NCBI GenBank assembly: GCA_963734525.1 | Contig: CAVTHI010000008.1 | Location: 20,714 to 84,713 of the forward strand | Direction: 5' to 3' | DNA length: 64,000 nt | Source of the DNA: an uncultured archaeon | GTDB lineage: Archaea > Micrarchaeota > Micrarchaeia > Anstonellales > Bilamarchaeaceae | Shown here: one piece after another, positions 1 to 64,000 of the stretch | Numbering within the stretch: position 1 is the stretch's first letter | Layout of the letters: every line of letters begins with the position of its first letter | Made by a program: the position numbers and the translations under genes | Notes under the pieces: generated by a model | Seen by the model: only the letters and a program-made list of their open reading frames with translations | Database searches by the model: none | Told to the model about the DNA's origin: nothing

Positions 1-14
1 AACAGGAAAGGGCG

Positions 15-1088
15 CTATTGCCCGGAAATCGAGCGTATGGCCGCTTCCGATGCCGCCCTGACGAATTCGTTCGGATCGTTCCCGGCCAGTTCCTTCAGCA
101 CCGGCAGGGCGCTGGAGACTTCCATCATCCGGAGCGCATTTGCGGCATCCCCGCGGACAGCGGGGTGCTTATCCTTAAGAGCCCTGAGAAGGGCTGCCTC
201 CGCACGATGGTCGCCGATATTGCCGAGCGAGCGGGCTGCATAGGACCGCAGGGTATTGTCCGGGTGGTCCAGCGCATCAATCAGTGATGGGACGGCCGTG
301 CCGCCCATCGCCACGAAAGATTCCATGTATTGAAGGTGATAATCCGGATTGCCGAATACTATGGCATCGAAAAGGAAGGGGATGGCGGGTTCGCCGAGTT
401 TCCCGAGGGCCGAGATGGCGCTGGCCCGGACATAGTCGGATTTGTCCTCAAGTGCGAGAACGAGCGGCAGCGCCGCATCCGGGGGCTTGAGGATGCCCAG
501 GGCCAGGGCCGCCTTGTTCCTCACGGGCGCCTCCTTGTCCTTCAGCATGCCGATGAGCCGGTTTGCGGATGATGCCGAACCCGCTTTTCCAAGGCCTTCT
601 GCGGCAGCCGCCCGGAAGGCGGAATCATCGCTTTCAAGCATTTTTTCCATCAGGGGAACGGCCCTCGAATCCCCGAATCCGGCGAGGAAGACGAATAGGT
701 CGAAGCCGTATGGATGGCCCTGCCCCGCAAGGCCGATGAGGACTGGAACTGCCCGCGCATCCGCGAGATTGGCAAGCGCTTTTGCGCATATGAGCTGCGT
801 TTCAGGATTCCTGCCCCGGAGCTCGTCAAGCAGGATTGCGGATACCGAAGCGTCGGCGGTTTCCTCCAGTCGCTTGGACGCATCAAGTCTCTCGGCTTCA
901 TTTCCGAACTTGATGGCGTTCAGCAGCCCCCGCATATGCTGCTTTGGGCTGGTCATGCCGGATGCGGGGACGAGCCGGAGAAGCGGCATGTCCCCGGCGG
1001 GCTCGGCCATCGGCATCCTTTGGCGGATGCATGAGGAAAGTGCCATTGCAGCTATTACGGCTGGAAGGATTTTTTTGTCGTGGCGCAT
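15..1088 (-). CDS. HEAT/PBS-lyase-type repeat protein, probably secreted or lipid-anchored
   Basis: ORF 15..1100 starts with GTG; the ATG at 1088 is preferred. Repeated helical motifs are present (DKSDYVRASAISALGKLGEPAIPFL, HPDNTLRSYAARSLGNIGDHRAEAALLRAL, DKHPAVRGDAANALR). The N-terminus KKILPAVIAAMALSSC resembles a signal peptide with a lipobox Cys. Confidence 0.7.
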   Translation of the reverse strand: MRHDKKILPAVIAAMALSSCIRQRMPMAEPAGDMPLLRLVPASGMTSPKQHMRGLLNAIKFGNEAERLDASKRLEETADASVSAILLDELRGRNPETQLICAKALANLADARAVPVLIGLAGQGHPYGFDLFVFLAGFGDSRAVPLMEKMLESDDSAFRAAAAEGLGKAGSASSANRLIGMLKDKEAPVRNKAALALGILKPPDAALPLVLALEDKSDYVRASAISALGKLGEPAIPFLFDAIVFGNPDYHLQYMESFVAMGGTAVPSLIDALDHPDNTLRSYAARSLGNIGDHRAEAALLRALKDKHPAVRGDAANALRMMEVSSALPVLKELAGNDPNEFVRAASEAAIRSISGQ

Positions 1089-1157
1089 AGGTTCTACCAC
1101 AACAGTATATATCTGGAAACATTTAAAGAAATTGTGATTTTATATGGAAAATCATCT

Positions 1158-1895
1158 TTATCTGGCGAGGGGGTATTTCTCCATGTACATCTGGGTCTGG
1201 AGCACGGTGAAGAATGGCAGTATCAGCAGGCAGTTCACGAGCAGGACGAAGAAACCGGAAAACGGGCTCGAGAATACGAGGTCCGCCCCGATTTTTACGA
1301 CCGACACCGACAGAAGCAGGAGCACGGTCCAGAGCATCACGAAGTGCGGGTTCTGGATTGCCATCGCGACCGAGCGCCTTATCGAGGTCGGCGTGTCCGA
1401 GTTGTCTATGACGACGGCCGGAGGCACGAAGAAGAGCAGGAAGGAGAGCGCAAGCACGGCCAGGGGATATATCCATGACTGCAGGGGGTTGTCGTAGGTG
1501 ACGAGCTGGAGTATGAACATTATCAGGAGGAACATGGTCATGATGTAGAATATCCTCATCGCATAGGAACCCATCGCGTTGATTACCTCGTGCCTGATGG
1601 ACGTGAGCGTCCTTTTCGAGCGGATGATGATGTTGATGTTGACGATGGTGTCCCCCATGATGAACATGCCGAGCGCGTAGGCGATCGCCGTGATGACGAT
1701 GTCGAGAAGCGAAAGTTCCGGGAGCGAGCCCGTGCGCAGGAAGACGCCCCCGAGCGCCAGGTATGTCGGGGCAGGCACCAGGATGGGAATCAGGAACGCG
1801 AGGATGAACGGGACCGAAAAGACGATGATAAGGCCCAGCCGCTTCAGGTAGAACTCTTTCGCATACTTGAAAGTCCTCGTTAAGTCATCTTCCAT
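1158..1895 (-). CDS. polytopic membrane protein, function unknown
   Basis: ORF 1158..1973. The internal ATG at 1895 (MEDDLTRTFKYAKEF...) is preferred because the upstream part is Pro/Arg-rich. There are 6-7 hydrophobic segments and high GC3. Confidence 0.6.
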   Translation of the reverse strand: MEDDLTRTFKYAKEFYLKRLGLIIVFSVPFILAFLIPILVPAPTYLALGGVFLRTGSLPELSLLDIVITAIAYALGMFIMGDTIVNINIIIRSKRTLTSIRHEVINAMGSYAMRIFYIMTMFLLIMFILQLVTYDNPLQSWIYPLAVLALSFLLFFVPPAVVIDNSDTPTSIRRSVAMAIQNPHFVMLWTVLLLLSVSVVKIGADLVFSSPFSGFFVLLVNCLLILPFFTVLQTQMYMEKYPLAR

Positions 1896-2095
1896 GCCCA
1901 CACTTCGAGCGCATAATTTAAATAATTCTCGGATATCGCCGCGGGCGGGGATGGATGGGGGTGGGCCGGGCACGAGCCGGAGCGCGCACCGGATGGAGGG
2001 CGGCGCCGGCCCGGGGGATGGGAGCGAGCAATTAGCTTTAAAAAAGGAAGCAGATGAATTAATTCGAAGATTATACGCTTTCTAGAGGTTTTGAT

Positions 2096-2566
2096 ATGAA
2101 GACTATTGATGCGATTGTGGAAGGCGGAAAGGCCTCACCGGGCCCGCCGCTCGCGCCTGCGCTGGCCCCCATGGGAGTCAACATAGGCCAGGTCGTTGCG
2201 AAAATCAACGAGATGACGAAGGATTTCGGCGGGATGAAAGTCCCGGTCAAGGTCCACGTGGACCCGAAGACGAAGACGTTCACCGTGGAAGTCGGCAGCC
2301 CGCCAACGGCCGAAATCATCAAGAAAGAGGCCAAAATCGAGAAGGGCGCAGGCAACAGGGAAGCTCCGGCAGGCAACCTGACCATCGAGAAGGCCATCTC
2401 GATTGCCAAAACGAAAAGGAATTCGCTCGGAAAAGACCTTCGCGATACGCTTAAAGAGGTGCTCGGTTCATGCGTTAGCATGGGAGTCACCGTCAACGGC
2501 AAGAACGCGAAGGAGGCAATAAAGGAGGTAAACGAAGGAAAGCACGACTCGCTGCTCAGTGGATGA
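2096..2566 (+). CDS. rpl11: 50S ribosomal protein L11 (uL11)
   Basis: 156 aa with KASPGPPLAPALAPMGVNIGQVVAKINEMTKDF...VEVGSPPTAEIIKKEA, a typical uL11 sequence. GAGGT lies 8 nt upstream of the ATG. Confidence 0.95.
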   Translation: MKTIDAIVEGGKASPGPPLAPALAPMGVNIGQVVAKINEMTKDFGGMKVPVKVHVDPKTKTFTVEVGSPPTAEIIKKEAKIEKGAGNREAPAGNLTIEKAISIAKTKRNSLGKDLRDTLKEVLGSCVSMGVTVNGKNAKEAIKEVNEGKHDSLLSG

Positions 2567-4232
2567 GGACATGAGACACGCGCTTTTCCTGCTCCTGATA
2601 TTGGCGTTATCCAATGCGTCGCTCGTCTGGCAGTACAGCACGGACGGCGCAGTCAACGGGAAGCCGGTCATCTTCCAGGGCGCCGCCGTGGTCGCCTCGG
2701 ATGACGGCATCGTCTACGGCCTCGACCCCGCGACCGGCGTCCGGCGCTGGCAGACGACGGTCGGGAAAAAGCCCAACGACCTCATTCTCGCGGACAACTC
2801 CATATACGTTTCCACCAGCAACGGCAGGATATCCAAGCTCGGGGCGAACGGCGTGAAGCAGTGGGAGGCGAACCTCAACGTCTCCACGTACAATGTCTCT
2901 AGGCTTTACGGGGCAAGCGTGAACGCAAAGGCGGTCTACGTGACCGCCAACAACGGAGTATACGTAATAGAGAAGAACGGCTCCATAGGGAAGAAGATCG
3001 CCAACTACAACGATACTGTGCTTACGCCGCCCACGGCCGGGACGGATTTCATCCTCTTCGGCAAGGAAGGCGACCTGATGAAGATAAACGAGGCGGGCTC
3101 CGTGCTCTGGAGGACCGGCCTCGCGGAAGGCTCGTTCTGGCTTTCCGAGCCGGTCATCGAAGGCAACGTGGTCTATATCGGCTCCCTCGATGACAAGATG
3201 CACGCTTATTATACGACCAACGGCGCCGAGCTCTGGGGCGTGCGCACCCGCAACTGGGTCGTCAGCACGCCGCTGGTCAAGAACGGCGTCGTATATTTCG
3301 GCAGCAATGACGGGAACGTCTACGCGCTCGACGCCGGAGACGGCAATGCGAGGTGGACCGCGCAGACGCAGCTTGCGGTTCAGTCCCAGCCCGAATCGGG
3401 AGTGATGGGCGGCATAGAGGTCATATTCGCAGGCGGCACGGACAAGAGCATCTACGCGATTTCAACGGAAACGGGCGAAATCGTCTGGAAGGGCTCTTCG
3501 ACCGCGGCGGCCGGCAGCCCCCTGTTCTACCAGAACAAGGTCATTTTCGGCTCGGATGACGGAAAGGTTTACGCCTACAGCACCGAGCGCGCCTGTTCCA
3601 TCACGAACCCGCACGAGGCCGACCTGGTCGGCTTCAAGGAGCTCGTCGTGAACGGCAAGCACGTCTCGGAAAGCGGCGGTGCGACCGTGCTGGTCCAGAT
3701 AAACCAGGGCGAGTGGCTCCAGGCGAACACGACCGATGTCGACTGGGTGTATTACGTCAATCCGAAAACTATGCTCGTGCCCGGGCTCAACGTCATCTCC
3801 TGCCAGGTCTCGGATGCAGGCGGCAGCGAAATCGGCCCGGCGTTCACGACGGTGACAATCAACCATGACCCCGGGACGCCGCTCAGCGACCTGGTCGTGA
3901 CGGTGTCGCCGGACATCATCGAGGGAAGGAACTTCACGGTGTATGTCAACGACGCCGATGACGGCTCTTCCGTCGACAGGTTCAACATCACCGTCGATGG
4001 CAAGGCCTACAAAAAGGACAAGAACTTCACGACGAGCATCGCCACTCCGGGCGAGTACGTCATTTCCGTCAGCAAGATAGGCTTCAAGGACGCGGCGATT
4101 AAAATCAACGTCAACGCGAGCGGCGTCAACCCGCTATACCTCGCGGCCGGCGTCCTGCTGATAGTCATTATCATCTGGCAGGTATGGACCAAGGTCCTGA
4201 AAAAGAGGTTCGCCGCCAAGAAGAAGAAATGA
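2559..4232 (+). CDS. surface-anchored PQQ-like beta-propeller repeat protein
   Basis: 557 aa with an N-terminal signal peptide (ALFLLLILALSNASLV). Repeats match the PQQ/BamB-like propeller pattern (DGIVYGLDPATGVRRWQ, GNVYALDAGDGNARWTA, KSIYAISTETGEIVWKG, GKVYAYS). C-terminal TM anchor plus basic tail LLIVIIIWQVWTKVLKKRFAAKKKK. Confidence 0.8.
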   Translation: MDEDMRHALFLLLILALSNASLVWQYSTDGAVNGKPVIFQGAAVVASDDGIVYGLDPATGVRRWQTTVGKKPNDLILADNSIYVSTSNGRISKLGANGVKQWEANLNVSTYNVSRLYGASVNAKAVYVTANNGVYVIEKNGSIGKKIANYNDTVLTPPTAGTDFILFGKEGDLMKINEAGSVLWRTGLAEGSFWLSEPVIEGNVVYIGSLDDKMHAYYTTNGAELWGVRTRNWVVSTPLVKNGVVYFGSNDGNVYALDAGDGNARWTAQTQLAVQSQPESGVMGGIEVIFAGGTDKSIYAISTETGEIVWKGSSTAAAGSPLFYQNKVIFGSDDGKVYAYSTERACSITNPHEADLVGFKELVVNGKHVSESGGATVLVQINQGEWLQANTTDVDWVYYVNPKTMLVPGLNVISCQVSDAGGSEIGPAFTTVTINHDPGTPLSDLVVTVSPDIIEGRNFTVYVNDADDGSSVDRFNITVDGKAYKKDKNFTTSIATPGEYVISVSKIGFKDAAIKINVNASGVNPLYLAAGVLLIVIIIWQVWTKVLKKRFAAKKKK

Positions 4233-4264
4233 TTTGTCATAATCGGCGCGTTATACCGGGTTTA

Positions 4265-4540
4265 TCATGTTGGGGTGACCGGATTAATACCCAAAGGTCT
4301 ATTTTGGATAAAAAAGCTGATTATTCCAATAATTAAACCCAAGGCAGTTAGTATAAGCATTAATACGGCGATAGAATTTGCATCGAGCAAAGGTTTTTCT
4401 AATAACTGATTTGAAATCGAGACGACTTCTTTAAGATGTTTAATCTTCTCATCTGAAGATAACGTTTTTAGATTGTCATTTAATTCATTTCTGAGTTTTT
4501 CTAGATTATTATGAAGCTGTTTTGGAATCCGTTTTCCCAA
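4265..4540 (-). CDS. small coiled-coil protein with C-terminal TM helix (AT-rich islet)
   Basis: 91-aa ORF. It is the last gene of a same-strand string of overlapping or adjacent small ORFs in a roughly 33% GC islet. Confidence 0.5.
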   Translation of the reverse strand: MGKRIPKQLHNNLEKLRNELNDNLKTLSSDEKIKHLKEVVSISNQLLEKPLLDANSIAVLMLILTALGLIIGIISFFIQNRPLGINPVTPT

Positions 4541-4545
4541 TTAAT

Positions 4546-4833
4546 TTATGAAATGCAATTTTTAAAGAATTGTCTACTTTTGCTAATCGATCGTTTGCGA
4601 CCGCTTCTCCAAACATCAATTAAAAGGTTATTTAGATCTGTCTCAAGTTCAGCCATTGTTGAGGGTTCTATTTTCTTTTCATCTACCTCGCACAGAGATA
4701 GATAACGCCGAGTCATCTCTGCGAATTTATTGAATGCTTGTAAAAATATTTGGCTATTTAATTCCGAATCTTTTATAGCATTTTCTAGGTCGTATGCAGA
4801 ATTTATCAAACGAGTTTTAAAATCGCTTACCAT
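4546..4833 (-). CDS. small helical hypothetical protein (AT-rich islet)
   Basis: 95-aa ORF. Its start overlaps the stop of the upstream 65-aa ORF by 7 nt. Confidence 0.5.
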   Translation of the reverse strand: MVSDFKTRLINSAYDLENAIKDSELNSQIFLQAFNKFAEMTRRYLSLCEVDEKKIEPSTMAELETDLNNLLIDVWRSGRKRSISKSRQFFKNCIS

Positions 4834-5024
4834 CTTGTTGTCACACCCACAATGGTTGAGCTAAATAAAAGTCCGATTACAATTCCAAGTATGAATATTC
4901 CTGCGTCTATAGGATTACTTATTACGAAGGCAAATATGGCTATAAGATAACCAACCGCCATTAGTGCAAACAAAATTTGTTTGTTCTTTAAGATTATATC
5001 AAGAAAGGTTATTTTCTTCAACAT
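4827..5024 (-). CDS. small two-TM membrane protein (AT-rich islet)
   Basis: 65-aa ORF with two hydrophobic helices (ILFALMAVGYLIAIFAFVI, GIFILGIVIGLLFSSTIVGV). Confidence 0.5.
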   Translation of the reverse strand: MLKKITFLDIILKNKQILFALMAVGYLIAIFAFVISNPIDAGIFILGIVIGLLFSSTIVGVTTRW

Positions 5025-5259
5025 AATCCACTCCTGAAGCAGTTAATCTTGCACTTATGAAAACAGAGCCAAGAGCTTTAAATAATGTTACTCTACCTTT
5101 TTCTTCAAGATATAACATATTCGCAGCCAATTCTTATTCAGGTATTTTTAAGACGCTTATTAGGTCATCTCGCGTACTGTGAGCGTAGGGAGTCTTAAAA
5201 TAAATATCATATAGATGTTTCAGAATTTTCTTTCGAATTTCGTCCCGGTTCTTCTCCAT
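4999..5259 (-). pseudogene. winged-helix-like small regulator interrupted by an in-frame TAA
   Basis: My own translation of the minus strand gives MEKNRDEIRKKILKHLYDIYFKTPYAHSTRDDLISVLKIPE-TAA-ELAANMLYLEEKGRVTLFKALGSVFISARLTASGVDYVEENNLS-TGA. Both halves are below the 60-aa ORF-track cutoff. Read through, they form one 85-residue wHTH-like sequence. Confidence 0.45.
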
Positions 5260-5374
5260 CTTCTCAACCCACAAAATTGATATTTGCAAATCTTCTTAAT
5301 GCCCAGTGCTTTATTCGTTTTTTTTAGTATAATAGGTACATTGATACTATTCTCATCTCAGAGTATTGGCGATT

Positions 5375-7131
5375 TCATTCCACCGTGACTGATTTCGCCA
5401 GGTTCCTCGGCCTGTCCGGGTTGATGCCCCTAAGCACGCTCGCGTGGTATGCAAGGAGCTGCAGCGGCACGATGAGCGCGAACGGATAGAGGACGGGGTC
5501 GATGCCAGGCGGTAGCGGAATCGACAGGTCGCTTTCCTTCCTCGCCTCGTCGTCGTCGGTTATGCTCAGGATGAACGCGCCCCTCGCCTTGGCTTCCCGG
5601 ATATTGCCAAGGAGCTTCTGCAAGGTCTCGTCTTTCGGGGCGAGCGCCACCACCGGGACGCCCGGCACGATGAGGCTGAGCGTCCCGTGCTTCAGCTCTC
5701 CGCCGGGATACGCCTCCGAATGGATGTATGTTATCTCCTTGAATTTGAGCGAGCCTTCGTAAGCGATGGGGACGTTCCTCCCCCTCGCGATGAAGAACGC
5801 GTTCTCCTTCCCGGCTATTTTCTGGGCGATGGCCTTGATTTCATTGTCATGGCCGAGCATCGCTTCTATAAGGCCGGATACCGGTTTCAGCTTCTCTTTC
5901 CCGTAGAACATCTTGTAGATGACCGCGAGCTGGGCCGTGAACGTCTTTGTCGCCGCCACGCCCACCTCCGGGCCCGCATTCAGGAATACGACGCAGTCCG
6001 CGAGCGTGGTTATCGTGGAGCCGACGACGTTCGTAATCGCGATTTTCCTGCATCCTTTCCCGAAGCGCAGGGCCTGCAGGACGTCGGCTGTCTCCCCGCT
6101 CTGGCTGATTGCGATTATGAGGGTCTTCTTGTCCGGTTTCGCGATGAATGGGTAGTCGCTTGCGATGTAGGCCTGGGCCACCTTGCCCGAGTTCTGCAGG
6201 AGGTAGGACAGCATGATTCCGGCGTGGAAGGAGGTCCCGGCGGCGATGATATCGACGCGCCCGCATGATTCGATAAGCTTTCCGGCCTCTGAAACGTCGG
6301 ATGCGAGGCTCTCGTTGATGAAATGCTTCTGGTCCGCGATTTCTTTGAGCATGAAGTGGGGATACCCGCCCTTCTGGGCCATTTCCACGTCCCAGTCCAC
6401 GGATATCTGCTTCCGGGTCGCCTCGGACCCGTTGTGTTCGTATATCTTGTAGCCGCTCCTGCTTATGACGGCGATGTCGCCTTCCTGGAGCGGGATGAAC
6501 GTGCGGGTGTATTTCAGCATCGCCGGGATGTCCGAGGCACAGAGCATCTCCCCCTTTCCCGCACCTATGACGAGCGGGCTGTTGCGCCGTGCCATGAATA
6601 GGCGCTCTTCGGTGTCCGAGGCGCTCATGGCGACGATGGCATACGAGCCTTCGAGCATGTTGACCGTGCGGATGAAGGCCTTGAGGAGGGGCTGCGTTTT
6701 GGCGTTCTCCTCGATAAGGTGGGCGATGACTTCGGAATCCGTCTGCGAGGCGAACTTATGGCCCTTGGATGCGAGCTCGTCCCGGAGCTTGGTGAAGTTC
6801 TCTATCACGCCGTTGTGCGCCAGCACTATCTTGCCCGAGCAGTCCGTGTGCGGATGCGCGTTCTCCCTGCATACGGCTCCGTGCGTTGCCCACCGGGTGT
6901 GGCCGATGCCGATGTTTCCGTCCATCGAGGTGAAACGGAGGGCGGCCGAAACCTCTTCCACCATGCCTTTGTCCTTGCGGATTTCAACCTCGGTGGGGGT
7001 CTGCAGGGTTGTCTGTACTTTACGCACCGCTATGCCTACCGAATCGTAGCCCCTGTATTCGAGCCTTTTCAGGCCGTCGGTTATGACCTGCGAAGCCCGC
7101 CAGGACCCACGTATCCTATTATCCCGCACAT
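5375..7131 (-). CDS. glmS: glutamine--fructose-6-phosphate aminotransferase (isomerizing), with an apparent 1-nt frameshift after codon 9
   Basis: 588-aa ORF with LKRLEYRGYDSVGIA, HTRWATHG, two SIS domains and a C-terminal ...NLAKSVTVE. The true N-terminus MCGIIGYVG is read from the ATG at 7131 in another frame. The frames meet at the CCC run at 7106-7108. Confidence 0.9.
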
Positions 7132-7164
7132 CAGTCATCAATACAATGGCAAGATAATAAAGGT

Positions 7165-8343
7165 TTATTTAATGAATTCGACTTTCGCGGTATCCCGGTC
7201 GTAGAGGGCGAGCGTTATCGTTTTCCCCATGCCGGACAAGTCGGCGACATCCTGCGAGCTCCGAAGGAGCCTCTCCCGCACGGCCCGAAGGGTTTCCACG
7301 TCCGTATCCAGTATCACGATATGCCTGTTGCCGTCCTTCTCCCCCACTCCCGGCACATGGCCGCTGTCCAGGAAGCCGGCGTATCTCAATGACCCGATGG
7401 CTGAGAGGGAAAGGGGCTGGCCGCTGGATGCCGCCCTGAAGTCCTCCGTCACGCAGAAAATCTCGTTCGGACTGGAATCGAATATCTGACGTGGGCCGTT
7501 CACCCGGCCAAGCCGGTAGGGGTCGTAGTATATTATCGCATGCGAATACTGGTTTTCAGGCGTTATCCCGTTCGACATGGAATACTCCCACGTCCTGATG
7601 GTGGCTGCCCTCAGTTCCTTGAAGATGTCGTCGGGCACGGCCTGTGTGATGGACAGCCATTCGAGGTCGAAACGGCCTTCCGTCCATCCGCTCCAGTTCT
7701 CGAACAGGGGGTGCACATCGTTGCCCAAGCCTGCCGAATCCAGGATTGCAGAGGCGTTGAGGGCCTGTGTCCTAGCATTCCATCTCGAGAGCATATCTGC
7801 GTCTTCTATGATGGCGACCCCGTGGGGAATGGAATCGATGATGTGGTCGATTTGCGGGTCCCTGGTCTTTTCGCCCTTGATATGGAATTCGTGCGCCGTC
7901 TTCTCCCCGCCGCAGCTCTTGTGAGTCGACACATAGCCCCTGCCGAACGGGTCCAGGACCTTGAAGACCCCCCCTTTCCTGACGACAGAGCCTGCGGTCC
8001 GCTCATGTATCACCGGGTGGCGGAGCAGGGTCATGAGATTGAAAAGCGCGGATCTTGCATCCACGCATTGCTTCACCCCTATCATGTACTCGCCGGGGGA
8101 CGGATGCAGAAGGGGGCCGAAAGATTCGGTGAATTCGGAGACGACCGAGACCACGCGCTCATTGCCGAGCAGCAGCGCCCTCTTGGACAGCTCGATGGGT
8201 ATGGGTTTCTTGTCCCTCATCGCCCCGTATACTGTTTCTATCATGGGCCGCTCCGCATGATTGCGGTAGAAATCGTGTTTCCGTTCATAGAACGTTCTAT
8301 TTGCCTCTGCCAGATAACGTATTTTCGGGCTCGTCATTTTCAT
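7165..8343 (-). CDS. two-domain beta-carbonic-anhydrase-like protein, paralog A
   Basis: 392 aa. The N-half carries LLLGNERVV, KQCVDAR (C-x-D-x-R) and THKSCGG (H-x-x-C-G). The C-half (HAIIYYDP...SSPNEIFCVTED...RHIVILDTD) repeats the pattern without the Cys ligands. It is clearly paralogous to 8521..9720. Confidence 0.6.
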   Translation of the reverse strand: MKMTSPKIRYLAEANRTFYERKHDFYRNHAERPMIETVYGAMRDKKPIPIELSKRALLLGNERVVSVVSEFTESFGPLLHPSPGEYMIGVKQCVDARSALFNLMTLLRHPVIHERTAGSVVRKGGVFKVLDPFGRGYVSTHKSCGGEKTAHEFHIKGEKTRDPQIDHIIDSIPHGVAIIEDADMLSRWNARTQALNASAILDSAGLGNDVHPLFENWSGWTEGRFDLEWLSITQAVPDDIFKELRAATIRTWEYSMSNGITPENQYSHAIIYYDPYRLGRVNGPRQIFDSSPNEIFCVTEDFRAASSGQPLSLSAIGSLRYAGFLDSGHVPGVGEKDGNRHIVILDTDVETLRAVRERLLRSSQDVADLSGMGKTITLALYDRDTAKVEFIK

Positions 8344-8483
8344 CTACCTGGAAGCCCCATAGCAAAGCCAAACCCAGTTGAGGCTGGGGCCGGTTTTGCT
8401 AGGGGGTTGTTTCCGTATTATATAGTGTTTAAAAGTGCTTATAATGGTATCGATTAAATACATATTGAAACTTATTTTGACAC

Positions 8484-8501
8484 AATATAATAATTAATAT
8501 A
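8484..8501 (+). promoter_or_regulatory. TATA-like box for 8521..9720 (divergent AT-rich promoter region 8410-8505)
   Basis: aatataataattaatata is centred about 28 nt upstream of the ATG at 8521. Further TATA-like elements (ttatatagtgtttaaaag) could serve the divergent gene. Confidence 0.4.
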
Positions 8502-8520
8502 CCGGCCGTGGAATCACATC

Positions 8521-9720
8521 ATGGCAAACAGACTTCCACAGGGGATGCGGCATGTTGCGGCGCTCCACCACGAGGAGCATGTGCGGAGGCACGCCATATT
8601 CAAGAGCTACCATGCCGAGGACCAGCATAAGCGGATACATGAGATGATACGGGAACGGAAGATGCTGGACCCTATAGAATCTGCGTACGCCCTCCAGGAG
8701 GGGAACAAGGGGCATGCGGCCCGCGTGTCCGGCTTCCAGGGGGAATTGCCGGAAAAGATAAAGACGCTCATGCTGGTATGCGCCGATGCGCGCATGGGGG
8801 GGATGTTCGATTTCGATGATTTCGCGAGGCGCGGCATCGCCGCGGTGTATGTGGCCGGCAATGTGTCCGACTTCCTGAACACATCCGGGGTGAAGGAGGT
8901 CTTCAGGCGAATGGACAAGGATTCCTCGATAGTCATCGCCGGCCACGCCAAATGCGGCGCCGTCCATTGCGCATCGGAGAAGGAGCAATACTCCCACCTC
9001 AAGAACATCGCCGTCCTCCTCCACCTGGTCTCGCCGACCGGGGAGCTCGACAACCTGCGGGCGCAGGCCGGGACGCTCGCCGCGAACGAAGCCTTCCAGA
9101 AGCTCACCGCCAGGAAGAACGTGCGAATCGTCAGCGCTTTCGTCGATATCGCGCACCATGAGCCCCAGATACGCCTGGTGGACGGCGACAAGGCGCAGGA
9201 GCAGGATAGGGAGCTCATCGACAGGCTTGACCGGGCCTTCCGGCGTTCGAACGGAGGCATGGACCTGTCTTCGCACCAGTTCGCGCATGCCGTAGTGATA
9301 TCCGGGCCGGCGCTCCCGTTCGACGCGCGTGAGATATTCTCCGCGGGCTCGAACGAGATATTCTGCGTGACCGGCGGGGATTATGGGGGGAAGAAGCACA
9401 AGGGCCACCTGTCCGAGGCCGAGATTGCCACGGTGGAGATGGCGTCGCTGGGGATGCTCGACGAGCAGTCGGTGGCGTCAATCGAGTATTCGGTCGAGAA
9501 GAACAAATCCCAGCATATCCTCCTGCTCCATACAGACCTCGCGGTCATCGATGCATGGGAAGCGCAGTTGATAAGGAAAAGCGACATCGTCTCGAACGCC
9601 CTCATCGAAGGCAGGCTCGAGATAACGACCGCCGTGTACGATTCGAGCACCGGCCGGGTGACGATGGTGCGCCACCTGGTGAACGAGGACGCCGCGGCCG
9701 CGATTTCCTCGAAGGTTTGA
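8521..9720 (+). CDS. two-domain beta-carbonic-anhydrase-like protein, paralog B (closest to canonical beta-CA)
   Basis: 399 aa. The N-half has LQEGNKGHA, LMLVCADARMGG (C-x-D-x-R), AAVYVAGNVSD (xAGN) and SIVIAGHAKCGAVHCA (G-H-x-x-C-G-A), in the order and spacing of beta-class CAs such as archaeal Cab. The C-half (HAVVISGPALPFDAREIF..SNEIFCVTGG..HILLLHTD..TTAVYDSSTGRV) is a degenerate second copy. Confidence 0.7.
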   Translation: MANRLPQGMRHVAALHHEEHVRRHAIFKSYHAEDQHKRIHEMIRERKMLDPIESAYALQEGNKGHAARVSGFQGELPEKIKTLMLVCADARMGGMFDFDDFARRGIAAVYVAGNVSDFLNTSGVKEVFRRMDKDSSIVIAGHAKCGAVHCASEKEQYSHLKNIAVLLHLVSPTGELDNLRAQAGTLAANEAFQKLTARKNVRIVSAFVDIAHHEPQIRLVDGDKAQEQDRELIDRLDRAFRRSNGGMDLSSHQFAHAVVISGPALPFDAREIFSAGSNEIFCVTGGDYGGKKHKGHLSEAEIATVEMASLGMLDEQSVASIEYSVEKNKSQHILLLHTDLAVIDAWEAQLIRKSDIVSNALIEGRLEITTAVYDSSTGRVTMVRHLVNEDAAAAISSKV

Positions 9721-9767
9721 CGGGCGGCCCTTTCCAGCCGCACCCCCGAACAGGGTTTCCCAGCCCA

Positions 9768-10598
9768 TCAATCCAGCAGCGCCAGGACAGACGGCTCCCT
9801 TATGCGCCTGTTGAGCACGGATTTGTGGTCTTTCGGGAAATCCTTTATCGACTGGTGTATCATCTTCCTGAGGTCTGGCTCGACAGTGGAGACATACGAG
9901 TTGATGCCTTCCGCTTCGACTTCGGGAACGGTCAGGACGTGCAAATGGACGCCCAGGTGCTGCATGATTGTGCTCATGATAGGGTCGTTCTTGACCTTCC
10001 TCCGGATGTTATTGGCTTCGAGGACGTCCTTGCCGAGAAGGTAATAGTCGCGGAGGCCGAGGGTGACTATCGAATAGCATATGCCCCCCAGCTTATAGGG
10101 CCCGAAACTGCTGAACGGATTAAGCACGTTGGAGCCCGTCGCCAGGAACACGCTGCCCGCGACGTCGTAGTCGCTGGACTCCTTCAGGTTGAGGTATCGG
10201 ATTAGCGTTTCCCTCGGGTTGGCGATGTCCGGCGCGCATATAAGGCCGCAAACCGGCTTCTGGATGCTGCTCCGGCGAATCCTTTCGGGGTGGTTCTCCG
10301 GAAGGTGGTCCATGACGTAGCGCATGAGGCCCGCCATGTCGTCCAGTATCGTGTGGACGTGGAGGTTGTCGTCGATGCGTATCTTCAGGCCGGTCCGGTA
10401 ATTGAGGACGCCGCAGTTGACATGCACCGGAATCCGCTCCAGCTCGTTGTCGGCGTCCAGCGCCGTCCTCAGGTACTTCTTGGATTTCAGCGGCTCCTTG
10501 ACCGTGTCTATGCTGGTGAGGAAATCCTCGGCGCTCGTGCCCTCGTGGGCATAGACGTTTTTCAATAGGAGATAGAGGTCATCGTCGTTATCCAGCAT
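9768..10598 (-). CDS. beta-CA-like degenerate (C-terminal-type) domain protein, paralog C part 2
   Basis: 276 aa. VCGLICAPDIANPRETL...VAGSVFLATGSNV...GGICYSIVTLGLRDYYLLGKD parallels the C-halves of paralogs A and B. Its start overlaps the stop of 10588..11133 by 11 nt next to an A-rich run, so the two may be one gene. Confidence 0.5.
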   Translation of the reverse strand: MLDNDDDLYLLLKNVYAHEGTSAEDFLTSIDTVKEPLKSKKYLRTALDADNELERIPVHVNCGVLNYRTGLKIRIDDNLHVHTILDDMAGLMRYVMDHLPENHPERIRRSSIQKPVCGLICAPDIANPRETLIRYLNLKESSDYDVAGSVFLATGSNVLNPFSSFGPYKLGGICYSIVTLGLRDYYLLGKDVLEANNIRRKVKNDPIMSTIMQHLGVHLHVLTVPEVEAEGINSYVSTVEPDLRKMIHQSIKDFPKDHKSVLNRRIREPSVLALLD

Positions 10599-11133
10599 GA
10601 TTGTCTTTTCTTTCTTTGCGGCTTTTATCGAAGAAGGAGATTTCCGGCTTTATGTTGTAGAGCAGGCCCCGGATGGTTTTCCAGGCCTCGTTGGAATGGC
10701 TCATGCCGCAGTTGATGGCCGAGTCTGGGTTGATCATCTCCACCTCGGTTTCGGGATTGTACACGAGCTTGTTGACATCCGGCACCTTTATGTCCGCATG
10801 GCCGGAAATCTGGACGACCGTCTTGTGCAGGACGCCCGGACCCTGGTCCACCCTCACTTTTTCCCCGAATTCGCTCAGGCTGGAGTTGAGTCCGCCCTTG
10901 ATGATGTCCTTGATTTCGATATAGGATTGCTTGTTCACGACCGAGCCGGCGATGGTCACCCGGGAAATGAGCACCTTTACCCCGCGGGCGGCGTATTCCA
11001 GGATGAGGCTCCGCAAAATCTGATTTTCCACCGCACCCCCGTCGCGCGCGTCTGCGCAGCGGACCTGGATGACGTGCTGCACCTCGTCAACCGGATAGTT
11101 GACATTGAATGATAGCGTTGCTCTGGTTCCCAT
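10588..11133 (-). CDS. beta-CA-like N-terminal-type domain protein, paralog C part 1
   Basis: 181 aa with VIQVRCADARDGG (C-x-D-x-R), VVQISGHAD and a distal AINCGMSH. It is the first gene downstream of the NuoB-like gene on the same strand. Confidence 0.5.
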   Translation of the reverse strand: MGTRATLSFNVNYPVDEVQHVIQVRCADARDGGAVENQILRSLILEYAARGVKVLISRVTIAGSVVNKQSYIEIKDIIKGGLNSSLSEFGEKVRVDQGPGVLHKTVVQISGHADIKVPDVNKLVYNPETEVEMINPDSAINCGMSHSNEAWKTIRGLLYNIKPEISFFDKSRKERKDNHAG

Positions 11134-11241
11134 ATGTACTCAGTCCGGGTACATCCGGCCCAATCCCATGCGGGATGGCGGCCGTCTCGGCTATGGCTGC
11201 TGCCATTCCGAACCCCCCGGAAAATAGTTGGTTGCTATGGA

Positions 11242-11820
11242 TTATATGGATTTCGGTTTTGCGTTTTTTGGCGGACTGCGGGTTTCTTCGCCCTTCCGCT
11301 TCTTGTCGATGGCCATGCCGGCTTTCAGTATCCCCGCGAGGAGCTCGTATGGGTCCGGCGGGTTGCCCGGGACTTTCACGTCAACCGGGACGACGCTCTC
11401 GACGCGCCCGTCCCCGGCCAGGGCGTAGCTCCCCTTGAACGGCCAGCCCGTGCATGCCCCGTCCCCTGCGGCGACGACGGCGCGGGGTTCGGCCATGGCT
11501 TCGTAGCTTTTAATCAGCGCGACTTTCATGTTCTGGGTGACCGGCCCGGTGACTATGAGGACGTCCGCGTGCCTCGGGGAGGCTACAAAGTGCACGCCGA
11601 AGCGCTCCGCATCGACGCGGGGGGCCATCATGAGCTGCTCCTCGAGCTCCACGTCGTTCGGCGAGCCGGCATCCACCATGCGCACGTGGATGGAGCGCGA
11701 GAACAGCGACATAGGCCGCTGCCTGAGCAGGAGCGCGACCTCGCGCACCGCAGGGTCGGGCGATTTCTCCGACACGCGGTCCGGGAAATATTCGAATGCG
11801 AGCTTCAGTGTTTCAAGCAT
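11242..11820 (-). CDS. NuoB/HycG/HyfI-like small subunit lacking the [4Fe-4S] ligands
   Basis: 192 aa. ERFGVHFVASPRHADVLIVTGPVTQNM...VPVDVKVPGNPPDP is unmistakably the NuoB/group-4 small-subunit fold. The Cys-ligand positions read DAGSPND, GDGACTGW and PGNPPDP, so 3 of 4 Cys are lost. Confidence 0.85.
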   Translation of the reverse strand: MLETLKLAFEYFPDRVSEKSPDPAVREVALLLRQRPMSLFSRSIHVRMVDAGSPNDVELEEQLMMAPRVDAERFGVHFVASPRHADVLIVTGPVTQNMKVALIKSYEAMAEPRAVVAAGDGACTGWPFKGSYALAGDGRVESVVPVDVKVPGNPPDPYELLAGILKAGMAIDKKRKGEETRSPPKNAKPKSI

Positions 11821-11829
11821 ATCAATCCC

Positions 11830-13407
11830 TCACAGGTCTGTTCCGGCATACGACATATTGAAACTCTTGTTTATCAGCGGGAAATCCGGCACGATGTCGC
11901 CGGGGACGAGGTTCTCGGCGCCGCGCCAGTTCTTGAACGACGCGGTCCTGCATGCGAGCCGCTCGATTTTGCCGTCATCGGAGAGCTCGACGAGGAACGC
12001 ACAGCCCCCGCGCGGAGCCTCGGCCCAGCCGACCCCGGTTCGCACGGATTCCTCGCTATCGGCCACCGCAGGTTCGCACTGCAGCTTGCCTGATGGCATG
12101 TGGGACGCGAGCCAGTTCACCAGCCGGACGGATTCCTTGACCTCCGCGAGTTTCACGAGGAATCTCGCGAGGACGTCGCCGGTCTTTTCCGTCGATTCCC
12201 TGAAGCCCGCATCCGCATAGGCCGAATAGGGAAGCGATTTGCGCAAATCGCAGCTAACCCCGCATGCGCGGGCGACAGGGCCCACGAGCGCGAGGTCTGC
12301 CGCTGCCTTCTGGGGGACGGCGCCGGTCGAGAAAACGCGGTTGAGGTATGTCGATGACTCGAGCGTGAAGCGCTCCACGCGCGCAAGCCGCTTCTCGAAA
12401 TCCGCCAGCGTGGAAGCGATTAAGGCCAGCTTCTCTTTCGGAAGGTCGCCGCTGACGCCGCCAACGACGCACATACCGCGGAGGAATCGGCTCCCCGTGA
12501 CTTTCCGGTTGAGCCTCATCATGTCCTCGCGGAGGACTGCGAACCTTGATGCGGACATCGTGAAGCCGACATCGGTCGGCATGCCGCCGAGGTCCGAGAG
12601 GTGGCTGTATATGCGCTCGAGCTCCAAGAGGATTGCGCGTATGTATTCGGCGCGCTCCGGGACCTTGAGGCCGCAGGCGCGCTCGACCGCATGGCAGTAG
12701 GCGACCCCGTTCGCGACGGACTCGTCCCCGGAAATCTGCTCAATCACGGGCAGTATTTCTACGGCGGCCTTGCCTTCGACGCTTTTCTCGACCCCCCGGT
12801 GCAGGTAGAACATGCGGGTTTCCAGCTTGTTTATCTGCTCGCCCACGATATGGAACCTGAAGTGCCCCGGCTCTATTATGCCGGCGTGCACCGGGCCGAC
12901 CGCCAGCTCGAATTCCCCTTCGGCCCCGGTGCCCTTTATCACGTAATCATCGTTCTTCTGCCGGACCAAGGCCTTGCCGCCGACCGGATGCTTGTCAGGC
13001 ATGCCGCTTTCAGGGTGGAAGATGAGCGGCCTGGAATCGGGTATCCCGGAGAGTCTCAGGCCGGTTAGGTCCTGCATCTTGCGCTCGTCCCATAACGCGG
13101 CGTTCACCGTCGCAGATAGCGCGGCGAACTCCTTCCCCTTGGCCCGGAGTATGAGCATCCGGCCTATCGCAGGGACGCGGAACAGGTAGGAGACCTCGAA
13201 TGCGCCCCCGGGGCGGGACGAGATGAAGCCTGAATCGAAAATCGCCCCGTTCGCCATGCTAGCCTTGCAGGCGGGGACGAGGTCGCTCTGGCGGAGGGAC
13301 GCCCAGATGCAGGCGCCGCGCTCGCTCCATGCCTCGATGGCCCCCTGCTTGAGTGATTTTTGGATTATTCCGGAGAATTTTTTCGTTTCGTCAGTCATAT
13401 CATCCAC
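11830..13407 (-). CDS. NuoC-NuoD fusion / HycE-HyfG-like large subunit lacking NiFe-binding cysteines
   Basis: 525 aa. GPVHAGIIEPGHFRF, FYLHRGVEK and EAPRG are family motifs. The N-terminal RxCGxC position reads IEQISGDESVANG. The C-terminal DPCxxCxx(H/R) position reads KSFNMSYAGTDL-stop. Confidence 0.85.
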   Translation of the reverse strand: MDDMTDETKKFSGIIQKSLKQGAIEAWSERGACIWASLRQSDLVPACKASMANGAIFDSGFISSRPGGAFEVSYLFRVPAIGRMLILRAKGKEFAALSATVNAALWDERKMQDLTGLRLSGIPDSRPLIFHPESGMPDKHPVGGKALVRQKNDDYVIKGTGAEGEFELAVGPVHAGIIEPGHFRFHIVGEQINKLETRMFYLHRGVEKSVEGKAAVEILPVIEQISGDESVANGVAYCHAVERACGLKVPERAEYIRAILLELERIYSHLSDLGGMPTDVGFTMSASRFAVLREDMMRLNRKVTGSRFLRGMCVVGGVSGDLPKEKLALIASTLADFEKRLARVERFTLESSTYLNRVFSTGAVPQKAAADLALVGPVARACGVSCDLRKSLPYSAYADAGFRESTEKTGDVLARFLVKLAEVKESVRLVNWLASHMPSGKLQCEPAVADSEESVRTGVGWAEAPRGGCAFLVELSDDGKIERLACRTASFKNWRGAENLVPGDIVPDFPLINKSFNMSYAGTDL

Positions 13408-14866
13408 CGATTACTTCCTCGACCACCATCGAGATGAGCCGGATGAGCGGTTCGGGCGGCGTCAGGCCGAAATAGACCGCGAGCAGCAAAAGCGCCAGGA
13501 ACGGCACGACCATCAACAGGGATGGTTTGAATTTTTCGACCCCTTCGGGAATTTTGCCGAAGCACATGCCGGAAGCGCGGTAAAGCAGGCTCGCGAATGT
13601 GATCGTCGTGCAGATTATGAACAGGAGGGCGACCAGGTACTGGCCCCCGGAAAGCGAAGCCGCGAGGACTCCCACCTCCGAGATGAACGTGCCGAAAGGC
13701 GGGCTGCCGGAAATCCCGACCGCGATGAAAACGAAGGGGATTGCGACCACCGGGACCACTTGGGCGGCGCCGCTGATGAGCCGTATCTCCTTGGTCTTGA
13801 ACGCCAGCGCTATCACGCCGCTTGAGAGGAAGGCGAGGGGCTTGGCGAGGGAATGGGACACCATGTGGAAGAGCGCGGCGAACATGCCTATCGGCCCCCC
13901 GAGGCCGAACGCGAGGACGACTATCCCCATGTTCTCGACGCTGGAATAGGCCAGCATGCGCTTGAGGTTGTCCTGGTAGAAGAGGCGCAACGCGCCCACG
14001 GCAAGCGAGAGCATGCCGAACACGATGAGCAGGCTGGACGCGAAAGACACGAGCTCAGGGTACGGGGCCAATATCTGGTAGGCCCTCACAATCCCGTGGA
14101 ACGCGATGTTCAGCAGGACGCCGGATAGCAGGGCGCTGACAGGCGTCGGGGCCTGGCTGTGCGCGTCCGGAAGCCACACGTGCAAAGGCACGAGGCCTAC
14201 CTTCGTACCGAACCCGACGAGTATGAATGCGAAGGCGATTTTCATGAAGAACAGGTTCACGCCGGTATGCGGGGCGAGGAGGCTCGGCCAGTCCCCCCAT
14301 GATGCCGAGTCCGGCGGAAGGACCGCGTACATGAGGAACATGATGCCTACGAGCGCGAGCAGGATGCCCACCGAGTTTATTATGAAGAACTTCCAGGCCG
14401 CCTCAATCGAGCTGGTCGTGTTATAGAAGCTGATGAGGAAGACGGACGCCAGCGTCGTGGCTTCAATCGCCGCCCACATCACGACGATATTCGAGGCGAG
14501 GGGGGCCACAAGCATCGCCGCGAGGAAAAACGAGAGCAGGCCGTAATATGTCCCCAGCCGGCTTTCGTCCACGGTCTTTTCCTCGACCTCGTGCCTGAGG
14601 TAGCCGATGGAATAGATGAATACGAAAAACGACACCAGGGCGGTCAGGGAAGTGAAAAGCGCGGAGATGGAATCGAGGTAGAGGAGGCCGTAGGACTCGA
14701 CGTACGGCACCGGCGCCTGGATGAAGCCCCATGTCACGAAGAGCGCGAAGAATGCTGCGAGCGAAGCGCCTGCCACCGCGGCCAGTTCCGCGGCCCTGGG
14801 GTGCTTGGACAGCAGGAACGCAAGGATTCCGGAAATGATCGGCGGCAGGATTATGAGTTCAAGCAT
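13400..14866 (-). CDS. antiporter-like subunit (NuoN/HyfF/MrpD family)
   Basis: 488 aa, polytopic, with AAIEATTLAS, GFGTKVGLVPLHVWLPDAHSQAPTPVSALLSG and HMVSHSLAKPLAFL. Confidence 0.85.
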   Translation of the reverse strand: MLELIILPPIISGILAFLLSKHPRAAELAAVAGASLAAFFALFVTWGFIQAPVPYVESYGLLYLDSISALFTSLTALVSFFVFIYSIGYLRHEVEEKTVDESRLGTYYGLLSFFLAAMLVAPLASNIVVMWAAIEATTLASVFLISFYNTTSSIEAAWKFFIINSVGILLALVGIMFLMYAVLPPDSASWGDWPSLLAPHTGVNLFFMKIAFAFILVGFGTKVGLVPLHVWLPDAHSQAPTPVSALLSGVLLNIAFHGIVRAYQILAPYPELVSFASSLLIVFGMLSLAVGALRLFYQDNLKRMLAYSSVENMGIVVLAFGLGGPIGMFAALFHMVSHSLAKPLAFLSSGVIALAFKTKEIRLISGAAQVVPVVAIPFVFIAVGISGSPPFGTFISEVGVLAASLSGGQYLVALLFIICTTITFASLLYRASGMCFGKIPEGVEKFKPSLLMVVPFLALLLLAVYFGLTPPEPLIRLISMVVEEVIGG

Positions 14867-14870
14867 GGGT

Positions 14871-15557
14871 TCACCTTTTCTCTATGAGTTCATCGAGTTC
14901 TTTCGTATCGAGGGTGCCGACCGTGCCGCGTATCTTGAGCGCCAGGAGCATGGCGACTATTATCAGGATCACCACGTCGAAAAGGGCGACCGCGTCGCTT
15001 ACGAAGGGCAGCTGTATCGGAAGGGCTATCGGAAGCAGGACCACGCCGTTCTCCATGAGGAGGAATCCGAGGAGCTGGAGCAGGAGGTTCGTCTTGACCG
15101 CGATTATGAGCATGCCTATCAGGATGAGCGACAGCACGAGCGGCAGCATGATGGTGGTCCCGCCGAGTATCGACGAGAGCAGGAACGCGAGGACGATGAG
15201 TATGCCGGAGTATGCCAGGATGCGCGCCGGGGTGACGTAGGAGCCGGTGAAGAGCGGGTCGAAGTCGAGGTTAAGCCTCAGGTCCTCCTTCGTCGCACGG
15301 AACACGTTGTAGAAGCGCGTGGGCAGCAGCTTCACTTCGCCGGGCATCACCCTGAACAGGTTGAAGAGCATGACCGGGATGAGCAGGAATTTCAGGATGA
15401 AGGTCGTGCCCACGCGGAAATACAGGTCCGGGGCGCCTTCACCCAGGGCGGACACGGCGAAGATGATGACGAGGCATGCGCTCTGTATCATGTAAAGCTC
15501 GACGCTGCGGTTGAATGTCGCGCTGAAGACGAAATACAGGGAGCTCAGCAGCATCAC
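14871..15557 (-). CDS. HyfE-like small polytopic membrane subunit
   Basis: 228 aa, about 7 TM. Its position between the NuoH-like and NuoN-like genes matches E. coli hyfE. Start is GTG 15557 or ATG 15554. Confidence 0.6.
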   Translation of the reverse strand: MMLLSSLYFVFSATFNRSVELYMIQSACLVIIFAVSALGEGAPDLYFRVGTTFILKFLLIPVMLFNLFRVMPGEVKLLPTRFYNVFRATKEDLRLNLDFDPLFTGSYVTPARILAYSGILIVLAFLLSSILGGTTIMLPLVLSLILIGMLIIAVKTNLLLQLLGFLLMENGVVLLPIALPIQLPFVSDAVALFDVVILIIVAMLLALKIRGTVGTLDTKELDELIEKR

Positions 15558-15574
15558 GAATACGAGCGCCGTTT

Positions 15575-16534
15575 CTATGGGCGACTCCGCCGGCCCCGGT
15601 GCCGGACAGCGTCGTGAGGAACGAGAGCAGTGCGAGGAGCATCGCGAGCATCAGGAGCTCGCCGACCTTGAACAGGCGCACCTTCACGCTGATGCTCTCC
15701 ACGACCGCGGTGAGCATCGCGAGGAGAAGCGAGACGCCGAGCACGAACACCGAGCGCATGATTGGGTCCGGCAGACGAGAGCGGCAGGAATATTATCGGG
15801 ATGAGCGCGAATAGGAGGAAAATCTTCGACGCATGGGCCCATTCGACGAAGGCGAGGCCGGGCCCGGAGTTCTCGAGTATCATCGCTTCGTGGACCATGG
15901 TGAGCTCGAGGTGCGTGGCCGGGTTGTCGAACGGAAGGCGTCCGGTTTCCGCCAGGATGATGATGAACAGGCCGAGCGCCGCTATCCAGTGCGCGGGCGA
16001 CAGCGCAAGCGCATCCCATGCGATGCCGCCTGATGCCAGCGGGGCGATGACGTTGAAGCCGCCCGATGCCGCCAGGAAGAGCACGACCGCGAAAAGAGCG
16101 GGCTCGATGAGCACGGAATAGAGCATCTCCCTGCTCGAACCCAGCCCGCCGAACGAGCTTCCCGCGTCAAGCCCGGAAAGCGCCGTGAGGAAGCGCCCGA
16201 TGGAGAAAAGGTATGCGAATACGATGATGTTCACCGCGAGGAATGAGACCGGCGAGAGGACGGGCAGCATGACGGACGCTATCGCGACCGAAACGAATCC
16301 GGCTACCGGGGCGATGACGAAGATGAACGACGTGGTGGAGCTCTTGGATTCGCCCTTTGAAAGGAGCTTGGCCAAATCCAGGTAAGGCTGGATTATGGGG
16401 CTGCCGGACCTCCCCTGCAGGCGGGCCTTCACCTTGCGCATGAGCCCGACGATGAGCGGGGAGAAGCCGAAGATGAAGATTATCTGGAGGAATGCCAGGA
16501 GAGCGGGTGTGGTGTCAGCAGCCATAAGGATCAC
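15575..16534 (-). CDS. NuoH/HyfC/HycD-like membrane subunit, apparently frameshifted near 15765-15790
   Basis: The N-terminal 255 aa are convincing (RKVKARLQGRSGSPIIQPYLDLAKLL, ETGRLPFDNPATHLELTMVHEAMILENSG). After ...IPIIFLPLSSAGP the sense continues in the frame of ORF 15439..15759 (IMRSVFVLGVSLLLAMLTAVVESISVKVRLFKVGELL...). The true 3' end is uncertain. Confidence 0.75.
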   Translation of the reverse strand: MILMAADTTPALLAFLQIIFIFGFSPLIVGLMRKVKARLQGRSGSPIIQPYLDLAKLLSKGESKSSTTSFIFVIAPVAGFVSVAIASVMLPVLSPVSFLAVNIIVFAYLFSIGRFLTALSGLDAGSSFGGLGSSREMLYSVLIEPALFAVVLFLAASGGFNVIAPLASGGIAWDALALSPAHWIAALGLFIIILAETGRLPFDNPATHLELTMVHEAMILENSGPGLAFVEWAHASKIFLLFALIPIIFLPLSSAGPNHALGVRARRLASPRDAHRGRGEHQREGAPVQGRRAPDARDAPRTALVPHDAVRHRGRRSRP

Positions 16535-18513
16535 AGCAGGGCATATATCAGTACTAATCCCAGCGTCACCATCAGGTAAACCAGGTAATCGCTTAGTTTT
16601 CCGGTCTGGAAAAATCTGGAGTAGGGCGCGAGCGCCTGGTACACGAGGGATATCGGCGTATATATCGTATAGTTGAACAGCTTGGACCCGTAAGCCGCCG
16701 GCTTTGACAGCGGGTCAAGCCAGACGTTGAGGCTCCGGGTTACCGGCATGGCGAATCCCGCCGCAGAATACTGCATGCGCGAAGTCACCGGGATGAAGCC
16801 GCAGGCCCATGTGTCGCCGGATTCCTGGCGCCTGCCCCTGCCGGAGAGCCAGGCCACCCCTCCGAGAAGGACCGAGCCAAGCACGAGCGCGAGCAGGATG
16901 GTGGACGTCTGGAGCCCCTCGGATGCGGCCACCAGCTGGAAGCTGGATGCTGCGGTGAAGCCGAAGGAATCGAAAATGCCGAGCGTTGCCTGCGCGATGA
17001 CCGCCGGGAATGCGCCTGCGGCGATGCATGCCAGCCCGAGAAGCGCCATCCCGGCCAGCATCGACGCGGGGGCCTCCTTCGCCTTCAGGGCATGAGGGCT
17101 CCGCGGAAGGCCGAGAAACGGGATTCCGAACGCCTTTACGAACGCCCCGACCGCGAGCGCGCTGGTGAGGGCGAGGAAAAGGACGGCCAATGAGAGGATG
17201 AGGGAAACCGGCGCCGGGATGCTTACGCCCCCGAGCAGGGCCTCGAATGTGAGAAGCTCGCTCACAAAGCCGTTCAGCGGGGGGATTGCGGCGATGGATG
17301 CGGAACCAAGGAGGAACAGCACGGCGGTGACGGGCATGAGTTTTGCCAGCCCGCCGAGCTCTTCGATGTTCCGCTCGTGCGTCGAATACGCTATGCTCCC
17401 TGCGCCAAGGAAAAGGAGGCTCTTGAACAGGGCGTGGTTGAGCGTGTGGTAGAGGCAAGCGAAAAGGGCGAGGGCGGCCAGCTCAGGAAGCTTCAGGGAC
17501 GCGAAAATCACCGCGGCCCCGAGGCCGATGAAGATTATCCCGATGTTCTCGATGCTGTGCATGGCGAGCAGGCGCTTCATGTCGTGCTCCAGCAGGGAGT
17601 AAAGGACCCCGAGCACGGACGAGAACATTCCGAGGACGAGGATTGCGACGCCCCACCACATCTCGTTCCCGGTGCCCACGATTCCCAGGAATCCGAAGAG
17701 GACGCGCACGAGGCCGTATATGGCGGTCTTGAGCATGACGCCGGACATGAGCGCCGATACGTTGCTCGGAGCCTGCGGGTGCGCGAGGGGGAGCCAGATG
17801 TGGAGCGGTATGATGCCGCATTTAGAGCCGAACCCCACCAGGGCGAGAACGAAGACCGCGTCCAGAAGGAGCGGGGCGTACGAAGCCTGCGGGAAGGAGC
17901 TGAAATCCGCCGACCCGGAGCCGCTCGCAAGTATGAGGAACATCAGTATGAGCGCGACGGCGCCCACGTGGGTGATGACGAGGTAATTGAAGCCGGCGGA
18001 TTTGACGCCCTCCTCCTTGTGCTCGAAGGTGACAAGGAAGAACGAGCTCAGGGCCATGGCTTCCCAGAGGACCAGGAATAGCACGGCATTCTGCGCGGCG
18101 ACGACGAGAATCATGGAGAGCAGGAAGATGTTGTACAGGAATGCGAAGCGGCTCAGGCTGTAGCCCTTTTCCCGGTATTCGTCGGCATAGGAAATCGAGT
18201 ATATGGAAACCGCGGCCCCGACGAATGCGATGATGGATACGAAAAGGCCGGAGAGCGCGTCGATGCTGAATGAAAGCGAGCCGAGCTGCCCGAGCTCGGC
18301 GAGGGTGAAGGCCTGCGTGCCTGCGCCGAGGAAGGATGCTATGCCGGCCGCAAGGGCTGTTATGCTCCCCGCCAGAGCGAGGCCGAACCCCAGGATTGAG
18401 CTTATGCGGGGGTTCCGCGCGGAAAGGAGGGGCAGGAATGCGCCTGCGAGGAAGAAAAGCGACGAGACAATTAGTGCGGGCTGACCTAAAATATTCATAT
18501 CGAGGGGAGTCAT
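16531..18513 (-). CDS. antiporter-like subunit (NuoL/HyfB/HycC family)
   Basis: 660 aa with LWEAMALSSFFLV, GSKCGIIPLHIWLPLAHPQAPSNVSALMSGVMLK and HTLNHALFKSLLFLGAGS. It is the first gene of the operon. Confidence 0.9.
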   Translation of the reverse strand: MTPLDMNILGQPALIVSSLFFLAGAFLPLLSARNPRISSILGFGLALAGSITALAAGIASFLGAGTQAFTLAELGQLGSLSFSIDALSGLFVSIIAFVGAAVSIYSISYADEYREKGYSLSRFAFLYNIFLLSMILVVAAQNAVLFLVLWEAMALSSFFLVTFEHKEEGVKSAGFNYLVITHVGAVALILMFLILASGSGSADFSSFPQASYAPLLLDAVFVLALVGFGSKCGIIPLHIWLPLAHPQAPSNVSALMSGVMLKTAIYGLVRVLFGFLGIVGTGNEMWWGVAILVLGMFSSVLGVLYSLLEHDMKRLLAMHSIENIGIIFIGLGAAVIFASLKLPELAALALFACLYHTLNHALFKSLLFLGAGSIAYSTHERNIEELGGLAKLMPVTAVLFLLGSASIAAIPPLNGFVSELLTFEALLGGVSIPAPVSLILSLAVLFLALTSALAVGAFVKAFGIPFLGLPRSPHALKAKEAPASMLAGMALLGLACIAAGAFPAVIAQATLGIFDSFGFTAASSFQLVAASEGLQTSTILLALVLGSVLLGGVAWLSGRGRRQESGDTWACGFIPVTSRMQYSAAGFAMPVTRSLNVWLDPLSKPAAYGSKLFNYTIYTPISLVYQALAPYSRFFQTGKLSDYLVYLMVTLGLVLIYALL

Positions 18514-18645
18514 TCTTTGACCTTCTGGGAGTTGATGACTGATTATTGTTTATTTCAAGAATACATTTAAAAAGATTAGCAGGGGTCGGTCGCCCGGCGG
18601 CGAATTCCACTCCCGCGTCCCCGCAGTTCTGCGCCAGCGTTTCAG

Positions 18646-18658
18646 TTTATTTTTAAAT
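18646..18658 (+). promoter_or_regulatory. TATA-like box for purE
   Basis: tttatttttaaat is centred 28 nt upstream of the ATG at 18680. A second box (catttaaaaag, 18564-18574) faces the minus-strand hyf-like operon. Confidence 0.45.
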
Positions 18659-18679
18659 CATTCATGATGAGATGATACC

Positions 18680-19117
18680 ATGGAGAAAGTGCTCATTTTG
18701 GCCGGAAGCAAAAGCGACGAGGATGTGGCAAGGCAGGCCATGGACGTCCTTGCGGCGTTCAGCGTCCCGTACCGCTTTGAAATCGCGTCGGCCCACAGGA
18801 ATCCCGAGAAGGTCGACAGGCTGGTCAGGGAAACGACAGCGCAGGTCTTCATCGCCATCGCGGGGATGAGCGCCGCGCTCCCGGGCGTGGTCGCCGCGAG
18901 GACCACTAAACCGGTCATCGGGGTGCCCGTCAACGCGTCGCTCGACGGCCTGGACGCACTCATGTCGGTGGCCCAGATGCCGCCGAACGTGCCTGTCGCG
19001 GCGGTCGGAATCGGGATGGGCAAGAACGCCGCGCTCCTGGCGGTGCAGATGCTCGCCCTCGGCGATGCGGCGCTTGCGGCGAGGCTCGCCGAATTCAAGG
19101 AAAAACTCAAGCAGTGA
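18680..19117 (+). CDS. purE: N5-carboxyaminoimidazole ribonucleotide mutase (PurE)
   Basis: 145 aa with ILAGSKSD, ASAHRNP, IAGMSAALPGVVAARTTKPVIGVPV and LMSVAQMPPNVPVAAVGIG. Confidence 0.9.
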   Translation: MEKVLILAGSKSDEDVARQAMDVLAAFSVPYRFEIASAHRNPEKVDRLVRETTAQVFIAIAGMSAALPGVVAARTTKPVIGVPVNASLDGLDALMSVAQMPPNVPVAAVGIGMGKNAALLAVQMLALGDAALAARLAEFKEKLKQ

Positions 19118-19120
19118 ACA

Positions 19121-20347
19121 GTGAAGCGAATGGCAGACTCCGAACAGACTTACCAGCTGAAGAAGACGCTGAAGAAGCTCGAGGGATACCGCGGCAGCGG
19201 GACCGAGCTGATTTCGGTCTACATACCGGCGGGCTCGCCCATACACGAGATGGGCAACAAGCTCCGCGAGGAGATGAGCCAGGCGAGCAACATCAAGTCG
19301 AAATCCACGAAGCTTAACGTGCTCGGTGCGCTCGAGCGCATTATGAACCACTTCAAGATTTACAAGAAGCCCCCGGCGAACGGCATCGCGGTGTTCGCGG
19401 GGAACGTCTCGGACAACCCGGCGAAGGTGGACATCGAGCTTTTCGCCATCGAGCCCCCGGAAAAGCTCAACATCGGGGCGTACCGGTGCGACAGCAGGTT
19501 CTTCCTCGAGCCGCTCCAGTCCATGCTCGGCTCGACCGATTCCTACGGCATCGTGGTCCTGGACGGGCGCGAGGCGACGGTGGCGATGGTCAAGGGGACC
19601 AACATCACGATAATAAAGAAGCTGAACTCGACGGCGCATGCCAAAATCAGGAAGGGGGGCCAGAGCGCCCGCAGGTACGAGCGCCTCATCGAGGAGGCGA
19701 TAGAGGTATATTACAAGAGGGTCGGCGACTCGATGGACAACGCCTTCCTGAGGAACGAGAAGAGCATCGTCAAGGGCGTCATCGTGGGCGGACCCGGGCC
19801 GACGAAGGAGTTCTTCATGAAGATGAGCCCGTTCAACTACCAGCTGAAGGTCCTGGGCGTCGTCGACACCGGCTACACCGAGGAATACGGCATCCGCGAG
19901 GTGCTTTCCAAAAGCGAGGACATACTGTCCCAGCAGGAGGCCGTGAAGGAGAAAATACTCGTGGACAGGTTCATCAAGTCCGTGGTCAACGAAGGGCTCG
20001 CCACATACGGCGAGAAGGAGGTGCGCGAGGCTATACTGTCGCACCAGGCCGACAAGGTCATGCTGTCCGAAGGCCTCGCGCACACGAGCGTTCTGTACAA
20101 ATGCCCGTCCTGCGGCACCGAGGCGAGGAAGGCCTTCCGGGACAAGCCGGAGGACTCGATGCCGTGCCCGAAATGCAATTCGTCGATGAAGGAGCAGTCC
20201 AGGGAGCTCCTTATCGACGAATTGAACGAGCTTGCTCGGCAGAACGAGATTCCGGTGGAGATTATCTCGACGAACACCGTGGAGGGCAACCAGTTCCTCA
20301 CCGGCTTCGGCGGAATCGGCGCGTTCCTCAGGTACAAGACGAGGTAG
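19121..20347 (+). CDS. prf1: peptide chain release factor aRF1
   Basis: 408 aa with the NIKSKSTK motif, GGQSARRYERL (GGQ) and a C-terminal Zn-ribbon-like CPSCG...CPKC. Confidence 0.95.
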   Translation: MKRMADSEQTYQLKKTLKKLEGYRGSGTELISVYIPAGSPIHEMGNKLREEMSQASNIKSKSTKLNVLGALERIMNHFKIYKKPPANGIAVFAGNVSDNPAKVDIELFAIEPPEKLNIGAYRCDSRFFLEPLQSMLGSTDSYGIVVLDGREATVAMVKGTNITIIKKLNSTAHAKIRKGGQSARRYERLIEEAIEVYYKRVGDSMDNAFLRNEKSIVKGVIVGGPGPTKEFFMKMSPFNYQLKVLGVVDTGYTEEYGIREVLSKSEDILSQQEAVKEKILVDRFIKSVVNEGLATYGEKEVREAILSHQADKVMLSEGLAHTSVLYKCPSCGTEARKAFRDKPEDSMPCPKCNSSMKEQSRELLIDELNELARQNEIPVEIISTNTVEGNQFLTGFGGIGAFLRYKTR

Positions 20348-20438
20348 GACAGGCGGCTTTGAATCCTAATCCTAGGCGGCAGTTCACTCGATGCGGCAGT
20401 TAAGGAGAAAGTTGGAGTAATACCGAAAAAGGGTTTTG

Positions 20439-20458
20439 GACCTGACTGGAATCAGGTC
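20439..20458. terminator. bidirectional hairpin between convergent genes
   Basis: GACCTGA-ctggaa-TCAGGTC is a perfect 7-bp stem. It is preceded by gggtttt and followed by actttta, and overlaps the stop of the minus-strand gene. Confidence 0.45.
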
Positions 20459-21171
20459 ACTTTTATGCCGCAGGTGCCGAGGCTGTATTCCGGCCCGACG
20501 AAGACTACCATGCCGTTGCTGTAGTATTTCGCCCCGCCCGGGCCTTCCCGGACGTAAATCGTGGTGCCGTCTTTCAGCATCGCGAAGCACTCCTTCGGCT
20601 TGCGGAAGCCGTCGGGAGTCACGCACCCGTCGTTCCCGAAGGAAATCGGGGTGACCTCCTTGCCGCCCATGCCGCTGCTCGCCGCGAAATCCACCCCGCA
20701 TTGCAGGATGTTGTTGGCGACCGCGGTGTTCGATGCGCCCCGGACGTCCATGACGATGAACACGTTCGTGGAGTGCGTGAATATGCCCTTGAACGTCTCG
20801 GCGTCGACTTCGGTGCCCGGAACGAACGAGTTCTCATTGAGCGCCAGGAAGTAGTATGCGAGGAACAGCACCGCTGCGACGAGCCCGAAAATCATGATGC
20901 CTTTGACTAGCCCGCCCTGCTCGCGCCTGCCTTCCATGCCAGCCCCGGATTTTAGCGAAATCGGAACGGGTTTGGAGCTTGCGCTCGCGGGCCCGGCGAT
21001 TGGCGCGAACGCCGGCTTTTCGCCGGATACCGCGGCTTCCTGCGCGGGTTTCTGCTCCGCTGCAGGCTTGGGCTTGGCCACCTCTTTTTCCATCGGGGCT
21101 TTTGCGGTCTCGGGCGCTTTCGCCGCGCCCTTTGCAGAAGCCGTTTTAGCGGTTTTTTTTGCCATATGCAT
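20452..21171 (-). CDS. membrane-anchored extracytoplasmic protein with Lys/Ala/Pro-rich N-terminus
   Basis: ORF 20452..21198. The ATG at 21171 overlaps the TGA of the upstream gene by 1 nt. One TM (IMIFGLVAAVLFLAYYFLAL). The C-terminal domain is related to the C-terminus of 21171..23273. Confidence 0.65.
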   Translation of the reverse strand: MHMAKKTAKTASAKGAAKAPETAKAPMEKEVAKPKPAAEQKPAQEAAVSGEKPAFAPIAGPASASSKPVPISLKSGAGMEGRREQGGLVKGIMIFGLVAAVLFLAYYFLALNENSFVPGTEVDAETFKGIFTHSTNVFIVMDVRGASNTAVANNILQCGVDFAASSGMGGKEVTPISFGNDGCVTPDGFRKPKECFAMLKDGTTIYVREGPGGAKYYSNGMVVFVGPEYSLGTCGIKVT

Positions 21172-23273
21172 CAGCTGAAAAGAGCCACGAGCGGGCATGA
21201 CTCATAATAATCGAGGTTTGCGTTTATCTCCGCCCGGTTCTGGTAGATGACCGAGAAGCGGGGGGGCTCGTTCTTCTGGGAATATCCGAGAACGAACGAC
21301 GATGAGGCGTTGCGCGCGGTATCGAGGCAGTCCGCGGAGGTCAGGCTCGCGTTCGCGCCGAGGCTGTCTGTCTTCGTGCAGGTGTTCGGGGTTATCTGGT
21401 ACAGCGTCCAGCTCTTGTTGTTTTCGCCGAACGAGGATGCCAGCAGCCCGGCGCACGTGTTCATGGCCTGCGCGTCGGAGAACGACGCATTGCGGAGGTC
21501 GACCACTATGTCCGTCGAATTCCTCGAATTCAGGTCGGATATGAATTCCGGCAGTGTCGCATCGGTCGAGGTCTTGCCCAGGAACAGGTACATCATCAGG
21601 CTGAAGATGAAAAGCAGGACCACGATGGTTATGAAGGACGCCAGCAGTATGTGGTTCGTCTTGGGTATCGTGAACCGGTTGGTGGAGAACACGTAGAGGT
21701 ACACCAGCATCGCGATGGATGAGAACGACAGGAAGACGAGGAGCGAGAACAGCCCGAGCGTGGTGGGGCTGTCTGGAATCTCGGCCTTCGGGACGATTTC
21801 GGTCTTCTCTGCCATGTTGGCGATTCCGGTGTTGACCCTGCGCGCGAACCCGCGGAAAAGGAGCAGCACCCGCGTCGCAGGCGTGTCGCTTTCGGCCTTC
21901 AGGAGGTCCTGCTCCTGGTTCGAGAGGGACGTATAGTTCGCCCCGAGCTCTTCAAGCTGGGTGAGCGTCAGGCCGTCCCGGAACTGCGCGTCCAGGTCCA
22001 TGGTCTTGTTCTCTATGAGCTCGAGCGATTTGCTCGAGACCGGGTCCAGGTCCTTGCTCTGGAGGATTATCAGGAGCGAATTTTCCAGGTTCTTGGCCTC
22101 GAGGGTCTGGTTGTACGCCCCCATGAGGAATTCCGAACCCTGGGACACCTCGTCCGCCAGGCGGGAATAATCCGCGATGTCCTGGTCGAGGTTCGTGAAA
22201 TTGTGCGATGATATGTCCTCCGGAATCGTGCTGTGGAGCGAGCGGAGCGAGTCCAGCTTGTCAGTAAGCGTGCGGTTCTGCACGTGCGACAATGCGTCGG
22301 TCGCCACGCCTATCGTTTCCGCGCCGGTCTGGTTGATGGGCACGAACAGGTCGTGGTAATATGTCGCCATGTTGACCTGCCGCGTGTACTCGAGGCGCGT
22401 CACGGTCCGGTTGTAGATGGTTGCCGTATTGGACGCGTAAGAGCTGAGCGGCGCGAGCTTGGCTGAGAGCGCGGTGGATTTCGACTGGATGTCATCAGCT
22501 GCGGCCTGGTCCAGGTCGAATGACGGGCAGATGCCCCAGCACACGAGGTTGCAGTCTGCCCTGTCCTTGGTGTCGTTGAGGCGGGGCGTCCTGAAGATGG
22601 ACGCCTCAATCTTGAGGGAAAGGGGCTTCAGTTCGCCGGACGTGTCCTTGATGTAGCCGATGGTTTCCGCGACGTTGCTTTCGTTCATCGCGTCAAGACG
22701 CTTCGTATAATTCTCAAGGAACGAGTCCATCCTGAGGCTTGTGGGCGTGAAGTCCGTAAGCGGGCCGATGATGACCGAAGGGGAGCCGAGGCCGAGCCCC
22801 TGGCCGTAAACCGAGAACAGCAGCATGGCGTTCTTCGTGCAGGATGCGTTGTCCGTGCACCTCACGACCACGCCGGAGACGGTTATCTTGCCGTTTGACA
22901 GGAGCACGTCGTCCCTGCAGATGTATTCCTCCTTGTTCTTGTAATCGTAGCCGTCGTTCCTGCTGTCGTTGAACTTCTTTATCGAAGACCGGAGCGAATC
23001 GAGTTCGGCCTGGCTCGGGTAGAACGTGCGCGTATAGTACGTGTACATCGTCGAATCGAGCACCGGCTTGTCCGATATCGGCTCGCCGTTCTTCAGAAGG
23101 AACGTCTCGAGGCCGTTTATCTTGACGATGGAGTATGCTGAGCCGTCCTGGGTGAAATTCGTGAATGACACGGTGGCATTCGCCTCTTCGGGCAGGAGGT
23201 AATCGGCCAGGTTGAACGCTGAGAACAAGCCGATTAATAACAATAGGCTTACTACGACTTTATGGGAGGTCAT
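21171..23273 (-). CDS. large secreted/membrane protein rich in N-glycosylation sequons
   Basis: 700 aa with a signal peptide (VVSLLLLIGLFSAFNLA), more than 20 N-x-S/T sequons and two TM helices around residues 500-560. A TATA-like aaaagtatataaatt (23294-23308) lies 28 nt upstream of the ATG. Confidence 0.7.
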   Translation of the reverse strand: MTSHKVVVSLLLLIGLFSAFNLADYLLPEEANATVSFTNFTQDGSAYSIVKINGLETFLLKNGEPISDKPVLDSTMYTYYTRTFYPSQAELDSLRSSIKKFNDSRNDGYDYKNKEEYICRDDVLLSNGKITVSGVVVRCTDNASCTKNAMLLFSVYGQGLGLGSPSVIIGPLTDFTPTSLRMDSFLENYTKRLDAMNESNVAETIGYIKDTSGELKPLSLKIEASIFRTPRLNDTKDRADCNLVCWGICPSFDLDQAAADDIQSKSTALSAKLAPLSSYASNTATIYNRTVTRLEYTRQVNMATYYHDLFVPINQTGAETIGVATDALSHVQNRTLTDKLDSLRSLHSTIPEDISSHNFTNLDQDIADYSRLADEVSQGSEFLMGAYNQTLEAKNLENSLLIILQSKDLDPVSSKSLELIENKTMDLDAQFRDGLTLTQLEELGANYTSLSNQEQDLLKAESDTPATRVLLLFRGFARRVNTGIANMAEKTEIVPKAEIPDSPTTLGLFSLLVFLSFSSIAMLVYLYVFSTNRFTIPKTNHILLASFITIVVLLFIFSLMMYLFLGKTSTDATLPEFISDLNSRNSTDIVVDLRNASFSDAQAMNTCAGLLASSFGENNKSWTLYQITPNTCTKTDSLGANASLTSADCLDTARNASSSFVLGYSQKNEPPRFSVIYQNRAEINANLDYYESCPLVALFS

Positions 23274-23363
23274 TGAGGATAATTGGGCGTTGGAATTTAT
23301 ATACTTTTACCCGGCCCCCTCAGGCGTTGGAACCCAGGGTATTGCGCCGATTTGCACCGCCAA

Positions 23364-24350
23364 TCAGCGCTCGCGGGTGATGACATAGGCGGCTATGGAT
23401 TCCAGGGCCGAGCGGTCAACCGATTCCGGAAGGCGCTTCAGCTCGGCCTTGGCCTCTTCCACAAGCCGCAGCGCGCATTCCCGGGCATAATCAATCGAGC
23501 CGCTCCCGCGCATCGCTTCGATTGCCCATGCGATGTCCTCTTTTTTTGCGGAATGCGTAGAGAGTATCGAGACCAGCCTCGCCTTGTCCTTGGCCGGGGC
23601 GTTCTTGAGGAAATGGACCACCATGAGCGTCCGCTTCCCCTCGGATATGTCCCCGCCGATTTCCTTCTTGTATTTCTCGAAATCGCCCACCAGGTTCAGC
23701 ACGTCGTCCTGTATCTGGAAAGCCGCGCCGATTTTTTCGCCGTATGAGCGCAGCGCCCCCCTCGTACGGGACGGGGCCCCGGCGATGGCGGCGCCAGCCT
23801 CGCATGAGAGGCCCATGAGCGCGGACGTCTTCCCGTCAATCATGTGGAGGTATTCCTCCTCGGTCACGTCGAAGCGCCCGGATTTTATCCAGGAGAGCTC
23901 TATCCCCTGGCCCTCCACTACGCGCTTGAAGGCGTCGGCATAGAGGGCCTGCATGGACACCAGCTTTTTCGGGGGCATCTTCAGCAGGACGAGGCGCTTC
24001 CAGAGCAGGGTGTACAGCGCATCGCCCGAGTTCAGGGCGATGGGTATCCCGTGGCTGACATGGAGGGTCGGCTCGCCCCTGCGGAACCTGGAGTCGTCCT
24101 CGATGTCATCGTGGATGAGGGTGAAGTTATGGAACATCTCGATGATTGCGGCCGGGGCGAGCATGTCATCATACTTCCCGCCAGCCGCGGAGCATGAAAG
24201 GAGCGAAAGGGCCGGCCGGATGCGTTTCCCCCCTCTCCTCAGGAAAGGGAGCAGGAGGCCGAACACGCGCTGGTCCTCCTTCTCAAGGTCGGCGGCCATT
24301 ATCCGCTCGACCTCCGAGAGGTGATTGGTGATGTGAGGATAAAGTTCCAT
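23364..24350 (-). CDS. polyprenyl (geranylgeranyl) diphosphate synthase
   Basis: ORF 23364..24491; the ATG at 24350 (MELYPHITNHL) is preferred. It has both Asp-rich motifs, LIHDDIEDDS and FQIQDDVLN. Confidence 0.9.
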   Translation of the reverse strand: MELYPHITNHLSEVERIMAADLEKEDQRVFGLLLPFLRRGGKRIRPALSLLSCSAAGGKYDDMLAPAAIIEMFHNFTLIHDDIEDDSRFRRGEPTLHVSHGIPIALNSGDALYTLLWKRLVLLKMPPKKLVSMQALYADAFKRVVEGQGIELSWIKSGRFDVTEEEYLHMIDGKTSALMGLSCEAGAAIAGAPSRTRGALRSYGEKIGAAFQIQDDVLNLVGDFEKYKKEIGGDISEGKRTLMVVHFLKNAPAKDKARLVSILSTHSAKKEDIAWAIEAMRGSGSIDYARECALRLVEEAKAELKRLPESVDRSALESIAAYVITRER

Positions 24351-24385
24351 GCCACAACCTTGATTTGTCCGTTTTTTAAGAGTTG

Positions 24386-24685
24386 CTACAGCCTTTTCGA
24401 GTAATTGCACTGGCACCGTATCCTGAGGCAGTCGTTCTTCCTGTCGAAGTAAACGGTAGCCGTCTTGCCAGGCACCCAGATTGTGAAGCATTTCCTGCAG
24501 AAGCTGTTGCGGAGCTCCTGCGGAAGCCCGACCTTGTGCTTCCGCATCAGGTCGAATGCCATGCGGACGTACCGCCTCGAGCGGACCGGATTCCCCTTCG
24601 CATGCGCGGAACGGGCCTCCGCCAGCAGCTTCGCTATCGAGGAGCGCACGCTGGATTTAATAAGGCTTTTCCGCGAACTCTGCAT
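24386..24685 (-). CDS. rnp4: RNase P protein component 4 (Rpp21/Rpr2)
   Basis: This is the C-terminal 99 aa of shadow-extended ORF 24386..25210: MQSSRKSLIKSS...RRYVRMAFDLMRKHKVGLPQELRNSFCRKCFTIWVPGKTATVYFDRKNDCLRIRCQCNYSKRL. It has a basic helical N-terminus plus a CxxC...CxC zinc ribbon. Confidence 0.8.
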   Translation of the reverse strand: MQSSRKSLIKSSVRSSIAKLLAEARSAHAKGNPVRSRRYVRMAFDLMRKHKVGLPQELRNSFCRKCFTIWVPGKTATVYFDRKNDCLRIRCQCNYSKRL

Positions 24686-24697
24686 GCAGTTGGTTCG

Positions 24698-25531
24698 ATG
24701 GATAACTTTATATACGATTACTTTGTCAGCCCGATATGGGACCGTTCGGGATACAATATAATCAACACGCTCGCCTATGCCCTGATCGCCATCGCTTCGG
24801 TATATGCCATCAGCCGGGCGCTTAAGGGCAGGGTGGCGATTGACCGGGCGTTCATCTGGGGCGTCATGGCTTTCGTCATGCTCGGCTCGACCGTGCGGGT
24901 CGTAACCGATTCCATCGACAACGGGCGCTTCCTGGACGTGTCGCCGCTGCACGGGCTCGTCCTCCAGAGCCATATATATGATTACGGTTATCTCACGGTG
25001 TCCCCGGGCATATATATAGTGACGGCGGCCCTCATGCTTGGCACCCTCGCCGCCCTGTACCTGGTGAAAAGGACGGGGTGGCTGGCTTATGTCGGCCTGG
25101 CGCTGTGGCTTCCGCACTTCATCCTCCTGCTCCCGTTCATGGGATACGCCGCATACGCGCTGCCGATACTCGCGCTGGCCGCGATACCGGCATACGCGGC
25201 ATACAGGCACTTCAAGGACGCCGCCCTGGCCCTCGTCGTGGCAGGGCAGGCGCTTGACGGGGCGGCGACGTTCTTCGTGATAGACGTCTTCTCCAAGGTG
25301 TCAGGCATACAATACTTCGAGCAGCACGTCGTCGGCGGCTTCATCGGGACGTTCTTCGGGACGTTTTTCGCGTTCTACCTGCTGAAGGTGGGGATTGCCT
25401 TCGCGGCCTCCTATGCCCTGCAGAAGGAGAGGATGGATGAGGAGGACAGGAACTATGTCGCGCTCGTGCTCATGATAATGGGCTTCGCTCCCGGGATACG
25501 GGACATCCTCAGGATGGTGATTGGCGCATGA
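24698..25531 (+). CDS. archaeal polytopic membrane protein (DUF63-like, from memory)
   Basis: ORF 24383..25531; the ATG at 24698 (MDNFIYDYFVSPIWDRSGYNIINTLAYALIA) is preferred. About 7 TM. The family assignment is a recollection, not a search result. Confidence 0.6.
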   Translation: MDNFIYDYFVSPIWDRSGYNIINTLAYALIAIASVYAISRALKGRVAIDRAFIWGVMAFVMLGSTVRVVTDSIDNGRFLDVSPLHGLVLQSHIYDYGYLTVSPGIYIVTAALMLGTLAALYLVKRTGWLAYVGLALWLPHFILLLPFMGYAAYALPILALAAIPAYAAYRHFKDAALALVVAGQALDGAATFFVIDVFSKVSGIQYFEQHVVGGFIGTFFGTFFAFYLLKVGIAFAASYALQKERMDEEDRNYVALVLMIMGFAPGIRDILRMVIGA

Positions 25532-25998
25532 AAACCGGGAAGGCGTACATGGAGAAGGCGATAGCGGTGGCGCTCGCGGGTGTCAGGAAGGGGAACTCGC
25601 CCTTCGGCTCCTGCATCGTCAAGGGCGGGAAGGTATTGGCCGCCGCCCACAACACGGTCCTGCAGGAGCATGACGCCACGAACCATGCCGAGATGAACGC
25701 AATCCGCCTGGCGTGCAGGAGGCTCGGTAATCATGAGCTGGAGGGCTGCGTCGTCTATTCGACCACCGAGCCCTGCCCGATGTGCTTTTCCGCCATCCAC
25801 TGGGCTAAGGCCGACGCGATTGTTTTTGGCACCGGCATCGCGGACGTGAAGAGGCTGGGATTTTCCGAGCTGACCGTCAGCGACCGCAGGATGAAGAAGG
25901 AGGGGCATTCAACACTCCGCATAACAGGCGGGTTCATGAAAAGGGAATGCCGGGAGCTCCTTGATTATTGGAAGAAAAGGAACGGAAAGACGTACTGA
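25528..25998 (+). CDS. CMP/dCMP-type zinc deaminase (TadA/guanine-deaminase-like)
   Basis: 156 aa with HAEMNAIR and EPCPMCFSAI (H-A-E ... P-C-x-x-C). Confidence 0.85.
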   Translation: MKTGKAYMEKAIAVALAGVRKGNSPFGSCIVKGGKVLAAAHNTVLQEHDATNHAEMNAIRLACRRLGNHELEGCVVYSTTEPCPMCFSAIHWAKADAIVFGTGIADVKRLGFSELTVSDRRMKKEGHSTLRITGGFMKRECRELLDYWKKRNGKTY

Positions 25999-26015
25999 TC
26001 GGCTATTCAGGCTGG

Positions 26016-26234
26016 CTATTCAAGCGCAGGTGCGCGTGGCGCCTCTGAAGACCTGCATTCAAGATTCCTTAGGGCTTCGGCCACCCGGGGGTTGTGCGCC
26101 TCGTGGAAATGGGTGAGCAGCTTGTGCGCGAGTCCGAGGCCGCCGACCTCTTCGAGGCCGTCGCGCCTGCGCAGGCGGTTGATTTCGCCGTGCAAATCCG
26201 GGATGCTTATCTTTGCTGGGAGTTTCGATTTCAT
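26016..26234 (-). CDS. small hypothetical protein
   Basis: 72-aa ORF. GC3 is strongly biased on this strand compared with the overlapping plus-strand ORF. Confidence 0.4.
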   Translation of the reverse strand: MKSKLPAKISIPDLHGEINRLRRRDGLEEVGGLGLAHKLLTHFHEAHNPRVAEALRNLECRSSEAPRAPALE

Positions 26235-26343
26235 TTTTCATCACCGTTGATGGGTGGATCTAAGCCAAAAAATAATTCTGGGAGCCCATGAACATAGTTG
26301 TTATTAGTGGATAATAATTATAAAGGAACCGGAATCAAGGCCG

Positions 26344-28104
26344 TCAGATATTGGTGACTATGGCAATCAGGAGCAGGAGCCCTCCGAGGAACACGAGGGG
26401 CAGGGTTATTTTCGCCACGGAGACGATGGAATTCACCGTGGATATGACCTCTATGGACTGCTTCGCGCCGAGGACGCGGATGTCGAACCAGCGCGTGTCC
26501 GAGAAATATTTCGCGGCCTTCATGTCCGCGACCGCATCGCGGACGCCGTCGCTTATGATGGACAGGGCGGTTTCCTCCTCCTTGAGGGGGTTCAGCACCC
26601 CGCGCACCATGTTGGTCTGGTGGGTGTCGGTCGTGAACACGCCCACGATGAAGTCCCTGCCGAGCTCTTTTCCGACCGACCGGACCTCGGCCTCTATCCT
26701 GGTTCGGAAAGCAGGGGTGACGCCGTTGGAGTCTATCAGGACGATACAGTATTCCGGCTCGGACGAGATGACCGCGACCTTGATCCCCGCCTTGCCTATG
26801 ACGTCCGAATCGACGGGCCGGAACGATGCGCCAATTTTCAGGGGCTTCCCTGCAGGCACTTTCGATAGCGCATCCCGGATGGCATGGATGTAGCTGAATC
26901 CCACGATGCTCCCGGGCTCGAAGCTCGTGATGTCGCCTGTTTCAGCGTTGTGCTGGTCGATTATCATCGCCTGGCCCACGTGCTTCTGCGCCTCGAAATA
27001 CATGGCGAGGCCGAGCCCGAAGTTGACGTCTTCGGTGACCTCCGGGGCCCTGCTCAGCCCGATTATCGCCGAGTCGTTGATCCGCAAGGACTCCGCGCGG
27101 CATTCGTCCTTCTTCCCCAGCGAGATGGACACCTTCGCGTCCTTGTATGCTGCGGATTTCACTGCGGAATCGAATTCGGCGAGCAGCTTCGATATCTCGC
27201 TTGTGGCGACCGGGTTGAGGTCGTGCGTCACTGTCCCGTGGAATACGAACGTCCGGGACTTGTACCTCCGGTCTATGTCCTCGGCTATGAGGTAGGAGAA
27301 CTCGCTCCCCCCGAGGTTGCCGAAAGGGCCGTAATGCACGCACGGCGTGACGAAGAAAATCGTGCCGTCCTTCCTCGAGAAGCCGCTGACGGAAATGAGC
27401 GTCCGGACGTCCTCGCCGACCTGCGCGAATACCTTCTCGACGTCCTTGTTGTGGTAAAGCCACTGGCTGAACAGGTAGGACATCGCGTCGGTGCTGCTGA
27501 GGCCGAAGTTCTTCTTCATCGGCGCGTTGATGATGAAGAAGAACAGGGTGAGCGCGGCGAGGAGGACGAAGGCCGAGATGTAGAAACGGACCGCCACGTC
27601 GAGGAACGGCTCGCTCGTGACATGGATTGCCTGGTTGCTGATGAAGAAGAGGAGGTAGAAGAGCATCTGGAGCATGGCGAACACGATCGAGCGGTATTTC
27701 AGTATGAAGACGAACCGCGCAATCACGTACCAGAGCACGAAGACGATGGCCGAGCCGACAAGCACGACGAGCTGGGCCCACAGCGGGTTGACCCCGGCGA
27801 GCAGGAGGTTGGACGAATATGCGAAGCAGTATACGACCTCGCCTGCGAGCGCCGTCGCGGCTATCCTCCGGTACGGCATCTTCCGCACCATGAGCTTGAT
27901 GAGCGCGGAGGACAGGAGCGCGGGCAGGGAAAGCAGCATCAGGCCGTCGACTATCGCGAGTTCTATCGGCTTTCCCGAACCCATGTTGAACAGCAGGCCG
28001 GATGCGACGCCAAGTAGGACGATGGAGAGCACGATGTACCGGGCTGGGGGGAGGGTAATGAAGTAAGAAGTGAGGTTTACCGCCTGGTTGATGTTCTTGC
28101 TCAT
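26344..28104 (-). CDS. archaeal membrane protein with large soluble C-terminal domain (DUF2070-like, from memory)
   Basis: 586 aa. The N-terminal roughly 200 aa are polytopic, then there is a soluble domain and a terminal TM (LPLVFLGGLLLLIAIVTNI). Confidence 0.6.
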   Translation of the reverse strand: MSKNINQAVNLTSYFITLPPARYIVLSIVLLGVASGLLFNMGSGKPIELAIVDGLMLLSLPALLSSALIKLMVRKMPYRRIAATALAGEVVYCFAYSSNLLLAGVNPLWAQLVVLVGSAIVFVLWYVIARFVFILKYRSIVFAMLQMLFYLLFFISNQAIHVTSEPFLDVAVRFYISAFVLLAALTLFFFIINAPMKKNFGLSSTDAMSYLFSQWLYHNKDVEKVFAQVGEDVRTLISVSGFSRKDGTIFFVTPCVHYGPFGNLGGSEFSYLIAEDIDRRYKSRTFVFHGTVTHDLNPVATSEISKLLAEFDSAVKSAAYKDAKVSISLGKKDECRAESLRINDSAIIGLSRAPEVTEDVNFGLGLAMYFEAQKHVGQAMIIDQHNAETGDITSFEPGSIVGFSYIHAIRDALSKVPAGKPLKIGASFRPVDSDVIGKAGIKVAVISSEPEYCIVLIDSNGVTPAFRTRIEAEVRSVGKELGRDFIVGVFTTDTHQTNMVRGVLNPLKEEETALSIISDGVRDAVADMKAAKYFSDTRWFDIRVLGAKQSIEVISTVNSIVSVAKITLPLVFLGGLLLLIAIVTNI

Positions 28105-28140
28105 CGTTTTTTAATATCATTCTCAATGGTTTAAAACGAT

Positions 28141-28764
28141 ATGTCAGCTCTCGTATGCCCGAAATGCGGAAGGACGGAGAACGAGGTCGAATTCATCGAC
28201 GCCTTCTGCAAGGACGACTACCCGGTGAAGATAAAGGCGCCGGACCGCGTCGAAATCGAGCAGTGCACCAGGTGCAAGAGGGTCCGCATCCAGGGCGAGT
28301 GGGCGCAGTACAACCCGAGGAAGCTGTCCGACTACGTGATAGGCAAATGCAAGGGGGAATTCGACTCGGCCGGATACGACCCGGACAAGCAGGTGGCCGT
28401 GTTCGTCATGAGGGGGAACAACGCGAAAGTCGAGCTTCCGCTTCCCCTCGACCTGAAGAAGACGATATGCCAGCAGTGCTCGCGCATGAGCGGCGGATAC
28501 TTCGAGGCGATAATCCAGCTCCGCGGCGACCCGATCAGGGTCCTCGGCCATGCCCAGATGATGCTGAAGAGGCTGTCGAAAAAGAAGACGTTCGTCACGA
28601 AAGAGGAGGAGAAGGACGGCGGCGTCGACCTCTATGTCGGCAATTCCAAGGTCGTAGTGGCGCTGATGGGCGAATTGGGGCTCAAGACGCTCATGACGAA
28701 AAAGCTCGTGGGGCGCGACCAGGGCAAGAGGCTTTACCGGACGACGTTCCTGGTCAGGCTCTGA
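28141..28764 (+). CDS. NMD3-family protein (short archaeal form)
   Basis: 207 aa with CPKCGR...FCKDDYP...CTRCKRVRIQGEW...CQQCSRMSGGYFEAIIQLRG, the NMD3 Cys-cluster/AxxQxR signature. Confidence 0.8.
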   Translation: MSALVCPKCGRTENEVEFIDAFCKDDYPVKIKAPDRVEIEQCTRCKRVRIQGEWAQYNPRKLSDYVIGKCKGEFDSAGYDPDKQVAVFVMRGNNAKVELPLPLDLKKTICQQCSRMSGGYFEAIIQLRGDPIRVLGHAQMMLKRLSKKKTFVTKEEEKDGGVDLYVGNSKVVVALMGELGLKTLMTKKLVGRDQGKRLYRTTFLVRL

Positions 28765-28829
28765 TGCGGACACCCGACCGGGAGGGCGCAACGCCACACA
28801 TCCCGCCCCAGTCGCTGCGGCAGCGCAGG

Positions 28830-29811
28830 TCATTTCTGCTTTTCATTAATCCCTTGCGGGACCCTCAGCGCTTCCGGGACGGCCGGAAGGTGGAGCAGGG
28901 TGCTCTTGAACCGGACTATCAGGGCGAATGTCGCGGCCTGAGCGCCCGCGATGCCAAAAAGCGAGAAGACGAGCGTGGTGCCGCTTTCGCTCAGGCCAAG
29001 GCCCGCTATCGTCGGGCTCGGCACGAATTCGAGCATGGTGACGAGGGGCTGGAGGAAGAAGTAGAATGCGACTTCCGGGAATTCCGGTTCCGAGCGTTAT
29101 GCCGACGCTTTTGGCGGCGAAATACCATGAGAGCGAGCGGAATACCCAGCTCACCATGATGAGGAAGAGAATGTGCGGGGTTTTCCTGACGACGACGTGC
29201 GAGCTGTCCTGCATCCTCACCACCACGTCGTAAAGCCGGGAGACGACGGGCAGGCCCCTCGCGAACGAGAAGAGCGCCAGGAAGCGCTTGGAGAAGAGGA
29301 TGAGGAGCATCAGGACCACTATCGCGGTTATCACGAACGCCCCGGCTATCAGCACGAGGCCCTGCCCCGGGCCTATGAAGACGAATATTATGTAGAGTAT
29401 GGCGACGCTCCCCGCGACGACCTTGAAAATGAAATCGAACATCTGCGGGCCGAATATGGAGAGCAGCGCCTTGTCCGAGGGGACGCCGTAGTTGTAGCGC
29501 AAGGCCGCCACTGTGGCGAAATAGCCCGTCCGCGAAGGCGTGAAATCCGCGAGCAGCATGCCGACGAAATGCGAGCGGAGTATGTCGGCGAAGCGGATTC
29601 CCGCCTTCATGTCGTCTAGGAGCAGCTTTATCCGGAAGGCCATCACGACGTCCATCCCGAAAAGGCAGAGTATGCTGAGGAACAGGAGGAAGAAATCCAT
29701 CCCGGCGAGCTGAACGAGCACCTCCTGCAGGCCGACCAGGTGGAGCAGGAATGCGACGAGGACTACGGAAACAGCAGCGTTGAGAAGGATGAATATCTGG
29801 TTCCGGTCCAT
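28830..29811 (-). CDS. flippase-like / UPF0104 (lysylphosphatidylglycerol-synthase TM region) membrane protein, frameshifted near 29077
   Basis: ORF 28846..29811 is convincing up to ...AKSVGITLGTGIP. The sense then continues in ORF 28830..29036 (..FYFFLQPLVTMLEFVPSPTIAGLGLSESGTTLVFSLFGI...). The frames meet at the ccggg run. Confidence 0.7.
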
Positions 29812-29815
29812 TTCC

Positions 29816-30632
29816 TCAGACCTCCCTGAACTTGAGCTGGAACGGCAAGTCCTTGGTGTCCGGGGCCAGGCTTGAGGACGGGGGGATGCTCCTGTTGACC
29901 TTGTTGATTACGGCGAGGGCGGAGTCTATCCGTTCCTGGCTGAGCGCATGCGGGAAGCAGTTGAGGAAGCACATCAGGTTCTCGGCGCAGAGGTAGAGAA
30001 GCGGCCGACAAGTTCCCGTGGAGCTCCCCGACGCTCGAATCCAGGGTGGTGCCCATGCCCATCGTGGGCGTGTTGTGGTTGATTCCGAATATGCTCGAGT
30101 GCGACTTCTGGCAGAACGCCCAGTACTGGCTGTAGAAGAGCCTCTCGTAATGCTCCTTGGAGTAAAGCGCCTTCAACATCTTCTGGAAGCTGTATTTCCT
30201 CCGCAGGTTCTCGAGCGCGCGCTCGCGGGTGTTGGACCATTTCCCGCTTTTGATGAGCATGAGCTTCTCGCCGTCCAGTGCGCTCATCTCCCGGTAATTC
30301 GCGTATATGCCGTCATCGGTGAGGTATGCATACTGCCAAATTATGGTCTCGAAGACGGTCCGCATGTTGTTCCCCGCTGGGTCCAGCAGGCCTCGCCGGA
30401 TGAGCTGGTAGGACGCCGAGAGGTAGATGCAGTTCCTGTAGAAGAACGCGAGGAGGTCCTGTCCCCGGGAATCCAGCTTCGCATCATGGGACAGCGAGCC
30501 GTAGAGCGAGAACGACGCGGAAACCGCCTCTTCGATTAGGGAGCATTCGGCAGGATATCGCCTGGCGCTTTCAGAATAGACCTTTTCGTTGAGTGCGGCA
30601 ATTGCGCCATGGTCCTGGTTCATTTCCGCCAT
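29816..30632 (-). CDS. hypothetical protein, frameshifted near 30012
   Basis: ORF 29763..30656 is coherent up to ...DSSVGELHGN. My own translation of a second frame then gives CRPLLYLCAENLMCFLNCFPHALSQERIDSALAVINKVNRSIPPSSSLAPDTKDLPFQLKFREV-TGA at 29816. The start is at 30656 or 30632. Confidence 0.5.
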
Positions 30633-30837
30633 ATTGCCTTCCCGTCCTTCCCGCATTCATTCTTTCCCTAGTGACCAGATACGCAGTCGCAATGATTATT
30701 TATAAGGTGCTCCAGGGGCAGGCGCTCCAGGGACGGACGCCCCGGTGCCAGGATGCGCCGCAGGCGCACCCCGTGCTCAATTCCTGCCGAGGGGCCGCCC
30801 TTTCCGAATCTGGCGGCTCGGCATTCGATAGCAACAG

Positions 30838-31086
30838 TCAGTCTATGATGACGTCCTTTCCCGTCAGTTTTTTGTAAATCGTCTCGCTCAGTGTCTTGTC
30901 GTCAACCTGGAATGCGAGGTATATGTCCGGCCTGTCATCCCGCAGCTTTGTGAAGAACGCGGACTTCTCGTCGCGGACGCGGACCGCCTCCTTCGCATCG
31001 CCCTTCTCGAGCCGGCCCTTCCAGGCCGCGACCTTCGCCTTTGCATCCAGAAACGCCTTGGATTTCACAAGTTCGCCTAATTTCAT
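30838..31086 (-). CDS. small soluble protein following the HExxH gene (possible cognate partner)
   Basis: ORF 30838..31113. The ATG at 31086 lies 4 nt after the stop of 31091... The sequence is MKLGELVKSKAFLDAKAKVAAWKGRLEKGD... Confidence 0.5.
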   Translation of the reverse strand: MKLGELVKSKAFLDAKAKVAAWKGRLEKGDAKEAVRVRDEKSAFFTKLRDDRPDIYLAFQVDDKTLSETIYKKLTGKDVIID

Positions 31087-31090
31087 CACA

Positions 31091-32237
31091 TCACCTGAAA
31101 CGTTCAACAGCAATCTGATTATAGCACTGCGCCATTATCGGATTCGATTCCCATGCATGGTAATCAATTCCCGCCGCGCCGACGCGCCCCATTATGTACG
31201 AAAATGCATCGGGAGCGGAACTTTGGGCCATAAGCGCATCGAACGTGCCGGCCCCCAGCTTCTCGTCCGTCAGCCTGCGGACTTCCGTGAAGTCGCCGCT
31301 GAAATAAGCCTGCCGGAGCGGCTCCTGCCCGACAACCTGCTCCAGCGCGAAGCAGACCGAGGTTTCGAATGTGTATGCGACCCCGTTCGGAGAATAGCCG
31401 TTCGCCCTGGCAAGCTCGTTTGCAAGGAGTTCGGTGGTGCCCTCGTGGATGTTCCACCCGCCCACCCTTGGCTGGATGATTGCCCTTCCGGAATCGTCGC
31501 GCCAGCGGACCGTCTGGCCGCCACCGAGATACGCCGCGTAGTGGAGCTGCTCGTGGGCAAAAAGCTTCAGGACATCCCCTTCCTCCCGATCCGCCTGGTA
31601 TGCGCCAACGATTATATGGTTGGTTCCAGGGTAATATGTCCCGGGGTGGAAACCGCCGGTAGTGCGCGCCATGGTCATGAGCCAGGAATCGTCTTCCCCG
31701 GTGATTACGGGCGGCGCGCCCGTGTAGCGCCGATAAACGGTTTCGCCAAGAAATTCGCTGGTGAACCATGTTCCGGATACTCGTGCTGCTGTACCCATCG
31801 ATTGTCGCCTGGGCCTGCGCCAGGTCCTCGTCGCTCAGCGCCTGTGGCGGTGGCACGAACGCTGTCGCGCTGCCCGGATTTTGCGCTGATGATGACGGCC
31901 CCCGGGCAAGCTCCAGGACGGCATTCGAATGCTCCCGCGCCTCTTCGGCATTCGCGAAGACCTGGCTCGGGCGTTCAATTCCCCTCGCAGCTTCGGTGAA
32001 TGCCTGCTCGGCCCGCTCGGGCCGATGGGCAAGGATAAGGCTGCGGATTGTATCCAAGTTGACAGCCAGCGAACGTGTCGAATCGACGGCCGCCCGGGTT
32101 GTTGATTCGAGCCGCTGCTCCTCCGTCTGCAGGCGAATTGGGACTGCCCCTTCCACCCTGCGCCGCTGGTCGGTGACCACGCTGCCGGTCGCATGCTCTG
32201 CATCCTCTACCCTCCGTTCAAGCTTGGTTCCGCTCAT
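31091..32237 (-). CDS. HExxH zincin-like protein with helical N-terminal region, copy 2, frameshifted near 31795
   Basis: The C-part is ORF 31091..31798 (PPVITGE, YPGTNHI, LFAHEQLHYAAYLGGG, NIHEGTTELLANE). The N-part lies in ORF 31164..32300 starting at the ATG at 32237 (MSGTKLERRVEDAEH...AQATID). The frames meet at the CCC run at 31794-31796. Paralog of 32670..33884. Confidence 0.6.
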
Positions 32238-32368
32238 CGTGCCCCCTCCATGTTTGCTATTCCCCTGAAGCATCCCGAAAGCACAGGATTGCTTTCCCAT
32301 GCGGTGAAATTGATTCCTGCCGGGGCCATCTTCCCCGTGATGAACTCAAGCGCCTTCTCACCGGCCAT

Positions 32369-32653
32369 TCAGTTTGCCCTCTGGGATTCGAGCGTGTCGC
32401 ATATCTCGGTGAACCGGGCCAGCCGCTCCACCGAGGATTGCAGGTCCTTTTTCCCCTTCAGCGACTCCTTCGCCCAGCCGGAGAGCAGCTTGTGGGAAAG
32501 TTGGAGGTATTCTATCCGCTTCTCGAGCTTTTTCGGCTTCCGCCTTGCAGCTTCCCATTCGGAAAGGGCGACCTCGATTTTCGAAATCGACTCGCTCACC
32601 TTCATCCGCGTCTCGCTTTCAAGCTCGAACGTCTTTTCCATCAAATCTTCCAT
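32369..32653 (-). CDS. small helical protein, copy 2
   Basis: ORF 32369..32698; the ATG at 32653 (MEDLMEKTFELESETRMKVSESISKIEVALSEWEAARRKPKKLE...) is preferred. Paralog of 33885..34175. Confidence 0.55.
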   Translation of the reverse strand: MEDLMEKTFELESETRMKVSESISKIEVALSEWEAARRKPKKLEKRIEYLQLSHKLLSGWAKESLKGKKDLQSSVERLARFTEICDTLESQRAN

Positions 32654-32669
32654 GGCATGCACCTTATAA

Positions 32670-33884
32670 TCAATTTCCCCTTGAGCCGTGTATCGCATTC
32701 GGGTCGCGCTCGGCCTCCCTTCGCGCCTCTTCCGCCTCGCGGTGCTCCTCCACCACGCCGGCGGCCCTCACGAGGGCATTCCGGTCCCATGACGCGAGCC
32801 TTGCGGACATCCCCCGCTCCCCGAGGCGCCCACGGAGGTAGAAGAATGCGCTCGCGCCGCTTCCGGCATCCGCGATGCCCTCGAAGGTCCCGGCCCCGAG
32901 CTGCCTGTCCACGAGCCTGCGGACCTCGCTCAGGTCGCCCGTCAGGTAGGCGTTGCGAAGGACATCGGCCCCGACAAGCTGCTGCAGGTAGAATGATACG
33001 GTGGTCTCCGCGGCGTATGACACCGTCGGTGGCACATGGCCGCGGTCCCGTGTCATCTGCTGGGCGTGGAGCTCGGTCATCCCCTCATGAAGCCATGAGA
33101 GGACCTCGCGGAACACGGGCTCCCCGTTCGGCCCCCTCCAGCGCAGGGAATACCCGCCACCTAACATCGCCGAGTAATGGAACATCTCGTGCGCGAGGAT
33201 GCACCTGCGCTCAGCTTCGCTCGGGTAGCGGTCCTCGTCGAATATGCCCTCGGCGTCAATCGCGATGTGGTTCGTACCGGGATACTGCAGGCCGACGGTG
33301 TGCCCGGCAAGGCCGTTGACTATGCTGACATGGCGGAAGAACTGGTGCGTCTCGCCCGTGATGACGGGCGGCGAATTCAGGAAGCGCGAGGCGACTGCCT
33401 GCCCGACCGCACCCGGCCCGAACCAGCCCCGCACTTCGGCGGCCATGCGCTCGAGTTCCCCGGCGCGCGGCGCGCGCGCCGCAGTCGCATCCGCGGGGCG
33501 CGAATCGGGATGCATCGCTTTCAGCAGCGCTCTCGATGCGACATCCTCTTCCCGCGAATGCACCCTCGCCGCCTCCGCGGACTGGAAGTACCTCTCCGGC
33601 CGCACATGGCCGCGGGACGCAGTACGGTAGCGGGCCTCGGCGGAGAGCGCCTCGGCGACCGGCCCGGCATGCGGGACGGAAAATGCGGGGTTTATCGTCC
33701 GGGCGTAGGATGCGAGGGCGGCAAGGGACTCGCGGGCCGCCGCGACGGAGGCCCGGGCCCTTTCGCCACCTGATGAAACGGGAGCCGGGGCGACATGCGC
33801 CCCGACGATGCGCGCCTGGCGCGACAGCGCCTGCGCCGCACCGGCGGCCTCGTCCATCCTTTTCTCAAGCTGAGGCTGCCCCAT
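32670..33884 (-). CDS. HExxH zincin-like protein with helical N-terminal region, copy 1
   Basis: 404 aa with PPVITGE, YPGTNHI, ILAHEMFHYSAMLGGG and WLHEGMTELHAQQ. The N-terminal roughly 170 aa are Ala/Arg-rich and helical. Confidence 0.65.
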   Translation of the reverse strand: MGQPQLEKRMDEAAGAAQALSRQARIVGAHVAPAPVSSGGERARASVAAARESLAALASYARTINPAFSVPHAGPVAEALSAEARYRTASRGHVRPERYFQSAEAARVHSREEDVASRALLKAMHPDSRPADATAARAPRAGELERMAAEVRGWFGPGAVGQAVASRFLNSPPVITGETHQFFRHVSIVNGLAGHTVGLQYPGTNHIAIDAEGIFDEDRYPSEAERRCILAHEMFHYSAMLGGGYSLRWRGPNGEPVFREVLSWLHEGMTELHAQQMTRDRGHVPPTVSYAAETTVSFYLQQLVGADVLRNAYLTGDLSEVRRLVDRQLGAGTFEGIADAGSGASAFFYLRGRLGERGMSARLASWDRNALVRAAGVVEEHREAEEARREAERDPNAIHGSRGN

Positions 33885-34175
33885 CTAGCTCATCCCCGCA
33901 TCATCTATCTTGCTGCAAATCTCATAGAAACGCCGGAGGCGCATTGTAGCCGACGCCTCGTCCTTCGGGCCTTTTTGCGAATCGCGCGCCCATGCGGACA
34001 GCAGGCCGTGGAAGCGCCGCAGGCTCCGGACCTGCCCCTTCAGGTCGGCGGGCTTGTCCTTCGACGAATCCCATTCCGATATCGCCGCCTCGATTTTCGA
34101 CAATGAATCGCTGACGATTTTCTGCGTCTCCTCCTCGAGCCGGAGCGGGCCCTTCTTTGCGCCGGGCATAAGCAT
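33885..34175 (-). CDS. small helical protein, copy 1, translationally coupled to orc1/cdc6
   Basis: This is the last 96 aa of shadow ORF 33885..35498: MLMPGAKKGPLRLEEETQKIVSDSLSKIEAAISEWDSSKDKPADLKGQVRSLRRFHGLLSAWARDSQKG... Its ATG overlaps the cdc6 TGA by 1 nt, and its stop abuts the ATG of the next gene. Confidence 0.55.
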   Translation of the reverse strand: MLMPGAKKGPLRLEEETQKIVSDSLSKIEAAISEWDSSKDKPADLKGQVRSLRRFHGLLSAWARDSQKGPKDEASATMRLRRFYEICSKIDDAGMS

Positions 34176-35233
34176 CACCTCAGCCTGAACACCTTCGGCC
34201 GGAGCATCCCTTCGGCCGGGATTTCGCGGGATTCCACTATCCCCTTCTTCTCGAGAAGCTCGAGGTAGTTCCTTATCTGCCTTTTCGTCTTGGGGATTTT
34301 CAACGCGAACTTCTCGTAAATGTCCGACGAGCCCAACTCGCCGCCCTTGAGGATTTCCATGAGGAGCAGCTCCTCGCTGCTCAGCTTCAGGTCCGGCAGC
34401 TTGAACGCCGGCTCCTGCATCAATGCGTCCTCCAGGTCCTGGAGCAGGATTTTCGTCCGCCCGGCCTTCTCGGCGTGCTTGGCCGCCTTCCAGAGGCGCT
34501 CGATGGCCACGCGGGCCGAGCCGTCCTCTACCGAGCGGGCGATTTTCAGCAGCAGCCTCTCGTCGAATCCGCCGGGAACGATGGCGCGCTCGGCGCGCAC
34601 GCGCAGGATGGAGAGCAGCTGCTCCTCGCCGTAGCGGGCGAATTCCATCTCGGAAAAACGCAATGAGCTGCGTATGCGCGAATCCAGCCTGGAAAGGAGG
34701 GCCTTGTTGTTCGTCAGGCCGATTATCCCGAACGTGAGCCGCTGCTCGTTCGAGCGGGCGGCGACGTAAAGCAGCTTGTCGTGGCGCAGGCCGTCCATCT
34801 CGTCGAGGACGAGGAGTATAGGCTTCTTGTAGTTCTTGACGAACTGCATTATGCGGTCGAATATCTCGTCCGCGGCGAGCCCCCGCCGCGGAAGCGGGAG
34901 GCGCATCTCCTCCACGATGCGGTTGTACACCGCCATCTGCGTCGGGTTCTCCCAGCAGTTCACGTAAACGGGAAGCACGGCCGACGAATGCTCGGCCAGC
35001 TGCTTGAGGATGTATTTTACGCAGGTTGTCTTCCCCGTCCCGGACACGCCGTGAATGAAGAGGTTGTTCGGCGTCCTGCGCGCGAGCAGGGGCTTTATGG
35101 AATCCGCGATTGCGGAGAGCTCCCTCTCGCGGTGAAGGAGCGCGTCGGGCAGGTAGTCCGGGAGCAGGACCTCTTCCGAGGCTATCAGCGAGGAACCGCG
35201 GTCCGCCCCGTCGAAATAGTTCGGCATGCACAT
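34175..35233 (-). CDS. cdc6: Orc1/Cdc6 replication initiator
   Basis: 352 aa with LPDALLHRERELSAI, Walker A IHGVSGTGKTT, Walker B LLVLDEMD, and a C-terminal winged helix (YEKFALKIPKTKRQIRNYLELLEKKGIVESRE). Confidence 0.95.
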   Translation of the reverse strand: MCMPNYFDGADRGSSLIASEEVLLPDYLPDALLHRERELSAIADSIKPLLARRTPNNLFIHGVSGTGKTTCVKYILKQLAEHSSAVLPVYVNCWENPTQMAVYNRIVEEMRLPLPRRGLAADEIFDRIMQFVKNYKKPILLVLDEMDGLRHDKLLYVAARSNEQRLTFGIIGLTNNKALLSRLDSRIRSSLRFSEMEFARYGEEQLLSILRVRAERAIVPGGFDERLLLKIARSVEDGSARVAIERLWKAAKHAEKAGRTKILLQDLEDALMQEPAFKLPDLKLSSEELLLMEILKGGELGSSDIYEKFALKIPKTKRQIRNYLELLEKKGIVESREIPAEGMLRPKVFRLR

Positions 35234-35334
35234 CCATTTGGCGGGGAAGGTTTAAATGCACCGCGGAATGCCGGATTTTCCGCGGAAATTTCTTCGCAAT
35301 AACCCATAAAACGCTTCCCGTCCCATGTAGCTTC
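35234..35334. promoter_or_regulatory. divergent promoter region (cdc6 / ATP-cone gene)
   Basis: tttaaa at 35251-35256 lies about 20 nt upstream of the cdc6 ATG. cataaaa at 35305-35311 lies 27 nt upstream of the ATG at 35335. The 10-bp palindrome TTCCGCGGAA sits between them. Confidence 0.4.
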
Positions 35335-36165
35335 ATGGAGCAGAAGCAGATATGGGTGGTGAAAGAAAGCGGCGAGAGGGAGCCGTTCGACAGGCAGAAG
35401 GCGAGGGGGGCGCTCCGGCGTACCGGCATGAGCGGCAAGGAGTCGGACACGGCGCTCGCAAGGCTCGAGGAGAGGCTCCACGACGGGATTACGACCAAGA
35501 AAATTTACGCCATACTCTATGAAATCATCGAGGGCATGAAGCCGCAGGTGTCGCACAAGTTCAACCTGAAGCGCGCGCTCTTCGACATCGGACCGGAGGG
35601 GTACGAGTTCGAGGACTTCATCGGGAAGCTGCTCGTGACGCAGGGATACGGGGTCGAGCTGAGGCAGATTATGACCGGCATGTGCGTCAGCCACGAAATC
35701 GACGTCCTCGCGCAAAAGAACAGCCACTCGTACTCGATTGAATGCAAGTTCCACAACCAGTACGGGACGCGGTGCAGGATACAGACCGCGCTATATGTAT
35801 ATGCCAGGTTCCTCGACCTGCGCGAAGGCTCGAAGAAAGGGCTTTGCAAGAAGGTGACGAAGCCCTGGCTGATAACGAACACGAAATTCTCCGAGGACGT
35901 CATCAGGTACGCCGAATGCATGGATTTCCCCCTGCTCGGGTGGCGGTATCCGCTGCAGGACGGCCTCGAAACGCTCATCGACAGGACGCGCTGCTACCCG
36001 GTGACGGTGATACCCATGAGCCGCGATATAATCGGCCGGCTGCTTTCGCGCAAGATAGTGACGATTGCCGACATACCCGAGAATGCGCAGGGGCTTTCAG
36101 ACCTGAGCGGGATCCCGCTCGCCAAGGCGCGCGAGGTCGTGGAGAGGGCCGAATACGCGAGATGA
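35335..36165 (+). CDS. ATP-cone domain + PD-(D/E)xK (Mrr-like) nuclease-fold protein
   Basis: ORF 35110..36165; the ATG at 35335 is preferred. The N-terminus (IWVVKESGEREPFDRQKARGALRRTGMS...) is ATP-cone-like. The core has EFEDFIGKLL...HEIDVLAQKNSHSYSIECKF (D...E-x-K). Confidence 0.7.
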   Translation: MEQKQIWVVKESGEREPFDRQKARGALRRTGMSGKESDTALARLEERLHDGITTKKIYAILYEIIEGMKPQVSHKFNLKRALFDIGPEGYEFEDFIGKLLVTQGYGVELRQIMTGMCVSHEIDVLAQKNSHSYSIECKFHNQYGTRCRIQTALYVYARFLDLREGSKKGLCKKVTKPWLITNTKFSEDVIRYAECMDFPLLGWRYPLQDGLETLIDRTRCYPVTVIPMSRDIIGRLLSRKIVTIADIPENAQGLSDLSGIPLAKAREVVERAEYAR

Positions 36166-36906
36166 GGGCGCTTGCGAATGGACTGATTCGAGAGCGAGAC
36201 TGAGCGGGCTGGATACGCTGCGCGGGGTGGCAATCACGGCGATGATTGCATACCACCTCATGTTCGACCTGTGGTACCTCAAAATCGCGGAATTCGACCT
36301 GATGTCGCTTCCGCTGTCGATATTCCAGCATTCCATAGGCACGCTTTTCCTCCTGCTCGTCGGCATATCCCTCACGCTCAGCGAAAGCCGCAACAAGGAA
36401 GGGTACATGCACCATGTGAAGCGGGCGGCGTACCTTGGCGCGGTCGCGCTTTCGATAACGCTTGCCACCTGGGTGTATCCCCACGAGGGCATGATAACCT
36501 TCGGCATAATCCACTGCATCGCCCTCAGCGTCCTCCTGGCGCCGCTGTTCTTCGGCCTTGGGAGGCTGAACATCCTCCTCGGCCTGCTCCTGATTAGCGG
36601 CCGGGATTCCTCGTCCAGGAAATCCGGACCGATTCGCCCTACCTGTTCTGGCTCGGGATAACTACGTCGGAATACACCGCGCTCGACTTCTACCCGATAA
36701 TCCCGTGGCTCGGCGTGGTGCTGATTGGCGTGTCCGCCGGGCAGATGATTTATCCGGGGGGCCGGGTCATGGACGCGCGCAAGGAGACGAGGCTCTCCAG
36801 GGCGCTCGCGTTCGCCGGGAGGCATTCGCTCGCCATCTACCTCATCCACCAGCCGGTGCTGATGGCAATCCTATTCGCATACAAGGCATTCGTATTAGGC
36901 GGCTAG
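36162..36906 (+). CDS. DUF1624 / heparan-alpha-glucosaminide N-acetyltransferase-like membrane acyltransferase, two apparent frameshifts
   Basis: The ATG at 36162 overlaps the upstream TGA (ATGA). The sense switches to RLSGLDTLRGVAITAMIAYHLMFD (ORF 36227..36661), then near 36600 to GFLVQEIRTDSPYLFWLGITTSEYTALDFYPIIPWLGVVLIGVSAG (ORF 36715..36906 and upstream). Confidence 0.65.
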
Positions 36907-37145
36907 GCGGATTGGACTGGCGCGGGGGCAGGAACACCCAGCCACGGCAGAGCGCCTCATCTGCCGGAAGCGCGGCAAGCCGGGGTAAGGATTGGCGTAT
37001 TAATCAGGGGAGGGACTGGAAGGGGGAAAGACGAAAGGGATAGACGAAAATAGGGATGATGAAATAAGAACAGCGAAAATAAGGGGATTTGATATTTGAA
37101 AAAAGTATTTTATAAAAAAAATATAGAAAGATAAAAAGAAAAAAA

Positions 37146-38441
37146 TTATTTCTTCTGCCCCCTGCTTCTCCAGTAGACTATGCCCAGGACAAGCAGGAGC
37201 AGCAGCACGACAAGCGCGAGCATCGCGCCCAAATCAGGGCCGGTTGCCGCGGGCTTCGTGGGCTCCTCGGGCTGCGCCTGCGGGAAGGCCTTCACTTCTA
37301 TGACCTTCACGACGCTGCCGTTCTGGAGGAGGGCGACCCTGTATATGCCTTCGGTGTTGAGGGGCAAATCGAAGTTGCCGTTCTCATCGGTCCTTCCGGT
37401 GAAGTTCTTGCCGGCCGGGTCCGTGTACACGAAGTCGCAGAGCACGCATGGCACGCCGTTCTCCTTGGCCTCGCAGGTCTTCTTGTCGCCTACGATGCCG
37501 GTAGTCGGGCAGCTCAGGTCGTTCTGGATGCACTTGTGGTCAAGGCAGGAAAAGCCGCTTGCGCATGTCGGGCATCCGGCTTCTGTGCCGCACTCGTATC
37601 CGTATGGCACGAACGCGTGGTTCTCGACCACGCCGCACTGGCCTGTGACGTCCTTGCACGAGCCGCCTGCGGCCCCTACGGGTATGTCGCAGTATTTCGA
37701 GGCCGGGCATTGGCCGTCAGCGGTGCACTCGAACTGCGGCTTCTTGGTGCACAGGTGGTTCTGGCAGAGCTCGTCCGCCGCGCACTGCGAATCGGAGCAG
37801 CACGCGTAAGGCACGCACTGGTGGTTCTCCACCTTGCCGCATTCGCATGGCACTTTCACGCACACTTGCGAGACGCACTCCTGGTTCAGGAGGCAGTCCT
37901 CGTCCTTCGTGCAGCCGGGCGTGACATTCTGGCCGCATTCAGAGCATGATACCGTGTTCTTCCCGGTGACGGTCGTTACCGCGTATCCGGACTGGGATGC
38001 CTTGACTTCGAGGTCCTCGAGGTCGCAGCCCGAGAACGTGAATTCGTCCGACTCGGTGTCGCCGGCGGCTATGATGTTGCCGTCGGAGTCCTTGACCACG
38101 ACGTGGGCATCGTTGCCTGCGCCGCTCACTTCCACGGTGTTGGCGTCGCAGTCCGAGCTGAAGCTTATGTCAAGCGACGGGGAATGCGTGTCGGTGTCGT
38201 CGCTGCAGCCGTAGCGGTATCCGTAGTAACCCGCGCAGTCGTATCCGTAATTGCTCAGGTCGCAGGGATAACACCCGCCCCAGCAGTTCATGCTACAGAC
38301 CCAGTAGTTCATGGAGCCGTAATCATAGAACGCCGGAAAACCTGTGGGCGAGCCACAGCAAAATGGAATCGCAGGCTGTGCGTACACGCCTGGGATAAGC
38401 ATCAACAGGGCCAAGACGGCCGTAAGATATATTAGTCTCAT
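37146..38441 (-). CDS. cysteine-rich surface protein with C-terminal TM anchor
   Basis: These are the C-terminal 431 aa of chimeric ORF 37146..41195. Signal peptide MRLIYLTAVLALLMLIPGVYA, about 60 Cys, a duplicated CG-x-VENH-xx-VPY motif, a CarboxypepD_reg-like beta domain (FTGRTDENGNFDLPLNTEGIYRVALL), then TM plus RSRGQKK. TTTTTAAAA at 38462-38470 lies 25 nt upstream of the ATG. Confidence 0.75.
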   Translation of the reverse strand: MRLIYLTAVLALLMLIPGVYAQPAIPFCCGSPTGFPAFYDYGSMNYWVCSMNCWGGCYPCDLSNYGYDCAGYYGYRYGCSDDTDTHSPSLDISFSSDCDANTVEVSGAGNDAHVVVKDSDGNIIAAGDTESDEFTFSGCDLEDLEVKASQSGYAVTTVTGKNTVSCSECGQNVTPGCTKDEDCLLNQECVSQVCVKVPCECGKVENHQCVPYACCSDSQCAADELCQNHLCTKKPQFECTADGQCPASKYCDIPVGAAGGSCKDVTGQCGVVENHAFVPYGYECGTEAGCPTCASGFSCLDHKCIQNDLSCPTTGIVGDKKTCEAKENGVPCVLCDFVYTDPAGKNFTGRTDENGNFDLPLNTEGIYRVALLQNGSVVKVIEVKAFPQAQPEEPTKPAATGPDLGAMLALVVLLLLLVLGIVYWRSRGQKK

Positions 38442-38452
38442 GACAAGGTCGC

Positions 38453-40610
38453 TCACTTTAGTTTTAAAAAGCTTCTGCATTGCTTGCCCAATTCTACACG
38501 AAATGACACAAGCAATGAAATGGCCGCGGACGCCAAAAGAAGCGCGCCGATTCCGTGCGGGCCGAGCGTGCCGTCCGAGATGGGGAGGGCCAGCAGGGCG
38601 AGGGGGGCGGCGAGGAACGCGGCCGCGGGGGGAGGGGCGCCGGACAAAAGGGCCAGCGCGATGAGCCAGGCGAGCAGGAAGAACGAGAGGACCAGCGGGA
38701 AAATAGTGTTCGTCACGGTGGTCGGCCCGGCATATTCGAAGGCGTTGTCGAGCCTGTACCATGTGCTTCCGGGGGAACCGTTGAATCGGAGCGTCGAATC
38801 CGGCGGCGATACGTACACCACGTACCGCGAGGGGGAGCCCGTGACGCGGTATGTCGCGGGATTGATGCGCGTGTACTCGGCCGGGGATAACGCACGGAAC
38901 CCCGCCGTTCGCCTTGTAGAAGCGCGTGAAGCTGTCGTTGCCGGGGTCGTCCGTGGAAAGGAACGGGCCGGCCGCAAGGCGGTTCCTGAAGAGGTAGAGC
39001 GTAGAGCCCTCGAAAACCAGCTCGATGTCCTCGACCCCGCCCTTCCTCTTGAAAAGCCATAGGTAATCGTCGCTGTCTGAATATGCCTTGAGAACGACGA
39101 TATATTTCACGTTGAGCGGAACGAGAAGCTCGGCGGTATTGTTTATGCGCTGGCGCTTGTCGAAAAGGTAGGTCATGTAGCCCCCGTATGTGTCCTTGAT
39201 GTCGCTGTAGACATGCTCGGTCATGACGCTCTGGGAAACGATGACGGGCTTGCTGAACACCTGGCCCGCAGGGCTCGCGAGCGTCTTCTGGTTGGCATTC
39301 GACCAGTAGTACGTGTTGTAGAGGTAGGGGGGCAGGACGAGTATGTTCGTCTCGCTCGTGTCCCCGGATATTATGCGCGCGGCCTCGAGCCAGTCCGTAG
39401 GATACTGCGTCGGCCTTATCTGCCCGAGCAGGCCGAAAAAGCCGAAATTGAATATGACCGGGACGAGAATCGCGAGCGCGAGCAGGACCGGCTTCCAGCG
39501 GGGGCGGGAGCGCATCAGGTGGCTCACGCCGTAGGACGACAGGAGCGCATAGCCGAGGCACATCATCCCCACGAACTTCTGCGAATCGCGGAAGAGCAGG
39601 TAAATCGGGAATTGCGTGCCGAGCAAAGTGAAAATGAAGGACAGCGGACTGGCCTCGCCGAGCGAGAGAAGGAACCCCACGACGAGAAGCGAAAGGAGGA
39701 AGAGCGCATGGAGGGCGCGCTCCTTGAGAAGCGATACGAAGCCGATGGACGCGGCCGCGACGATGAGGAGGAACGGGACCCACCACAATGGGAAGACGTC
39801 CTTGGTGTATACGAACCCGCCCCTCCAGAACCCGTGCATCGAAGCGAGCGACGCGCCCAGCGACATCCCCATCGTCATCGGCTTGAAATCCGCGAAATAT
39901 GCGTCGGGCGATGCGGGCGCGTACGTCTTTCCGAAAAGCATCAGGGTGGGGAGTATCCAGTAGAGGTTCATGGCCAGGATTATCCCGCCGAGCAGGGCGA
40001 GCCTGGACACGAGGGCGCGCTCAAACCCGTTCTTCAGGATATGGAAAACGAGCATCAGCGCGAAGCAGGCGAGCAGGATGATGACGCCGTGCGAGCTGAT
40101 GGAGGCGAACGCTACGAGCAGCGCGCTTGCGGCGAAAGGCATCCGCTCCTTCGGCTTTTCGAGGAATTGCGAGAATGACAGCAAGGCGAGGGGCCAGACG
40201 GAGTACGAAAGGAGGAGGGACCAGTGGCCCGCGAGGAACCTGACGTATATGAACGGATTCAGCATGTAAAGCAGGCCTGCAACATACCGGGCGTTCCCGT
40301 GCTCCTTCGGAAGGGAGAAGTGCGCGCCGGCCCCGGCAAGGAAGAGGATGGAGAAAAGCAGGAGCTTCTCGACGCCCTCGGTTCCAATTATGTCCGAAAC
40401 CGCCCCCATCGCCATCCTCAGCGGGAAGTACGCCCCATACGAGCTCGGCTGGATTCCGTAGAAGTCATCGAACTTGATGTCGGAAAGCGACTGGGGGCCG
40501 AACTGCATGTCGAGCGCGAGATAATAGCCTGGCCCGAGGAGGGGGAGCATGACGAGGAATGCCATCAGCAGGTATACCGATGCCGCGAGCTTGCTATCCA
40601 GGTCCGTCAT
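38453..40610 (-). CDS. large polytopic membrane protein, putative GT-C-type glycosyltransferase/polymerase, frameshifted near 38902
   Basis: It starts at the ATG at 40610 (MTDLDSKLAASVYLLMAFLV...) and has more than 12 TM. The soluble C-part ends ...TRFYKANGG. The sense then continues in ORF 38453..38977 (FRALSPAEYTRINPATYRVTG...terminal TM). The function is inferred from context. Confidence 0.6.
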
Positions 40611-40750
40611 GAAGAAATCCCGCCTTCGCGCCTTCGCAGACGCAGATATGGCTTCTTGCGGGTAAAGCATTAAAACAAGGCTATAAGGCGGGGTATGAGG
40701 GGGGCAATGGCGAGAGCCATGGGACGGGCAAAAGGGTGGCGGCAGGCCGC

Positions 40751-41605
40751 TCATTTGCCCCGGTCCGCGTAAGAAGCCAGGAACCCAAGGGCGAACGCGG
40801 ACGCTTCGAGCGACTTGAGCGCGAGGAGGCACGCGCCCACGAGCGGCTTTTTGGCTATGACGCGGAGGCGGCCGAGGAACAGGAGGCGGCCGGGCGACGC
40901 GGACTTTCCGGCGCCCGGATGCTTTTTGGAATAAAACGCCCGGGATGACCGGCCGTACCTGAATGCCTTCCGGAGGCAGCCATAAAGCGACAGGTTCCCG
41001 GCATCGTGGAAAAACACGCGCGAGGTGCGGCCGGTCGTGGAGGACTGCGCGATGCGGCAGTGAAGGTCGCGGTCCTCCCCGAACAGCAGGCCGGGGTCGT
41101 AGCCATTGGACGATTCGAAAGCCGCCCGCGTGAAGGCGCGCGCGGATTCCATGTCCGCATCGCCCAGGTAGCACTCCTTTTCGAGTGCCTTGCACCGGGC
41201 TATCAGGCCTTCCCCCATGCCCAGTTCAGGCACGACCAGGGAACCGTGCGAATCGATGCGCCGGGCGATGTCCCCGAGAAGGCCGGGTTCCATCACCATG
41301 TCGGAATCCATCGAAAGGAATATCCCGCCGCGTGCGAGCCTGAAGCCCTCGTTGCGGGAAGCGGGGACTGACAAGTCCGCCTCGAGGAAGCGGTCGGATT
41401 GCCTCCTCGCGATTTGCGCCGTGCCGTCATCGCTGAACCCGTCTACGACGATGATTTCGTAGCCGGTGAAGTCCTGGGCGCGTATCGAATCAAGGCATTC
41501 CCGGATTGTCGTGGCGCTGTTTTTCGTCGGTATGACTATGCTTATGAGAGGCGGCGAAAGCGCGTCTGCGGCCTTCTTGCGAACGGTTGCGGTCGTCACG
41601 GGCAT
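40751..41605 (-). CDS. family 2 glycosyltransferase
   Basis: 284 aa with ISIVIPTKNSATTIRECLDSIRAQDFTGYEIIVVDGFSDDGT and SMDSD. Confidence 0.85.
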   Translation of the reverse strand: MPVTTATVRKKAADALSPPLISIVIPTKNSATTIRECLDSIRAQDFTGYEIIVVDGFSDDGTAQIARRQSDRFLEADLSVPASRNEGFRLARGGIFLSMDSDMVMEPGLLGDIARRIDSHGSLVVPELGMGEGLIARCKALEKECYLGDADMESARAFTRAAFESSNGYDPGLLFGEDRDLHCRIAQSSTTGRTSRVFFHDAGNLSLYGCLRKAFRYGRSSRAFYSKKHPGAGKSASPGRLLFLGRLRVIAKKPLVGACLLALKSLEASAFALGFLASYADRGK

Positions 41606-41611
41606 GATGCA

Positions 41612-42739
41612 TCACTTGGGCAGGCCATTCTTTATATTTTTTTTCGATTGGCGGCCGATGACTTCCCGGAACAATGCCTCGTATTCGCCGGCGCTCTTTT
41701 CCCAGCTGAACCCGCGGGCGTATGCCACAGAGGAGGAGGAAAGCGAACCGAGCAGGCCCGGCTCGGACAGGAACGATACGGCCTTTTCCGCCATCGATTC
41801 GTAATCCCCGTCGCGGACCAGGTGCCCGTTGATGCCGTCCCTGATGCTGTCCCGCAGGCCCGGCACGTCATAGCCGATTGCCGGCGTGCCGCAGGCGTTC
41901 GCTTCAAGGACGACCAGGCCCCAGCCCTCCCTGACGGCCGGAAACAGCATGACATGGGCTCGCGAGAGGAGCTCGGCCTTCCGCCCCTCGCTCACCTTGC
42001 CGAAGAAAGTGACGGACGGGGCGATTCCAAGCTCTTGCGCAAGGGTGCGCAGGCGCGCCTCCTCGGGCCCGGAGCCGACAACCCACATCCCCGCGCCGGG
42101 CATCTTTTTGCGGAGCGCGGAGAACGCGCGCAGCGCATGGTCGACGCGCTTGGATTTCGTGAGCCTGCCCAGGTAAATCAGGGTGGGCGCGCTTTCCTTG
42201 GCGACGCCGGCGGGCTTCTTGATTTGCGCGGCGCCGTAGATGATGCGGACGTCGCCGAACCCCAGCTTCTCCAGGTCGCTTTTCGTCGAGGGGGACGGGG
42301 CGACCGAGGCGTTGCGGCGGTAGATGCGCAGCATCGCATCCTCCATGTGATAACCGGCGAAAGCGACGGGGAACGGCAGGGCGGAATACCAGTTTTCCCG
42401 CGTGAGCTGGTGGATGAGCGGGATGACCGGCTCGCCCGCGAAAAGCGGCGTGAAGAACGGCACGCCGTTGACGCTTTCCACGATGACATCGAACCTGCCG
42501 CGGATATGCTTCCTGTAGCAGAGGGCGGCCGTGGCGTACATCGAGTAGCGGCCGCCGAAACGGACGTGCTCGATGCCGTCGATGGTTTCCCGCTCCGATG
42601 AGCCGGGGAAGCGCGAGGAGAAGAGCGAGGCTGAGTGCCCCCTTGCGACGAGCGCGCGGAGTATCTCGTGGACGTACACCTCCGCGCCGCCCGCCATCGG
42701 ATGGCGGATATCCCGCCAGTTGAAAAACGAGATTCTCAT
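41612..42739 (-). CDS. family 4 (GT-B) glycosyltransferase
   Basis: 375 aa with MRISFFNW...GGAEVYVHE and EGWGLVVLEANACGTPAIGYDVPGLRDSIRDGINGHLV. Confidence 0.85.
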   Translation of the reverse strand: MRISFFNWRDIRHPMAGGAEVYVHEILRALVARGHSASLFSSRFPGSSERETIDGIEHVRFGGRYSMYATAALCYRKHIRGRFDVIVESVNGVPFFTPLFAGEPVIPLIHQLTRENWYSALPFPVAFAGYHMEDAMLRIYRRNASVAPSPSTKSDLEKLGFGDVRIIYGAAQIKKPAGVAKESAPTLIYLGRLTKSKRVDHALRAFSALRKKMPGAGMWVVGSGPEEARLRTLAQELGIAPSVTFFGKVSEGRKAELLSRAHVMLFPAVREGWGLVVLEANACGTPAIGYDVPGLRDSIRDGINGHLVRDGDYESMAEKAVSFLSEPGLLGSLSSSSVAYARGFSWEKSAGEYEALFREVIGRQSKKNIKNGLPK

Positions 42740-42792
42740 CTGGAGGATATTCCACGCGAGCCATTATTAAGATTTAATAAAACTCCCGAACG

Positions 42793-44148
42793 ATGAGGGG
42801 GATGATGGGAAAGGGAATGGCGCCTGCCGCGCCCGGCGCGGCGGAACTCGTGTCTGAGGCGAGGGACGAGCGGCGCAAGGGCGGGAGGGCTGAAACCGCA
42901 GTGCTGATTCCTTCATATGGGAATCCGGCCGCCCTGCGGGCCCATCTCGCGAGGCTGGGGAGCCAGACGCGGAAGGATTTCGACATTATAATAATATATG
43001 GCGAAGGCGACGCCTTTGAAAAAACCCCGGAGTGGGCCGGCATCCTGCACTTCAGGGAGAAGGGAAGGCTGGGATGCGCAGGGGCGTATTATCTTGCGGA
43101 GCGCATCGCGCTCGACGAGGGATATGCGTTCATCATAGAGGCCGACGACGACTGCCTTCCGGAGTCGGACGCGCTCATCGCTGGCTTGGTCGATTCGGCA
43201 AGGGCAGGGCGCCCCATCACGCTCCCCCTCGTCCGGATGGGTGAAAAAAGCGGCGGGGCGCGGACAGGGCTCCCGCATTACTACGGCTGCTTCCGGAGGG
43301 AATGCTTCGAAAAGGCCGGGCTGACATTCCTGCCGCTGTATTTCGGCGGGGAGGACATCGAGCTCATGGAGAGGATGGGAAGGGCGGGGTTCTCCGCATG
43401 CTACATAGAAGGGACGGCCGCCCATCCACGGATGAGGCCCGTGCTCATAAGCGCCCCGGAACGGAATTATTATTATGAGCGGGGGGAAATCGAGGCGGCG
43501 CTCCTTTCGTCGATGCGCATGCGGGCGTTCGCGGCGATCGCGACGTATCTTTTCCTCGCCGCGGCCCAGTTCTCGTTCGGGAATTTCCACGCGGGGCGCA
43601 TGATGGCATCGGCAGTCTGGGACGCGTCGGGCATGGAGTTCTTCCAGAAAAAAATGGTAGCCGTGAAAACCGGGAAGGCGGGCATGGCCGGAGCGGCAGA
43701 CGATGGAGGAGCGGCTTGGATTATGGCCCCAGGCCTTGAAAGCGGGGGAGAGCCGGGTGCAATAGCACGCAGCTGGCTGTCGGCAGTCGCGAGTGCAGGA
43801 AAGGCGGTCATGTTCCAGGGGTGGACCAGCGTCCATTCCATGCCTGCCGCGCTCCTGGCGCGGAGCGCGTCAATCATGCACGAAGGCTCGCCCTACAGGC
43901 TGTATTCGGGCAGGGGCGCGGCCCGGATTGCCGGGGGCCTGGCCATCATGGCGGCCGCCCTGCCCCTACTTCCGGTCATTTCGTTCCTGCTGGTTTTAAG
44001 GGGGGCCTTCTCCGCATGGACGAAGCGTCCCGGCAACCGGGACTACGGCAGTGGAACCCGGGGAGCCGATGAAACGCCCGCCGCAAATCCGGGCAAGGCC
44101 GGTTTTCCGATAAATAGGTTTAAAATAGCGCAAAAGGAAGTATATCCG
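42793..44148 (+). CDS. GT2-like glycosyltransferase with hydrophobic C-terminal region (3' end uncertain)
   Basis: This is the first part of ORF 42793..44856: AVLIPSYGNPAALRAHLARLGSQTRKDFDIIIIY, EADDDC. No in-frame stop precedes the next start, so this is either a true fusion or an undetected indel. Confidence 0.55.
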
Positions 44149-44856
44149 ATGGGAAAAGGCAAGGTCTCTGTCATCCTGCCCGCATACAATGAAGGGGCGG
44201 TCTTGCGCAGCAACGTCGAGAGGCTCGAAGGAATGCTCCAGGGAATCCTTGACGACTTCGAGATCATCATCAGCGAGGACGGCAGCACGGACGGCACCGG
44301 GGACATCGCGAAAAGCATGGAAAATGGGAGGATAAGGGTCCTCAGGAATGAAAGGAGGCTGGGCAAGGGGGCCGCGATAAGAAAGGCCGCCGGCCAGAGC
44401 AAGGGGCAAATCGTGATATTCATGGATGCGGACCTCGCGTCCAACCCGTCGCATGTCAAGGAGCTCGTCGGGTTGATGGAAGGCGGGGCGGACATAGTGA
44501 TAGGCTCCAGATACCTGAGGGAGTCCAGGGCGAAAAGGAATGCGGTCAGGTTCGTCGCGAGCAAGGGGTTCAACTGGCTTGTGAGGACTGCGCTCGGCTC
44601 GAAGCTGAGCGACCACCAGTGCGGCTTCAAGGCGTTCCGAAAGGAACGCGTGCTCCCGGTCATCGAGGAAGTCGAGGATGAGAAATGGTTCTGGGACACC
44701 GAGCTTCTCGTCCGGGCGCAGAAAAGGGGGCTCGTCATAAGGGAAATCCCCATCGAATGGAAGGAGGCCCCGGGCTCCAAGTTCCGGCTGCTCCGCGACA
44801 CCGCCAACATGGGCCTGAGCCTCGCCAGGTTCAAGCTGAAGAACATACGGAGCTAA
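44149..44856 (+). CDS. dolichyl/polyprenyl-phosphate hexosyltransferase-like GT2 (DPM1-like)
   Basis: MGKGKVSVILPAYNEGAVL...IIISEDGSTDGT...RLGKGAAIRKA...IFMDADLASNP. It has its own TATA-like ataggtttaaaatagc (44113-44128) 27 nt upstream of the ATG at 44149. Confidence 0.75.
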   Translation: MGKGKVSVILPAYNEGAVLRSNVERLEGMLQGILDDFEIIISEDGSTDGTGDIAKSMENGRIRVLRNERRLGKGAAIRKAAGQSKGQIVIFMDADLASNPSHVKELVGLMEGGADIVIGSRYLRESRAKRNAVRFVASKGFNWLVRTALGSKLSDHQCGFKAFRKERVLPVIEEVEDEKWFWDTELLVRAQKRGLVIREIPIEWKEAPGSKFRLLRDTANMGLSLARFKLKNIRS

Positions 44857-44888
44857 TCAGGCCATTATCTGACCAAGGATGATTGTTG

Positions 44889-47358
44889 ATGAACGACCGC
44901 TTTTCAGCCGCAGCGCCCGCTGCCGCCCTGGTTCTGGGCGTCCTCTTCGTCCTCGCCGCATATTATCCAGTCCTTGCCCCGCTGCAGGACAACAGCCTCG
45001 TGTTCGCCAGGGGCGATTTCACGACAATCGGCGGAAACGAATCCGGTGCCGTCCGCCTGGAGCAGACCATTTCCACCTTCAGCGACGGCTCGGGGAGGAG
45101 GGACACCAACAGGTTCCTACTGCTGGGGGGGCTCAGCATTTTTTCCGAATGGGTCGCGTTTTCCGACGCGCAGTTCAACAGCGCGCTCATACTCGTTTCC
45201 ACAGTCCTCGGAAGCGCGGGGATTTTTTTCCTGGCCAGGCGTTTCATCGATGACTGGCGCTACCGCGCCGCGGCTGTCCTCCTGTTCATTCCGTTCTATT
45301 TCCTCAACCTCTGGTCGGTCGAGCGGATAGGCCACATATGGATTTGGTTCACGTATGCCGTTTTCCCGCTCTTCGCATCGATAGGATTCTCCTATCTGGA
45401 GAACCGCAAGGATTCGCGGCTGGTCCTCTATTCGCTGGCATTCGCGTTCTACGGCGCGGTCCCGCACTCGTTCATCTACCTTGGGATGATACACGGCCTC
45501 CTCGCCGCGTACGCCTGGGTTTCCGGCTGGAAATTGATGAGCATCGCGAAATTCGTCTTCGTGCCGCTCGCCATATATTTCCTGCTGTACCTCCCGGTCC
45601 TGCTCGCCGCCACAGCCAATGAGGCCAAATACCCGGTCGATGTCACGAAATACAGCTTCACCTACCTTTCAAACAACGGGGAAATTGCAAGGCTGCTCTC
45701 GTTCACGAACAACTGGTGGCCGAGCCTGGACGAATCGCGCGTCAAGTCGGATTGGGCGGCGAAAGGCTCCGCGTTCGGGATTTTCATCCTCACATTCGCG
45801 GCCATCCTCCTGTCGTTCCCCGTTCTTGAGAAGGGCCTGAAAGCACTCATCACCCTCTGCGCGCTGTGGATGATGGGCTGCATGTTCGTGGCGCAGGGGA
45901 CGCAGAACCAGATAGTGAAGTGGGCCACGGACACCATGATTGATGCCGGCCTCGGCCTGCTCCTCGGCCCGTTCCGGGAATGGGCGAGGATAAGCCTGCT
46001 CATCCCCCTGTTCATGGTCATCATACTTTCAATCGGCCTTCCAAGAACCAAGTGGCGTTTCGCGGCGGTATGCATCCTCGCGGTGCTGGTCGCCGCCAAC
46101 GTGGTTTTTTCGCCCTCATGGGCGTACCTTAAAGACGTCCACGGGGCGGTCCGCATGGGCGACGAGTTATCACGGCTCGGGACCATGCTGCCCAAGGACA
46201 GCAAGGTGCTGTGGGTGGACCTTCGGGGCAAGGGCCTGCCCGCCACCAGCCTCGACGGGGCCGACGAGGGCGTCAGGCCGCCGATATCGAACGCCGGGGA
46301 CACGTACATTTATCCGCCCATCATCAGGGCGATAAGGGTATCCGGGGCCCCGCCAGGGCTTCTCGAGGCATTGAACATCCATTACCTGGTGAAAAGGGCC
46401 GGGACGAGGAGCGACGATTGGTATCCGTGGATGGGGTGCAGCGATGTCGGATATTTGAGGCTCTGCGGCGACGGCAAGGGGCCGGAGCCGTTCAGGGTTT
46501 ACCAGGGCACGATACTCGCGGACGACGGGGACGTCCTCTCGCTTTCGTACGCCCCGCTCGGCGGCTTCGCGCCTTCGCAGGGGATGGGGGAGCACGCGGC
46601 GTATGCTGTCTCGGGCAGCCGGAGGCAGGCGGCTCAGGCCGGAATGCGCGCGGTGTATGTCCTTGAAGCCGAAAGCGCGTTCACCGGGAAGCGGTGGCGG
46701 TCCGAGCGCATTGGGGCGAGCAATAATTCCGCGGCGAATTTCAGCGGCATCATCAATGCTGCGGTGAACATCAGCAGGGGCGGCATGTACCGCATCGCCC
46801 TCGTCGGCAGCGGCCCTGTCGAAGTCATGGTGGACGGCACCTCCGTGGCGAACGCGGACTCGATGGACGGGTTCTCGTACGGCGTGCCGGTTTACCTGGG
46901 GCCCGGGCCCGCGATGATAACAGTAGATGGAAAAGGGAACAGCAACGCGACGCTCGATGTCTTATGGCTGTATGAGGACAGCGGGGAATACGACGATAGG
47001 CACGCTCTTCGAAAGCGCGGGGCCACCCCCCGCGTCGGTGGTGTCGTTCGCGCGCGAAGGCCCGACAAGATGGAATGCGTTGGTCAATGCCTCGCGGCCC
47101 TTCCTGCTCGGGTTCGCCGAGGCGTACCAGCCGGGCTGGGAAGCGAGGATTATCGAGCACGGGAACGTAGTGGAGACAATCAAGCCCGTCCAGCTTTACG
47201 GCGTGATGAACGGGTACTGGATAAACAGGACCGGAGAACTGGATATCGAGCTGAGGTATCAGCCGCAGGACATGTTCGAAACCGGGCTCTATGCAACGTT
47301 CGCGACACTCGCCGCATGCGCAGCGTTCCTTGCATATGCGGCCTCGCGGGGTGGATGA
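44889..47358 (+). CDS. large polytopic GT-C-like membrane protein, paralog 1, frameshifted near 46985
   Basis: ORF 44883..47417 is coherent to ...LDVLWLYEDSG. The sense then continues in ORF 46927..47358 (NTTIGTLFES...RPFLLGFAEAYQPGWEARII...ELDIELRYQPQ...terminal TM). The frames meet at the GGGG run at 46983-46986. Confidence 0.65.
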
Positions 47359-47359
47359 G

Positions 47360-47800
47360 ATGCCTGTCGATGAGAAAAAGCTTGGAAGGGATATTCTCGA
47401 AAAGGGCAGCATCCTGATTCCCGGGGCCTGGCTGTTCATCGCATATTACGTATTCACCGGCAACCAATGGATGATTGGCCCGTTCTCTCTGGTTCTGGCC
47501 GCGGCGTACCATTTAAAGGGCTGGGACGGAAGGCATTTGCTCGCCTGGGGCATCGGGGCCCTGACGCTCGCAGCGCTCATCATCGGGGGTGCGCAATGGA
47601 CGGCGAATATCATCGCAATCGCAGGCTATTGGCTGTGCCTGGCGGGAATCCTCAGGATGGGTTCGGAAGTCGCCACAGGGCGGGAAGCCAGCCGGGCAAG
47701 GCGCGGAAAAAGCCGGAGGGGGCAGGCACCGGAAAAACCGGGCAACTGGAAAGAAGATGGGAATGAAAGGCGCGAATGGAAAACAGAAAAGGCGGGGGGC
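47360..47800 (+). CDS. small 3-4 TM membrane protein following paralog 1 (3' end uncertain)
   Basis: MPVDEKKLGRDILEKGSILIPGAWLFIAYYVF... within ORF 47291..48046. It starts 2 nt after the upstream stop and is the counterpart of 51421..51795. Confidence 0.45.
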
Positions 47801-47807
47801 CCTCAGG

Positions 47808-48898
47808 ATGAAAATCTGCTTCATGGTCAATGGATGCTGGCGCAACCCGCACGCGGGCGCAGTCCGGCCGTTCATCACCTGGGCCGGCGCGACACGGGGG
47901 CACGATACATCGGTCGCCCTGCTGAAGGCGGGGAGCAGGATGCTCGACGGCCTGAAGGAGACGGGGATTCCCTACGGGAATTTCTCCAGCGTGGACGCGC
48001 TTTCCGCGCACCTGAAATCCGCAAGGCCGGACATTGTGGTGGCTGACGACAACCCCCCGCAACTGGAAATAAGCCGCACGCTCGCAAGAAAGACCGGCAT
48101 CCCATTCGCCACGTACGCGCAAATCCTGCTCGGCACCCAGTCCATCGTCGATGCAATCGACGGCAGCGGGTCGTCCATTATAAAGAAGGTGCGCCACAGG
48201 CTTAGCGCGTTCGTCCCGTTTTCCGCATTCCGCACGGCGTACAAGGGGCTCGTGGGGAGCGGCACGCCGGTCATCGGCAACAGCCGGACCACCGCGACAT
48301 TGCTCCAGGCGTTCTATGGAGTCGAGCCCGAAGGCGTCGTATACCCGCCGCTGGACCGCCGGGTGTTCCGCCCGCGCAAAAGCAGGGGGCGGGACGGGGC
48401 CCTCCTTTATATCGGCTCGTTCGGCCTCGATACGGACTGCGGGCTCATAAGGGAGATAATCCGCACGCTCAGGGAAAACGGAAAGGCGGTCGCCGTTTTC
48501 GGGAACCGCGAGCTCGGCGCGAAGCTGGCGAGGGATTACGGTGTCGAGTTCCTCGACCGATGCACCGATGACGAACTCGCCCTGCGGTACTCGTCTTCGG
48601 TGATTACCGTCTGCCCCCAGAAATGGGAGCTCTTCGGCTATGTCCCGGCGGAGTCGATAAGCTGCGGGACGCCGGTCCTCGCGTATGACTGCATGGGCCC
48701 GGGCGAAGTGCTGTCCAGGCATGGCGGCGGGGTGCTCGTGAACAGGAAGGCGGAATTCCTTTCCGCGCTCAGGGATATCGACCAAGCGGCGGAAGGGAGC
48801 GCCGCGAAATCAACCTCGATTCGGCGGGCTTCGATTCGGAAAGGTCGGCAGCCCATCTCGCGTCCATTCTCGAAAGGGTGTGCGGGGGGCGGAAGTGA
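47808..48898 (+). CDS. GT-B (GT4-like) glycosyltransferase, paralog 1, frameshifted near 48808
   Basis: It starts at the ATG at 47808 (MKICFMVNG...) in ORF 47589..48935. WELFGYVPAESISCGTPVLAYDCMGPGEV. After ...AAEGSAAK the sense continues in another frame as INLDSAGFDSERSAAHLASILERVCGGRK-TGA (48896-48898). Confidence 0.7.
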
Positions 48899-48906
48899 AT
48901 GCGCCG

Positions 48907-51428
48907 ATGAAAAAGATGACAGGAACCGGGGATGACGAAGCCCGTTCGTGGGCGTGCCCAGCCGCGCTCGCGTTGGCCGTCCTTGCGCTGATAATCGCAT
49001 ACTGGCCCGTGCTCGCCCCCCTGCTCGACGGGAAGCTCCTTTTCACATACGGGGACTTCTGGACGGCGTACGGCGGGAATTCGGCCTCGCTCCGGAGCGA
49101 TGAGACGTTCTTCACGTTCTACGGCGGCACGAACCGGCTCGAAACGAACAGGTTCTATCCGCTCGCGGCCTTCAGCGCGCTTTCGCATTTCACGGCGTTC
49201 TCGGACGCGCAGTTCATCAGCGCGCTCATCCTTGCCAGCATGGCGCTAGGCTGCTTCGGGCTCTACGGCATCGCGGGCTTCTTCATCAGGGACAGGCGCT
49301 TACGTGCGGCCGCGATATTGGCCCTCGCGCTCTTCTATTTCCTCAACCTGTGGTCGGTGGAAAGGATAGGCCACATCTGGATATGGTTCGCATATGCCGT
49401 ATTCCCGCTGTCCCTGTTCCTCGGCCTGAAGGCCGTGAAGGAAGGCGGGGCCGCCTATCTCATGGCGTATTCCCTGGCGCTGTCCTTTTTCGGGATTATG
49501 CCGCACGCGTTCATGTACCTCCTGTTCTTCCACGCGTTCCTGGTTGCATTCGCCATATCGGCGAAAAACAGGCCTGCGGCGATATTGAAATTCGCAATCA
49601 TCCCCCTCGCCATATATGCCCTCATCAACCTGCCGTCTATAATCCTGAGCCAGTCGGCCGAAGGGACGCTAATTTCCGGCATACACAGCGACAGCATAGG
49701 CCTGCTGTCCAGGAACGGGGAGCTCGCTGAACCTGTTCGCGTTCTCGAACAACTGGTGGCACCAGGTGGGCAAGGCCATCATATACGCCAATCCGGCATT
49801 CACGTACTCCGGAATAGGCATTTTCGCGGCCCTGTTCCTCGCCGCCGGATTGACAATCGGGCGGATGGGCGCCGACGAGAGGCATATCACAATCCTCGCC
49901 CTCGCAGGGATGCTTGCGGTGATTTTCGTCGCCCAAGGCGCGAACAACCATTTGCTGGCGCCTGCGCTGGAGGCAATCGCCAAATCGGATTTCAGCTTCC
50001 TGCTCCGTCCGCTACGGGAATGGGCGAGAATCAGCCTATTGCTGCCGCCCTTGATGGCAATCATCCTTGCCGCGTGCATGAACGACCGGAAATGGGGATT
50101 GCCGGTGCTTGCGGGTTTTTTCGCCCTGGTGGCGGTTAACATCGCGGTTTCACCGGCCTGGCCTTACTTATACGAAGTCCATTCAGCTACGCACGTTTCC
50201 GGGGAAATCGGCCTCCTGCAGGAAAAGATGTCGGGCGGAGGCAAGGACATATGGCCGGGCGTTTATGGCAAGCACCTGCCCGCAACCAACGTGGCGGGGG
50301 AGCAGAGGGACACCAGCACTTACATCAGGCAGATTTCCGGCATATACCGGAGTTACAATTCCTACGTCGCCTCAGGCTATGAGAACAGCACTTTCTGGAA
50401 GGTCATGCCGCGGCCCCTGATGGACGCGCTGGACATCCGCGATGTCATCCTTATGGATATCAAAGGCTCGCCCGGAGGGTATGCCTGGATGGATTGCAGC
50501 GACCTGGGGCGGATGATGCTCTGCCAAGACACCCGCGACGCGGTCCCGCTAAGGATATACGACGGGGCGATTTCCTCGGACGCTGCATCTATGGAGCCGC
50601 TGTTCTACTTGCCGATGGAGGACTACGCGCTGACCAGCGCAAACATATCGCCTGCCGCGTATACGGCCACGGGGATATCCGGCAACGGCTCGGCCGCAAT
50701 CAGCGGCCGCATGTATGTAATCGAAGCCGAATCGGGACTGAGAGGCAGGAAATTCGCGTTCAATTCGCCCGGGGCGAGCAACAGGACCCTGGTTTATTTC
50801 GCAGACAACCTGACTGTGGATGTGAGCATCCCCGAAACCGGCGACTATGGCGTGGCGATTCTTGGGCAGGGGCATGTTCAACATATCCGCGGGCGGGAAT
50901 TCCGCGAGCGTCACGGTCCCTGAATCCGGATATGCCTTCACCGGCCCGTTTCGGCTGGATGAAGGCCCAGCCGTGTTCACGATGGCTCACGGCAACCGCT
51001 CCGCAAGCCTCGATGCGATTGTCATCTACGAAATCACGGACGGCTTCCCGTTCGGGCCGTTCACGAACCTGACCGCGCCGCCGGCGAGGATAGGAAATTA
51101 CACGAACATCGACCCGACGGACTGGCATGTGGAAGTCAGCGCGCTGAGGCCGTTCCTCCTCTCATTCGCCGAAACTTACGACCCGCAATGGATTGCCGAT
51201 ATTTACAAGGATGGCCGGCAGGTGGGCACAATCAGGCCGATAAGCCTGTACGACACGATGAACGGGTACATGGTCAACGAGACCGGTGAGCTGGAAATCC
51301 GCCTGAAGTACGAGCCGCAGGAAAGATATATGTGGGCGATGATTGTGAGCATGGCGACGATAGCAGCTTGTATAGCATTTCTTGCCCTGTCAATTAGGAA
51401 GGAAGGCGCGTCACATGGCAATGCCTGA
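48907..51428 (+). CDS. large polytopic GT-C-like membrane protein, paralog 2, two apparent frameshifts (near 49728 and 50870)
   Basis: It is spread over ORFs 48880..50139, 49766..50923 and 50847..51428. It shares NLWSVERIGHIWIWF.YAVFPL, FSDAQF.SALIL and RPFLL.FAE.Y.P.W with paralog 1. Confidence 0.65.
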
Positions 51429-51795
51429 AAGGAAGGAAGATGCGATTTCAAGCGACATCGGCGTCTGCGCCATCCCGGTCCTTGCCCAGGCTATCGCGAT
51501 AGCAATCGGCAATGAGCCCGTCAGCGTAGCCATATCCATCGCCACAGCCGCCGCGTATCTTCGGATGCGGTGGGATGCAGGGGTTATTGTCGCTTCGGGC
51601 GCGGCAGGGCTTATAATCGCTGCATCGCTTTTCAGCCCGCCATATGCCGCGGCGAACACGGCGGCGAACGCTGCTTTTTGGATGATTTGCGCGGGCGTTG
51701 CGGCCCTCGCGCTCGGGGAGATGAAAGTTGGAAGAGGAAGCGGCGGCGGGATTGCAGGGAAGAAAGCTGCCCCTTACCGGACGAGTGCCTCATAA
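51421..51795 (+). CDS. small 3-4 TM membrane protein following paralog 2
   Basis: MPERKEDAISSDIGVCAIPVLAQAIAIAIG... within ORF 51382..51795. It overlaps the upstream stop. Confidence 0.5.
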   Translation: MPERKEDAISSDIGVCAIPVLAQAIAIAIGNEPVSVAISIATAAAYLRMRWDAGVIVASGAAGLIIAASLFSPPYAAANTAANAAFWMICAGVAALALGEMKVGRGSGGGIAGKKAAPYRTSAS

Positions 51796-52874
51796 AGCCG
51801 GATATAAGCGGAAACGGTATTCTTCACGTCGTATTTTTCCGCGAGCGCCAGGCCGTTGGAAACGCATTTCTTCCTGAATCCGGCATCGCCGATTGCGGTT
51901 TTTATCCCCATCGCCAATGATGCGGCATCCTGTTTGACGAATACGCCGGCCCCGTCGTACAGCCCTTTCCAGAAGGGCAAATCGAACGCCACGACCGGAA
52001 CGCCCGCGGCGAGCGATTCGGCGAACACCATGCAGAACGTTTCGGAAACGGAGGGGATGACGACGGCGTCTGCGGATTTCTGGATTGACGTTTTTTCCGA
52101 AAAACCCAGGGCGCCCAGGAAAAATACCCTGGAAAGGCCGCGCTCCCGCACGATTCTTTCGAAATGCGCGCGTTCGGTCCCTTCGCCCACGACCACGAAT
52201 GCGATGCTCTCGTCCCGAAGCAGCGCGGCCGCCTCGATGAAATGCGAGAGTCCCTTGGCCGGGCTGTCGAGGCGGGCGATGTATGCGACCGCGTGCTCGC
52301 ACCCGAACCTGGACCTTAGGTCGATAGTCGGGCAGCCCCGGATTTTTTCCGTGTCCACGCCGGGCGGGATGGTTTCGAGCTTGGATTGCGGGAGGTTAAA
52401 CGTGCTGAGCAGGTCGTCGCGGTGGAAAGGGGACTCTGCCACGACCTTGTCCATCCGCCGGAAGGAGAATCCGTCTATGGCATTGGAATAGAGCGAGTAT
52501 GCCGATTCAACCGCCCGCGACGCGGGGTTCCCGCCTCTCCGGTAGCTGTAGTGCGACTTTCCGAGTATGTGGGACGTCGCCACCTTGGTCCCCTTCATCC
52601 CGAGCCCGGACGGGGCTAGCGACGAATCCAGGAAGTGGATTATGTCGTGGCCATCATTCCCGCGCAGGGAGCCGTACGCCCGCACGATGCCCGGGATGCG
52701 GGTATAGCGGACAAGCCTCGAGAGGTCCTGCCGGGGGAGGAAATCGGTGCCGATTTCGCAGCTCTGGACGCCTATGCCGGATTCGATTAGGCCGCGGGTT
52801 AGGTTTTCCACGAAAACCATCTCTCCGGTTATCGTGGGCGCGTTCGGCTTCTGTGAGACGAGTAGGACCCGCAT
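51774..52874 (-). CDS. family 4 (GT-B) glycosyltransferase
   Basis: ORF 51774..53144; the ATG at 52874 (MRVLLVSQKPNAP...) is preferred. ETFCMVFAESLAAGVPVVAFDLPFWKGLY. Confidence 0.8.
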   Translation of the reverse strand: MRVLLVSQKPNAPTITGEMVFVENLTRGLIESGIGVQSCEIGTDFLPRQDLSRLVRYTRIPGIVRAYGSLRGNDGHDIIHFLDSSLAPSGLGMKGTKVATSHILGKSHYSYRRGGNPASRAVESAYSLYSNAIDGFSFRRMDKVVAESPFHRDDLLSTFNLPQSKLETIPPGVDTEKIRGCPTIDLRSRFGCEHAVAYIARLDSPAKGLSHFIEAAALLRDESIAFVVVGEGTERAHFERIVRERGLSRVFFLGALGFSEKTSIQKSADAVVIPSVSETFCMVFAESLAAGVPVVAFDLPFWKGLYDGAGVFVKQDAASLAMGIKTAIGDAGFRKKCVSNGLALAEKYDVKNTVSAYIRLYEALVR

Positions 52875-52922
52875 GGAATAAGTCTTGCGAAAACTGATTT
52901 TAAGACCATCAGTAGGATATCT

Positions 52923-54062
52923 GTGCAGGATATGGACGGGATAACATTTTTCACGGAAGCCATGGGAAGGCCGGCGTACGCGGGCGCGGTCAGGCCTTTC
53001 CTCGGCTGGGCGTCCGAGCTCGAAAAGGCCGGGCGCGAGTGCGAGGTCGTCACCCTCAAGGCGGACAGGATGTTCTGCGACGAGCTGGACCGGATGAAGG
53101 TGCGGCACAGCAATTTCGACGACATCGCCAGCGCCGCGAGGCATGTAAGCGCGAGCAGGCCGGGCATAATCATCAGCGACGATAGCCCTGAGAACCTGTC
53201 CCGGACCTCGGATTTGAGGAAGCGGACCGGAATCAGGACCGGCACCTACGTCCAGCTGCTAATGGGCACCCATTCGATAGGCTCGGGCTATGATTTGGGG
53301 AAGGCGCCGCTCAGCGTCAGGGCGGGAAACGCGCTCATGAAGGCGGTCCCGTTCATCTTCTTCAGGAAGGCGTACCAGCGCCTTTCCGGGAGGAAGGACG
53401 AGATTCTCATATGCAACAGCAAATCGAGCGCGGACATGCTCCAGGTACTCTACGGGATGGAGCCGTATGGCATCGTGTATCCGCCGGTGGACCGCGAGGT
53501 GTTCAGGCCCGGCCCCTCACCGCATGCGAAAAAAAGGCAGGCCATGCTTTATCTCGGCTCGTATGGCTGGGACACGGACAGGGCGCTTGCGGCCGAGGCG
53601 GCAAGAAGGCTCGCGGACGGCGGCGTCAAGGTGCTCGCATTCGGCAACAAAGGCCTAATGGATGCGTCCGGGGAAGCGGGCGTCGGGAAGTTTGCAGAGC
53701 ACATCGGCCATTGCACGGATAGCGAGCTTGCGAGGCATTACTCGGATTCGTCGCTCACGGTCTGCCTGCAGAAGTGGGAGCTTTTCGGATATGTCGCCGC
53801 GGAGTCCGTCTGCTGCGGCACGCCCGTGATTGCGTTCAACTGCATGGGTTACGGCGAGATAGCCGACCAGACAGGCTTCGGCGTGCTCGCCGACAACAGG
53901 CGGGAACTGCTGGAATGCCTCGGGAACCTGGACCAAACCCTCGCAAGAATCAGCCGCCTGCAAGGCATGCAGGCCCAGAACGAGCCTTTCCCGTTCGGCA
54001 GGAAGCAGTCCACGGACAGGCTTCTTGAAATCCTCAGGGAAGCCATGCCGGGAAGGTTCTGA
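52923..54062 (+). CDS. GT-B (GT4-like) glycosyltransferase, paralog 2 of 47808..48898
   Basis: 379 aa with GAVRPFLGWA and WELFGYVAAESVCCGTPVIAFNCMGYGEI. It is colinear with 47808..48898. Confidence 0.8.
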   Translation: MQDMDGITFFTEAMGRPAYAGAVRPFLGWASELEKAGRECEVVTLKADRMFCDELDRMKVRHSNFDDIASAARHVSASRPGIIISDDSPENLSRTSDLRKRTGIRTGTYVQLLMGTHSIGSGYDLGKAPLSVRAGNALMKAVPFIFFRKAYQRLSGRKDEILICNSKSSADMLQVLYGMEPYGIVYPPVDREVFRPGPSPHAKKRQAMLYLGSYGWDTDRALAAEAARRLADGGVKVLAFGNKGLMDASGEAGVGKFAEHIGHCTDSELARHYSDSSLTVCLQKWELFGYVAAESVCCGTPVIAFNCMGYGEIADQTGFGVLADNRRELLECLGNLDQTLARISRLQGMQAQNEPFPFGRKQSTDRLLEILREAMPGRF

Positions 54063-54128
54063 CGGCTTCGAGCACCATGCGCAGCGAATCTGCAAGGCCG
54101 GGGCGCAGAGCGGCGTATCCAGGGGGCA

Positions 54129-55838
54129 TCAAACCGCACCGGCCGAACCGCCTTTCGCATCATTCCCCGGACCTTTCCCCGGGTTCCCGATGCCGTATGA
54201 TGCGACGCCCACTGCGATGGAAACGAGCCCGTGCGGCAGGCGCATCTTCATCAGCGCTTTCTTCATCATCGCGACATCCTCCTTGCGGAAGCACTTCAGC
54301 GTGAGCGCAAGGCCGGCGTACAAGGGAATTGTAAAGCAGACCAGGAGGGCGATGAATGCGAGGTATACGGCCTTCGTCACAAAGAAGGGCGCATCCTTTC
54401 CGAGCATCCCGTTGAAAAAGGAGGGAAGGTGCGACGCCCCCGGGCTGAGAAGCGTGATTATCGCGAGCGTAACGAGCGCTGCGAGCGCCAGCTTCCACAC
54501 TTCGGGGGGCAGGACGAACTTGAAATGCTTGTGCGAATAATATCCGGACTGGACGGCGTTGACCGCGAATCCGCAGACCGCCGCGGCAGCCGCGCCAACC
54601 ATTCCGAACTGCGGTATCAGCAGCACGCATGCGGCCAGGTTCACGGCGCCGGACACCATCAGCATTTTCAGCTGGACGCCCACGAGCTGCATGGCGGCCA
54701 GCGTCATGTACAGCATGTAGGTCAGCACGCGCAGAACCATCCCGAACGCGAGTATCGAGAGGACGAGCCCGGCCGGCCGGTACGAGTCCCCGTAAAGGAG
54801 GGAAAGGATGTCCTGCGAGAATACCATCATGACGAGGGCGAAGGGTATGGATATGAACAGCGACCAGCGCTGCGCGGTCTCGGTCACTGTGCGCATCTGC
54901 GCGAAATCATCCTTCCCGAACAGCTTCGACATGATGGGAAGGAAGATGCTGCCGATTGATGCAGGCAGGGTGAGGAGGACGGCGGCAAGCGTCGCGCTGA
55001 CCGAATACATGGCCACCATCTGCGTGGAGGTGGAAGGGTCGCCGAGATACCCGAGCAGGAGCCGGCTGGCCGAGAGGATGAGCATGCTGAGCGACGAAGC
55101 CAGGCTCAGCATGAGCCCGAAGGGGAGTATTTCCATCGCCATCTGGGACGTGCTGATGGCGTCCGCAGCGGGAAGGTCGGCGCATTTTTTGCGCACGATG
55201 AGGAACGAAAGGAGCGTCGGCGGGATGAAAGAGAGGAAGAAAGCGCAGGCAAGCGTCAGGGCCGAGGCCCCGTAAAGCTGGAACAGGGCGATTGTCAGCA
55301 CGAGCTTGAGGGAATTCTGGAACGCGGAGAGCATCTGCACGGTCCGGATGTCGGCCCTGCCGCGTATGAATGCGGTGTTCACGCCGAACAGGTTGCTGAA
55401 GAGCAGGAAGGCCGAAAGCAGGCGCAGCGGCTCTGCGAGATCGGGCTTCTGGTAGACTGCGCTGATTGCGTCGGCCCCGAGCCAAAGCGCCGCAACGGTT
55501 ATCAGGGCGGAGGCCGTGACGAGCTTCTGCGCAAGGCCGATAAGGGCACGGATTTTCCCCTTCTCGGATTTGCCTTCGAAAAAGGGGACGTACCTCGCGA
55601 GCGCGCTGGCAAGCCCCAAATCGTCGAAAACCGCGCTCATCGATGCGACGCTCAGCGCGAGGAAGAAAAGCCCGAGGTCGTCCTGGCCGACGGCCCTTGC
55701 GACGATGATGTTGTATATGAAGGATATCGAATAGAATACCCCGCTTCCGGCAAGGCTCCACATGCTTCCCCTGGCAACGGCCTTGGAATATTCCGACGGC
55801 TCGTCGCCGGGCGGGCGCGTTTCAGCGGCATCGTCCAT
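54129..55838 (-). CDS. oligo/polysaccharide flippase (MOP/Wzx family)
   Basis: 569 aa, about 14 TM. The typical N-terminus SKAVARGSMWSLAGSGVFYSISFIYNIIVARAVGQDDLG is present. Confidence 0.8.
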   Translation of the reverse strand: MDDAAETRPPGDEPSEYSKAVARGSMWSLAGSGVFYSISFIYNIIVARAVGQDDLGLFFLALSVASMSAVFDDLGLASALARYVPFFEGKSEKGKIRALIGLAQKLVTASALITVAALWLGADAISAVYQKPDLAEPLRLLSAFLLFSNLFGVNTAFIRGRADIRTVQMLSAFQNSLKLVLTIALFQLYGASALTLACAFFLSFIPPTLLSFLIVRKKCADLPAADAISTSQMAMEILPFGLMLSLASSLSMLILSASRLLLGYLGDPSTSTQMVAMYSVSATLAAVLLTLPASIGSIFLPIMSKLFGKDDFAQMRTVTETAQRWSLFISIPFALVMMVFSQDILSLLYGDSYRPAGLVLSILAFGMVLRVLTYMLYMTLAAMQLVGVQLKMLMVSGAVNLAACVLLIPQFGMVGAAAAAVCGFAVNAVQSGYYSHKHFKFVLPPEVWKLALAALVTLAIITLLSPGASHLPSFFNGMLGKDAPFFVTKAVYLAFIALLVCFTIPLYAGLALTLKCFRKEDVAMMKKALMKMRLPHGLVSIAVGVASYGIGNPGKGPGNDAKGGSAGAV

Positions 55839-55839
55839 G

Positions 55840-57441
55840 TCAGACCCCGTCCCACTTGCGGCTCCTGAGGTCCCGGCCTACAACCCGCCTTATTGATACG
55901 AGCGTCCGGTGCCTGAGCGAATCCCGCTCCGGGCCCCCCGGCCCGCCGCTTCCCAGGATGGCCGCCGGCTTCCCGTCCATGAACGCGGGGATGGGATAGC
56001 CGTAGTAAGCGAGCACAGTCGGCGCTATGTCGGCGACGGAAAGCGGCGGCATCACGCCCTTTGCGGCGAGGTTCGGCCCGGTGGAGAGGAAAACGCCCTC
56101 CTGCCTGTGCGAGCCGCTTATCTGGACCGCCGGGTCGATGTCGGCGGAGAGCGTCCTGGAGAACGACGAGCTGTATTCGAAATCGTCGTAGGGCAGTGCG
56201 AATATGTCCGCGGCACCGGGGACCTGCCCTTTTCCGTACGCCTCTTCCCGAGTTACGACCTTCCGGACGACTTTCCGCCCCCCCTCGTCCTGCGCTTCGG
56301 CGACAATCTTCACGATTTCGTCCAGGTGGGACTGCCCGTTGCCGCTGTTAATCACGATTCCCCCGCTCGTGGAGAAGAGGAACGCCTTCGAATTGGCATG
56401 GTCGATGACGTCGCCCCGGATGTTCTTCGAGGGGAAAATCCGCCTCCCGAGGCCGGAAAGGAAATTCGAGCGGCTTACGATGTTGAAGAGGAACGGCGGC
56501 ACGAACGCCAGCACCTTGTCGCGCGTCATGCCGGCGTTCTGCATCATCGCGCGGCGGCTGCCTTCCTTGAATTTCAGCAGGCCCTTGCTGGTGAGGTAGG
56601 CGTTCATGAAGAATGTCCTTCGGACCTCCCGGAAGCCGTGGTCGGACACGATGATGATGTCATGGCCGTCCCGAACCAGCTTGCCCAGGAATTCGTCGAT
56701 GGGCTTGTATATGCGGGCCACCTCAGTCGCGGATTTCTTCCCGGCCTTCCAGAATTCGTGGATGAAGTAATGCTGCACCCAGTCCGTCTCGGAAAAGACG
56801 ATGAACGCCGAGGTCCATTCCTTCTTCCCGAGGAGGTGGGTGGCGACGGTTATCCTCTGCCGCACCCCGCGGAGGAGCGCGTCGGAAATCTTCGACTTGT
56901 CCCTGGAGGCGCCGAGCTTCACCAGCTGGGCCTCGGCCGCGATGTTGAAATCGTAGTCCGGGACCAGCGCGAGGATTTCATCGCGGATGGAGTGCGGCTG
57001 GGCGAACGGGCAGCCCGGGTCCGGCGTGCAGAACCCTGAGACCACGATGGCGTCCTTGCATGGCCGCGGGGGATACGCGCAGGGGATGTTGAACGCGATT
57101 GCCCGGTCCGAATCCATCATCTCCCAGACGTACGGCGTGCGCAGGTCCTTGCTGGAGGCGTACCTCGACTTGCCATCCTCGATGAGCGCGAAATCGTACA
57201 GGCCGTGCTTGCCGGGGTTCACGCCGGTGAAGATGCTCGCCCATGCCGCGGCGGTGCGCGGCGGGGTGGTGGAGAGGAGGTCCGCGGTCGAGCCTCCGGA
57301 TACGGCGGCGGAAAAGTTCGGCAGGAAGCCCTCGGCCATCAATGCGCGGAGGATGTCCCAGTCCGCGCCGTCTATGCCCAGAACAATGAGTCTGCCTTTT
57401 ACCATTTGAATTGGATTGATGCTGCCTTGGTTTTTAATCAT
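55840..57441 (-). CDS. alkaline-phosphatase-superfamily enzyme (nucleotide pyrophosphatase/phosphodiesterase type)
   Basis: 533 aa with VLGIDGADWDIL, STTPPRTAAAWASIFTGVNPGKHGLYDF (Thr nucleophile ... TG..P..HG) and IIVSDHGF. Confidence 0.8.
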   Translation of the reverse strand: MIKNQGSINPIQMVKGRLIVLGIDGADWDILRALMAEGFLPNFSAAVSGGSTADLLSTTPPRTAAAWASIFTGVNPGKHGLYDFALIEDGKSRYASSKDLRTPYVWEMMDSDRAIAFNIPCAYPPRPCKDAIVVSGFCTPDPGCPFAQPHSIRDEILALVPDYDFNIAAEAQLVKLGASRDKSKISDALLRGVRQRITVATHLLGKKEWTSAFIVFSETDWVQHYFIHEFWKAGKKSATEVARIYKPIDEFLGKLVRDGHDIIIVSDHGFREVRRTFFMNAYLTSKGLLKFKEGSRRAMMQNAGMTRDKVLAFVPPFLFNIVSRSNFLSGLGRRIFPSKNIRGDVIDHANSKAFLFSTSGGIVINSGNGQSHLDEIVKIVAEAQDEGGRKVVRKVVTREEAYGKGQVPGAADIFALPYDDFEYSSSFSRTLSADIDPAVQISGSHRQEGVFLSTGPNLAAKGVMPPLSVADIAPTVLAYYGYPIPAFMDGKPAAILGSGGPGGPERDSLRHRTLVSIRRVVGRDLRSRKWDGV

Positions 57442-57479
57442 TTCCCGATGATAACATATTACGTTATACTATTAGCGGT

Positions 57480-58275
57480 GTGGAGATGGCCGAACTTCAG
57501 GATTTGGATGGGCTCGAAGAGAAAAGCGTTTACATCCTCAGGGAAGCGAAAGCGAGGTTCAAGAACCTGGCCGCGCTCTGGAGCATGGGCAAGGATTCGA
57601 CGGCAATGCTCGCGATAGCGAGGAAGGCGTTTTTCGGCAGGGTGCCGTTCCCGGTCATCCATATCGACAACGGAATCGATTTCCCGGAGACGTACGAGTT
57701 CCGGAAAAAACTCAGCGACGAGTGGGGAATGGAGCTTATTGTCGCGAAGAGCGAGATAAAAGACGATTTGTCCGGAATCCGCTGCTGCGGGGCGAACAAG
57801 ACCGATGCCCTCCGGAAGCTCCTGGACGACCGGGGGTTCGACGGGCTCATCGTATCGATTCGCAGGGACGAGCACGGCATCCGGGCGAAGGAGAGGACGT
57901 TCTCGCCGAGAGACAAGGACTTCAAGTGGAACTACAAGGAGCAGCCCCCGGAGATTTGGGACTTCACGAGCAAGTTCGAGGACAGCTCGCACGTCCGCAT
58001 CCACCCGATACTCCAGTGGAACGAGATAGACATATGGAGGTACGTGAAGCGCGAGAGCATACCCGGTGAACAGCCTCTATTTCTCGAAGGGGGGCAAAAG
58101 ATACCGCAGCCTCGGTTGCACGCAGTGCACGGTGTCTGTGGAATCAAAGGCCGCATCGGTGGACGACATCATCGCGGAACTGCAGGGGACGGCTACGGCC
58201 GAGCGCTCGGGCAGGATGCAGGACAAGGAGCAGGAGAACGTGATGCAGCGCCTCCGAGCCCTTGGGTACATGTGA
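57480..58275 (+). CDS. cysD: sulfate adenylyltransferase subunit 2 (CysD), frameshifted near 58062
   Basis: PP-loop WSMGKDS and VIHIDNGIDFPETYEFR. ORF 57480..58301 is coherent to ...YVKRESIP. The sense then continues in ORF 58066..58275 (VNSLYFSKGGKRYRSLGCTQCT...RLRALGYM). Confidence 0.85.
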
Positions 58276-59544
58276 ATGCGGGGACGCCATATGCCGAATG
58301 AAATCAGGATTTCGCTTCTCGGGCACAAGGACCACGGGAAGTCCACCCTCATAGGAAGGATACTGCACGATACGGGCTCGATAACGAAGGACCGGATAGA
58401 GGAGGCGAAGGGAATCTGCAGGAGCCTCGGGAAGGAGTTCGAGTTCGCCTTCCTGCTCGACAGCTTCGTCGAGGAGCGCGAGGGCGGGTTCACGCTCGAC
58501 ACAACGGTCGCGCAAGCCAGGCACGGGGACAACATATACAACCTCATCGACGTGCCGGGCCACAAGGAGCTCGTGAAGAACATGCTCAGCGGCGCTTCGA
58601 TGGCTGACGCGGCCATACTCATCGTATCCGCGAAGGAAGGCGAGGGACTGCAGGACGAGACCAAGCTCCATATCTACCTCGCCCGCCTGCTCGGCATCAG
58701 CCGCCTCGCCGTGGCGGTCAACAAGATGGACGCCGCAATGTACAGCGAGGCGGAATTCAGGCGGATTGAATCCGGGGTCCGGGCCCTCCTCGACTCTTTC
58801 GGGTTCCGGGGAAAGGATATCGAGTTCATTCCCATTTCAGCCATGAAGGGCGATAACGTGATGAACCAGTCATCGGCCATGCCATGGTACAGGGGCAGGA
58901 CGCTTATAGGGCATATGGAGGGATTTGCGGCTGGCGGCAGGCTTGATTCGAACCTTCACCTCCCTGCGAGGATGCTCGTGCAGGACGTTTATGAGATGAA
59001 CGGGGAACGCCTCGCGGTCGGCAGGGTCGAGGCGGGCGTTTTCAAGGATGGCGACGAGATAGAAATCCTCCCTGCAGGCAGGCGGGCGCGCATCGATGGA
59101 TTGCGCTCCGGAAACGGCAGCGCCCTCGCTCAGGCGTCAGCGGGGCAGAACGTCGGCGTTTTGTTCGGCGGTGATTCCGCGGTCGGGAGGGGGACTGTTT
59201 TTGCCGAGTCCGCGCGGAGCGTGAAACCGTCCAGCCGCTTGCGGGCCAGGGTGTTCTGCCTGCCTGAATCGTCAATCGGCATCGGCGAAGCGCTGACCGT
59301 CATCTGCGGGCCGCAGGAATCCGGAGGCAAACTGGCTGCAATCATGAATACGATGCACCCCATCCACGACCGGGAACCGAAAAAAGGGGGCGGCATCACG
59401 ATTGTCAATGGCAGCGAGGCTGCGGAAGTCGAGATAGAACTGGGCAAGCCCCTCGTTTTCGAGCCGTTTTCAGCCATGCCTCCGCTCGGGCGGTTCGTCC
59501 TTGCAAAGGGGGGCAGGGTTGCCGGAGTGGGGGTAGTGCTATGA
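58276..59544 (+). CDS. cysN: sulfate adenylyltransferase subunit 1 (CysN GTPase, no fused APS kinase)
   Basis: 422 aa with GHKDHGKSTLIGRIL, DVPGHKELVKNM and NKMD, plus EF-Tu-like domains II and III. Confidence 0.85.
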   Translation: MRGRHMPNEIRISLLGHKDHGKSTLIGRILHDTGSITKDRIEEAKGICRSLGKEFEFAFLLDSFVEEREGGFTLDTTVAQARHGDNIYNLIDVPGHKELVKNMLSGASMADAAILIVSAKEGEGLQDETKLHIYLARLLGISRLAVAVNKMDAAMYSEAEFRRIESGVRALLDSFGFRGKDIEFIPISAMKGDNVMNQSSAMPWYRGRTLIGHMEGFAAGGRLDSNLHLPARMLVQDVYEMNGERLAVGRVEAGVFKDGDEIEILPAGRRARIDGLRSGNGSALAQASAGQNVGVLFGGDSAVGRGTVFAESARSVKPSSRLRARVFCLPESSIGIGEALTVICGPQESGGKLAAIMNTMHPIHDREPKKGGGITIVNGSEAAEVEIELGKPLVFEPFSAMPPLGRFVLAKGGRVAGVGVVL

Positions 59545-60302
59545 TAGTCATCGGGCTGGACGGGGCGACCTGGAGCGTGATTCGGCCGTCGCTAGGCTCG
59601 CTCCCCGCGTTCAGCGAGCTCCTTTCGAAGTATGACAGCGCCACGCTGGAGTGCGACATCAGGCCAGTGCATTCCGGGCCTTCGTGGACGACGATTTTCT
59701 CCGGGCGCAAGCCCGAGGAGCACGGAATCACGCACTTCGTCATGGGAGAGGAGGCGAGGGATGCCCTCCTGCGCCGGAAGATGTTCATCTGGGATAAGGC
59801 GGAAAGGGCGATAGTCATGGGCGTCCCGATATCCCTGCCCCCGATAAATGTGAATTACCAGCTCCGGGACTGGGAGCGGCTTGTGCTTTCGGTCGAGGAG
59901 GGCGAGATGTTCGACAGCACGTCGAAATTGGCGCAGGACGCCTCAAGCGCGATAGAGTACGGCGAGGCCGAACTCGTGGTGGCGGTGTTCTCCGAAACTG
60001 ACCGCGCCCAGCACTTGTTCTGGAACGAGCCGGAAAAGCTGCTGAAGCATTACCAGAGCGTCGACAAGGCGCTGTCAAGGCTGATGAAGCATTTCGCGGA
60101 TGACGATTTCCTCATCCTCAGCGACCATGGCTTCACCTCCGCGGAAGAGACCAGGAGGAACGGGTGGGACACCGTCAGGGAGAACCAGAGCGGCGGGCAC
60201 CACCCGATGGGGATTGCGATATCCAACCTCAAGCCGCCGGAGAAAGTGACCGGGGTATACGGGTTCCTCCTTGAAGCCATGAAGAAAAAATCCCGGATTT
60301 AA
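59541..60302 (+). CDS. short alkaline-phosphatase-superfamily protein
   Basis: 253 aa with VIGLDGATWSVI, SGPSWTTIFSGRKPEEHGITHF and LILSDHGF. ATGA overlap with cysN. Confidence 0.7.
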   Translation: MIVIGLDGATWSVIRPSLGSLPAFSELLSKYDSATLECDIRPVHSGPSWTTIFSGRKPEEHGITHFVMGEEARDALLRRKMFIWDKAERAIVMGVPISLPPINVNYQLRDWERLVLSVEEGEMFDSTSKLAQDASSAIEYGEAELVVAVFSETDRAQHLFWNEPEKLLKHYQSVDKALSRLMKHFADDDFLILSDHGFTSAEETRRNGWDTVRENQSGGHHPMGIAISNLKPPEKVTGVYGFLLEAMKKKSRI

Positions 60303-60323
60303 ACGTTTGGGCAACAAGTTGGT

Positions 60324-61526
60324 ATGATGAAGAAAGTCGTTGTCGCGCATTCCTGGAGCCTGAACATGGGCGATGCCGCCATGCTCCGGACGATAGCGGA
60401 CATCGTGCATGGCATTTCTCCGGAAATCAGGATTACCGCCCTTGTTTCCCACCCGGAATTCACCATCGAGAGATGCAAGGGACTCGACGCCGCGATAAAG
60501 GGATGGCCGTGGCCCGTCTCGCGCGGAAAACGCGGGATTGCGGATTATGCAATCGTTTATCCCGCCATTTACCTGAACAACATGCTTTCCGCGGCGCTTT
60601 ACCGGCTCATCAAGGCGAAGCTTTTCCTGTTCAACCGCGCATATGCGGAACCCCTCTCGGCCATCTTCGAATGCGACGCGTTCATCTGCCCCGGAGGGGA
60701 CTTCATCAGCCCGAAATACTTCTTCCATTCCACGTTCGGGGAAATCATGATGGCGAGGATGCTCGGCAAGAGGATAGTCGTCTGCGCCCAGACAATCGGG
60801 CCTTTCACCGGCTTTTTAGACCGGAAGATGGCGGCGTTCGTCCTCAACATGGCGGATGTCGTCATCGTCAGGGAGGAAGTCACCGCGAAGCACGTCAGGG
60901 AACTCGGCGTACGCAACGTGGAGGAGACATCGGACCTTGCGTTCATGTTCATGGCTGGGGGGAAGTGGAGCCCGAAGAGGGGGAAGAAAGTCATCATCAG
61001 CCCGAAGAAAATCAGCGGTGGCCGCGCGGCCTACGTCGAGGGCATTTCGAACCTGGTGAAAAGGCTCGTCGACGAACTCGGATACGAAGTCGAATTCCTG
61101 CCGAGCGATGCTTACGACTCTGATTTCCAATCCGAAATAGCTTCCGGCCTGGGGGGGAGGGTGAGGCTGGCCGGCGGCGTGTTTTCCCCGGAAGAGATAG
61201 CAATGCGCATGTCCGGGGCGGAATTCGTGGTTTCGAGCAGGATGCATGCCATTATACTCGCGACGCTGTCGGGAACGCCGTTTTTCGCCATAGGCGACAG
61301 CCACAAGTTCGAGGCGATACTCGGCGGGCTGTGCGATGATTGCACAATCGGCATCGACGGGCTCGACGATAAGGGGGTAAGCAGGGTCCTCGATGCGGTA
61401 AAGGACGGCAAACGGATTTCCGCCTCGATAGGGCGGAAATATCCGCAGGTCCTTGCCAAGTCCAGGAGGAACGCCGAGATACTCGAATCGAAATTCAGGG
61501 AATGGGGTTTTGCAGATGGAGAATAA
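60324..61526 (+). CDS. polysaccharide pyruvyl transferase family protein
   Basis: 400 aa with HSWSLNMGDAAM, CPGGDFISP, FVVSSRMHAIILA and the PS_pyruv_trans pattern (WcaK/CsaB-like). Confidence 0.75.
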   Translation: MMKKVVVAHSWSLNMGDAAMLRTIADIVHGISPEIRITALVSHPEFTIERCKGLDAAIKGWPWPVSRGKRGIADYAIVYPAIYLNNMLSAALYRLIKAKLFLFNRAYAEPLSAIFECDAFICPGGDFISPKYFFHSTFGEIMMARMLGKRIVVCAQTIGPFTGFLDRKMAAFVLNMADVVIVREEVTAKHVRELGVRNVEETSDLAFMFMAGGKWSPKRGKKVIISPKKISGGRAAYVEGISNLVKRLVDELGYEVEFLPSDAYDSDFQSEIASGLGGRVRLAGGVFSPEEIAMRMSGAEFVVSSRMHAIILATLSGTPFFAIGDSHKFEAILGGLCDDCTIGIDGLDDKGVSRVLDAVKDGKRISASIGRKYPQVLAKSRRNAEILESKFREWGFADGE

Positions 61527-61740
61527 ACCGGAAAGGAACAGCGTGGAAATCCCGAAAAAGCTGTATGACAAGCTCGCGGAACGCATCAAGGGCACCGAGT
61601 TCTCGTCGGTTGGAGACTACGTCGTCTTCGTGATGATGGAGGTGCTCGCGGCCGAGGAGGCGGAAGCGGGCCAGGGGCCGGACAAGGAAGGGGAAGGCAA
61701 GGTCAAGGACAGGCTGCGCTCGCTGGGATACCTTGATTGA
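61516..61740 (+). CDS. small ribbon-helix-helix-like protein with acidic linker and RLRSLGYLD tail
   Basis: The ATG at 61516 lies inside ORF 61453..61740: MENKPERNSVEIPKKLYDKLAERIKGTEFSSVGDYVVFVMMEVL...KVKDRLRSLGYLD. It overlaps the upstream gene by 11 nt. Confidence 0.6.
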   Translation: MENKPERNSVEIPKKLYDKLAERIKGTEFSSVGDYVVFVMMEVLAAEEAEAGQGPDKEGEGKVKDRLRSLGYLD

Positions 61741-61793
61741 GCGCAGTGGAAACCGTTTAAAAAAGAACTGTCGATATGTTTTCTCGCTTATTA

Positions 61794-61945
61794 GGGCCCG
61801 TAGCTCAGCCTGAGCCTTTGCCTGTTTGTTCGCAATGGCTCCTGAAATGGTGGAGCGTTCGACTGATAGAAACTTTTTGGGAAAAAGTTTCATCAAAAAC
61901 TTTCTGGAAATCGAAAGGTCGTGAGTTCAAATCTCGCCGGGCCCA
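61794..61945 (+). tRNA. tRNA-Ile (anticodon GAU) with two introns (D-loop and 37/38)
   Basis: Folded by hand. Acceptor stem is GGGCCCG/CGGGCCC plus discriminator A. D stem is GCTC/GAGC. Anticodon stem is TTCGA/TCGAA with loop CTGATA|A. T arm is GTGAG-TTCAAAT-CTCGC. 152 nt equals a 74-nt mature tRNA plus a 37-nt and a 41-nt intron. A T-tract follows at 61953-61958. Confidence 0.85.
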
Positions 61946-62092
61946 AAATCCTTTTTTCCAATAATCATTCCTGTTTACCCCATGATCCGGCTTGATTTTC
62001 CGTTTTTCGCGTTTTTAGCGCTAAACACGCAAAAGTTGTCGTAGATAGTAATATTTTAAATAACAAGGCAACACATACTAACCGGTGCAATT

Positions 62093-62707
62093 ATGAAATT
62101 CAAACAGGAGATGCGGGAAATACCAGGGCAAAACGACAAGAAAAAGCCTTTTGCCAGGTTCAAAGAGGCAATTGAAAGGCCTTCCAGGGTGGCGATTGCC
62201 GCTTTGGCGGTATCGTTTGCGGTAGGCTGCGGTCCAGGCGGGCCGACCGAGGACAGCGGAACGGACGCAGGCATCGACGCCCATTCGGACGGCGGACCGA
62301 CCGACTCAGGAACCGATACCGGAACGGACGGCGGCAACCCGACGGGATTGTGCGCGCAGTACGGCCCGGGCCACCCCAACAGGATAACGCTCACGCTCGG
62401 CCAGGAGGTCAAGGTCGAATCCGAATCATGCGGCTCGAAGCTGGTCTTCCTGGGAGTCGTAGGCACCGGCCCGGGAAACCAGGCAAGTTTCGGCCTGTAC
62501 GCGCCCCCGGACACCCATCCGCTCGGCTCGTGGGAGCTTCCGGTCGGGGACCAGAAGCGCGTCTATTTCGACGGCGCAGGATGGACGTATATCGAGCCCT
62601 GCGAAATAAGCGCCCAGCCGTGCAACATCAACCCGGCCACCCATATCACAAGCGGGGATACCGGATGCACAGTCAGCGCGGCAGCGGACAGGGCGTTCCT
62701 TCCGTAG
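62093..62707 (+). CDS. secreted/lipoprotein-like hypothetical protein
   Basis: 204 aa. A hydrophobic segment with a lipobox-like motif (IAALAVSFAVGC) is followed by a low-complexity DSGTD linker and a Cys-containing beta-rich domain. Confidence 0.6.
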   Translation: MKFKQEMREIPGQNDKKKPFARFKEAIERPSRVAIAALAVSFAVGCGPGGPTEDSGTDAGIDAHSDGGPTDSGTDTGTDGGNPTGLCAQYGPGHPNRITLTLGQEVKVESESCGSKLVFLGVVGTGPGNQASFGLYAPPDTHPLGSWELPVGDQKRVYFDGAGWTYIEPCEISAQPCNINPATHITSGDTGCTVSAAADRAFLP

Positions 62708-62740
62708 CATATCTTATTCCTTTTCTTACATTTTTTTTAC

Positions 62741-63937
62741 ATGAAGATAGCCATCGTCTCCGACCTGCACCTCGGATACGCGAGGTTCGAGTCCGATTCC
62801 TACATCCAGGCGCAGAGGGCGGTGGAAGACGCCTCGAAGAAAGCAGACCTGATTCTTTGCGCCGGCGACATATTCGACATCAAAATCCCGAAGCTCGAGA
62901 CGCTCAAGAAGGCCGTGGAGATTTTCAGCAAGTCATCCGTCCAGGTTTATGCAATCCACGGCAACCACGAGCGGAGGGCCAGGGACATGGTCAATCCCGT
63001 GCAGCTCCTCGAGGCAAGCGGCGGGATACGGGTTCTGCATGGCGGGAGCGATGTCTTTGAAAAGGGCGGCGAGAGGGTGCAGGTCCTCGGAATGGGCAGC
63101 GTCCCCGAGGAATATGCGGAAGAGGCCCTGAAGAAGACGATGGAGCGGTTCGTGAAAGATGAGGGCGCATTTTCCATTTTGATGATACACCAGTCCGTGA
63201 GGGAGCTCGTCCCTGGGGGGAAGGACGAGGTGTCCATCGAGTTCCTTGAAACGCTCCCTTTCGACCTCATCGTGAACGGGCACATACATGAGACGATTGT
63301 GAAACTGGGCGGGAAGTTCCTTATACCCGGCAGCACGGTGATTACCCAGCTCAAGAAGGAGGAGATGGCCAGGAAGGGGTATTTCCTCTTCGATACGCAT
63401 GACAGGAAGGCGGAGTTCATCGAAATCGAGTCCAGGCCGTTCTTTTACGAGGAGATGGTGTTCGACAAGGCCACGGATGCGCAGGTGCGGGAGCGGATTC
63501 GCGAAACGGTCGCGCGGATAAGGAAGGAGCGCCCGGACTGCCTGATTGCCATCAAGGTGGACGGCACGCTCAAGGAAGGGCTTGCCGGGAGCGACATCCG
63601 TCTCGAAGGCTACGAGAACGTGTTCATAGAAAGCAGGCTCGACGTCGAAAGCCTGTCGTCGCGCCTGGAGAAAATCAGGAGCGGGCGCGAGGCGAGCCTT
63701 TCCGTGCGTGATTTGGCCCTCCGGGAGCTCCGGGAGAAGACAGCGGGGAAAATAACGCTGTTCGACAGCTCGGAGCTGTTCGAAAAGCTGGTCGAAGGCG
63801 CGGACGAGACGCTCGAGTACCTTGAGAAGCATAATAAAAAGGGTAAAGTAGCTAACTTGACCCGTTTTGTCAAACGTCCTTATTGTTCGGCACCCCGAAC
63901 AATGGGCGCAATGAACTTTGTTCATTGCCGTTACTAA
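62741..63937 (+). CDS. mre11: Mre11/SbcD-type DNA double-strand-break repair nuclease
   Basis: 398 aa with the calcineurin-like phosphoesterase motifs MKIAIVSDLHLG, CAGDIFD, AIHGNHE, MIHQ and NGHIHE. The last roughly 25 codons run through three hairpins and may not all be coding. Confidence 0.85.
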   Translation: MKIAIVSDLHLGYARFESDSYIQAQRAVEDASKKADLILCAGDIFDIKIPKLETLKKAVEIFSKSSVQVYAIHGNHERRARDMVNPVQLLEASGGIRVLHGGSDVFEKGGERVQVLGMGSVPEEYAEEALKKTMERFVKDEGAFSILMIHQSVRELVPGGKDEVSIEFLETLPFDLIVNGHIHETIVKLGGKFLIPGSTVITQLKKEEMARKGYFLFDTHDRKAEFIEIESRPFFYEEMVFDKATDAQVRERIRETVARIRKERPDCLIAIKVDGTLKEGLAGSDIRLEGYENVFIESRLDVESLSSRLEKIRSGREASLSVRDLALRELREKTAGKITLFDSSELFEKLVEGADETLEYLEKHNKKGKVANLTRFVKRPYCSAPRTMGAMNFVHCRY

Positions 63938-64000
63938 AAGTTTGCAGGGATGACAGAGCCTGGTCAAATGTGCAGCGCTTAGGAAGGCTTTTTGGCCCCA

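Follow-up and report, generated by a model that had tools for sequence, protein, structure and literature searches.

Double-length beta-carbonic anhydrase relatives beside a complex-I-like membrane module in a Micrarchaeota archaeon

The DNA analysed here is a 64,000-nt stretch (the window) of contig CAVTHI010000008.1 (GCA_963734525.1) from a Micrarchaeota archaeon. It encodes three double-length relatives of beta-carbonic anhydrases (beta-CAs), A, B and C, beside a complex-I-like membrane module that lacks redox cofactors. All four ORFs (A, B and the two fragments of C, C1 and C2) were present at the coordinates and on the strands given below, and no hydrophobic segment was found in A, B or C. 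We consider it probable that the locus encodes three cytoplasmic, zinc-type, beta-CA-like single-chain pseudo-dimers, that C is tied to the module and that the split of C is an assembly error. The three families are rare, with 15–22 clusters each in 5.8 billion proteins, and every member with a named source comes from Micrarchaeota. No functional name was found on any member, and the Pfam profiles CsoSCA and DUF2309 matched none of the three families. The statement in an earlier, sequence-only reading that this architecture falls outside every characterised CA subfamily thus holds.

Domain architecture of A and B

Paralogue B (8521..9720, forward strand) is a protein of 399 aa that matched Pfam Pro_CA with 46.3 bits (E 6.9e-12), above the gathering cut-off of 25.7 bits. 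Its first domain (residues ~50–220) contains C87-x-D89-x-R91 (8779..8793) and H142-x-x-C145 (8944..8955), both with checked codon coordinates, as well as N62 and G113-N114; the full beta-CA signature claimed for B was therefore recovered. The motif residues are invariant across 16 B-type sequences. The second domain (residues ~245–388) carries F267-D268-x-R270, H337 and Q253 (9277..9279), and lacks the Cys ligands.

Paralogue A (7165..8343, reverse strand; 392 aa) has 22 relatives. The motifs read earlier as QCVDAR and THKSCGG correspond to C93-x-D95-x-R97 (8053..8067) and H141-x-x-C144 (7912..7923), which are present and invariant in 20 A-type sequences; domain I also holds an IHERTAG motif, and the family comparison revealed an invariant Q265 (7549..7551) in domain II. 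A Pfam search with A itself gave no match, and about 10 of 20 family members touched Pro_CA at E<=1. The best PDB matches of the family profile were the beta-CAs 1ym3 and 2a5v, which were weak (E 0.2). The kinship of A with B is much clearer, extending over the full length in BLASTP (E 2e-15) and in a profile–profile comparison with hhalign (99.7%, E 4e-27); 26 of the 36 A and B members match Pro_CA. Taken with the Pro_CA score of B and the invariant motifs, such agreement goes far beyond chance.

The first domains of A, B and C each hold the complete beta-CA set of putative Cys/His/Cys zinc ligands and an Asp-Arg dyad. The second domains have the same fold, with Phe and Leu in place of the two Cys ligands, and retain Asp/Arg or Arg alone; an invariant Gln stands directly before their first strand. 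This agrees with the earlier description of a C-terminal half that repeats the fold without its Cys ligands. At the sequence level, internal duplication was undetectable in any of the families (E 0.04–0.2).

The two AF2 models obtained had pLDDT values of 87.9 (B; pTM 0.91) and 90.6. The model of B consists of two alpha/beta domains, each with a beta1–beta5 pattern, and its three best PDB matches in Foldseek are known single-chain two-domain beta-CAs: the tandem CA of Porphyridium (1ddz, E 1.8e-10) and the CsoSCA entries 8thm and 2fgy (E ~1e-5). It is highly improbable that each protein is instead a single beta-CA domain interrupted by a long insertion. In keeping with such an insertion, HMMER matched the last 40 residues of B with the C-terminal strands of Rv3588c, and the Pfam match spans profile positions 2–121 only, in the first half of B. 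However, the model of B shows a complete beta4–beta5 hairpin (202–219) closing domain I, followed by a full second beta1–beta5 domain (257–388), and the top structural matches, aligned over more than 420 columns, are CAs with two domains. The CsoSCA-type intramolecular pseudo-dimer proposed in the sequence-only reading, with an active first and a Cys-less second domain, is thus supported for B by its predicted structure and for A by homology.

Gene C and its frameshift

Gene C occupies two ORFs on the reverse strand. C1 (10588..11133), the N-terminal fragment, corresponds to domain I, and its final 11 codons lie outside the true frame. It contains the motifs noted earlier, C26-x-D28-x-R30 (11044..11058), H112 (10798..10800) and N141-C142-G143-M144 (10702..10713), along with A62-G63. 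C2 (9768..10598), the C-terminal fragment, comprises a linker region and domain II, in which family comparison identified three invariant residues, Q (10260..10262), R (10212..10214) and F (10146..10148). Read in its true frame, C2 extends upstream to ~10622.

The gene had been called split or broken, and alignment of the DNA to a relative (L003) located the break in an AAAA run (10623..10626, reverse strand) with one A too many. Deleting one A yields an uninterrupted ORF of 454 aa, 91.2% identical to P0038 without gaps. In relatives C is a single gene of 454 aa, intact in L018, L003 and L010. A true pseudogene, or a gene that really comes in two pieces in the host, is an unlikely reading of C. 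The frameshift is present in the sequence as given, and an ATG in the downstream frame overlaps the upstream stop (ATGCTGGATAA), so that both halves could be made. Yet the site is a homopolymer run, the fragments show no other damage, and two further genes within the same ~10 kb are also frameshifted, namely the NuoH-like gene of the module and glmS, whose product has a catalytic N-terminal Cys. L018 and L003, which include a relative at 91–97% identity, carry all three of these genes intact. A one-base assembly error, rather than biology, is therefore the most likely cause of the split.

C was described in the sequence-only reading as one of three clustered paralogues, a description that stands for A and B and needs qualifying for C. 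In pairwise comparison with B, the CADAR region alone matched (E 0.006), and C gave no Pfam match to Pro_CA, CsoSCA or DUF2309 and no match among PDB sequences. Comparison of domain profiles between B and C related the first domains to each other (91.7%, E 8e-7) and the second domains to each other (54%, E 1.3e-4), while nothing was found for the crossed pairs. B and C share the same domain order, and C is a remote homologue, not a close paralogue.

Despite this divergence, the motif residues are invariant across 16 C-type sequences. In a set of 71 full-length C-type proteins sharing <=50% identity, the most conserved positions in domain I were C26 (0.99), D28 and R30 (0.97), and H112, C142 and G143 (1.0); in domain II they were Q291 and F329 (0.99 each). 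A 29-residue insert lies between the His and the second Cys (H-x29-C). The top Foldseek match of the C model was again 1ddz, a borderline hit (E 1e-3, probability 0.96), followed by further beta-CAs at probabilities of 0.75–0.91. A pseudo-dimer is accordingly supported more weakly for C, on the basis of its model.

We regard it as distinctly unlikely that the zinc sites, that of C especially, serve another small-molecule reaction (hydrolysis of COS or CS2, for example), or that C has no catalytic role and caps the module structurally. COS/CS2 enzymes share the same ligands, so motifs cannot separate them from CAs, and the COS hydrolase entries 3vqj and 3vrk are among the structural matches of B; C, moreover, is very divergent and carries its insert in the active-site His...Cys segment. 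However, the COS hydrolases rank far below ordinary CAs, nothing encoded nearby suggests sulfur metabolism, and all five catalytic residues are near-absolute in the 71 divergent C-type proteins, which argues against a cap.

The membrane module and its neighbourhood

C follows directly downstream of the five genes of a complex-I/Mbh-like module on the same strand. The module begins with a NuoL-like antiporter-type subunit (16531..18513), followed by a NuoH-like gene that also includes a fused NuoK(4L)-like portion (14871..16534; ~550 aa and one gene in relatives), which in the window is split by its frameshift into 14871..15557 and 15575..16534. Next is a NuoM/MbhH-like antiporter-type subunit (13400..14866), with the positions of TM5 Glu, TM7 Lys and TM12 Glu all occupied. 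The NuoCD/HycE-like large subunit (11830..13407) lacks all four NiFe-binding Cys (SGDES for CGIC, SYAG for CYSC), and the NuoB/MbhJ-like small subunit (11242..11820) lacks three of the four Cys of the [4Fe-4S] cluster (GSPNDVE for GSCNGCE, PGNPP for PGCPP). These Cys-less motifs are themselves conserved in six lineages.

The association of C with the module recurs. C-type genes flank it in four of six informative lineages (the window with L018 and L003; L010; L005-7; L013), in differing positions and orientations, and L010 has another two CA-like paralogues after its NuoB-like gene, on that gene's strand. Within the window, a GC-rich spacer of 108 nt (11134..11241, reverse strand) separates the NuoB-like gene from C. 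No TATA-like box was evident in it, as would fit C being co-transcribed with the module. The earlier suggestion of an operon-encoded C is plausible.

It is possible, though doubtful, that A, B and C are independent soluble CAs without a tie to the module, their neighbourhood being synteny inherited in a narrow clade. A and B are divergently arranged around an AT-rich intergenic region (8344..8520) with several TATA-like boxes, which probably holds their own promoters, and distant members of both families (L014-L017) are not adjacent to the module. The module is also absent near the C-type genes of two lineages (L008/9 and L021), and C retains its Gln and has no membrane segment. eRF1, PurE and glmS likewise recur near the locus, and a Bilamarchaeum eRF1-PurE ... 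glmS neighbourhood has no module, but holds an A-type gene together with an ordinary Pro_CA protein of 190 aa. As the linkage is seen within one phylum only, part of it could be due to synteny by descent. However, C-type genes have stayed beside the module through at least four rearrangements, at both ends and on both strands. The same-strand CA-like genes directly after the NuoB-like gene in L010, the spacer before C and a module that, without redox cofactors, needs another partner reaction also speak for a tie.

Related systems and possible function

CsoSCA, the beta-class CA of alpha-carboxysomes, resembles A, B and C in joining a catalytic beta-CA domain and a ligand-less beta-CA-like domain in a single chain, with one active site per pseudo-dimer. 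C shares with it the wide separation of His and second Cys, which in CsoSCA is H-x10-C, whereas A and B have the canonical H-x-x-C. Unlike CsoSCA, the three proteins lack a long helical N-terminal domain and escape its Pfam profile, and the host is a DPANN archaeon without carboxysome genes at this locus. The tandem-repeat enzyme of Porphyridium purpureum (1ddz), the best structural match of the B and C models, also has two beta-CA domains per chain, but both of its repeats bind zinc, whereas the second domains of A, B and C lack both Cys ligands.

In canonical beta-CA dimers the partner subunit contributes the residue at this Gln position to the active site, and in DabA the partner domain does so. 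DabA, a protein of the DAB inorganic-carbon pumps, has two beta-CA-like domains, a single Cys2His site and an Asp-Arg dyad in domain I, an insert between His and second Cys, and a gene that adjoins one for a NuoL-type ion-translocating protein (PMC13144422; bioRxiv 10.64898/2026.05.01.722082); the equivalent of the Gln, Leu658 in DabA2, lies in beta-CA-like domain II (PMC13144422). By this analogy, each of A, B and C would have a single active site where its own two domains meet. They differ from DabA in giving no PF10070 match and in lacking its 280-residue N-terminal domain and membrane 'finger' helix pair. C keeps the active-site Gln where DabA has Leu, and its partner would be a five-subunit complex-I-like module instead of a single DabB.

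The module itself, with a NuoD/HycE-like subunit without CxxC NiFe motifs, NuoB-like and NuoH-like subunits and two antiporter-like subunits, resembles the Ehr complexes (for energy-converting hydrogenase-related), whose function has been reported as unknown (PMC10284858). The likeness is one of subunit make-up and motifs, and the NuoB-like subunit differs in lacking three of four FeS Cys; we came across no paper that connects Ehr with carbonic anhydrases. Precedents for a CO2-hydrating or CA-like protein on a complex-I-type membrane arm, also cited in PMC13144422, are the CupA/CupB CO2-uptake complexes of cyanobacterial NDH-1 and the gamma-CA subunits of plant complex I. Cup proteins and gamma-CAs have folds unrelated to A, B and C, and cyanobacterial NDH-1 and plant complex I keep their redox cofactors, unlike the module.

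Most likely, A and B would be ordinary soluble enzymes interconverting CO2 and bicarbonate, and C would work together with the module. The latter has lost its NiFe site and most FeS ligands while keeping the charged residues of its antiporter-like subunits, and may link CO2 hydration by C, for bicarbonate trapping or pH control, to ion translocation. Such coupling, plausible by analogy, would be similar to that of DabAB or of the NDH-1/Cup complexes of cyanobacteria. Against it, C keeps the bicarbonate-binding Gln (Leu in DabA) and has no membrane 'finger', which speaks for an ordinary reversible CA. Micrarchaeota are not known as autotrophs, so that there is no evident need for a CO2 pump. 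The locus nevertheless hints, without proof, that CO2 hydration and ion pumping may be linked in a Micrarchaeota archaeon.

Three carbonic-anhydrase-like genes and a split reading frame

All four open reading frames listed by the sequence-only reading are present in the window. A lies at 7165..8343 on the minus strand (392 aa) and B at 8521..9720 on the plus strand (399 aa), while the third copy, C, occupies two minus-strand frames, C1 (10588..11133, 181 aa) and C2 (9768..10598, 276 aa), that overlap by 11 nt (ATGCTGGATAA). The motifs quoted for them are likewise all present, with codon coordinates verified. The glmS gene is located downstream of A, and a five-gene complex-I-like cluster is found upstream of C1 on the same strand. 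The spacer between A and B is AT-rich and contains TATA-like boxes; the spacer before C, 108 nt long, is GC-rich and has no TATA-like box.

C had been described as split, or broken, and C1 and C2 proved to be one gene interrupted by a single extra A. A search with the joined sequence returned single proteins of 454–468 aa covering 100% of the query, with P0038, an intact full-length relative, at 89% identity. DNA alignment with an intact orthologue located one extra base in the run GATAAAAGCC, and removal of one A at 10623..10626 restored an uninterrupted reading frame of 454 aa, 91.2% identical to P0038 without gaps. Two other genes in the window are also frameshifted. In glmS (7100..7168, minus strand), the N-terminus is broken across frames, MCGIIGYVG with the catalytic Cys being read in one and ASQVITDGLKRLEYRGYDS in another, probably through an assembly indel. 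In the NuoH-like/4L-like gene, a frameshift at 15557..15650 (minus strand) gives reading frames at 14871..15557 and 15575..16534, where all relatives have a single gene of ~550 aa. C, glmS and the NuoH-like gene are all intact in two related loci, L018 (a contig 91–97% identical to the window) and L003. The split of C is therefore a probable assembly indel. A real pseudogene is unlikely, since two more genes are frameshifted and a close relative has C intact.

Between a PQQ beta-propeller gene and glmS, a 1.1-kb island (4250..5350) has 29–36% GC in a 59% GC genome and holds a string of small minus-strand reading frames of 43–95 aa. It is possibly foreign DNA, because relatives have different genes there. 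A 473-aa reading frame at 18662..20083 (minus strand) was rejected as a spurious antisense of the eRF1 gene (19121..20347, plus strand); its apparent homologues elsewhere all overlap eRF1. Across all 64 kb of the window, neither tRNA genes nor Rfam families at gathering score were found.

Ligands and predicted fold of A and B

The three proteins had been proposed to resemble beta-carbonic anhydrases (beta-CAs). In a search with the Pfam Pro_CA profile (PF00484), this held for B, which scored 46.3 bits against a cut-off of 25.7, residues 83–202 aligning to profile positions 2–121 of 156. A weak match to an NCBIfam CA subfamily was obtained for B as well. Neither the window's A nor either C fragment matched Pro_CA at E ≤ 10. 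A can be assigned to the family through its relatives only: A and B align over their full length (BLASTP E = 2e-15), their family profiles match each other at 99.7% (E = 4e-27), and 26 of 36 A and B family members match Pro_CA at E ≤ 1. Among 5.8 billion proteins searched, B-type sequences formed 15 clusters and A-type sequences 22. None of these clusters is functionally named, and those with names all belong to Micrarchaeota or Bilamarchaeum.

The putative Cys, His, Asp and Arg residues pointed out from the sequence are invariant in both families. Invariant positions are C87, D89, R91, G113, N114, H142 and C145 in the B family and C93, D95, R97, the block I112–A117 (IHERTA), H141 and C144 in the A family. 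The zinc-ligand pattern Cys...His-x-x-Cys, with an Asp-x-Arg dyad after the first Cys, has canonical spacing in both.

Each protein had further been described as an intramolecular pseudo-dimer whose second half lacks the Cys ligands. Structure prediction for B agrees with this description. The AlphaFold2 model, computed with a 36-sequence alignment (pLDDT 87.9, pTM 0.91), has a beta-CA fold in two alpha/beta units, the first with strands at 80–86, 106–110, 131–142, 202–209 and 216–219, and the second with strands at 257–261, 280–284, 332–337, 367–374 and 379–388. In Foldseek comparisons with the PDB, the top matches of the model were the three beta-CAs known to carry two domains in a single chain: 1ddz from Porphyridium (E = 1.8e-10), Cyanobium CsoSCA (8thm, 9.2e-6) and Halothiobacillus CsoSCA (2fgy, 1.2e-5), both CsoSCA structures aligning over more than 420 columns. 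About 30 ordinary beta-CAs rank next, matching one domain each, and 30 beta-CA chains lie at E ≤ 1e-3. Profiles of domain I and domain II did not match each other significantly in any family (E 0.04–0.2), so that the claim of two domains rests on the predicted structure. HMMER aligned the C-terminal tail of B to the last strands of Rv3588c, hinting at a single domain with a large insertion, but we rejected this arrangement because the AlphaFold2 model comprises two complete domains.

Domain II has no Cys ligands in the A, B or C families. In B, Phe replaces the first Cys (F267-D268-x-R270) and Leu the second (H337-T-D-L), and the A family shows a further difference where the His would be. A second zinc site is therefore not expected. 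Domain II instead holds a Gln just before its first strand, Q253 of B and Q265 of A, that does not vary in either family and occupies the Q-x-P ... C-x-D-x-R position of canonical beta-CAs. Because domain I alone retains the ligands and domain II alone the Gln, each chain would have one zinc site, at the domain interface. In DabA2, the equivalent of this Gln is Leu658, a residue of domain II, itself beta-CA-like, with the zinc site lying in domain I (PMC13144422).

The divergent C-type family and its relation to CsoSCA and DabA

C failed every profile test. C1, C2 and 15 C family members had no Pfam or NCBIfam match, none of the 15 matched Pro_CA, and the C family profile retrieved nothing from the PDB at E ≤ 10. 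Whole-length hhalign comparison found nothing between C and A, and only 25% between C and B. When 1.84 billion representatives were searched exhaustively with the profile, 117 clusters (50% identity) were returned, 68 of them at E ≤ 1e-30, with no ordinary beta-CA among the matches. C can therefore be named only as beta-CA-like.

The residues that suggest this name are strongly conserved. They are among the best-conserved positions of all across 71 full-length members: conservation in the first half is 0.99 for C26, 0.97 for D28 and R30, 0.99 for G63 and 1.0 for H112, C142 and G143, and in the second half 0.99 for Q291, 0.90 for R307 and 0.99 for F329. The ligand residues are thus 97–100% conserved, but with the spacing H-x29-C. 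With domain-wise profiles and the deeper C alignment, domain I of B matched domain I of C at 91.7% (E = 8e-7) and domain II matched domain II at 54% (E = 1.3e-4), whereas the crossed pairs gave nothing. In the domain II alignment, Q253, R270 and F281 of B pair with the conserved Gln, Arg and Phe of C. An AlphaFold2 model of P0038 (pLDDT 90.6, pTM 0.88) shows two beta-alpha units, and its Foldseek match to beta-CAs is borderline, with 1ddz as the best PDB hit (E = 1e-3, probability 0.96) and other beta-CAs at 0.75–0.91. Unlike A and B, C has 29 residues inserted between its His and its second Cys (H112 ... N-C142-G-M), a linker of ~100 residues consisting of helices and a hairpin, and a C-terminal tail that is missing in shorter, more distant relatives. 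None of the three proteins has a membrane-like segment (maximal 19-residue hydropathy ≤1.24, against 2.67 for a membrane control).

CsoSCA and DabA had been considered as possible families for these proteins, and A, B and C belong to neither. Of 51 scanned proteins, comprising A, B, C and relatives, none matched the CsoSCA profile (PF08936), and the DabA profile (PF10070, DUF2309) likewise gave no match, at E ≤ 10 for the C family and E ≤ 1 for the A and B families. Carboxysome shell and Rubisco genes were absent from the window flanks and the related loci. The likeness to CsoSCA lies in the build: the models of B and C, together with the Cys-less domain II of all three families, place a catalytic and a zinc-less duplicate domain in one chain. 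The three proteins are predicted to function like beta-CAs and appear to be built like CsoSCA. DabA has two beta-CA-like domains but one site, and is bound to a NuoL-type subunit (PMC13144422). Two of its features, a membrane-inserted helix pair and a Leu in place of the active-site Gln, are both lacking in C, whose Gln is 99% conserved. The genomic context of C is DabA-like in that, in four of six informative lineages, C-type genes lie directly beside a module containing two PF00361 subunits; the partner of DabA is a single DabB, whereas that of C would be a five-subunit module.

Beta-CAs are normally dimers of identical chains. To our knowledge, a fused two-copy single chain occurs in only a few lineages, namely CsoSCA, DabA and a red-algal enzyme, and of these only CsoSCA and DabA retain one active site. 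A, B and C represent three rare, lineage-restricted families of pseudo-dimeric beta-CAs, unannotated and, where named, confined to Micrarchaeota, in which the same solution would have arisen; the C-type family is unseen by current profile libraries. Its 117 clusters could be annotated as beta-CA-like rather than hypothetical.

The neighbouring Ehr-type module and a possible coupling to C

The module upstream of C1 (11242..18513, minus strand) encodes, in order, a NuoL-like subunit, a fusion of NuoH-like and 4L-like subunits, a NuoM/N-like subunit, a large subunit resembling NuoC-NuoD/HycE and a small subunit resembling NuoB/MbhJ. Compared with HycE, the large subunit has SGDES for CGIC and SYAG for CYSC; in the small subunit, aligned with MbhJ and HycG, GSPNDVE stands for GSCNGCE and PGNPP for PGCPP. 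The module lacks all four NiFe cysteines and three of the four FeS cysteines. The replacement motifs SGDES.AN, N.SYAGTD, GSPNDVELE and PGNPP are kept in six Micrarchaeota lineages, which argues for a selected, cofactor-less Ehr-type variant. Judged by alignments to HycE, MbhL and MbhJ and by its Pfam domains, the module can be classed as Ehr-type: its large subunit has no NiFe CxxC and is accompanied by NuoB-, NuoH- and antiporter-like partners. In the NuoM-like subunit, the TM5 Glu, TM7 Lys and TM12 Glu are retained. What Ehr complexes do has been reported as unknown (PMC10284858). According to PMC8561730, Kadnikov 2020 describes a [NiFe] hydrogenase of group 4e from a Micrarchaeota genome. 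No literature linking Micrarchaeota or Ehr complexes with carbonic anhydrase was found.

Across the related loci, C-type genes remain fairly persistently linked to the module in spite of rearrangements; for A and B the link is loose. The C-type gene directly follows the small-subunit gene on the same strand in the window, L018 and L003, is divergent from the first module gene in L010 and in L005–7, and is convergent at the small-subunit end in L013. In L008/9 it lies away from the module, and L019 and L020 are too short to judge. L001 lacks C and has a B-type gene and a divergent A-like gene, convergent with the module, while L014–L017 carry more distant A and B members away from it. All these contexts come from one phylum, so shared ancestry inflates the count. 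A locus search with the narrower alignment A7 yielded only three genome loci and two metagenome loci.

Additional CA-like genes were observed at several of these loci. At L010 (1..2461), the NuoB-like gene is followed on its own strand by two further and more divergent paralogues, of which one has 419 aa and the other is truncated where the contig ends; both match the B-family profile only at 5e-15 and 1.5e-7, which points to more subfamilies than A, B and C. At L021 (1364..5317, also L022), two distant C-type genes in tandem, of 472 and 381 aa, stand divergently beside a Na+/H+ exchanger (PF00999), before eRF1, with no complex-I-like module in view. The Bilamarchaeum locus L014 (8763..11188) has the same eRF1-PurE ... 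glmS surroundings and combines PurE, an ordinary 190-aa Pro_CA protein and an A-type gene near eRF1 and glmS, with no module. In L003, a PurE gene also lies beside the module.

A and B probably catalyse reversible CO2 hydration in the cytoplasm, which would supply bicarbonate or CO2 to carboxylations; a PurE gene is a recurring neighbour. C, in turn, may cooperate with the membrane module. Modelled on DAB and Cup, the pairing of a cofactor-less module with a CA-like partner provides a testable hypothesis for Ehr-type function. DabA is a strong precedent for such cooperation; because C lacks the DabA membrane finger and keeps the Gln, its coupling would need to work differently. We regard a real coupling between C and the module as rather unlikely. 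Equally tentative is the specific proposal in which the C-type protein would serve the cofactor-less Ehr-type module as its peripheral catalytic subunit, the two jointly forming an ion-gradient-coupled directional CO2 hydratase. If true, this would be a third independently assembled type of vectorial carbonic anhydrase, after NDH-1/Cup and DabAB, and would for the first time assign a function to an Ehr-type complex, here in a DPANN archaeon with a need to trap bicarbonate or control pH in a tiny cell.

Follow-up and report, generated by a model that had tools for sequence, protein, structure and literature searches.

A putative module of an Ehr-type membrane complex and β-carbonic anhydrase-like proteins in a Candidatus Micrarchaeota genome

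Results

The window analysed here is a stretch of 64,000 nucleotides from a Candidatus Micrarchaeota (DPANN) genome. Its minus strand encodes, at 11242–18513, a complex of the Ehr ('energy-converting hydrogenase-related') type, a group-4-hydrogenase/complex-I-like assembly, with genes for HyfB, a HyfC-E fusion, HyfF, HyfG, and HyfI. Pfam and NCBIfam matches confirm the co-directional hyf-like operon that an earlier note on this DNA had described, and we found the observation at this locus to be largely real, and partly confirmed. The HyfB/NuoL-like antiporter-type membrane subunit (660 aa, 16531–18513) matches Pfam Proton_antipo_M at 3.4e-47 and NCBIfam hydrogenase-4 subunit B at 1.5e-185, and its best PDB match is HycC (7z0s_C, 5e-73). 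The HyfF/NuoM-N-like antiporter-type membrane subunit (488 aa, 13400–14866) gives 6.5e-52 for Proton_antipo_M and 1.5e-120 for NCBIfam hydrogenase-4 subunit F. The HyfG/NuoC-D-like 'large subunit' (525 aa, 11830–13407; Pfam Complex1_49kDa, 1.1e-44) is closest in the PDB to HycE (7z0s_E, 1.5e-60), and it is followed by the HyfI/NuoB-like 'small subunit' (192 aa, 11242–11820; Pfam Oxidored_q6, 2.9e-20). A HyfA/HyfH-type ferredoxin gene is absent, leaving the Ehr complex without a ferredoxin-like subunit.

The HyfC-HyfE fusion (14871–16534, minus strand) joins a NuoH-like part to a NuoK/HyfE-like part. It matches Pfam NADHdh at 1.2e-33, while the HyfE-like part gives Oxidored_q2 at 1.4e-4 and NCBIfam hydrogenase 4 membrane subunit at 1.6e-16, both below the cut-off. 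It reads here as two ORFs, 15575–16534 and 14871–15557, which had been taken for separate HyfC-like and HyfE-like genes. That reading is ruled out, since the two are fused (about 550 aa) in relatives, as a single gene of 549–552 aa in L001, L006, and L019, and are broken here by two insertions.

Alignment of the HyfG-like protein to HycE (7z0s_E) showed that all 4 NiFe cysteines are gone and both CxxC motifs are replaced, with ISGDES for CGICGF and NMSYAG for DPCYSC. The NuoB-like protein, aligned to MbhJ/HycG, has GSPNDV for GSCNGC and GNPP for GCPP. At least three of its four FeS cysteines are lost, with Cys1, Cys2, and Cys4 replaced and Cys3 out of register, so that at most one cysteine is left, out of register. 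The charged residues of the membrane subunits fared differently. HyfB-like retains the TM5 Glu, TM7 Lys, TM8 Lys, TM11 H..K, and TM12 Glu, and HyfF-like, aligned to MbhH (6cfw_H), retains the TM5 Glu, TM7 Lys/His, TM11 H..K, and TM12 Glu. By these alignments, the Ehr complex has lost the NiFe site and the proximal FeS cluster, and its antiporter-like ion pathways have kept their charged residues. Thus, the proposal that the redox function is gone and the ion channels are kept holds at the residue level.

Three carbonic anhydrase (CA)-like genes from different subfamilies (X454/E, 399/A, and 392/B) directly adjoin the Ehr operon. A superfamily HMM run over the whole 64-kb window found these three only, each directly beside the operon. 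Their products are cytoplasmic, two-domain (pseudo-dimeric), β-CA-like proteins, and no hydrophobic or membrane-inserting segment was found in any of them. The 399-aa gene lies on the opposite, plus strand (8521–9720), so the three genes are not one transcription unit. Its product matches Pfam Pro_CA at 6.9e-12, with 46.3 bits against a gathering cut-off of 25.7, and consists of an N-terminal helical segment, a catalytic β-CA domain, and then a degenerate second β-CA-like domain. Across 16 homologs, C87, D89, R91, H142, and C145 do not vary. The AF2 model (pLDDT 82) gave Foldseek matches to 1ddz_A, a tandem β-CA (3e-10), and to 8thm_C, a carboxysomal β-CA (7e-5) that we take to be CsoSCA. The product of this A-type gene is a two-domain β-CA of the CsoSCA/Porphyridium type. 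Its 392-aa B-type paralog (7165–8343, minus strand) has no Pfam match of its own; it aligns with the 399-aa protein over its full length by BLASTP (2e-15) and with the 399 family at 99% by hhalign, and it retains CVDAR and HKSC. CxDxR and HxxC are kept in both proteins, and the A and B types retain the complete canonical β-CA zinc site. The two further CA-like paralogs that the earlier note had placed within 3 kb are indeed present, within 2.6 kb.

The gene nearest to the operon, X454 (subfamily E, 454 aa, 9768–11133, minus strand), is a highly diverged two-domain β-CA-like gene. It is broken here into ORFs of 181 aa (10588–11133) and 276 aa (9768–10598) by a 1-nt insertion near 10623, and intact 454-aa orthologs are found in L006/L007/L012. 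The supposed split CA-like gene pair does lie directly downstream of the NuoB-like gene, but it is one frameshifted gene and not a designed split. Its likeness to CA stands as a remote family and fold match; Pfam gives nothing for X454, the similarity of the 181-aa part to the CA family is confined to the surroundings of CADAR (hhalign 58%), and the 276-aa part by itself gave no match. The X454 family is archaeal and unannotated, with 64 representatives at 50% identity and with named members mostly from DPANN. Its near-invariant residues are C26, D28, R30, H114, and C144-G-M in family-alignment numbering, corresponding to C26/D28/R30, H112, and C142 in X454 itself. The CxDxR, His, and Cys are retained, with a non-canonical His-to-Cys distance of about 28 residues. 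The family aligns colinearly with the 399 family (hhalign 53%, E 1.4e-4), and the AF2 model of X454 (pLDDT 88) has 1ddz_A as its top, weak Foldseek match (E 1.7e-3, prob 0.77, TM 0.27). Based on the family alignment and this weak fold match, we consider the β-CA assignment of X454, a remote link, to be only moderately supported.

The 108-nt gap on the same strand between the NuoB-like gene and X454 was correctly reported and spans 11134–11241. This spacer is a GC-rich conserved element that may be structured, with an MFE of −41.3 kcal/mol (z = −1.8). L006 and L012 have it conserved, and the 3 sequences show 2 compensatory pairs. It has no match in Rfam, and no AT-rich TATA-like box was seen in it near the X454 ATG.

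The dN/dS ratios were computed between L006 and L012, for which dS is about 0.85–1.2 for all genes. The values are 0.059 for X454, 0.069 for HyfI, 0.15 for HyfF, 0.155 for CA399, 0.19 for HyfB, 0.21 for CA392, and 0.23 for HyfG. The Ehr complex is under purifying selection, and the most constrained genes of the neighbourhood are X454 and the cofactor-less HyfI.

The very low ratio of X454 would fit a protein with many interaction surfaces, and the operon-adjacent CA-like proteins, especially the X454/E and C types, might not be carbonic anhydrases in function. They could be structural or regulatory subunits in place of the electron-input module that has been lost, with the γ-CA domain of plant complex I as a parallel, or could act on another small substrate, as in COS, CS2, or cyanate-type chemistry. 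β-CA homologues with CS2 and COS hydrolase activity are known. The missing Pfam match and the His-to-Cys spacing of X454 agree with this, as do the C-type members, in which the motif order is permuted (GH..PCGA near residue 100 and CxDxR near residues 260–310), and L015_346, which has lost both CA motifs. However, the A and B types have the complete canonical site, with the A type above the Pfam threshold, and the X454 family retains exactly the five residues that define the β-CA zinc site. Furthermore, the His...Cys spacing is extended in DabA, a protein coupled to a NuoL-like subunit (PMC13144422; bioRxiv 10.64898/2026.05.01.722082), so such a spacing is compatible with CO2 hydration. We therefore think a non-CA function quite unlikely.

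Relative to L006, the window has three uncompensated 1-nt insertions, near 15773 and 15584 in HyfC-E and near 10623 in X454. GlmS, CA392, CA399, HyfB, HyfF, HyfG, HyfI, PurE, and aRF1 are intact. Either the module has been assembled wrongly in this genome or it lost its function recently. If the frameshifts are real, it would be a decaying remnant, non-functional here whatever its role in relatives. All three insertions fall within two genes of one module, and the remaining single-base indels between the window and L006 are intergenic or have a compensating change within a few bases, the pattern expected of real divergence under selection. However, the rest of HyfC-E and X454 (93% identical) has no stops or larger lesions, and purifying selection acts strongly on the orthologs in L006, L007, L012, L001, and L019, which are intact. 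A homopolymer run is found at only one of the three insertions, and three events are too few to tell assembly error from recent inactivation. A decaying remnant is, in our estimate, unlikely.

The synteny of CA-like genes with the hyf-like operon, on which the earlier note had staked its proposal, was found in relatives. Seen from the hyf side, two to three CA-like superfamily genes directly flank the operon in six of seven independent, divergent Micrarchaeota lineages: the window/L006/L007 clade, L012, L001/L002/L014, L011, L015, and L019. The sole exception is L016, in which the operon has no CA-like gene. The subfamilies beside the operon are E, A, and B in the window, L006, and L012; C and A in L001, with the A-type gene convergent to the operon; two C types in L011, on the same strand after a 188-nt gap; C upstream and two D types downstream in L015, on the same strand after a 75-nt gap; and in L019, E upstream and an A/B-like gene 33 nt downstream on the same strand, plus C. 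The linked loci range from 35% to 62% GC, and the linkage persists through strand inversions, replacement of paralog subfamilies, and loss of other flanking genes. The neighbourhood of the operon partly retains aRF1, PurE, and GlmS in the window, L006, L012, L001, and L016, and these genes were not found beside the operon in L015 and L019, where the CA-like genes are still there. HyfI and the CA-like gene lie 33–188 nt apart, against about 0–50 nt for genes within the operon, which are mostly below 10 nt apart or overlapping. The subfamily adjoining HyfI varies, no single orthologous one being always there, which is unusual for an obligate subunit.

Discussion

We infer that the Ehr genes and the CA-like genes form one functional module, in which CO2/HCO3− interconversion is tied to H+/Na+ translocation. 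The gene set is a credible module, apparently unreported, and the interpretation given in the earlier note is in part supported. It is quite possible, though, that the products of the CA-like genes are ordinary soluble enzymes, their genes being co-located with the Ehr operon without coupling to it. Cytoplasmic β-CAs would then supply CO2/HCO3− to carboxylation or decarboxylation, or buffer pH, their adjacency would come from inherited gene order or shared regulation, and Ehr alone would be an Mrp-like cation/proton antiporter. In five other lineages (L003, L004/5, L008, L009/10, and L023), the A-type CA gene occurs away from hyf. In L009/L010, the A-type gene shares 4 nt at its stop with the start of an ATP-dependent PEPCK gene, which is a classic metabolic pairing, and the CA there looks like an ordinary soluble one. 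X454-type genes likewise lie apart from hyf in L020, and the short contigs of L021 and L022 show the same as far as they reach. The lack of a membrane anchor, the mixed strands and larger spacers in the window, and the L016 operon also favour soluble enzymes. The partial conservation of aRF1, PurE, and GlmS implies that regional gene order is partly inherited and, since every observation here is from a single phylum, part of the synteny may be of this kind. However, the adjacency is kept in L015, L019, and L011 despite changed neighbours and GC that has drifted to 35–44%, and the different subfamilies right after HyfI point to selection for some CA-like gene there. Moreover, two to three paralogs per locus are more than a housekeeping CA would call for when the genome is reduced, and the strongest constraint falls on X454 and the cofactor-less HyfI.

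For the coupled module, we propose that ions passing through the membrane arm of HyfB, HyfF, and HyfC-E would change the conformation of the cofactor-less NuoB/NuoCD/NuoH-like junction. A docked CA-like subunit might be gated in this way, giving irreversible hydration of CO2 to HCO3− in the cytoplasm. The outcome would be a DAB/Cup-like inorganic-carbon trap in a cell whose PEPCK, PurE, and similar steps depend on bicarbonate or CO2. DabA has an N-terminal helical domain and two β-CA-like domains, and its closest fold is CsoSCA (PMC13144422; bioRxiv 10.64898/2026.05.01.722082). The 399-aa protein likewise has an N-terminal helical segment and two β-CA-like domains, and X454 shares the extended His...Cys spacing, whereas DabA uses a membrane-inserting segment and the CA-like proteins here have none. 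We offer this vectorial CA mechanism as a hypothesis and regard it as doubtful. A looser version, in which the CA feeds or buffers protons for the Ehr cation/proton antiporter without tight docking, would fit the data about equally well. The module taken as a whole, including the speculative mechanism, is our best explanation, to which we give somewhat less than an even chance. The gene neighbourhood suggests that the Ehr complex, a membrane ion pump with hydrogenase ancestry, and the CA-like proteins may cooperate in the CO2/bicarbonate and ion handling of a tiny symbiotic archaeon.

Genes for other cation/proton transporters also adjoin CA-like genes elsewhere among the relatives, which counts for the module, whereas the position of such CA-like genes away from the operon counts against tight coupling. 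The gene order in L021 is X454-like, Na_H_Exchanger, CA-like, and L009/10 carry a Na_Ca_ex gene and a pair of Na_H_Exchanger genes within about 5 kb.

Gene layout and sequence quality of the locus

The hyf-like genes are tightly packed between 11242 and 18513 on the minus strand of the window. They encode a HyfB/NuoL-like protein (16531–18513), a NuoH-like ORF of 319 aa (15575–16534), a HyfE/NuoK-like ORF (14871–15557), a HyfF/NuoM-N-like protein (13400–14866), a NuoC-D/HyfG-like protein (11830–13407), and a NuoB/HyfI-like protein (11242–11820). A 108-nt spacer (11134–11241) separates HyfI from two overlapping ORFs of 181 aa (10588–11133) and 276 aa (9768–10598). These are followed by the gene for a 399-aa A-type carbonic anhydrase (CA) at 8521–9720 on the plus strand, and by that for its 392-aa B-type CA-like paralog at 7165–8343 on the minus strand, with GlmS (5375–7141) beyond the 392-aa gene. 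PurE and aRF1 are found on the far side of HyfB. PurE (18680–19117, plus strand; AIR carboxylase family, Pfam 1.2e-51), the enzyme of a CO2/bicarbonate-dependent step of purine synthesis, is divergent from HyfB in the window and in the related contigs L006 and L012, and it is not adjacent to the operon in the relatives L015 or L019.

Two other features of the surroundings were seen. A segment of about 1.1 kb (4233–5373), with about 44% GC compared to 59% for the window, is missing from the otherwise colinear L006. It carries three small minus-strand ORFs (91, 95, and 65 aa), none of which matches Pfam significantly, and is possibly a small insertion or a mobile remnant. Two adjacent large minus-strand ORFs at 20452–23273 (248 and 700 aa) gave no meaningful match in Pfam. 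The longer product is rich in Asn, Ser, and Thr, contains hydrophobic stretches, and may be a surface or membrane protein; in the relative L001, the homologous positions hold unannotated genes.

The close relatives are all Candidatus Micrarchaeota/Micrarchaeia MAGs, and frameshifts were mapped by comparing the window with contig L006, to which it is 93% identical. The 181-aa and 276-aa ORFs, which the earlier note had described as a split CA-like gene pair, are a single gene of 454 aa, X454, broken by one extra base near 10623 in the window. The NuoH-like and HyfE-like ORFs are also one fused gene (HyfC-E, about 550 aa), with extra bases near 15773 and 15584, and these insertions explain why the 319-aa ORF has an odd Arg-rich tail. 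Of the remaining single-base differences from L006, those inside genes are compensated within a few bases and the others are in spacers; GlmS, CA392, CA399, HyfB, HyfF, HyfG, and HyfI are intact in the window. The three uncompensated coding insertions (near 10623, 15584, and 15773) are either assembly errors or the recent inactivation of exactly this module; the locus could be decaying in this particular genome.

Substitution rates were obtained for L006 and L012, the latter having an intact X454 ortholog. The dS is 0.85–1.2 for every gene, and the dN/dS values are 0.059 for X454, 0.069 for HyfI, 0.15 for HyfF, 0.155 for CA399, 0.19 for HyfB, 0.20 for GlmS, 0.21 for CA392, and 0.23 for HyfG. 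Thus, X454 and the cofactor-less NuoB-like protein are the two most constrained genes of the neighborhood, and the scaffold encoded by the hyf-like operon is functional in the clade. The 91% identity of X454 between L006 and L012 might have come from recent horizontal transfer, but this origin was rejected because the dS of X454 (0.85) is like that of its neighbors.

A GC-rich element is conserved in the spacer between HyfI and X454 in the window (11134–11241, minus strand), L006 (9625–9740), and L012 (12160–12271). Stem-loops are predicted for this element (MFE −41.3 kcal/mol, z −1.8), with two compensatory pairs among only three sequences, and its role could be that of a leader, processing site, or terminator. 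There is no Rfam match within 7000–19200 of the window, and no obvious AT-rich promoter box in the window spacer close to the start of X454.

A hydrogenase-related complex without cofactor ligands

The HyfG-like protein matches Pfam Complex1_49kDa (1.1e-44) and, in the PDB, HycE (1.5e-60), and the HyfI-like protein matches Oxidored_q6 (2.9e-20) and MbhJ (3.3e-24). In the alignment of the HyfG-like protein with HycE (7z0s_E, E = 1.5e-60), ISGDES replaces the first CxxC and NMSYAG replaces DPCYSC, so all four of the NiFe cysteines are missing from the large subunit. The same replacements are seen in four aligned Micrarchaeota orthologs. Compared with MbhJ and HycG, the NuoB-like protein has GSPNDV for GSCNGC and GNPP for GCPP, and the one cysteine of its third motif does not align in register; hence, three or all four of the FeS cysteines are missing. 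No ferredoxin-type subunit (HyfA/HyfH/NuoI) is encoded with the operon. By Pfam, a NADHdh protein and two Proton_antipo_M proteins share the operon, and the antiporter-like subunits keep their charged residues: TM5 Glu, TM7 Lys, TM8 Lys, TM11 His/Lys, and TM12 Glu in the HyfB-like protein, and TM5 Glu, TM7 Lys, TM11 His/Lys, and TM12 Glu in the HyfF-like protein. At the level of residues, these results bear out the earlier proposal that the redox function is gone and the ion channels are retained.

Judged from its sequences, the complex is an energy-converting hydrogenase-related (Ehr) complex, with NuoD and NuoB homologs, no NiFe CxxC motifs, and NuoH and antiporter-like subunits. The NiFe and [4Fe-4S] ligands of a group 4 [NiFe]-hydrogenase of the Hyf/FHL type were not found in the locus. 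Ehr complexes, which occur widely in bacteria and archaea, are viewed as forms intermediate between group 4 hydrogenases and complex I. Two reports describe them as hydrogenase-related complexes which lack the NiFe ligands and have no assigned function (PMC6349859, PMC10432482). The earlier note had taken the locus for a degenerate group 4 scaffold and a candidate novel system; the scaffold is indeed degenerate, but in itself belongs to the known Ehr category.

The carbonic anhydrase-like proteins

The 399-aa protein scores 46.3 bits with Pfam Pro_CA (PF00484), for which the cut-off is 25.7. It has CADAR at 87 and HAKC at 142, and C87, D89, R91, H142, and C145 are invariant in 16 homologs. The A-type family is small, with 15 clusters at 90% identity and a length of about 400 aa, and the source organisms, where named, are all Micrarchaeota. 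The AlphaFold model (pLDDT 82, pTM 0.87) has an N-terminal helical segment followed by two α/β domains. Foldseek gave 33 PDB matches at E ≤ 1e-3, and all 33 listed are β-CAs. The best matches are 1ddz_A, the single-chain tandem β-CA of Porphyridium (3e-10), and 8thm_C, a carboxysomal β-CA of Cyanobium (7e-5), which we take to be CsoSCA; ordinary β-CAs match only one domain of the model. From these matches, the 399-aa protein is predicted to be a pseudo-dimeric β-CA with one zinc site, in the first domain only. The 392-aa protein is a full-length paralog (BLASTP 2e-15; hhalign 99% to the 399-aa family), which retains CVDAR at 93 and HKSC at 141, and which has no Pfam match even at E = 10 and none in NCBIfam. 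The two additional CA-like paralogs that had been noticed are therefore confirmed, one by passing Pro_CA and the other as its paralog with both zinc-site motifs.

X454, which belongs to subfamily E, is much more diverged. It has no match in Pfam even at E = 10 and none in NCBIfam, and none of 46 members of its family matches Pro_CA, the Pfam scan otherwise giving noise. The 276-aa fragment has no similarity to the CA family by BLASTP or hhalign, and the link to CA emerges only with the full-length family profile. The 181-aa fragment used as a query found no homolog other than itself, an exact look-up of the fragment returned no contig, and a metagenome scan with the X454 alignment matched the L006 contig alone. 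An exhaustive HMMER search with the 276-aa part gave 64 representatives (50% identity), mostly of 380–470 aa, and the named members are from DPANN archaea and one Marsarchaeota, all annotated as hypothetical. In the family alignment, C26, D28, and R30 (CSDARD) are near-invariant, and H114 and C144-G-M are invariant (family numbering). X454 itself has CADAR at 26, His-112, and Cys-142. Thus, all five β-CA zinc-site residues are present in the family, with the HxxC-type spacing replaced by an insertion of about 28 residues between the His and the Cys. The family profile is colinear with that of the 399-aa family over both domains, with a weak score (hhalign 53%, E = 1.4e-4). The model of the L012 ortholog (pLDDT 88) also has 1ddz_A as its top PDB match, again weakly (Foldseek E = 1.7e-3, probability 0.77, TM 0.27). 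X454 is probably a highly derived member of the A/B-type CA superfamily, and a putative CA. The description of X454 as CA-like holds in part: it keeps the zinc-site residues with a wider His–Cys spacing, and its resemblance to β-CAs in profile and fold is remote.

A further subfamily, the C type, is found in L001 (8748–9938), L011 (6650–7858 and 7950–9149), L015 (3207–4514), and L019 (1–957). Its motifs are permuted, with GH(x5)PCGA at about residue 100 and CxDxR within the second half (residues 260–310); consequently, neither domain has a complete canonical site. The permutation could mean that the site is built across the pseudo-dimer, that the protein is circularly permuted, or that the enzyme is dead. 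The noncanonical paralogs could also have a noncatalytic role or act on other substrates.

Conservation of the neighborhood

A genome scan with the HyfG-like alignment gave six Micrarchaeota loci, with HyfG 56–72% identical to that of the window. L019 was added through context look-ups, and CA-like neighbors were called by BLAST and a superfamily HMM. In the window, L006, and L007, the X454, A-type, and B-type genes flank the operon, and L012 has the same layout. L001, L002, and L014 have a C-type gene and an A-type gene, the latter convergent on HyfI. L011 has two C-type genes on the same strand, 188 nt after HyfI. L015 has a C-type gene upstream, divergent from HyfB, and two D-type genes downstream on the same strand, 75 nt after HyfI. 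L019 has an X454-type gene upstream, divergent from HyfB, and downstream an A/B-like gene (33 nt after HyfI, same strand) and a C-type gene. L016 has no CA-like gene, and GlmS directly follows HyfI. Accordingly, two or three members of the CA-like superfamily directly flank the operon in six of the seven Micrarchaeota lineages, and the conserved neighborhood, whose loss in relatives the earlier note had named as grounds for abandoning the idea, is maintained. Thermoplasmata L017 was rejected as a relative of the module, having 32% identity, a different gene order, and no CA-like gene.

The main rival explanation is one of simple co-location with the Ehr operon, the products of the CA-like genes being ordinary soluble CAs. 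The A-type gene adjoins the operon in the closest relatives, L006/L007 (97% identity) and L001/L002 (71%), and is not beside it in L023 (67%), L008 (65%), L009/L010 (62%), L003 (46%), or L004/L005 (43%). None of the 25 CA-like proteins has a hydrophobic segment of membrane-helix grade (maximum 19-residue Kyte–Doolittle value ≤1.62), by a crude test in which the top-scoring segments are β-strand core motifs and which an amphipathic element could escape. The CA-like subfamily right after HyfI varies among lineages, with none constant, the A-type gene of the window is on the opposite strand, and the spacers between HyfI and the CA genes are longer than those within the operon, all of which speaks against tight coupling. 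On the other side, aRF1, PurE, and GlmS were not found beside the operon in L015 and L019, where the CA-like genes are still there, and the GC content of the hyf-like loci ranges from 35% to 62%. Over the 64-kb window, the superfamily HMM has three matches only, all of them the operon-side CA-like genes. The adjacency seems to exceed inherited gene order, and this argues for a functional link, within one phylum and with an uncertain number of independent events.

CA-like genes were also seen in other settings. In L009 (3215–5979) and L010 (3242–6006), the A-type CA gene shares 4 nt with the beginning of a gene for ATP-dependent PEPCK, and a stretch of about 5 kb also contains two Na_H_Exchanger genes and a Na_Ca_ex gene. 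On the 7-kb Micrarchaeota contig L021 (3292–7231), which shows no hyf genes, a Na_H_Exchanger gene in convergent orientation has an X454-type gene on one side and a B-like CA gene on the other. The arrangement in L021 suggests that the CA-like proteins are more widely associated with cation/proton transporters.

Proposed mechanism and comparison with known systems

On mechanism and ALTERNATIVES, the best-supported statement is of a functional module in which the Ehr complex, together with the cluster of CA-like proteins, would link CO2/HCO3− chemistry with H+/Na+ translocation. The specific reading that we favor, though at a fairly low probability, is that of the earlier note, a vectorial CA, which Micrarchaeota would have built independently on a complete cofactor-less Ehr scaffold. 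At least one diverged two-domain β-CA-like protein (X454/E, C, or A/B type) would be docked either at the NuoB/NuoCD/NuoH-like junction or to an antiporter-like subunit, and ion flow through the membrane arm would then gate the docked subunit, making CO2 hydration unidirectional. Unidirectional, gated CO2 hydration has been shown for DAB1 and DAB2 (PMC13144422; bioRxiv 10.64898/2026.05.01.722082). About equally likely is a looser CA–antiporter “metabolon”, suggested because CA-like genes recur near Na+/H+ exchangers in L021 and L009/L010.

Like other Ehr complexes, the locus encodes HyfG/NuoD-like and HyfI/NuoB-like proteins without NiFe cysteines, a NuoH-like protein, and Mrp/NuoL-type subunits. 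It differs from them in the additional loss of the small-subunit FeS cluster, in the fusion of HyfC with HyfE, and in that no ferredoxin- or FDH-like partner is encoded nearby. The proposed partner in the FDH–Ehr of Margulisbacteria is an oxidoreductase, whereas the candidate partner here is a cluster of β-CA-like genes. Every subunit of the locus has its best sequence match in E. coli Hyf/Hyc (HycE 1.5e-60, HycC 5e-73, and the NCBIfam HyfB/HyfF models), and the gene order is hyf-like. Unlike Hyf/Hyc, however, the locus lacks all of the catalytic and electron-transfer ligands, and HyfA, HyfD, HyfH, HyfJ, FDH, and the maturation genes are not in its operon.

DAB/MpsAB systems resemble the locus in having a cytoplasmic β-CA-like protein with a helical N-terminal part and two β-CA-like domains. 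DabA is closest to CsoSCA in fold, its His and second Cys are spaced widely apart, and it is paired with a NuoL-type proton-conducting membrane subunit (PMC13144422; bioRxiv 10.64898/2026.05.01.722082). The likeness of the local proteins to DabA is one of architecture only, in the N-terminal helices, the two domains, and the extended His..Cys spacing; Pfam scans, in which Pro_CA was the one family matched, gave no DabA-family (DUF2309) match for the three local proteins or the X454-family members. The long spacing of DabA forms a loop that is its coupling element, which is an analogy with X454 and not evidence. No DabA structure is among the Foldseek matches of the X454 model, but the PDB copy searched may be older than the DAB structures. 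The local CA-like proteins have 390–460 aa compared with >800 aa for DabA, and by hydropathy they have no counterpart of the membrane-inserted helix-loop-helix (finger helices) of DabA. The membrane partner in DAB is a single DabB, whereas the candidate partner here is a five-gene Ehr scaffold with NuoB/CD/H-like parts. In addition, the locus, unlike DAB, has several paralogous CA-like genes, and its coupling is putative.

The cyanobacterial NDH-1MS/MS′ complexes (CupA/CupB on NdhD3/F3 or NdhD4/F4) share the concept of a CO2-hydrating module on a complex-I-type membrane arm. NDH-1 keeps its FeS clusters and redox drive, and the Cup proteins are not known to be β-CA homologues. Pfam scans of the local proteins gave no match to the Cup/Chp family (CupA/CupB, ChpY/ChpX). 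As in CsoSCA and the tandem β-CA of Porphyridium purpureum, the 399-aa protein is predicted to be a single-chain two-domain pseudo-dimer with a helical N-terminal segment; it differs in its low sequence identity to them (about 10%), in having no carboxysome context, and in belonging to an archaeal family.

Ehr complexes, two-domain β-CAs, and CA-coupled complex-I-type modules are already known singly. In the literature searched, including the Ehr passage of one review, no link was found between Ehr or hydrogenase-related complexes and CA, and nothing for DPANN or Micrarchaeota with CA. An Ehr scaffold flanked by a lineage-specific β-CA-like radiation in DPANN appears to be a combination undescribed in that literature, and the case for it comes from comparative genomics. 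A consistent nonredox partner would provide a first hypothesis on the function of an Ehr complex that can be put to the test, and would reveal what a complex-I-type machine can do without redox chemistry. If a vectorial CA on the Ehr scaffold is real, this would be the first assigned function of an Ehr complex, the first archaeal system of its kind, and the third independent union of CA with a complex-I-type ion-translocating module, after Cup and DAB. The structures of DAB1 and DAB2 show proton-driven gating of a buried β-CA site (PMC13144422; bioRxiv 10.64898/2026.05.01.722082), and a second, unrelated scaffold coupled to β-CA-like proteins would test the generality of that principle.

The radiation includes two subfamilies that are invisible to Pfam. 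Profile libraries miss X454/E, for which there is no Pfam model, and the C type, with its permuted motifs, and this matters for the annotation of inorganic-carbon metabolism in DPANN, whose genomes are small yet keep two or three such genes. The X454 family also duplicates locally, as seen in the Micrarchaeota contig L022 (294–3184), where two paralogs of 464 and 457 aa are in tandem.

Follow-up and report, generated by a model that had tools for sequence, protein, structure and literature searches.

What does a membrane complex of the complex I/hydrogenase type do when a reduced, symbiotic-type archaeon retains it under strong selection and without residues for redox metals? This question is raised by the minus strand of positions 11242-18513 of the window, i.e., the whole 64-kb stretch of a Candidatus Micrarchaeota (DPANN) genome that was analysed. 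We assign the locus to the Ehr-type (energy-converting-hydrogenase-related) operons, with EhrA, a fused EhrB-C, EhrD, EhrL and EhrS, and therein to a subclass with two metal-free former catalytic subunits; we put the probability of this assignment at about 95%. That is, the locus represents a new, fully cofactor-free variant of the known Ehr family, whose function is given as unknown in the literature on Ehr complexes.

Gene content and relation to known complexes

All genes of the operon are encoded on the minus strand, and their composition and order (EhrA-B-C-D-L-S) correspond to HyfB-C-E-F-G-I. EhrA (16531-18513, 660 aa) is a HyfB/NuoL-like antiporter subunit (Pfam Proton_antipo_M, 3.4e-47) with hydrogenase-4 subunit B as best NCBIfam match (1.5e-185). 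EhrB-C (14871-16534) combines a NuoH/HycD-like N-terminal half with a HyfE/NuoK-like C-terminal half, and its best PDB match is HycD (7z0s_D, 6e-25). Next are EhrD (13400-14866, 488 aa), a HyfF/NuoM-like antiporter subunit (Proton_antipo_M, 6.5e-52), and EhrL (11830-13407, 525 aa), a NuoC-NuoD/HycE-like 'large subunit' without NiFe ligands. Last comes EhrS (11242-11820), a NuoB/HycG-like 'small subunit' without [4Fe-4S] ligands (Pfam Oxidored_q6, 2.9e-20), whose ORF has 192 aa compared to 180 aa in the related locus L084, the C-terminal tails being different.

The original prediction had described six genes colinear with hyfB-C-E-F-G-I. The order holds, but the count does not, i.e., the lineage has five genes with the HyfC- and HyfE-like parts fused into one gene of 535-550 aa that is intact in all eight related Micrarchaeota loci (L081-L089). 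In the window, 1-nt insertions, one near 15773 and the other near 15584, interrupt this gene, which therefore reads as two ORFs, namely for the EhrB part (15575-16534, NADHdh) and the EhrC part (14871-15557, HyfE/Oxidored_q2). When the 550-aa protein of L084 is compared to the window (tblastn), the region is covered in three frames with 96-100% identity. Both insertions are probably contig errors. A comparable 1-nt indel in the window puts the catalytic N-terminus of GlmS (MCGIIGYVG) out of frame, such that the frameshifts point to errors of the contig and not to a selective decay of the Ehr operon.

The gene set and order as well as the clustering of the large subunit support the earlier Ehr-like reading. 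EhrL groups with homologs of Nitrospira, ammonia-oxidising archaea and Desulfotomaculum, from which Ehr has been reported (PMC10284858, PMC10432482). As in the Ehr examples Geobacter sulfurreducens GSU0739-0745 and Desulfotomaculum ruminis Desru_3260-3265 (named in passages of PMC7894505, PMC3569383 and PMC6349859 that refer to Coppi 2005 and Marreiros 2013), the order is NuoL-, NuoH-, HyfE-, NuoM-, NuoCD- and NuoB-like, the NiFe CxxC pairs are missing from the large subunit, and dedicated electron-input genes are absent. In contrast to most of the sampled Ehr relatives, the Micrarchaeota small subunit has no [4Fe-4S] ligands, and it lacks a NuoI-like domain; the fusion of EhrB and EhrC and the DPANN host are further differences to known Ehr.

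The best sequence and fold matches are found in the E. coli formate hydrogenlyase (FHL)/hydrogenase-4, i.e., HycE (1.5e-60, TM 0.85) as well as HycG and HycD. These membrane-bound [NiFe] hydrogenases (HycE/HycG, 7z0s; hyfABCDEFGHIJ) resemble the window operon in the fusion of NuoC with NuoD, in the beta1-beta2 loop of HycE type and in the hyfB-C-E-F-G-I order, while the window operon lacks the NiFe site, the Fe-S cluster, the ferredoxin subunits HyfA/HyfH/HycB/HycF, the third antiporter subunit HyfD and nearby hyp or formate dehydrogenase genes. With regard to Pyrococcus Mbh (6cfw) and Mbs/Mbx (6u8y), MbhJ is the best PDB match of EhrS, and MbhH, MbhL and MbhM match EhrD, EhrL and EhrB, respectively. 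These systems likewise join a hydrogenase-type module to Mrp-type ion modules, and Mbs/Mbx provide a precedent for a non-hydrogenase descendant; the three [4Fe-4S] clusters, the redox active site and the full Mrp-like MbhA-I set of Mbh/Mbs are all missing from the window operon. Seven core subunits are homologous to respiratory complex I/NDH-1 (NuoB, C, D, H, K, L, M), with the Lys/Glu chain of the antiporters conserved and the NiFe Cys absent from NuoD as from EhrL. Compared to complex I, the ligands of cluster N2, the electron chain of the N-/Q-module and separate NuoA, NuoJ and NuoN genes are lacking.

It had also been stated that neither a HyfA/HyfH/NuoI-type ferredoxin nor hyp genes are encoded in the window. 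This is in accordance with our scans: a six-frame scan of the 64 kb gave no occurrence of the ferredoxin motif CxxCxxCxxxC, and no hyp or ferredoxin family was found among that part of the ORFs which was scanned with Pfam.

Metal ligands of the former catalytic subunits

In the phmmer alignment of EhrL with E. coli HycE (7z0s_E), RVCGICGFAH is aligned to QISGDESVAN and DPCYSCTD to NMSYAGTD. All four NiFe Cys columns are thus substituted (S226, E229, S519, G522), which confirms the predicted loss at both motif positions. Residues 222-234 (12706-12744, minus strand), which take the place of the L1 motif RxCGxCxxxH, read IEQISGDESVANG. The L2 motif DPCxxCxx(H/R) is replaced by residues 514-525 (11833-11868, minus strand), which read KSFNMSYAGTDL and end at the stop codon. 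Among the 120 closest EhrL homologs, E-x-x-S-G-D-E-x-x-A-N is near-invariant; S-G-D is conserved in Fe-S-keeping Ehr as well, and the C-terminus lies at exactly the same alignment column in 77/77 family members. Judged by these alignments, the NiFe site has not simply decayed; it is replaced by the family-wide motifs E-x-x-S-G-D and -SY[AS]G[TN]D[LR]-, the latter with a stop at a fixed column.

The fold of the subunit seems to be preserved. An AF2 model of EhrL (pLDDT 82, pTM 0.87) has 7z0s_E as best Foldseek match (TM 0.85, 27% identity), and the HycE-like beta1-beta2 loop (HAGIIEPGH) is retained. Nor is EhrL a quinone reductase in disguise, since the Tyr and His columns of the complex I quinone site hold Gly227 (alignment to 7q5y_B) and Ile178, respectively.

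For EhrS, the comparison with HycG and MbhJ places AGSPNDV (P54, V57) at CGGCNGC/SCNGC, G121 of GDGAC at the Cys of GAC, and PGNPP (N153) at PGCPP. The respective sites are DAGSPNDVE (11647-11673), GDGACTGW (11443-11466) and PGNPPDP (11350-11370), all on the minus strand. While three of four Cys had been predicted to be gone, all four canonical ligand columns are in fact replaced: the surviving C123 is located two columns behind the ligand column, at a position where about 10/120 relatives have V or I. The substitutions are identical in 120/120 nearest homologs.

The prediction had left room for Cys ligands that are merely displaced by indels. The loss is real, because the same motifs are found in L084 and L085, which are independent assemblies with about 93% nucleotide identity, and in 120 relatives each of the large and the small subunit, again from independent assemblies.

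Cluster loss within the family and selection on the membrane arm

To place the Micrarchaeota operon within the family, we used species genomes ranked by similarity to the window protein. All four small-subunit Cys are kept in 62/77 of these relatives, 14 of which (14/62) carry a fused ferredoxin-like domain. The supplement of PMC6349859 also describes NuoB-NuoI fusions, namely in Ehr complexes from Firmicutes, Margulisbacteria and hyperthermophiles among bacteria and archaea. The ancestral function of the Ehr family was thus probably redox-linked, and cofactor-free forms may do another job. Within this sample, loss of the proximal Fe-S cluster is not typical of Ehr and defines a minority, polyphyletic and fully cofactor-free subclass.

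At least three losses of the small-subunit cluster can be told apart, i.e., in Micrarchaeota together with a Methanosarcina/Dehalococcoidia clade, in CPR bacteria and in one member of the Chloroflexota. Throughout these independent losses the SGD and C-terminal motifs and all membrane subunits were kept, which argues that the core function needs no electron input. In 12/14 cluster-less loci among the species genomes no ferredoxin motif was found (the window being scanned separately). No flanking gene family common to several phyla was observed, i.e., the six-gene module is self-contained. ATP-synthase genes adjoin 4/21 cluster-less compared to 0/62 Fe-S-keeping operons (Fisher p=0.003), a difference made up of 2-3 independent events in small genomes; they are divergent at L089, while atpD is directly upstream and co-oriented at L033 and L068.

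As predicted, the antiporter-like subunits keep the charged transmembrane motifs. All of them were located, namely at residues 149-158, 229-233, 238-242 and 360-368 of EhrA and 133-139, 220-224, 229-236 and 338-344 of EhrD. Across 73 family members, E151, K231, H238, H360 and K364 of EhrA show little or no variation, and E135, K222, H229, K302, H338, K342 and E397 of EhrD are conserved family-wide. In both subunits, Glu in TM5, Lys in TM7, His/Lys in TM8 and Glu in TM12 are invariant (73-82 family members). The alignment of EhrD to MbhH, together with the conservation, supports a functional EhrD. Relative to L084, the dN/dS values of the four unbroken genes are 0.06 (EhrA), 0.07 (EhrD), 0.12 (EhrL) and 0.06 (EhrS), with 0.05 for eRF1 as comparison; the operon is under strong purifying selection.

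Possible functions of a complex without redox metals

Since all metal-binding residues for redox chemistry are gone, the complex would move ions without electron transfer. We tentatively propose a secondary, Mrp-like cation/proton translocator, to which we give somewhat less than even odds; ion movement, the ions concerned, their direction and the role of the EhrL/EhrS cap are what we infer here. The ion paths would run through the antiporter-like EhrA and EhrD and the NuoH/NuoK-like EhrB-C, while the hydrogenase-derived cap would plug or gate the channel on the NuoH side from the cytoplasm. Conserved polar and acidic residues (E223, S226, D228, E229, Y520, D524 and the C-terminal carboxylate) now fill the old NiFe pocket, where they could take up protons or a cation or pass them on. 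Cluster-less forms occur in DPANN and CPR organisms, for which a fermentative and reduced metabolism is described (PMC12892359). In such a cell without respiratory chain, the complex might interconvert H+ and Na+ (or K+) gradients from the A-type ATPase or, alternatively, serve pH regulation.

Mrp and DAB set a precedent, as they use antiporter-like subunits of the complex I type without redox chemistry (PMC13144422). The Mrp Na+/H+ antiporter, DAB (DabAB) and Cup-NDH-1 are built on Proton_antipo_M subunits and are redox-independent, and thus offer an analogy for the proposed mechanism. In contrast to the window operon, Mrp includes MrpB/E/F/G and no NuoB/D/H-like cap, and DAB consists of a single antiporter-like subunit plus DabA. 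A pure antiporter leaves unexplained why a costly 700-residue cytoplasmic cap is kept under tight constraint, whereas Mrp works without NuoB/D/H-like subunits. Against ion translocation also stands that EhrB-C of the window carries frameshifts.

The conserved SGD(E) pocket could instead be a catalytic site for non-Cys-ligated chemistry. In an alternative reading, the complex would still be an energy-converting oxidoreductase, in which a dissociable partner (a ferredoxin, or a soluble dehydrogenase encoded elsewhere) feeds a non-Cys cofactor (carboxylate-bound Fe/Mn or flavin-like) in the SGDE pocket and ions are pumped as in Mbh, FHL or complex I. The literature sees Ehr as redox-coupled ion translocation (PMC6349859, bioRxiv 10.1101/765248), which fits the NuoB cluster kept in most family members, the NuoI-like domain of some, the pocket motifs conserved in both classes alike and the retained HycE-like loop and fold. 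We nevertheless consider such an enzyme rather unlikely for the Micrarchaeota clade, where both metal sites lack any conserved Cys or pair of His and neither the window nor the eight related loci hold a linked ferredoxin, hyp or dehydrogenase gene. Furthermore, it is not evident how electrons would get from the surface to the pocket when the proximal cluster is absent, and this cluster was lost independently at least three times.

Improbable, too, is that the Micrarchaeota complex powers, from within the membrane, a vectorial carbonic anhydrase (CA) of DAB/Cup type, where neighbouring soluble beta-CA-like proteins dock on it and CO2/HCO3- interconversion is coupled to the ion gradient, as known for DabA/DabB and CupA/NDH-1 (PMC13144422; bioRxiv 10.1101/476713). 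The window encodes a 399-aa protein (8521-9720, plus strand) which, aligned to M. tuberculosis beta-CA, keeps CADAR and GHxxCG. Its counterpart in L084, with 97% identity, reaches 46 bits in the comparison with Pfam Pro_CA, where the cut-off is 25.7; the paralog in the window (7165-8343, minus strand) keeps CVDAR...HKSCG. Such genes lie at most three genes from Ehr in the window, L081, L082/83, L084/85 and L086 (EhrL identity 56-93%). However, the linkage is limited to a single clade of archaea that also shares the synteny of eRF1, PurE and GlmS, such that it may be plain inherited gene order. CA-like genes are absent near Ehr in L087, L088 and 80/80 loci of other phyla, including the cluster-less operons of Methanosarcina and CPR bacteria. 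TM helices are absent from the CA-like proteins, which do not belong to DabA (PF10070) either, and one of the genes sits on the opposite strand.

The loss of all cofactor ligands, the two frameshifts in EhrB-C and another one in the downstream gene would also suit a functionless relic, i.e., a pseudogenised hydrogenase operon of a reduced genome. The low dN/dS values (0.06-0.12), intact genes in the eight related loci and hundreds of genomes, near-invariant replacement motifs and the similar indel in GlmS make this highly improbable. Finally, a true [NiFe] hydrogenase or complex I hidden by sequence errors or misalignment, for which the 1-nt indels of the contig, database names of homologs ('Ni,Fe-hydrogenase III large subunit', 'NADH-quinone oxidoreductase subunit C') and a 'group 4e hydrogenase' of a Micrarchaeon (mentioned by citation in PMC8561730) might speak, is refuted by the shared motifs, by ligand columns that are ungapped in the HycE, HycG and MbhJ alignments, and by single-frame colinearity of EhrL and EhrS with the L084 proteins over the full length, save for the divergent C-terminal tail of EhrS and, close to the N-terminus of EhrL, one pair of indels that compensate each other.

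The gene directly downstream of and co-oriented with Ehr (9771-11133, minus strand), here called family X, is a possible lineage-specific accessory gene of the Ehr system. It encodes 454 aa in relatives and is split in the window by a 1-nt insertion near 10623 (tblastn, two frames). A Pfam search gave no match, and only 10 homologs were found, all from Micrarchaeota. The AF2 model is weak (pLDDT 68), with the tandem beta-CA 1ddz_A as top Foldseek match (E=1e-3, TM 0.28). Paralogs of family X flank Ehr in L084-86 and are present on both sides in L088.

Operon composition and metal-ligand columns

The six minus-strand genes at 11242-18513 follow the gene order hyfB-C-E-F-G-I of the original prediction, and this order is real according to Pfam and NCBIfam matches, structural relatives and a model of EhrL. 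Both antiporter-like subunits, i.e., EhrA (660 aa; best NCBIfam match hydrogenase-4 subunit B) and EhrD (488 aa; HyfF), match Pfam Proton_antipo_M, while EhrB (319 aa) matches NADHdh (NuoH) and EhrC (228 aa) HyfE/Oxidored_q2. The large subunit EhrL (525 aa) combines Complex1_30kDa with Complex1_49kDa/NiFeSe_Hases (NuoC-NuoD/HycE), and the small subunit EhrS (192 aa) matches Oxidored_q6 (NuoB/HycG). That is, the window holds the module of NuoL-, NuoH-, HyfE-, NuoM-, NuoCD- and NuoB-like parts, with B and C fused. The NuoH- and HyfE-like parts form a single gene of 535-550 aa in the related Micrarchaeota loci L081, L082/83, L084, L085, L086, L087, L088 and L089.

MAGs of Candidatus Micrarchaeota, Ca. 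Anstonella among them, supply the closest EhrL and EhrS homologs (46-93% identity). Two independent assemblies, L084 (JGI) and L085 (ENA), are colinear with window positions 773-22080 at ~93% nucleotide identity. Among solved structures, E. coli formate hydrogenlyase (FHL) HycE (E=1.5e-60), HycG and HycD as well as Pyrococcus MbhJ, MbhH and MbhL are closest. The AlphaFold2 model of EhrL (pLDDT 82, pTM 0.87) superposes best with HycE (7z0s_E; TM 0.85, 27% identity), followed by complex I NuoCD.

In the ungapped phmmer alignment with HycE, QISGDESVAN of EhrL lies opposite RVCGICGFAH and NMSYAGTD opposite DPCYSCTD. All four NiFe Cys columns are substituted (S226, E229, S519, G522), as predicted for the large subunit, and the L1 Arg and His columns read Q224 and N233. 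Neither the L1 (RxCGxCxxxH) nor the L2 (DPCxxCxx(H/R)) motif of group 4 [NiFe] hydrogenases is thus present in EhrL. Compared with HycG/MbhJ, EhrS shows P54 and V57 in place of the two N-terminal cluster Cys, G121 in place of the GAC(P/G) Cys and N153 in place of the PGCPP Cys, such that it has none of the proximal [4Fe-4S] ligands (CxxC...C...C). The predicted loss of three out of four cluster Cys was therefore a miscount: all four canonical columns are replaced, since the seemingly retained C123 (in GDGAC) is located two columns past the ligand column and is Val/Ile in ~10/120 nearest homologs.

Signature residues of related redox complexes are missing as well. The cluster N2 ligands of the complex I (NDH-1) subunit NuoB are absent from EhrS, and in an ungapped alignment with Aquifex NuoCD (7q5y_B), Gly227 and Ile178 of EhrL occupy the columns of the quinone-site Tyr and His, where the placing of Nqo4 Y87 and H38 follows motifs we take to be the relevant ones. 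EhrL is thus not a NuoD-type quinone site. In Mbs (6u8y), MbsJ and MbsN hold three [4Fe-4S] clusters, and MbsL still has part of a Cys pair. For Mbx/Mbs, too, no ligand column of EhrL or EhrS is occupied by Cys, and the window has no NuoI-like gene. A CxxCxxCxxxC motif occurs in no frame of the 64-kb window, and Pfam scans of most larger window ORFs revealed housekeeping and glycosylation genes and no hyp, ferredoxin or ATPase genes. This is in accordance with the predicted absence of hyp and of a HyfA/HyfH/NuoI-type ferredoxin from the window.

The Ehr family and its small-subunit classes

The Ehr family itself is already known. According to PMC7894505, PMC3569383 and PMC6349859, the complexes were first named in Geobacter. 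They have been reported for Desulfotomaculum, Nitrospira, ammonia-oxidising archaea (AOA), Margulisbacteria and Elusimicrobia (PMC3569383, PMC10284858, PMC10432482, PMC6349859, bioRxiv 10.1101/765248), and the literature gives their function as unknown (PMC7894505 and the five sources just listed). Our pattern scan with one genome per GTDB species returned at least 599 loci, among them archaea (Methanosarcina, Methanomassiliicoccales, ammonia-oxidising archaea) and bacteria (Nitrospira, Acidobacteriota, Firmicutes, Chloroflexota, Verrucomicrobiota, Paraburkholderia and several CPR phyla). Almost all of the best 80 among these at least 599 loci show the order A-B-C-D-L-S; exceptions are truncated contigs and an S-first variant (S-A-B-C-D-L) in CPR and a few others.

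The Ehr label of the operon is supported by subunit set and order, the missing CxxC and the grouping of its large subunit. On a neighbour-joining tree, which is distance-based and includes neither bootstrap values nor a hydrogenase outgroup nor Geobacter sequences, EhrL groups with homologs from the Ehr-reported taxa Nitrospira, AOA and Desulfotomaculum (compare PMC10284858, PMC10432482, PMC3569383). With known Ehr complexes, the window shares the subunit order and a group-4-related large subunit without NiFe CxxC (S/E and S/G at the Cys columns). In contrast, the usual Ehr small subunit bears Fe-S (NuoB-type, often NuoI-fused), whereas the window EhrS does not. Cluster loss is what sets the window operon apart from a typical Ehr.

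All four cluster Cys are kept in 62/77 small subunits, while the ligands are lost in 15/77, window included. For 14/62 Fe-S-keeping loci, CxxCxxCxxxC is found in the same ORF as EhrS and for 10 more in an adjacent co-oriented ORF. An N-terminal ferredoxin-like stretch, i.e., a NuoI-NuoB fusion, is present in the Fe-S-keeping loci L005, L007 and 12 further ones. NuoB-NuoI fusions of Ehr complexes, with which these counts agree, have been described before (supplement of PMC6349859). Both classes have the S-G-D and C-terminal EhrL motifs in common; a Glu at the fourth position is restricted to the Micrarchaeota/Methanosarcina clade.

Cluster-less sequences take three places on the EhrL tree: the Micrarchaeota clade with its sister group of Methanosarcina, Methanoregula, Dehalococcoidia and Moduliflexus, a CPR clade, and a single Chloroflexota sequence with the ferredoxin-like stretch still present. 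Provisionally, this suggests that the Fe-S cluster was lost at least three times; the count is provisional because the tree is distance-based, unrooted by an outgroup and without support values. In the Chloroflexota locus L077, the NuoB-type ligand columns read ECED and the ferredoxin-like stretch is kept, such that this locus may represent a transitional state on the way to cofactor loss.

We found no functional or structural study of any Ehr in the literature; among PDB structures, FHL comes nearest with 27% identity. The accessible literature appears to contain no description of a fully cofactor-free subclass, of the polyphyletic origin of this subclass or of its presence in DPANN/CPR, with a prior mention being possible.

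Selective constraint, mechanism and gene neighbourhood

For the window versus L084, dN/dS values are 0.06 (EhrA), 0.07 (EhrD), 0.12 (EhrL) and 0.06 (EhrS), next to 0.05 for the comparison gene eRF1. E-x-x-S-G-D-E-x-x-A-N and K-S-x-N-[LM]-S-Y-[AS]-G-x-D-[LM] of EhrL are near-invariant among the 120 closest sequences (to 40% overall identity), and so are GS[PS]NDVE[LI]E, GDGA[CVI] and GNPP of EhrS among the 120 closest small subunits. The EhrL C-terminus falls on one identical alignment column in 77/77 family members, which is where mature [NiFe] large subunits terminate. Among 73-82 sequences, both EhrA and EhrD show no or hardly any variation at TM5 Glu, TM7 Lys, TM8 His/Lys and TM12 Glu. Since every quoted motif was found as well, the charged TM residues of both antiporter-like subunits are kept as originally claimed. 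Such strong constraint, judged from sequence comparison, argues that the Ehr genes of the window are functional.

We tentatively favour, with a probability of about 0.4, that the complex works without electron transfer as an Mrp-like secondary cation/proton translocator. This reading builds on the absent ligands, the strong constraint, the intact ion residues, the lack of a cis-encoded donor and the repeated cluster loss. The MrpA/D-type chain of TM5 Glu, TM7 Lys and TM12 Lys-Glu is present in EhrA/EhrD, whereas MrpB/E/F/G are absent and the operon has NuoH-, NuoD- and NuoB-like genes instead; that is, the complex is not an Mrp and may work like one. In this model, the EhrL/EhrS cap would plug or gate the NuoH-side channel, the acidic EhrL pocket would be a site for protons or cations, and the ATPase would work side by side with the complex. 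Complex I antiporter-like subunits driven purely by membrane potential are described for DAB (PMC13144422), and the cluster-less lineages are known for a fermentative, reduced metabolism (PMC12892359). The main weakness of the translocator reading is that the keeping of a large, tightly conserved cytoplasmic cap is unaccounted for.

A cryptic redox enzyme that uses a non-Cys cofactor or a dissociable partner is unlikely. A redox role is implied by the Fe-S-bearing small subunit of usual Ehr complexes; in the window complex, it would have to manage without Cys ligands and a cis-encoded donor.

Concerning possible partners, no gene was conserved across phyla next to 86 Ehr loci; the top clusters, a histidine kinase and an ABC-F ATPase, reach at most 10 loci each. 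Without a common flanking family, the Ehr module is self-contained. ATP-synthase genes are located within 10 kb of four cluster-less operons versus 0/62 Fe-S-keeping ones (Fisher p=0.003). In the divergent Micrarchaeota locus L089 (1-4192), genes for A/V-type I, c, E and AC39 subunits are divergent from Ehr; in the CPR loci L033 (455-1864) and L068 (1510-3512), the F-type beta gene atpD immediately precedes Ehr in the same orientation; L049 has an ATP-synthase gene ~5 kb away. We treat this adjacency as a hint, because it reflects only 2-3 independent events in small genomes.

Less probable again is a Micrarchaeota-specific DAB-like vectorial carbonic anhydrase (CA) that involves flanking CA-like proteins. 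Two such proteins, paralogous, soluble, ~395 aa long and 25% identical (family Y), are encoded at 8521-9720 (+) and 7165-8343 (-), and the family flanks Ehr in five Micrarchaeota loci. Their motifs CADAR...GHAKCG and CVDAR...HKSCG leave CxDxR and HxxCG intact, and the L084 copy (97% identical to the 8521-9720 protein) scores 46 bits against Pfam Pro_CA. The beta-CA motifs are embedded in a longer, apparently internally duplicated architecture. DAB, however, combines DabA (PF10070, membrane-anchored and beta-CA-like) with one DabB, whereas the window proteins match Pro_CA (PF00484) only, have no TM segment and are linked to Ehr only within Micrarchaeota. In other phyla, neither family Y nor its neighbour family X was found near Ehr, and a scan of all other loci for canonical beta-CA motifs was negative. 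Synteny extends to eRF1, PurE and GlmS, such that the linkage may reflect an inherited gene order.

Family X, likewise soluble, is encoded at 9771-11133 (-) as the next gene after EhrS; in L088, the Ehr operon lies between two of its paralogs. The family has no Pfam match and only 10 homologs in 5.8 billion proteins, all from Micrarchaeota, with C26-x-D28-x-R30, H112 and C142 invariant. The top Foldseek match of a weak AF2 model is the tandem beta-CA 1ddz_A (E=1e-3, marginal). A relationship to family Y is not supported, given a hhalign probability of 0.4% and no profile similarity.

A much wider reading is speculative and rather improbable. Here, cofactor-free Ehr complexes would be an unrecognised class of redox-independent gradient-coupled machines, convergent in DPANN, CPR, some methanogens and Dehalococcoidia. 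Their ex-hydrogenase pocket (E-x-x-S-G-D-E / SYAGTDL-COO-) would now be a non-redox catalytic or ion-gating site, and in Micrarchaeota they may partner flanking beta-CA-like proteins (DAB/Cup-like, CO2/bicarbonate) or the ATPase as the only H+/Na+ converter. If true, this would offer a natural "redox-less complex I" for dissecting the communication of the NuoB/D/H module with antiporter subunits. The probability that the translocator reading and its rivals leave over goes to something else.

Ehr complexes are widespread in nitrifiers, Geobacter-type metal reducers, acidobacteria, methanogens, CPR and DPANN, and have been listed as "function unknown" in genome papers since 2005, with redox-driven ion pumping as the accepted guess. 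This guess is called into question by a subclass that has repeatedly lost every metal ligand while under strong purifying selection, and whose hosts have hardly any redox metabolism: either the core Ehr function was never electron-dependent, or a purely chemiosmotic device can be made from the complex I architecture. The subclass provides a handle on both the role of Ehr and the coupling of complex I-like cytoplasmic modules to antiporter subunits. In Micrarchaeota MAGs, Ehr genes are named 'Ni,Fe-hydrogenase III' or 'NADH-quinone oxidoreductase', which can mislead readers into assuming H2 metabolism or respiration in DPANN. The 'group 4e hydrogenase' cited in PMC8561730 may be such a case.

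Reading frames, contig errors and further window features

Relative to the two independent ~93%-identical assemblies, the window shows uncompensated 1-nt indels. Insertions near 15773 and 15584 spread the EhrB-C gene over three frames, an insertion near 10623 breaks the family X gene (454 aa in relatives), and a deletion near 7098 puts the catalytic N-terminus of GlmS (MCGIIGYVG) out of frame. Since GlmS is frameshifted too, contig errors are the economical and most likely explanation, and ORF calls elsewhere in the 345-kb contig need care. A pseudogene was rejected due to the low dN/dS, the intact relatives and the similar 1-nt frameshift in GlmS; a relic without function is, given the strong constraint, very improbable.

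EhrL and EhrS are in a single frame throughout; the only exceptions are two mutually compensating indels close to the N-terminus of EhrL and the divergent C-terminal tail of EhrS. Because L084 and L085 show the same EhrL and EhrS motifs, the scenario named as refuting in the original prediction, i.e., ligands merely displaced by indels, is excluded, and an alignment or sequence-error artefact behind the ligand absence is hardly conceivable.

Two apparent neighbours of the operon are spurious antisense ORFs: upstream, 18662-20083 (-) overlies the real plus-strand genes PurE and eRF1, and downstream, 8494-9408 (-) overlies the CA-like gene at 8521-9720 (+). The window eRF1 (19130-20344, +) is free of inteins; in related Micrarchaeota, LAGLIDADG inteins are found in eRF1 (L086 1450-4191) and Cdc6 (L081 9149-11428). 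Scans for tRNAs and Rfam families gave no matches in the window.

An AT-rich island of 1.1 kb (4233-5374; GC about 0.44 vs 0.59 for the contig) is located between a PQQ-propeller gene and GlmS. Its minus strand holds a row of small ORFs (43-95 aa), some of them hydrophobic. The island is replaced by a 70-nt spacer in L084 and may be a small inserted cassette. Finally, three long ORFs without Pfam match, 37146-41195 (-), 44883-47417 (+) and 21171-23273 (-) with 1349, 844 and 700 aa, respectively, are surrounded by genes for glycosyltransferases and polysaccharide export; their products may be surface or S-layer-type proteins.
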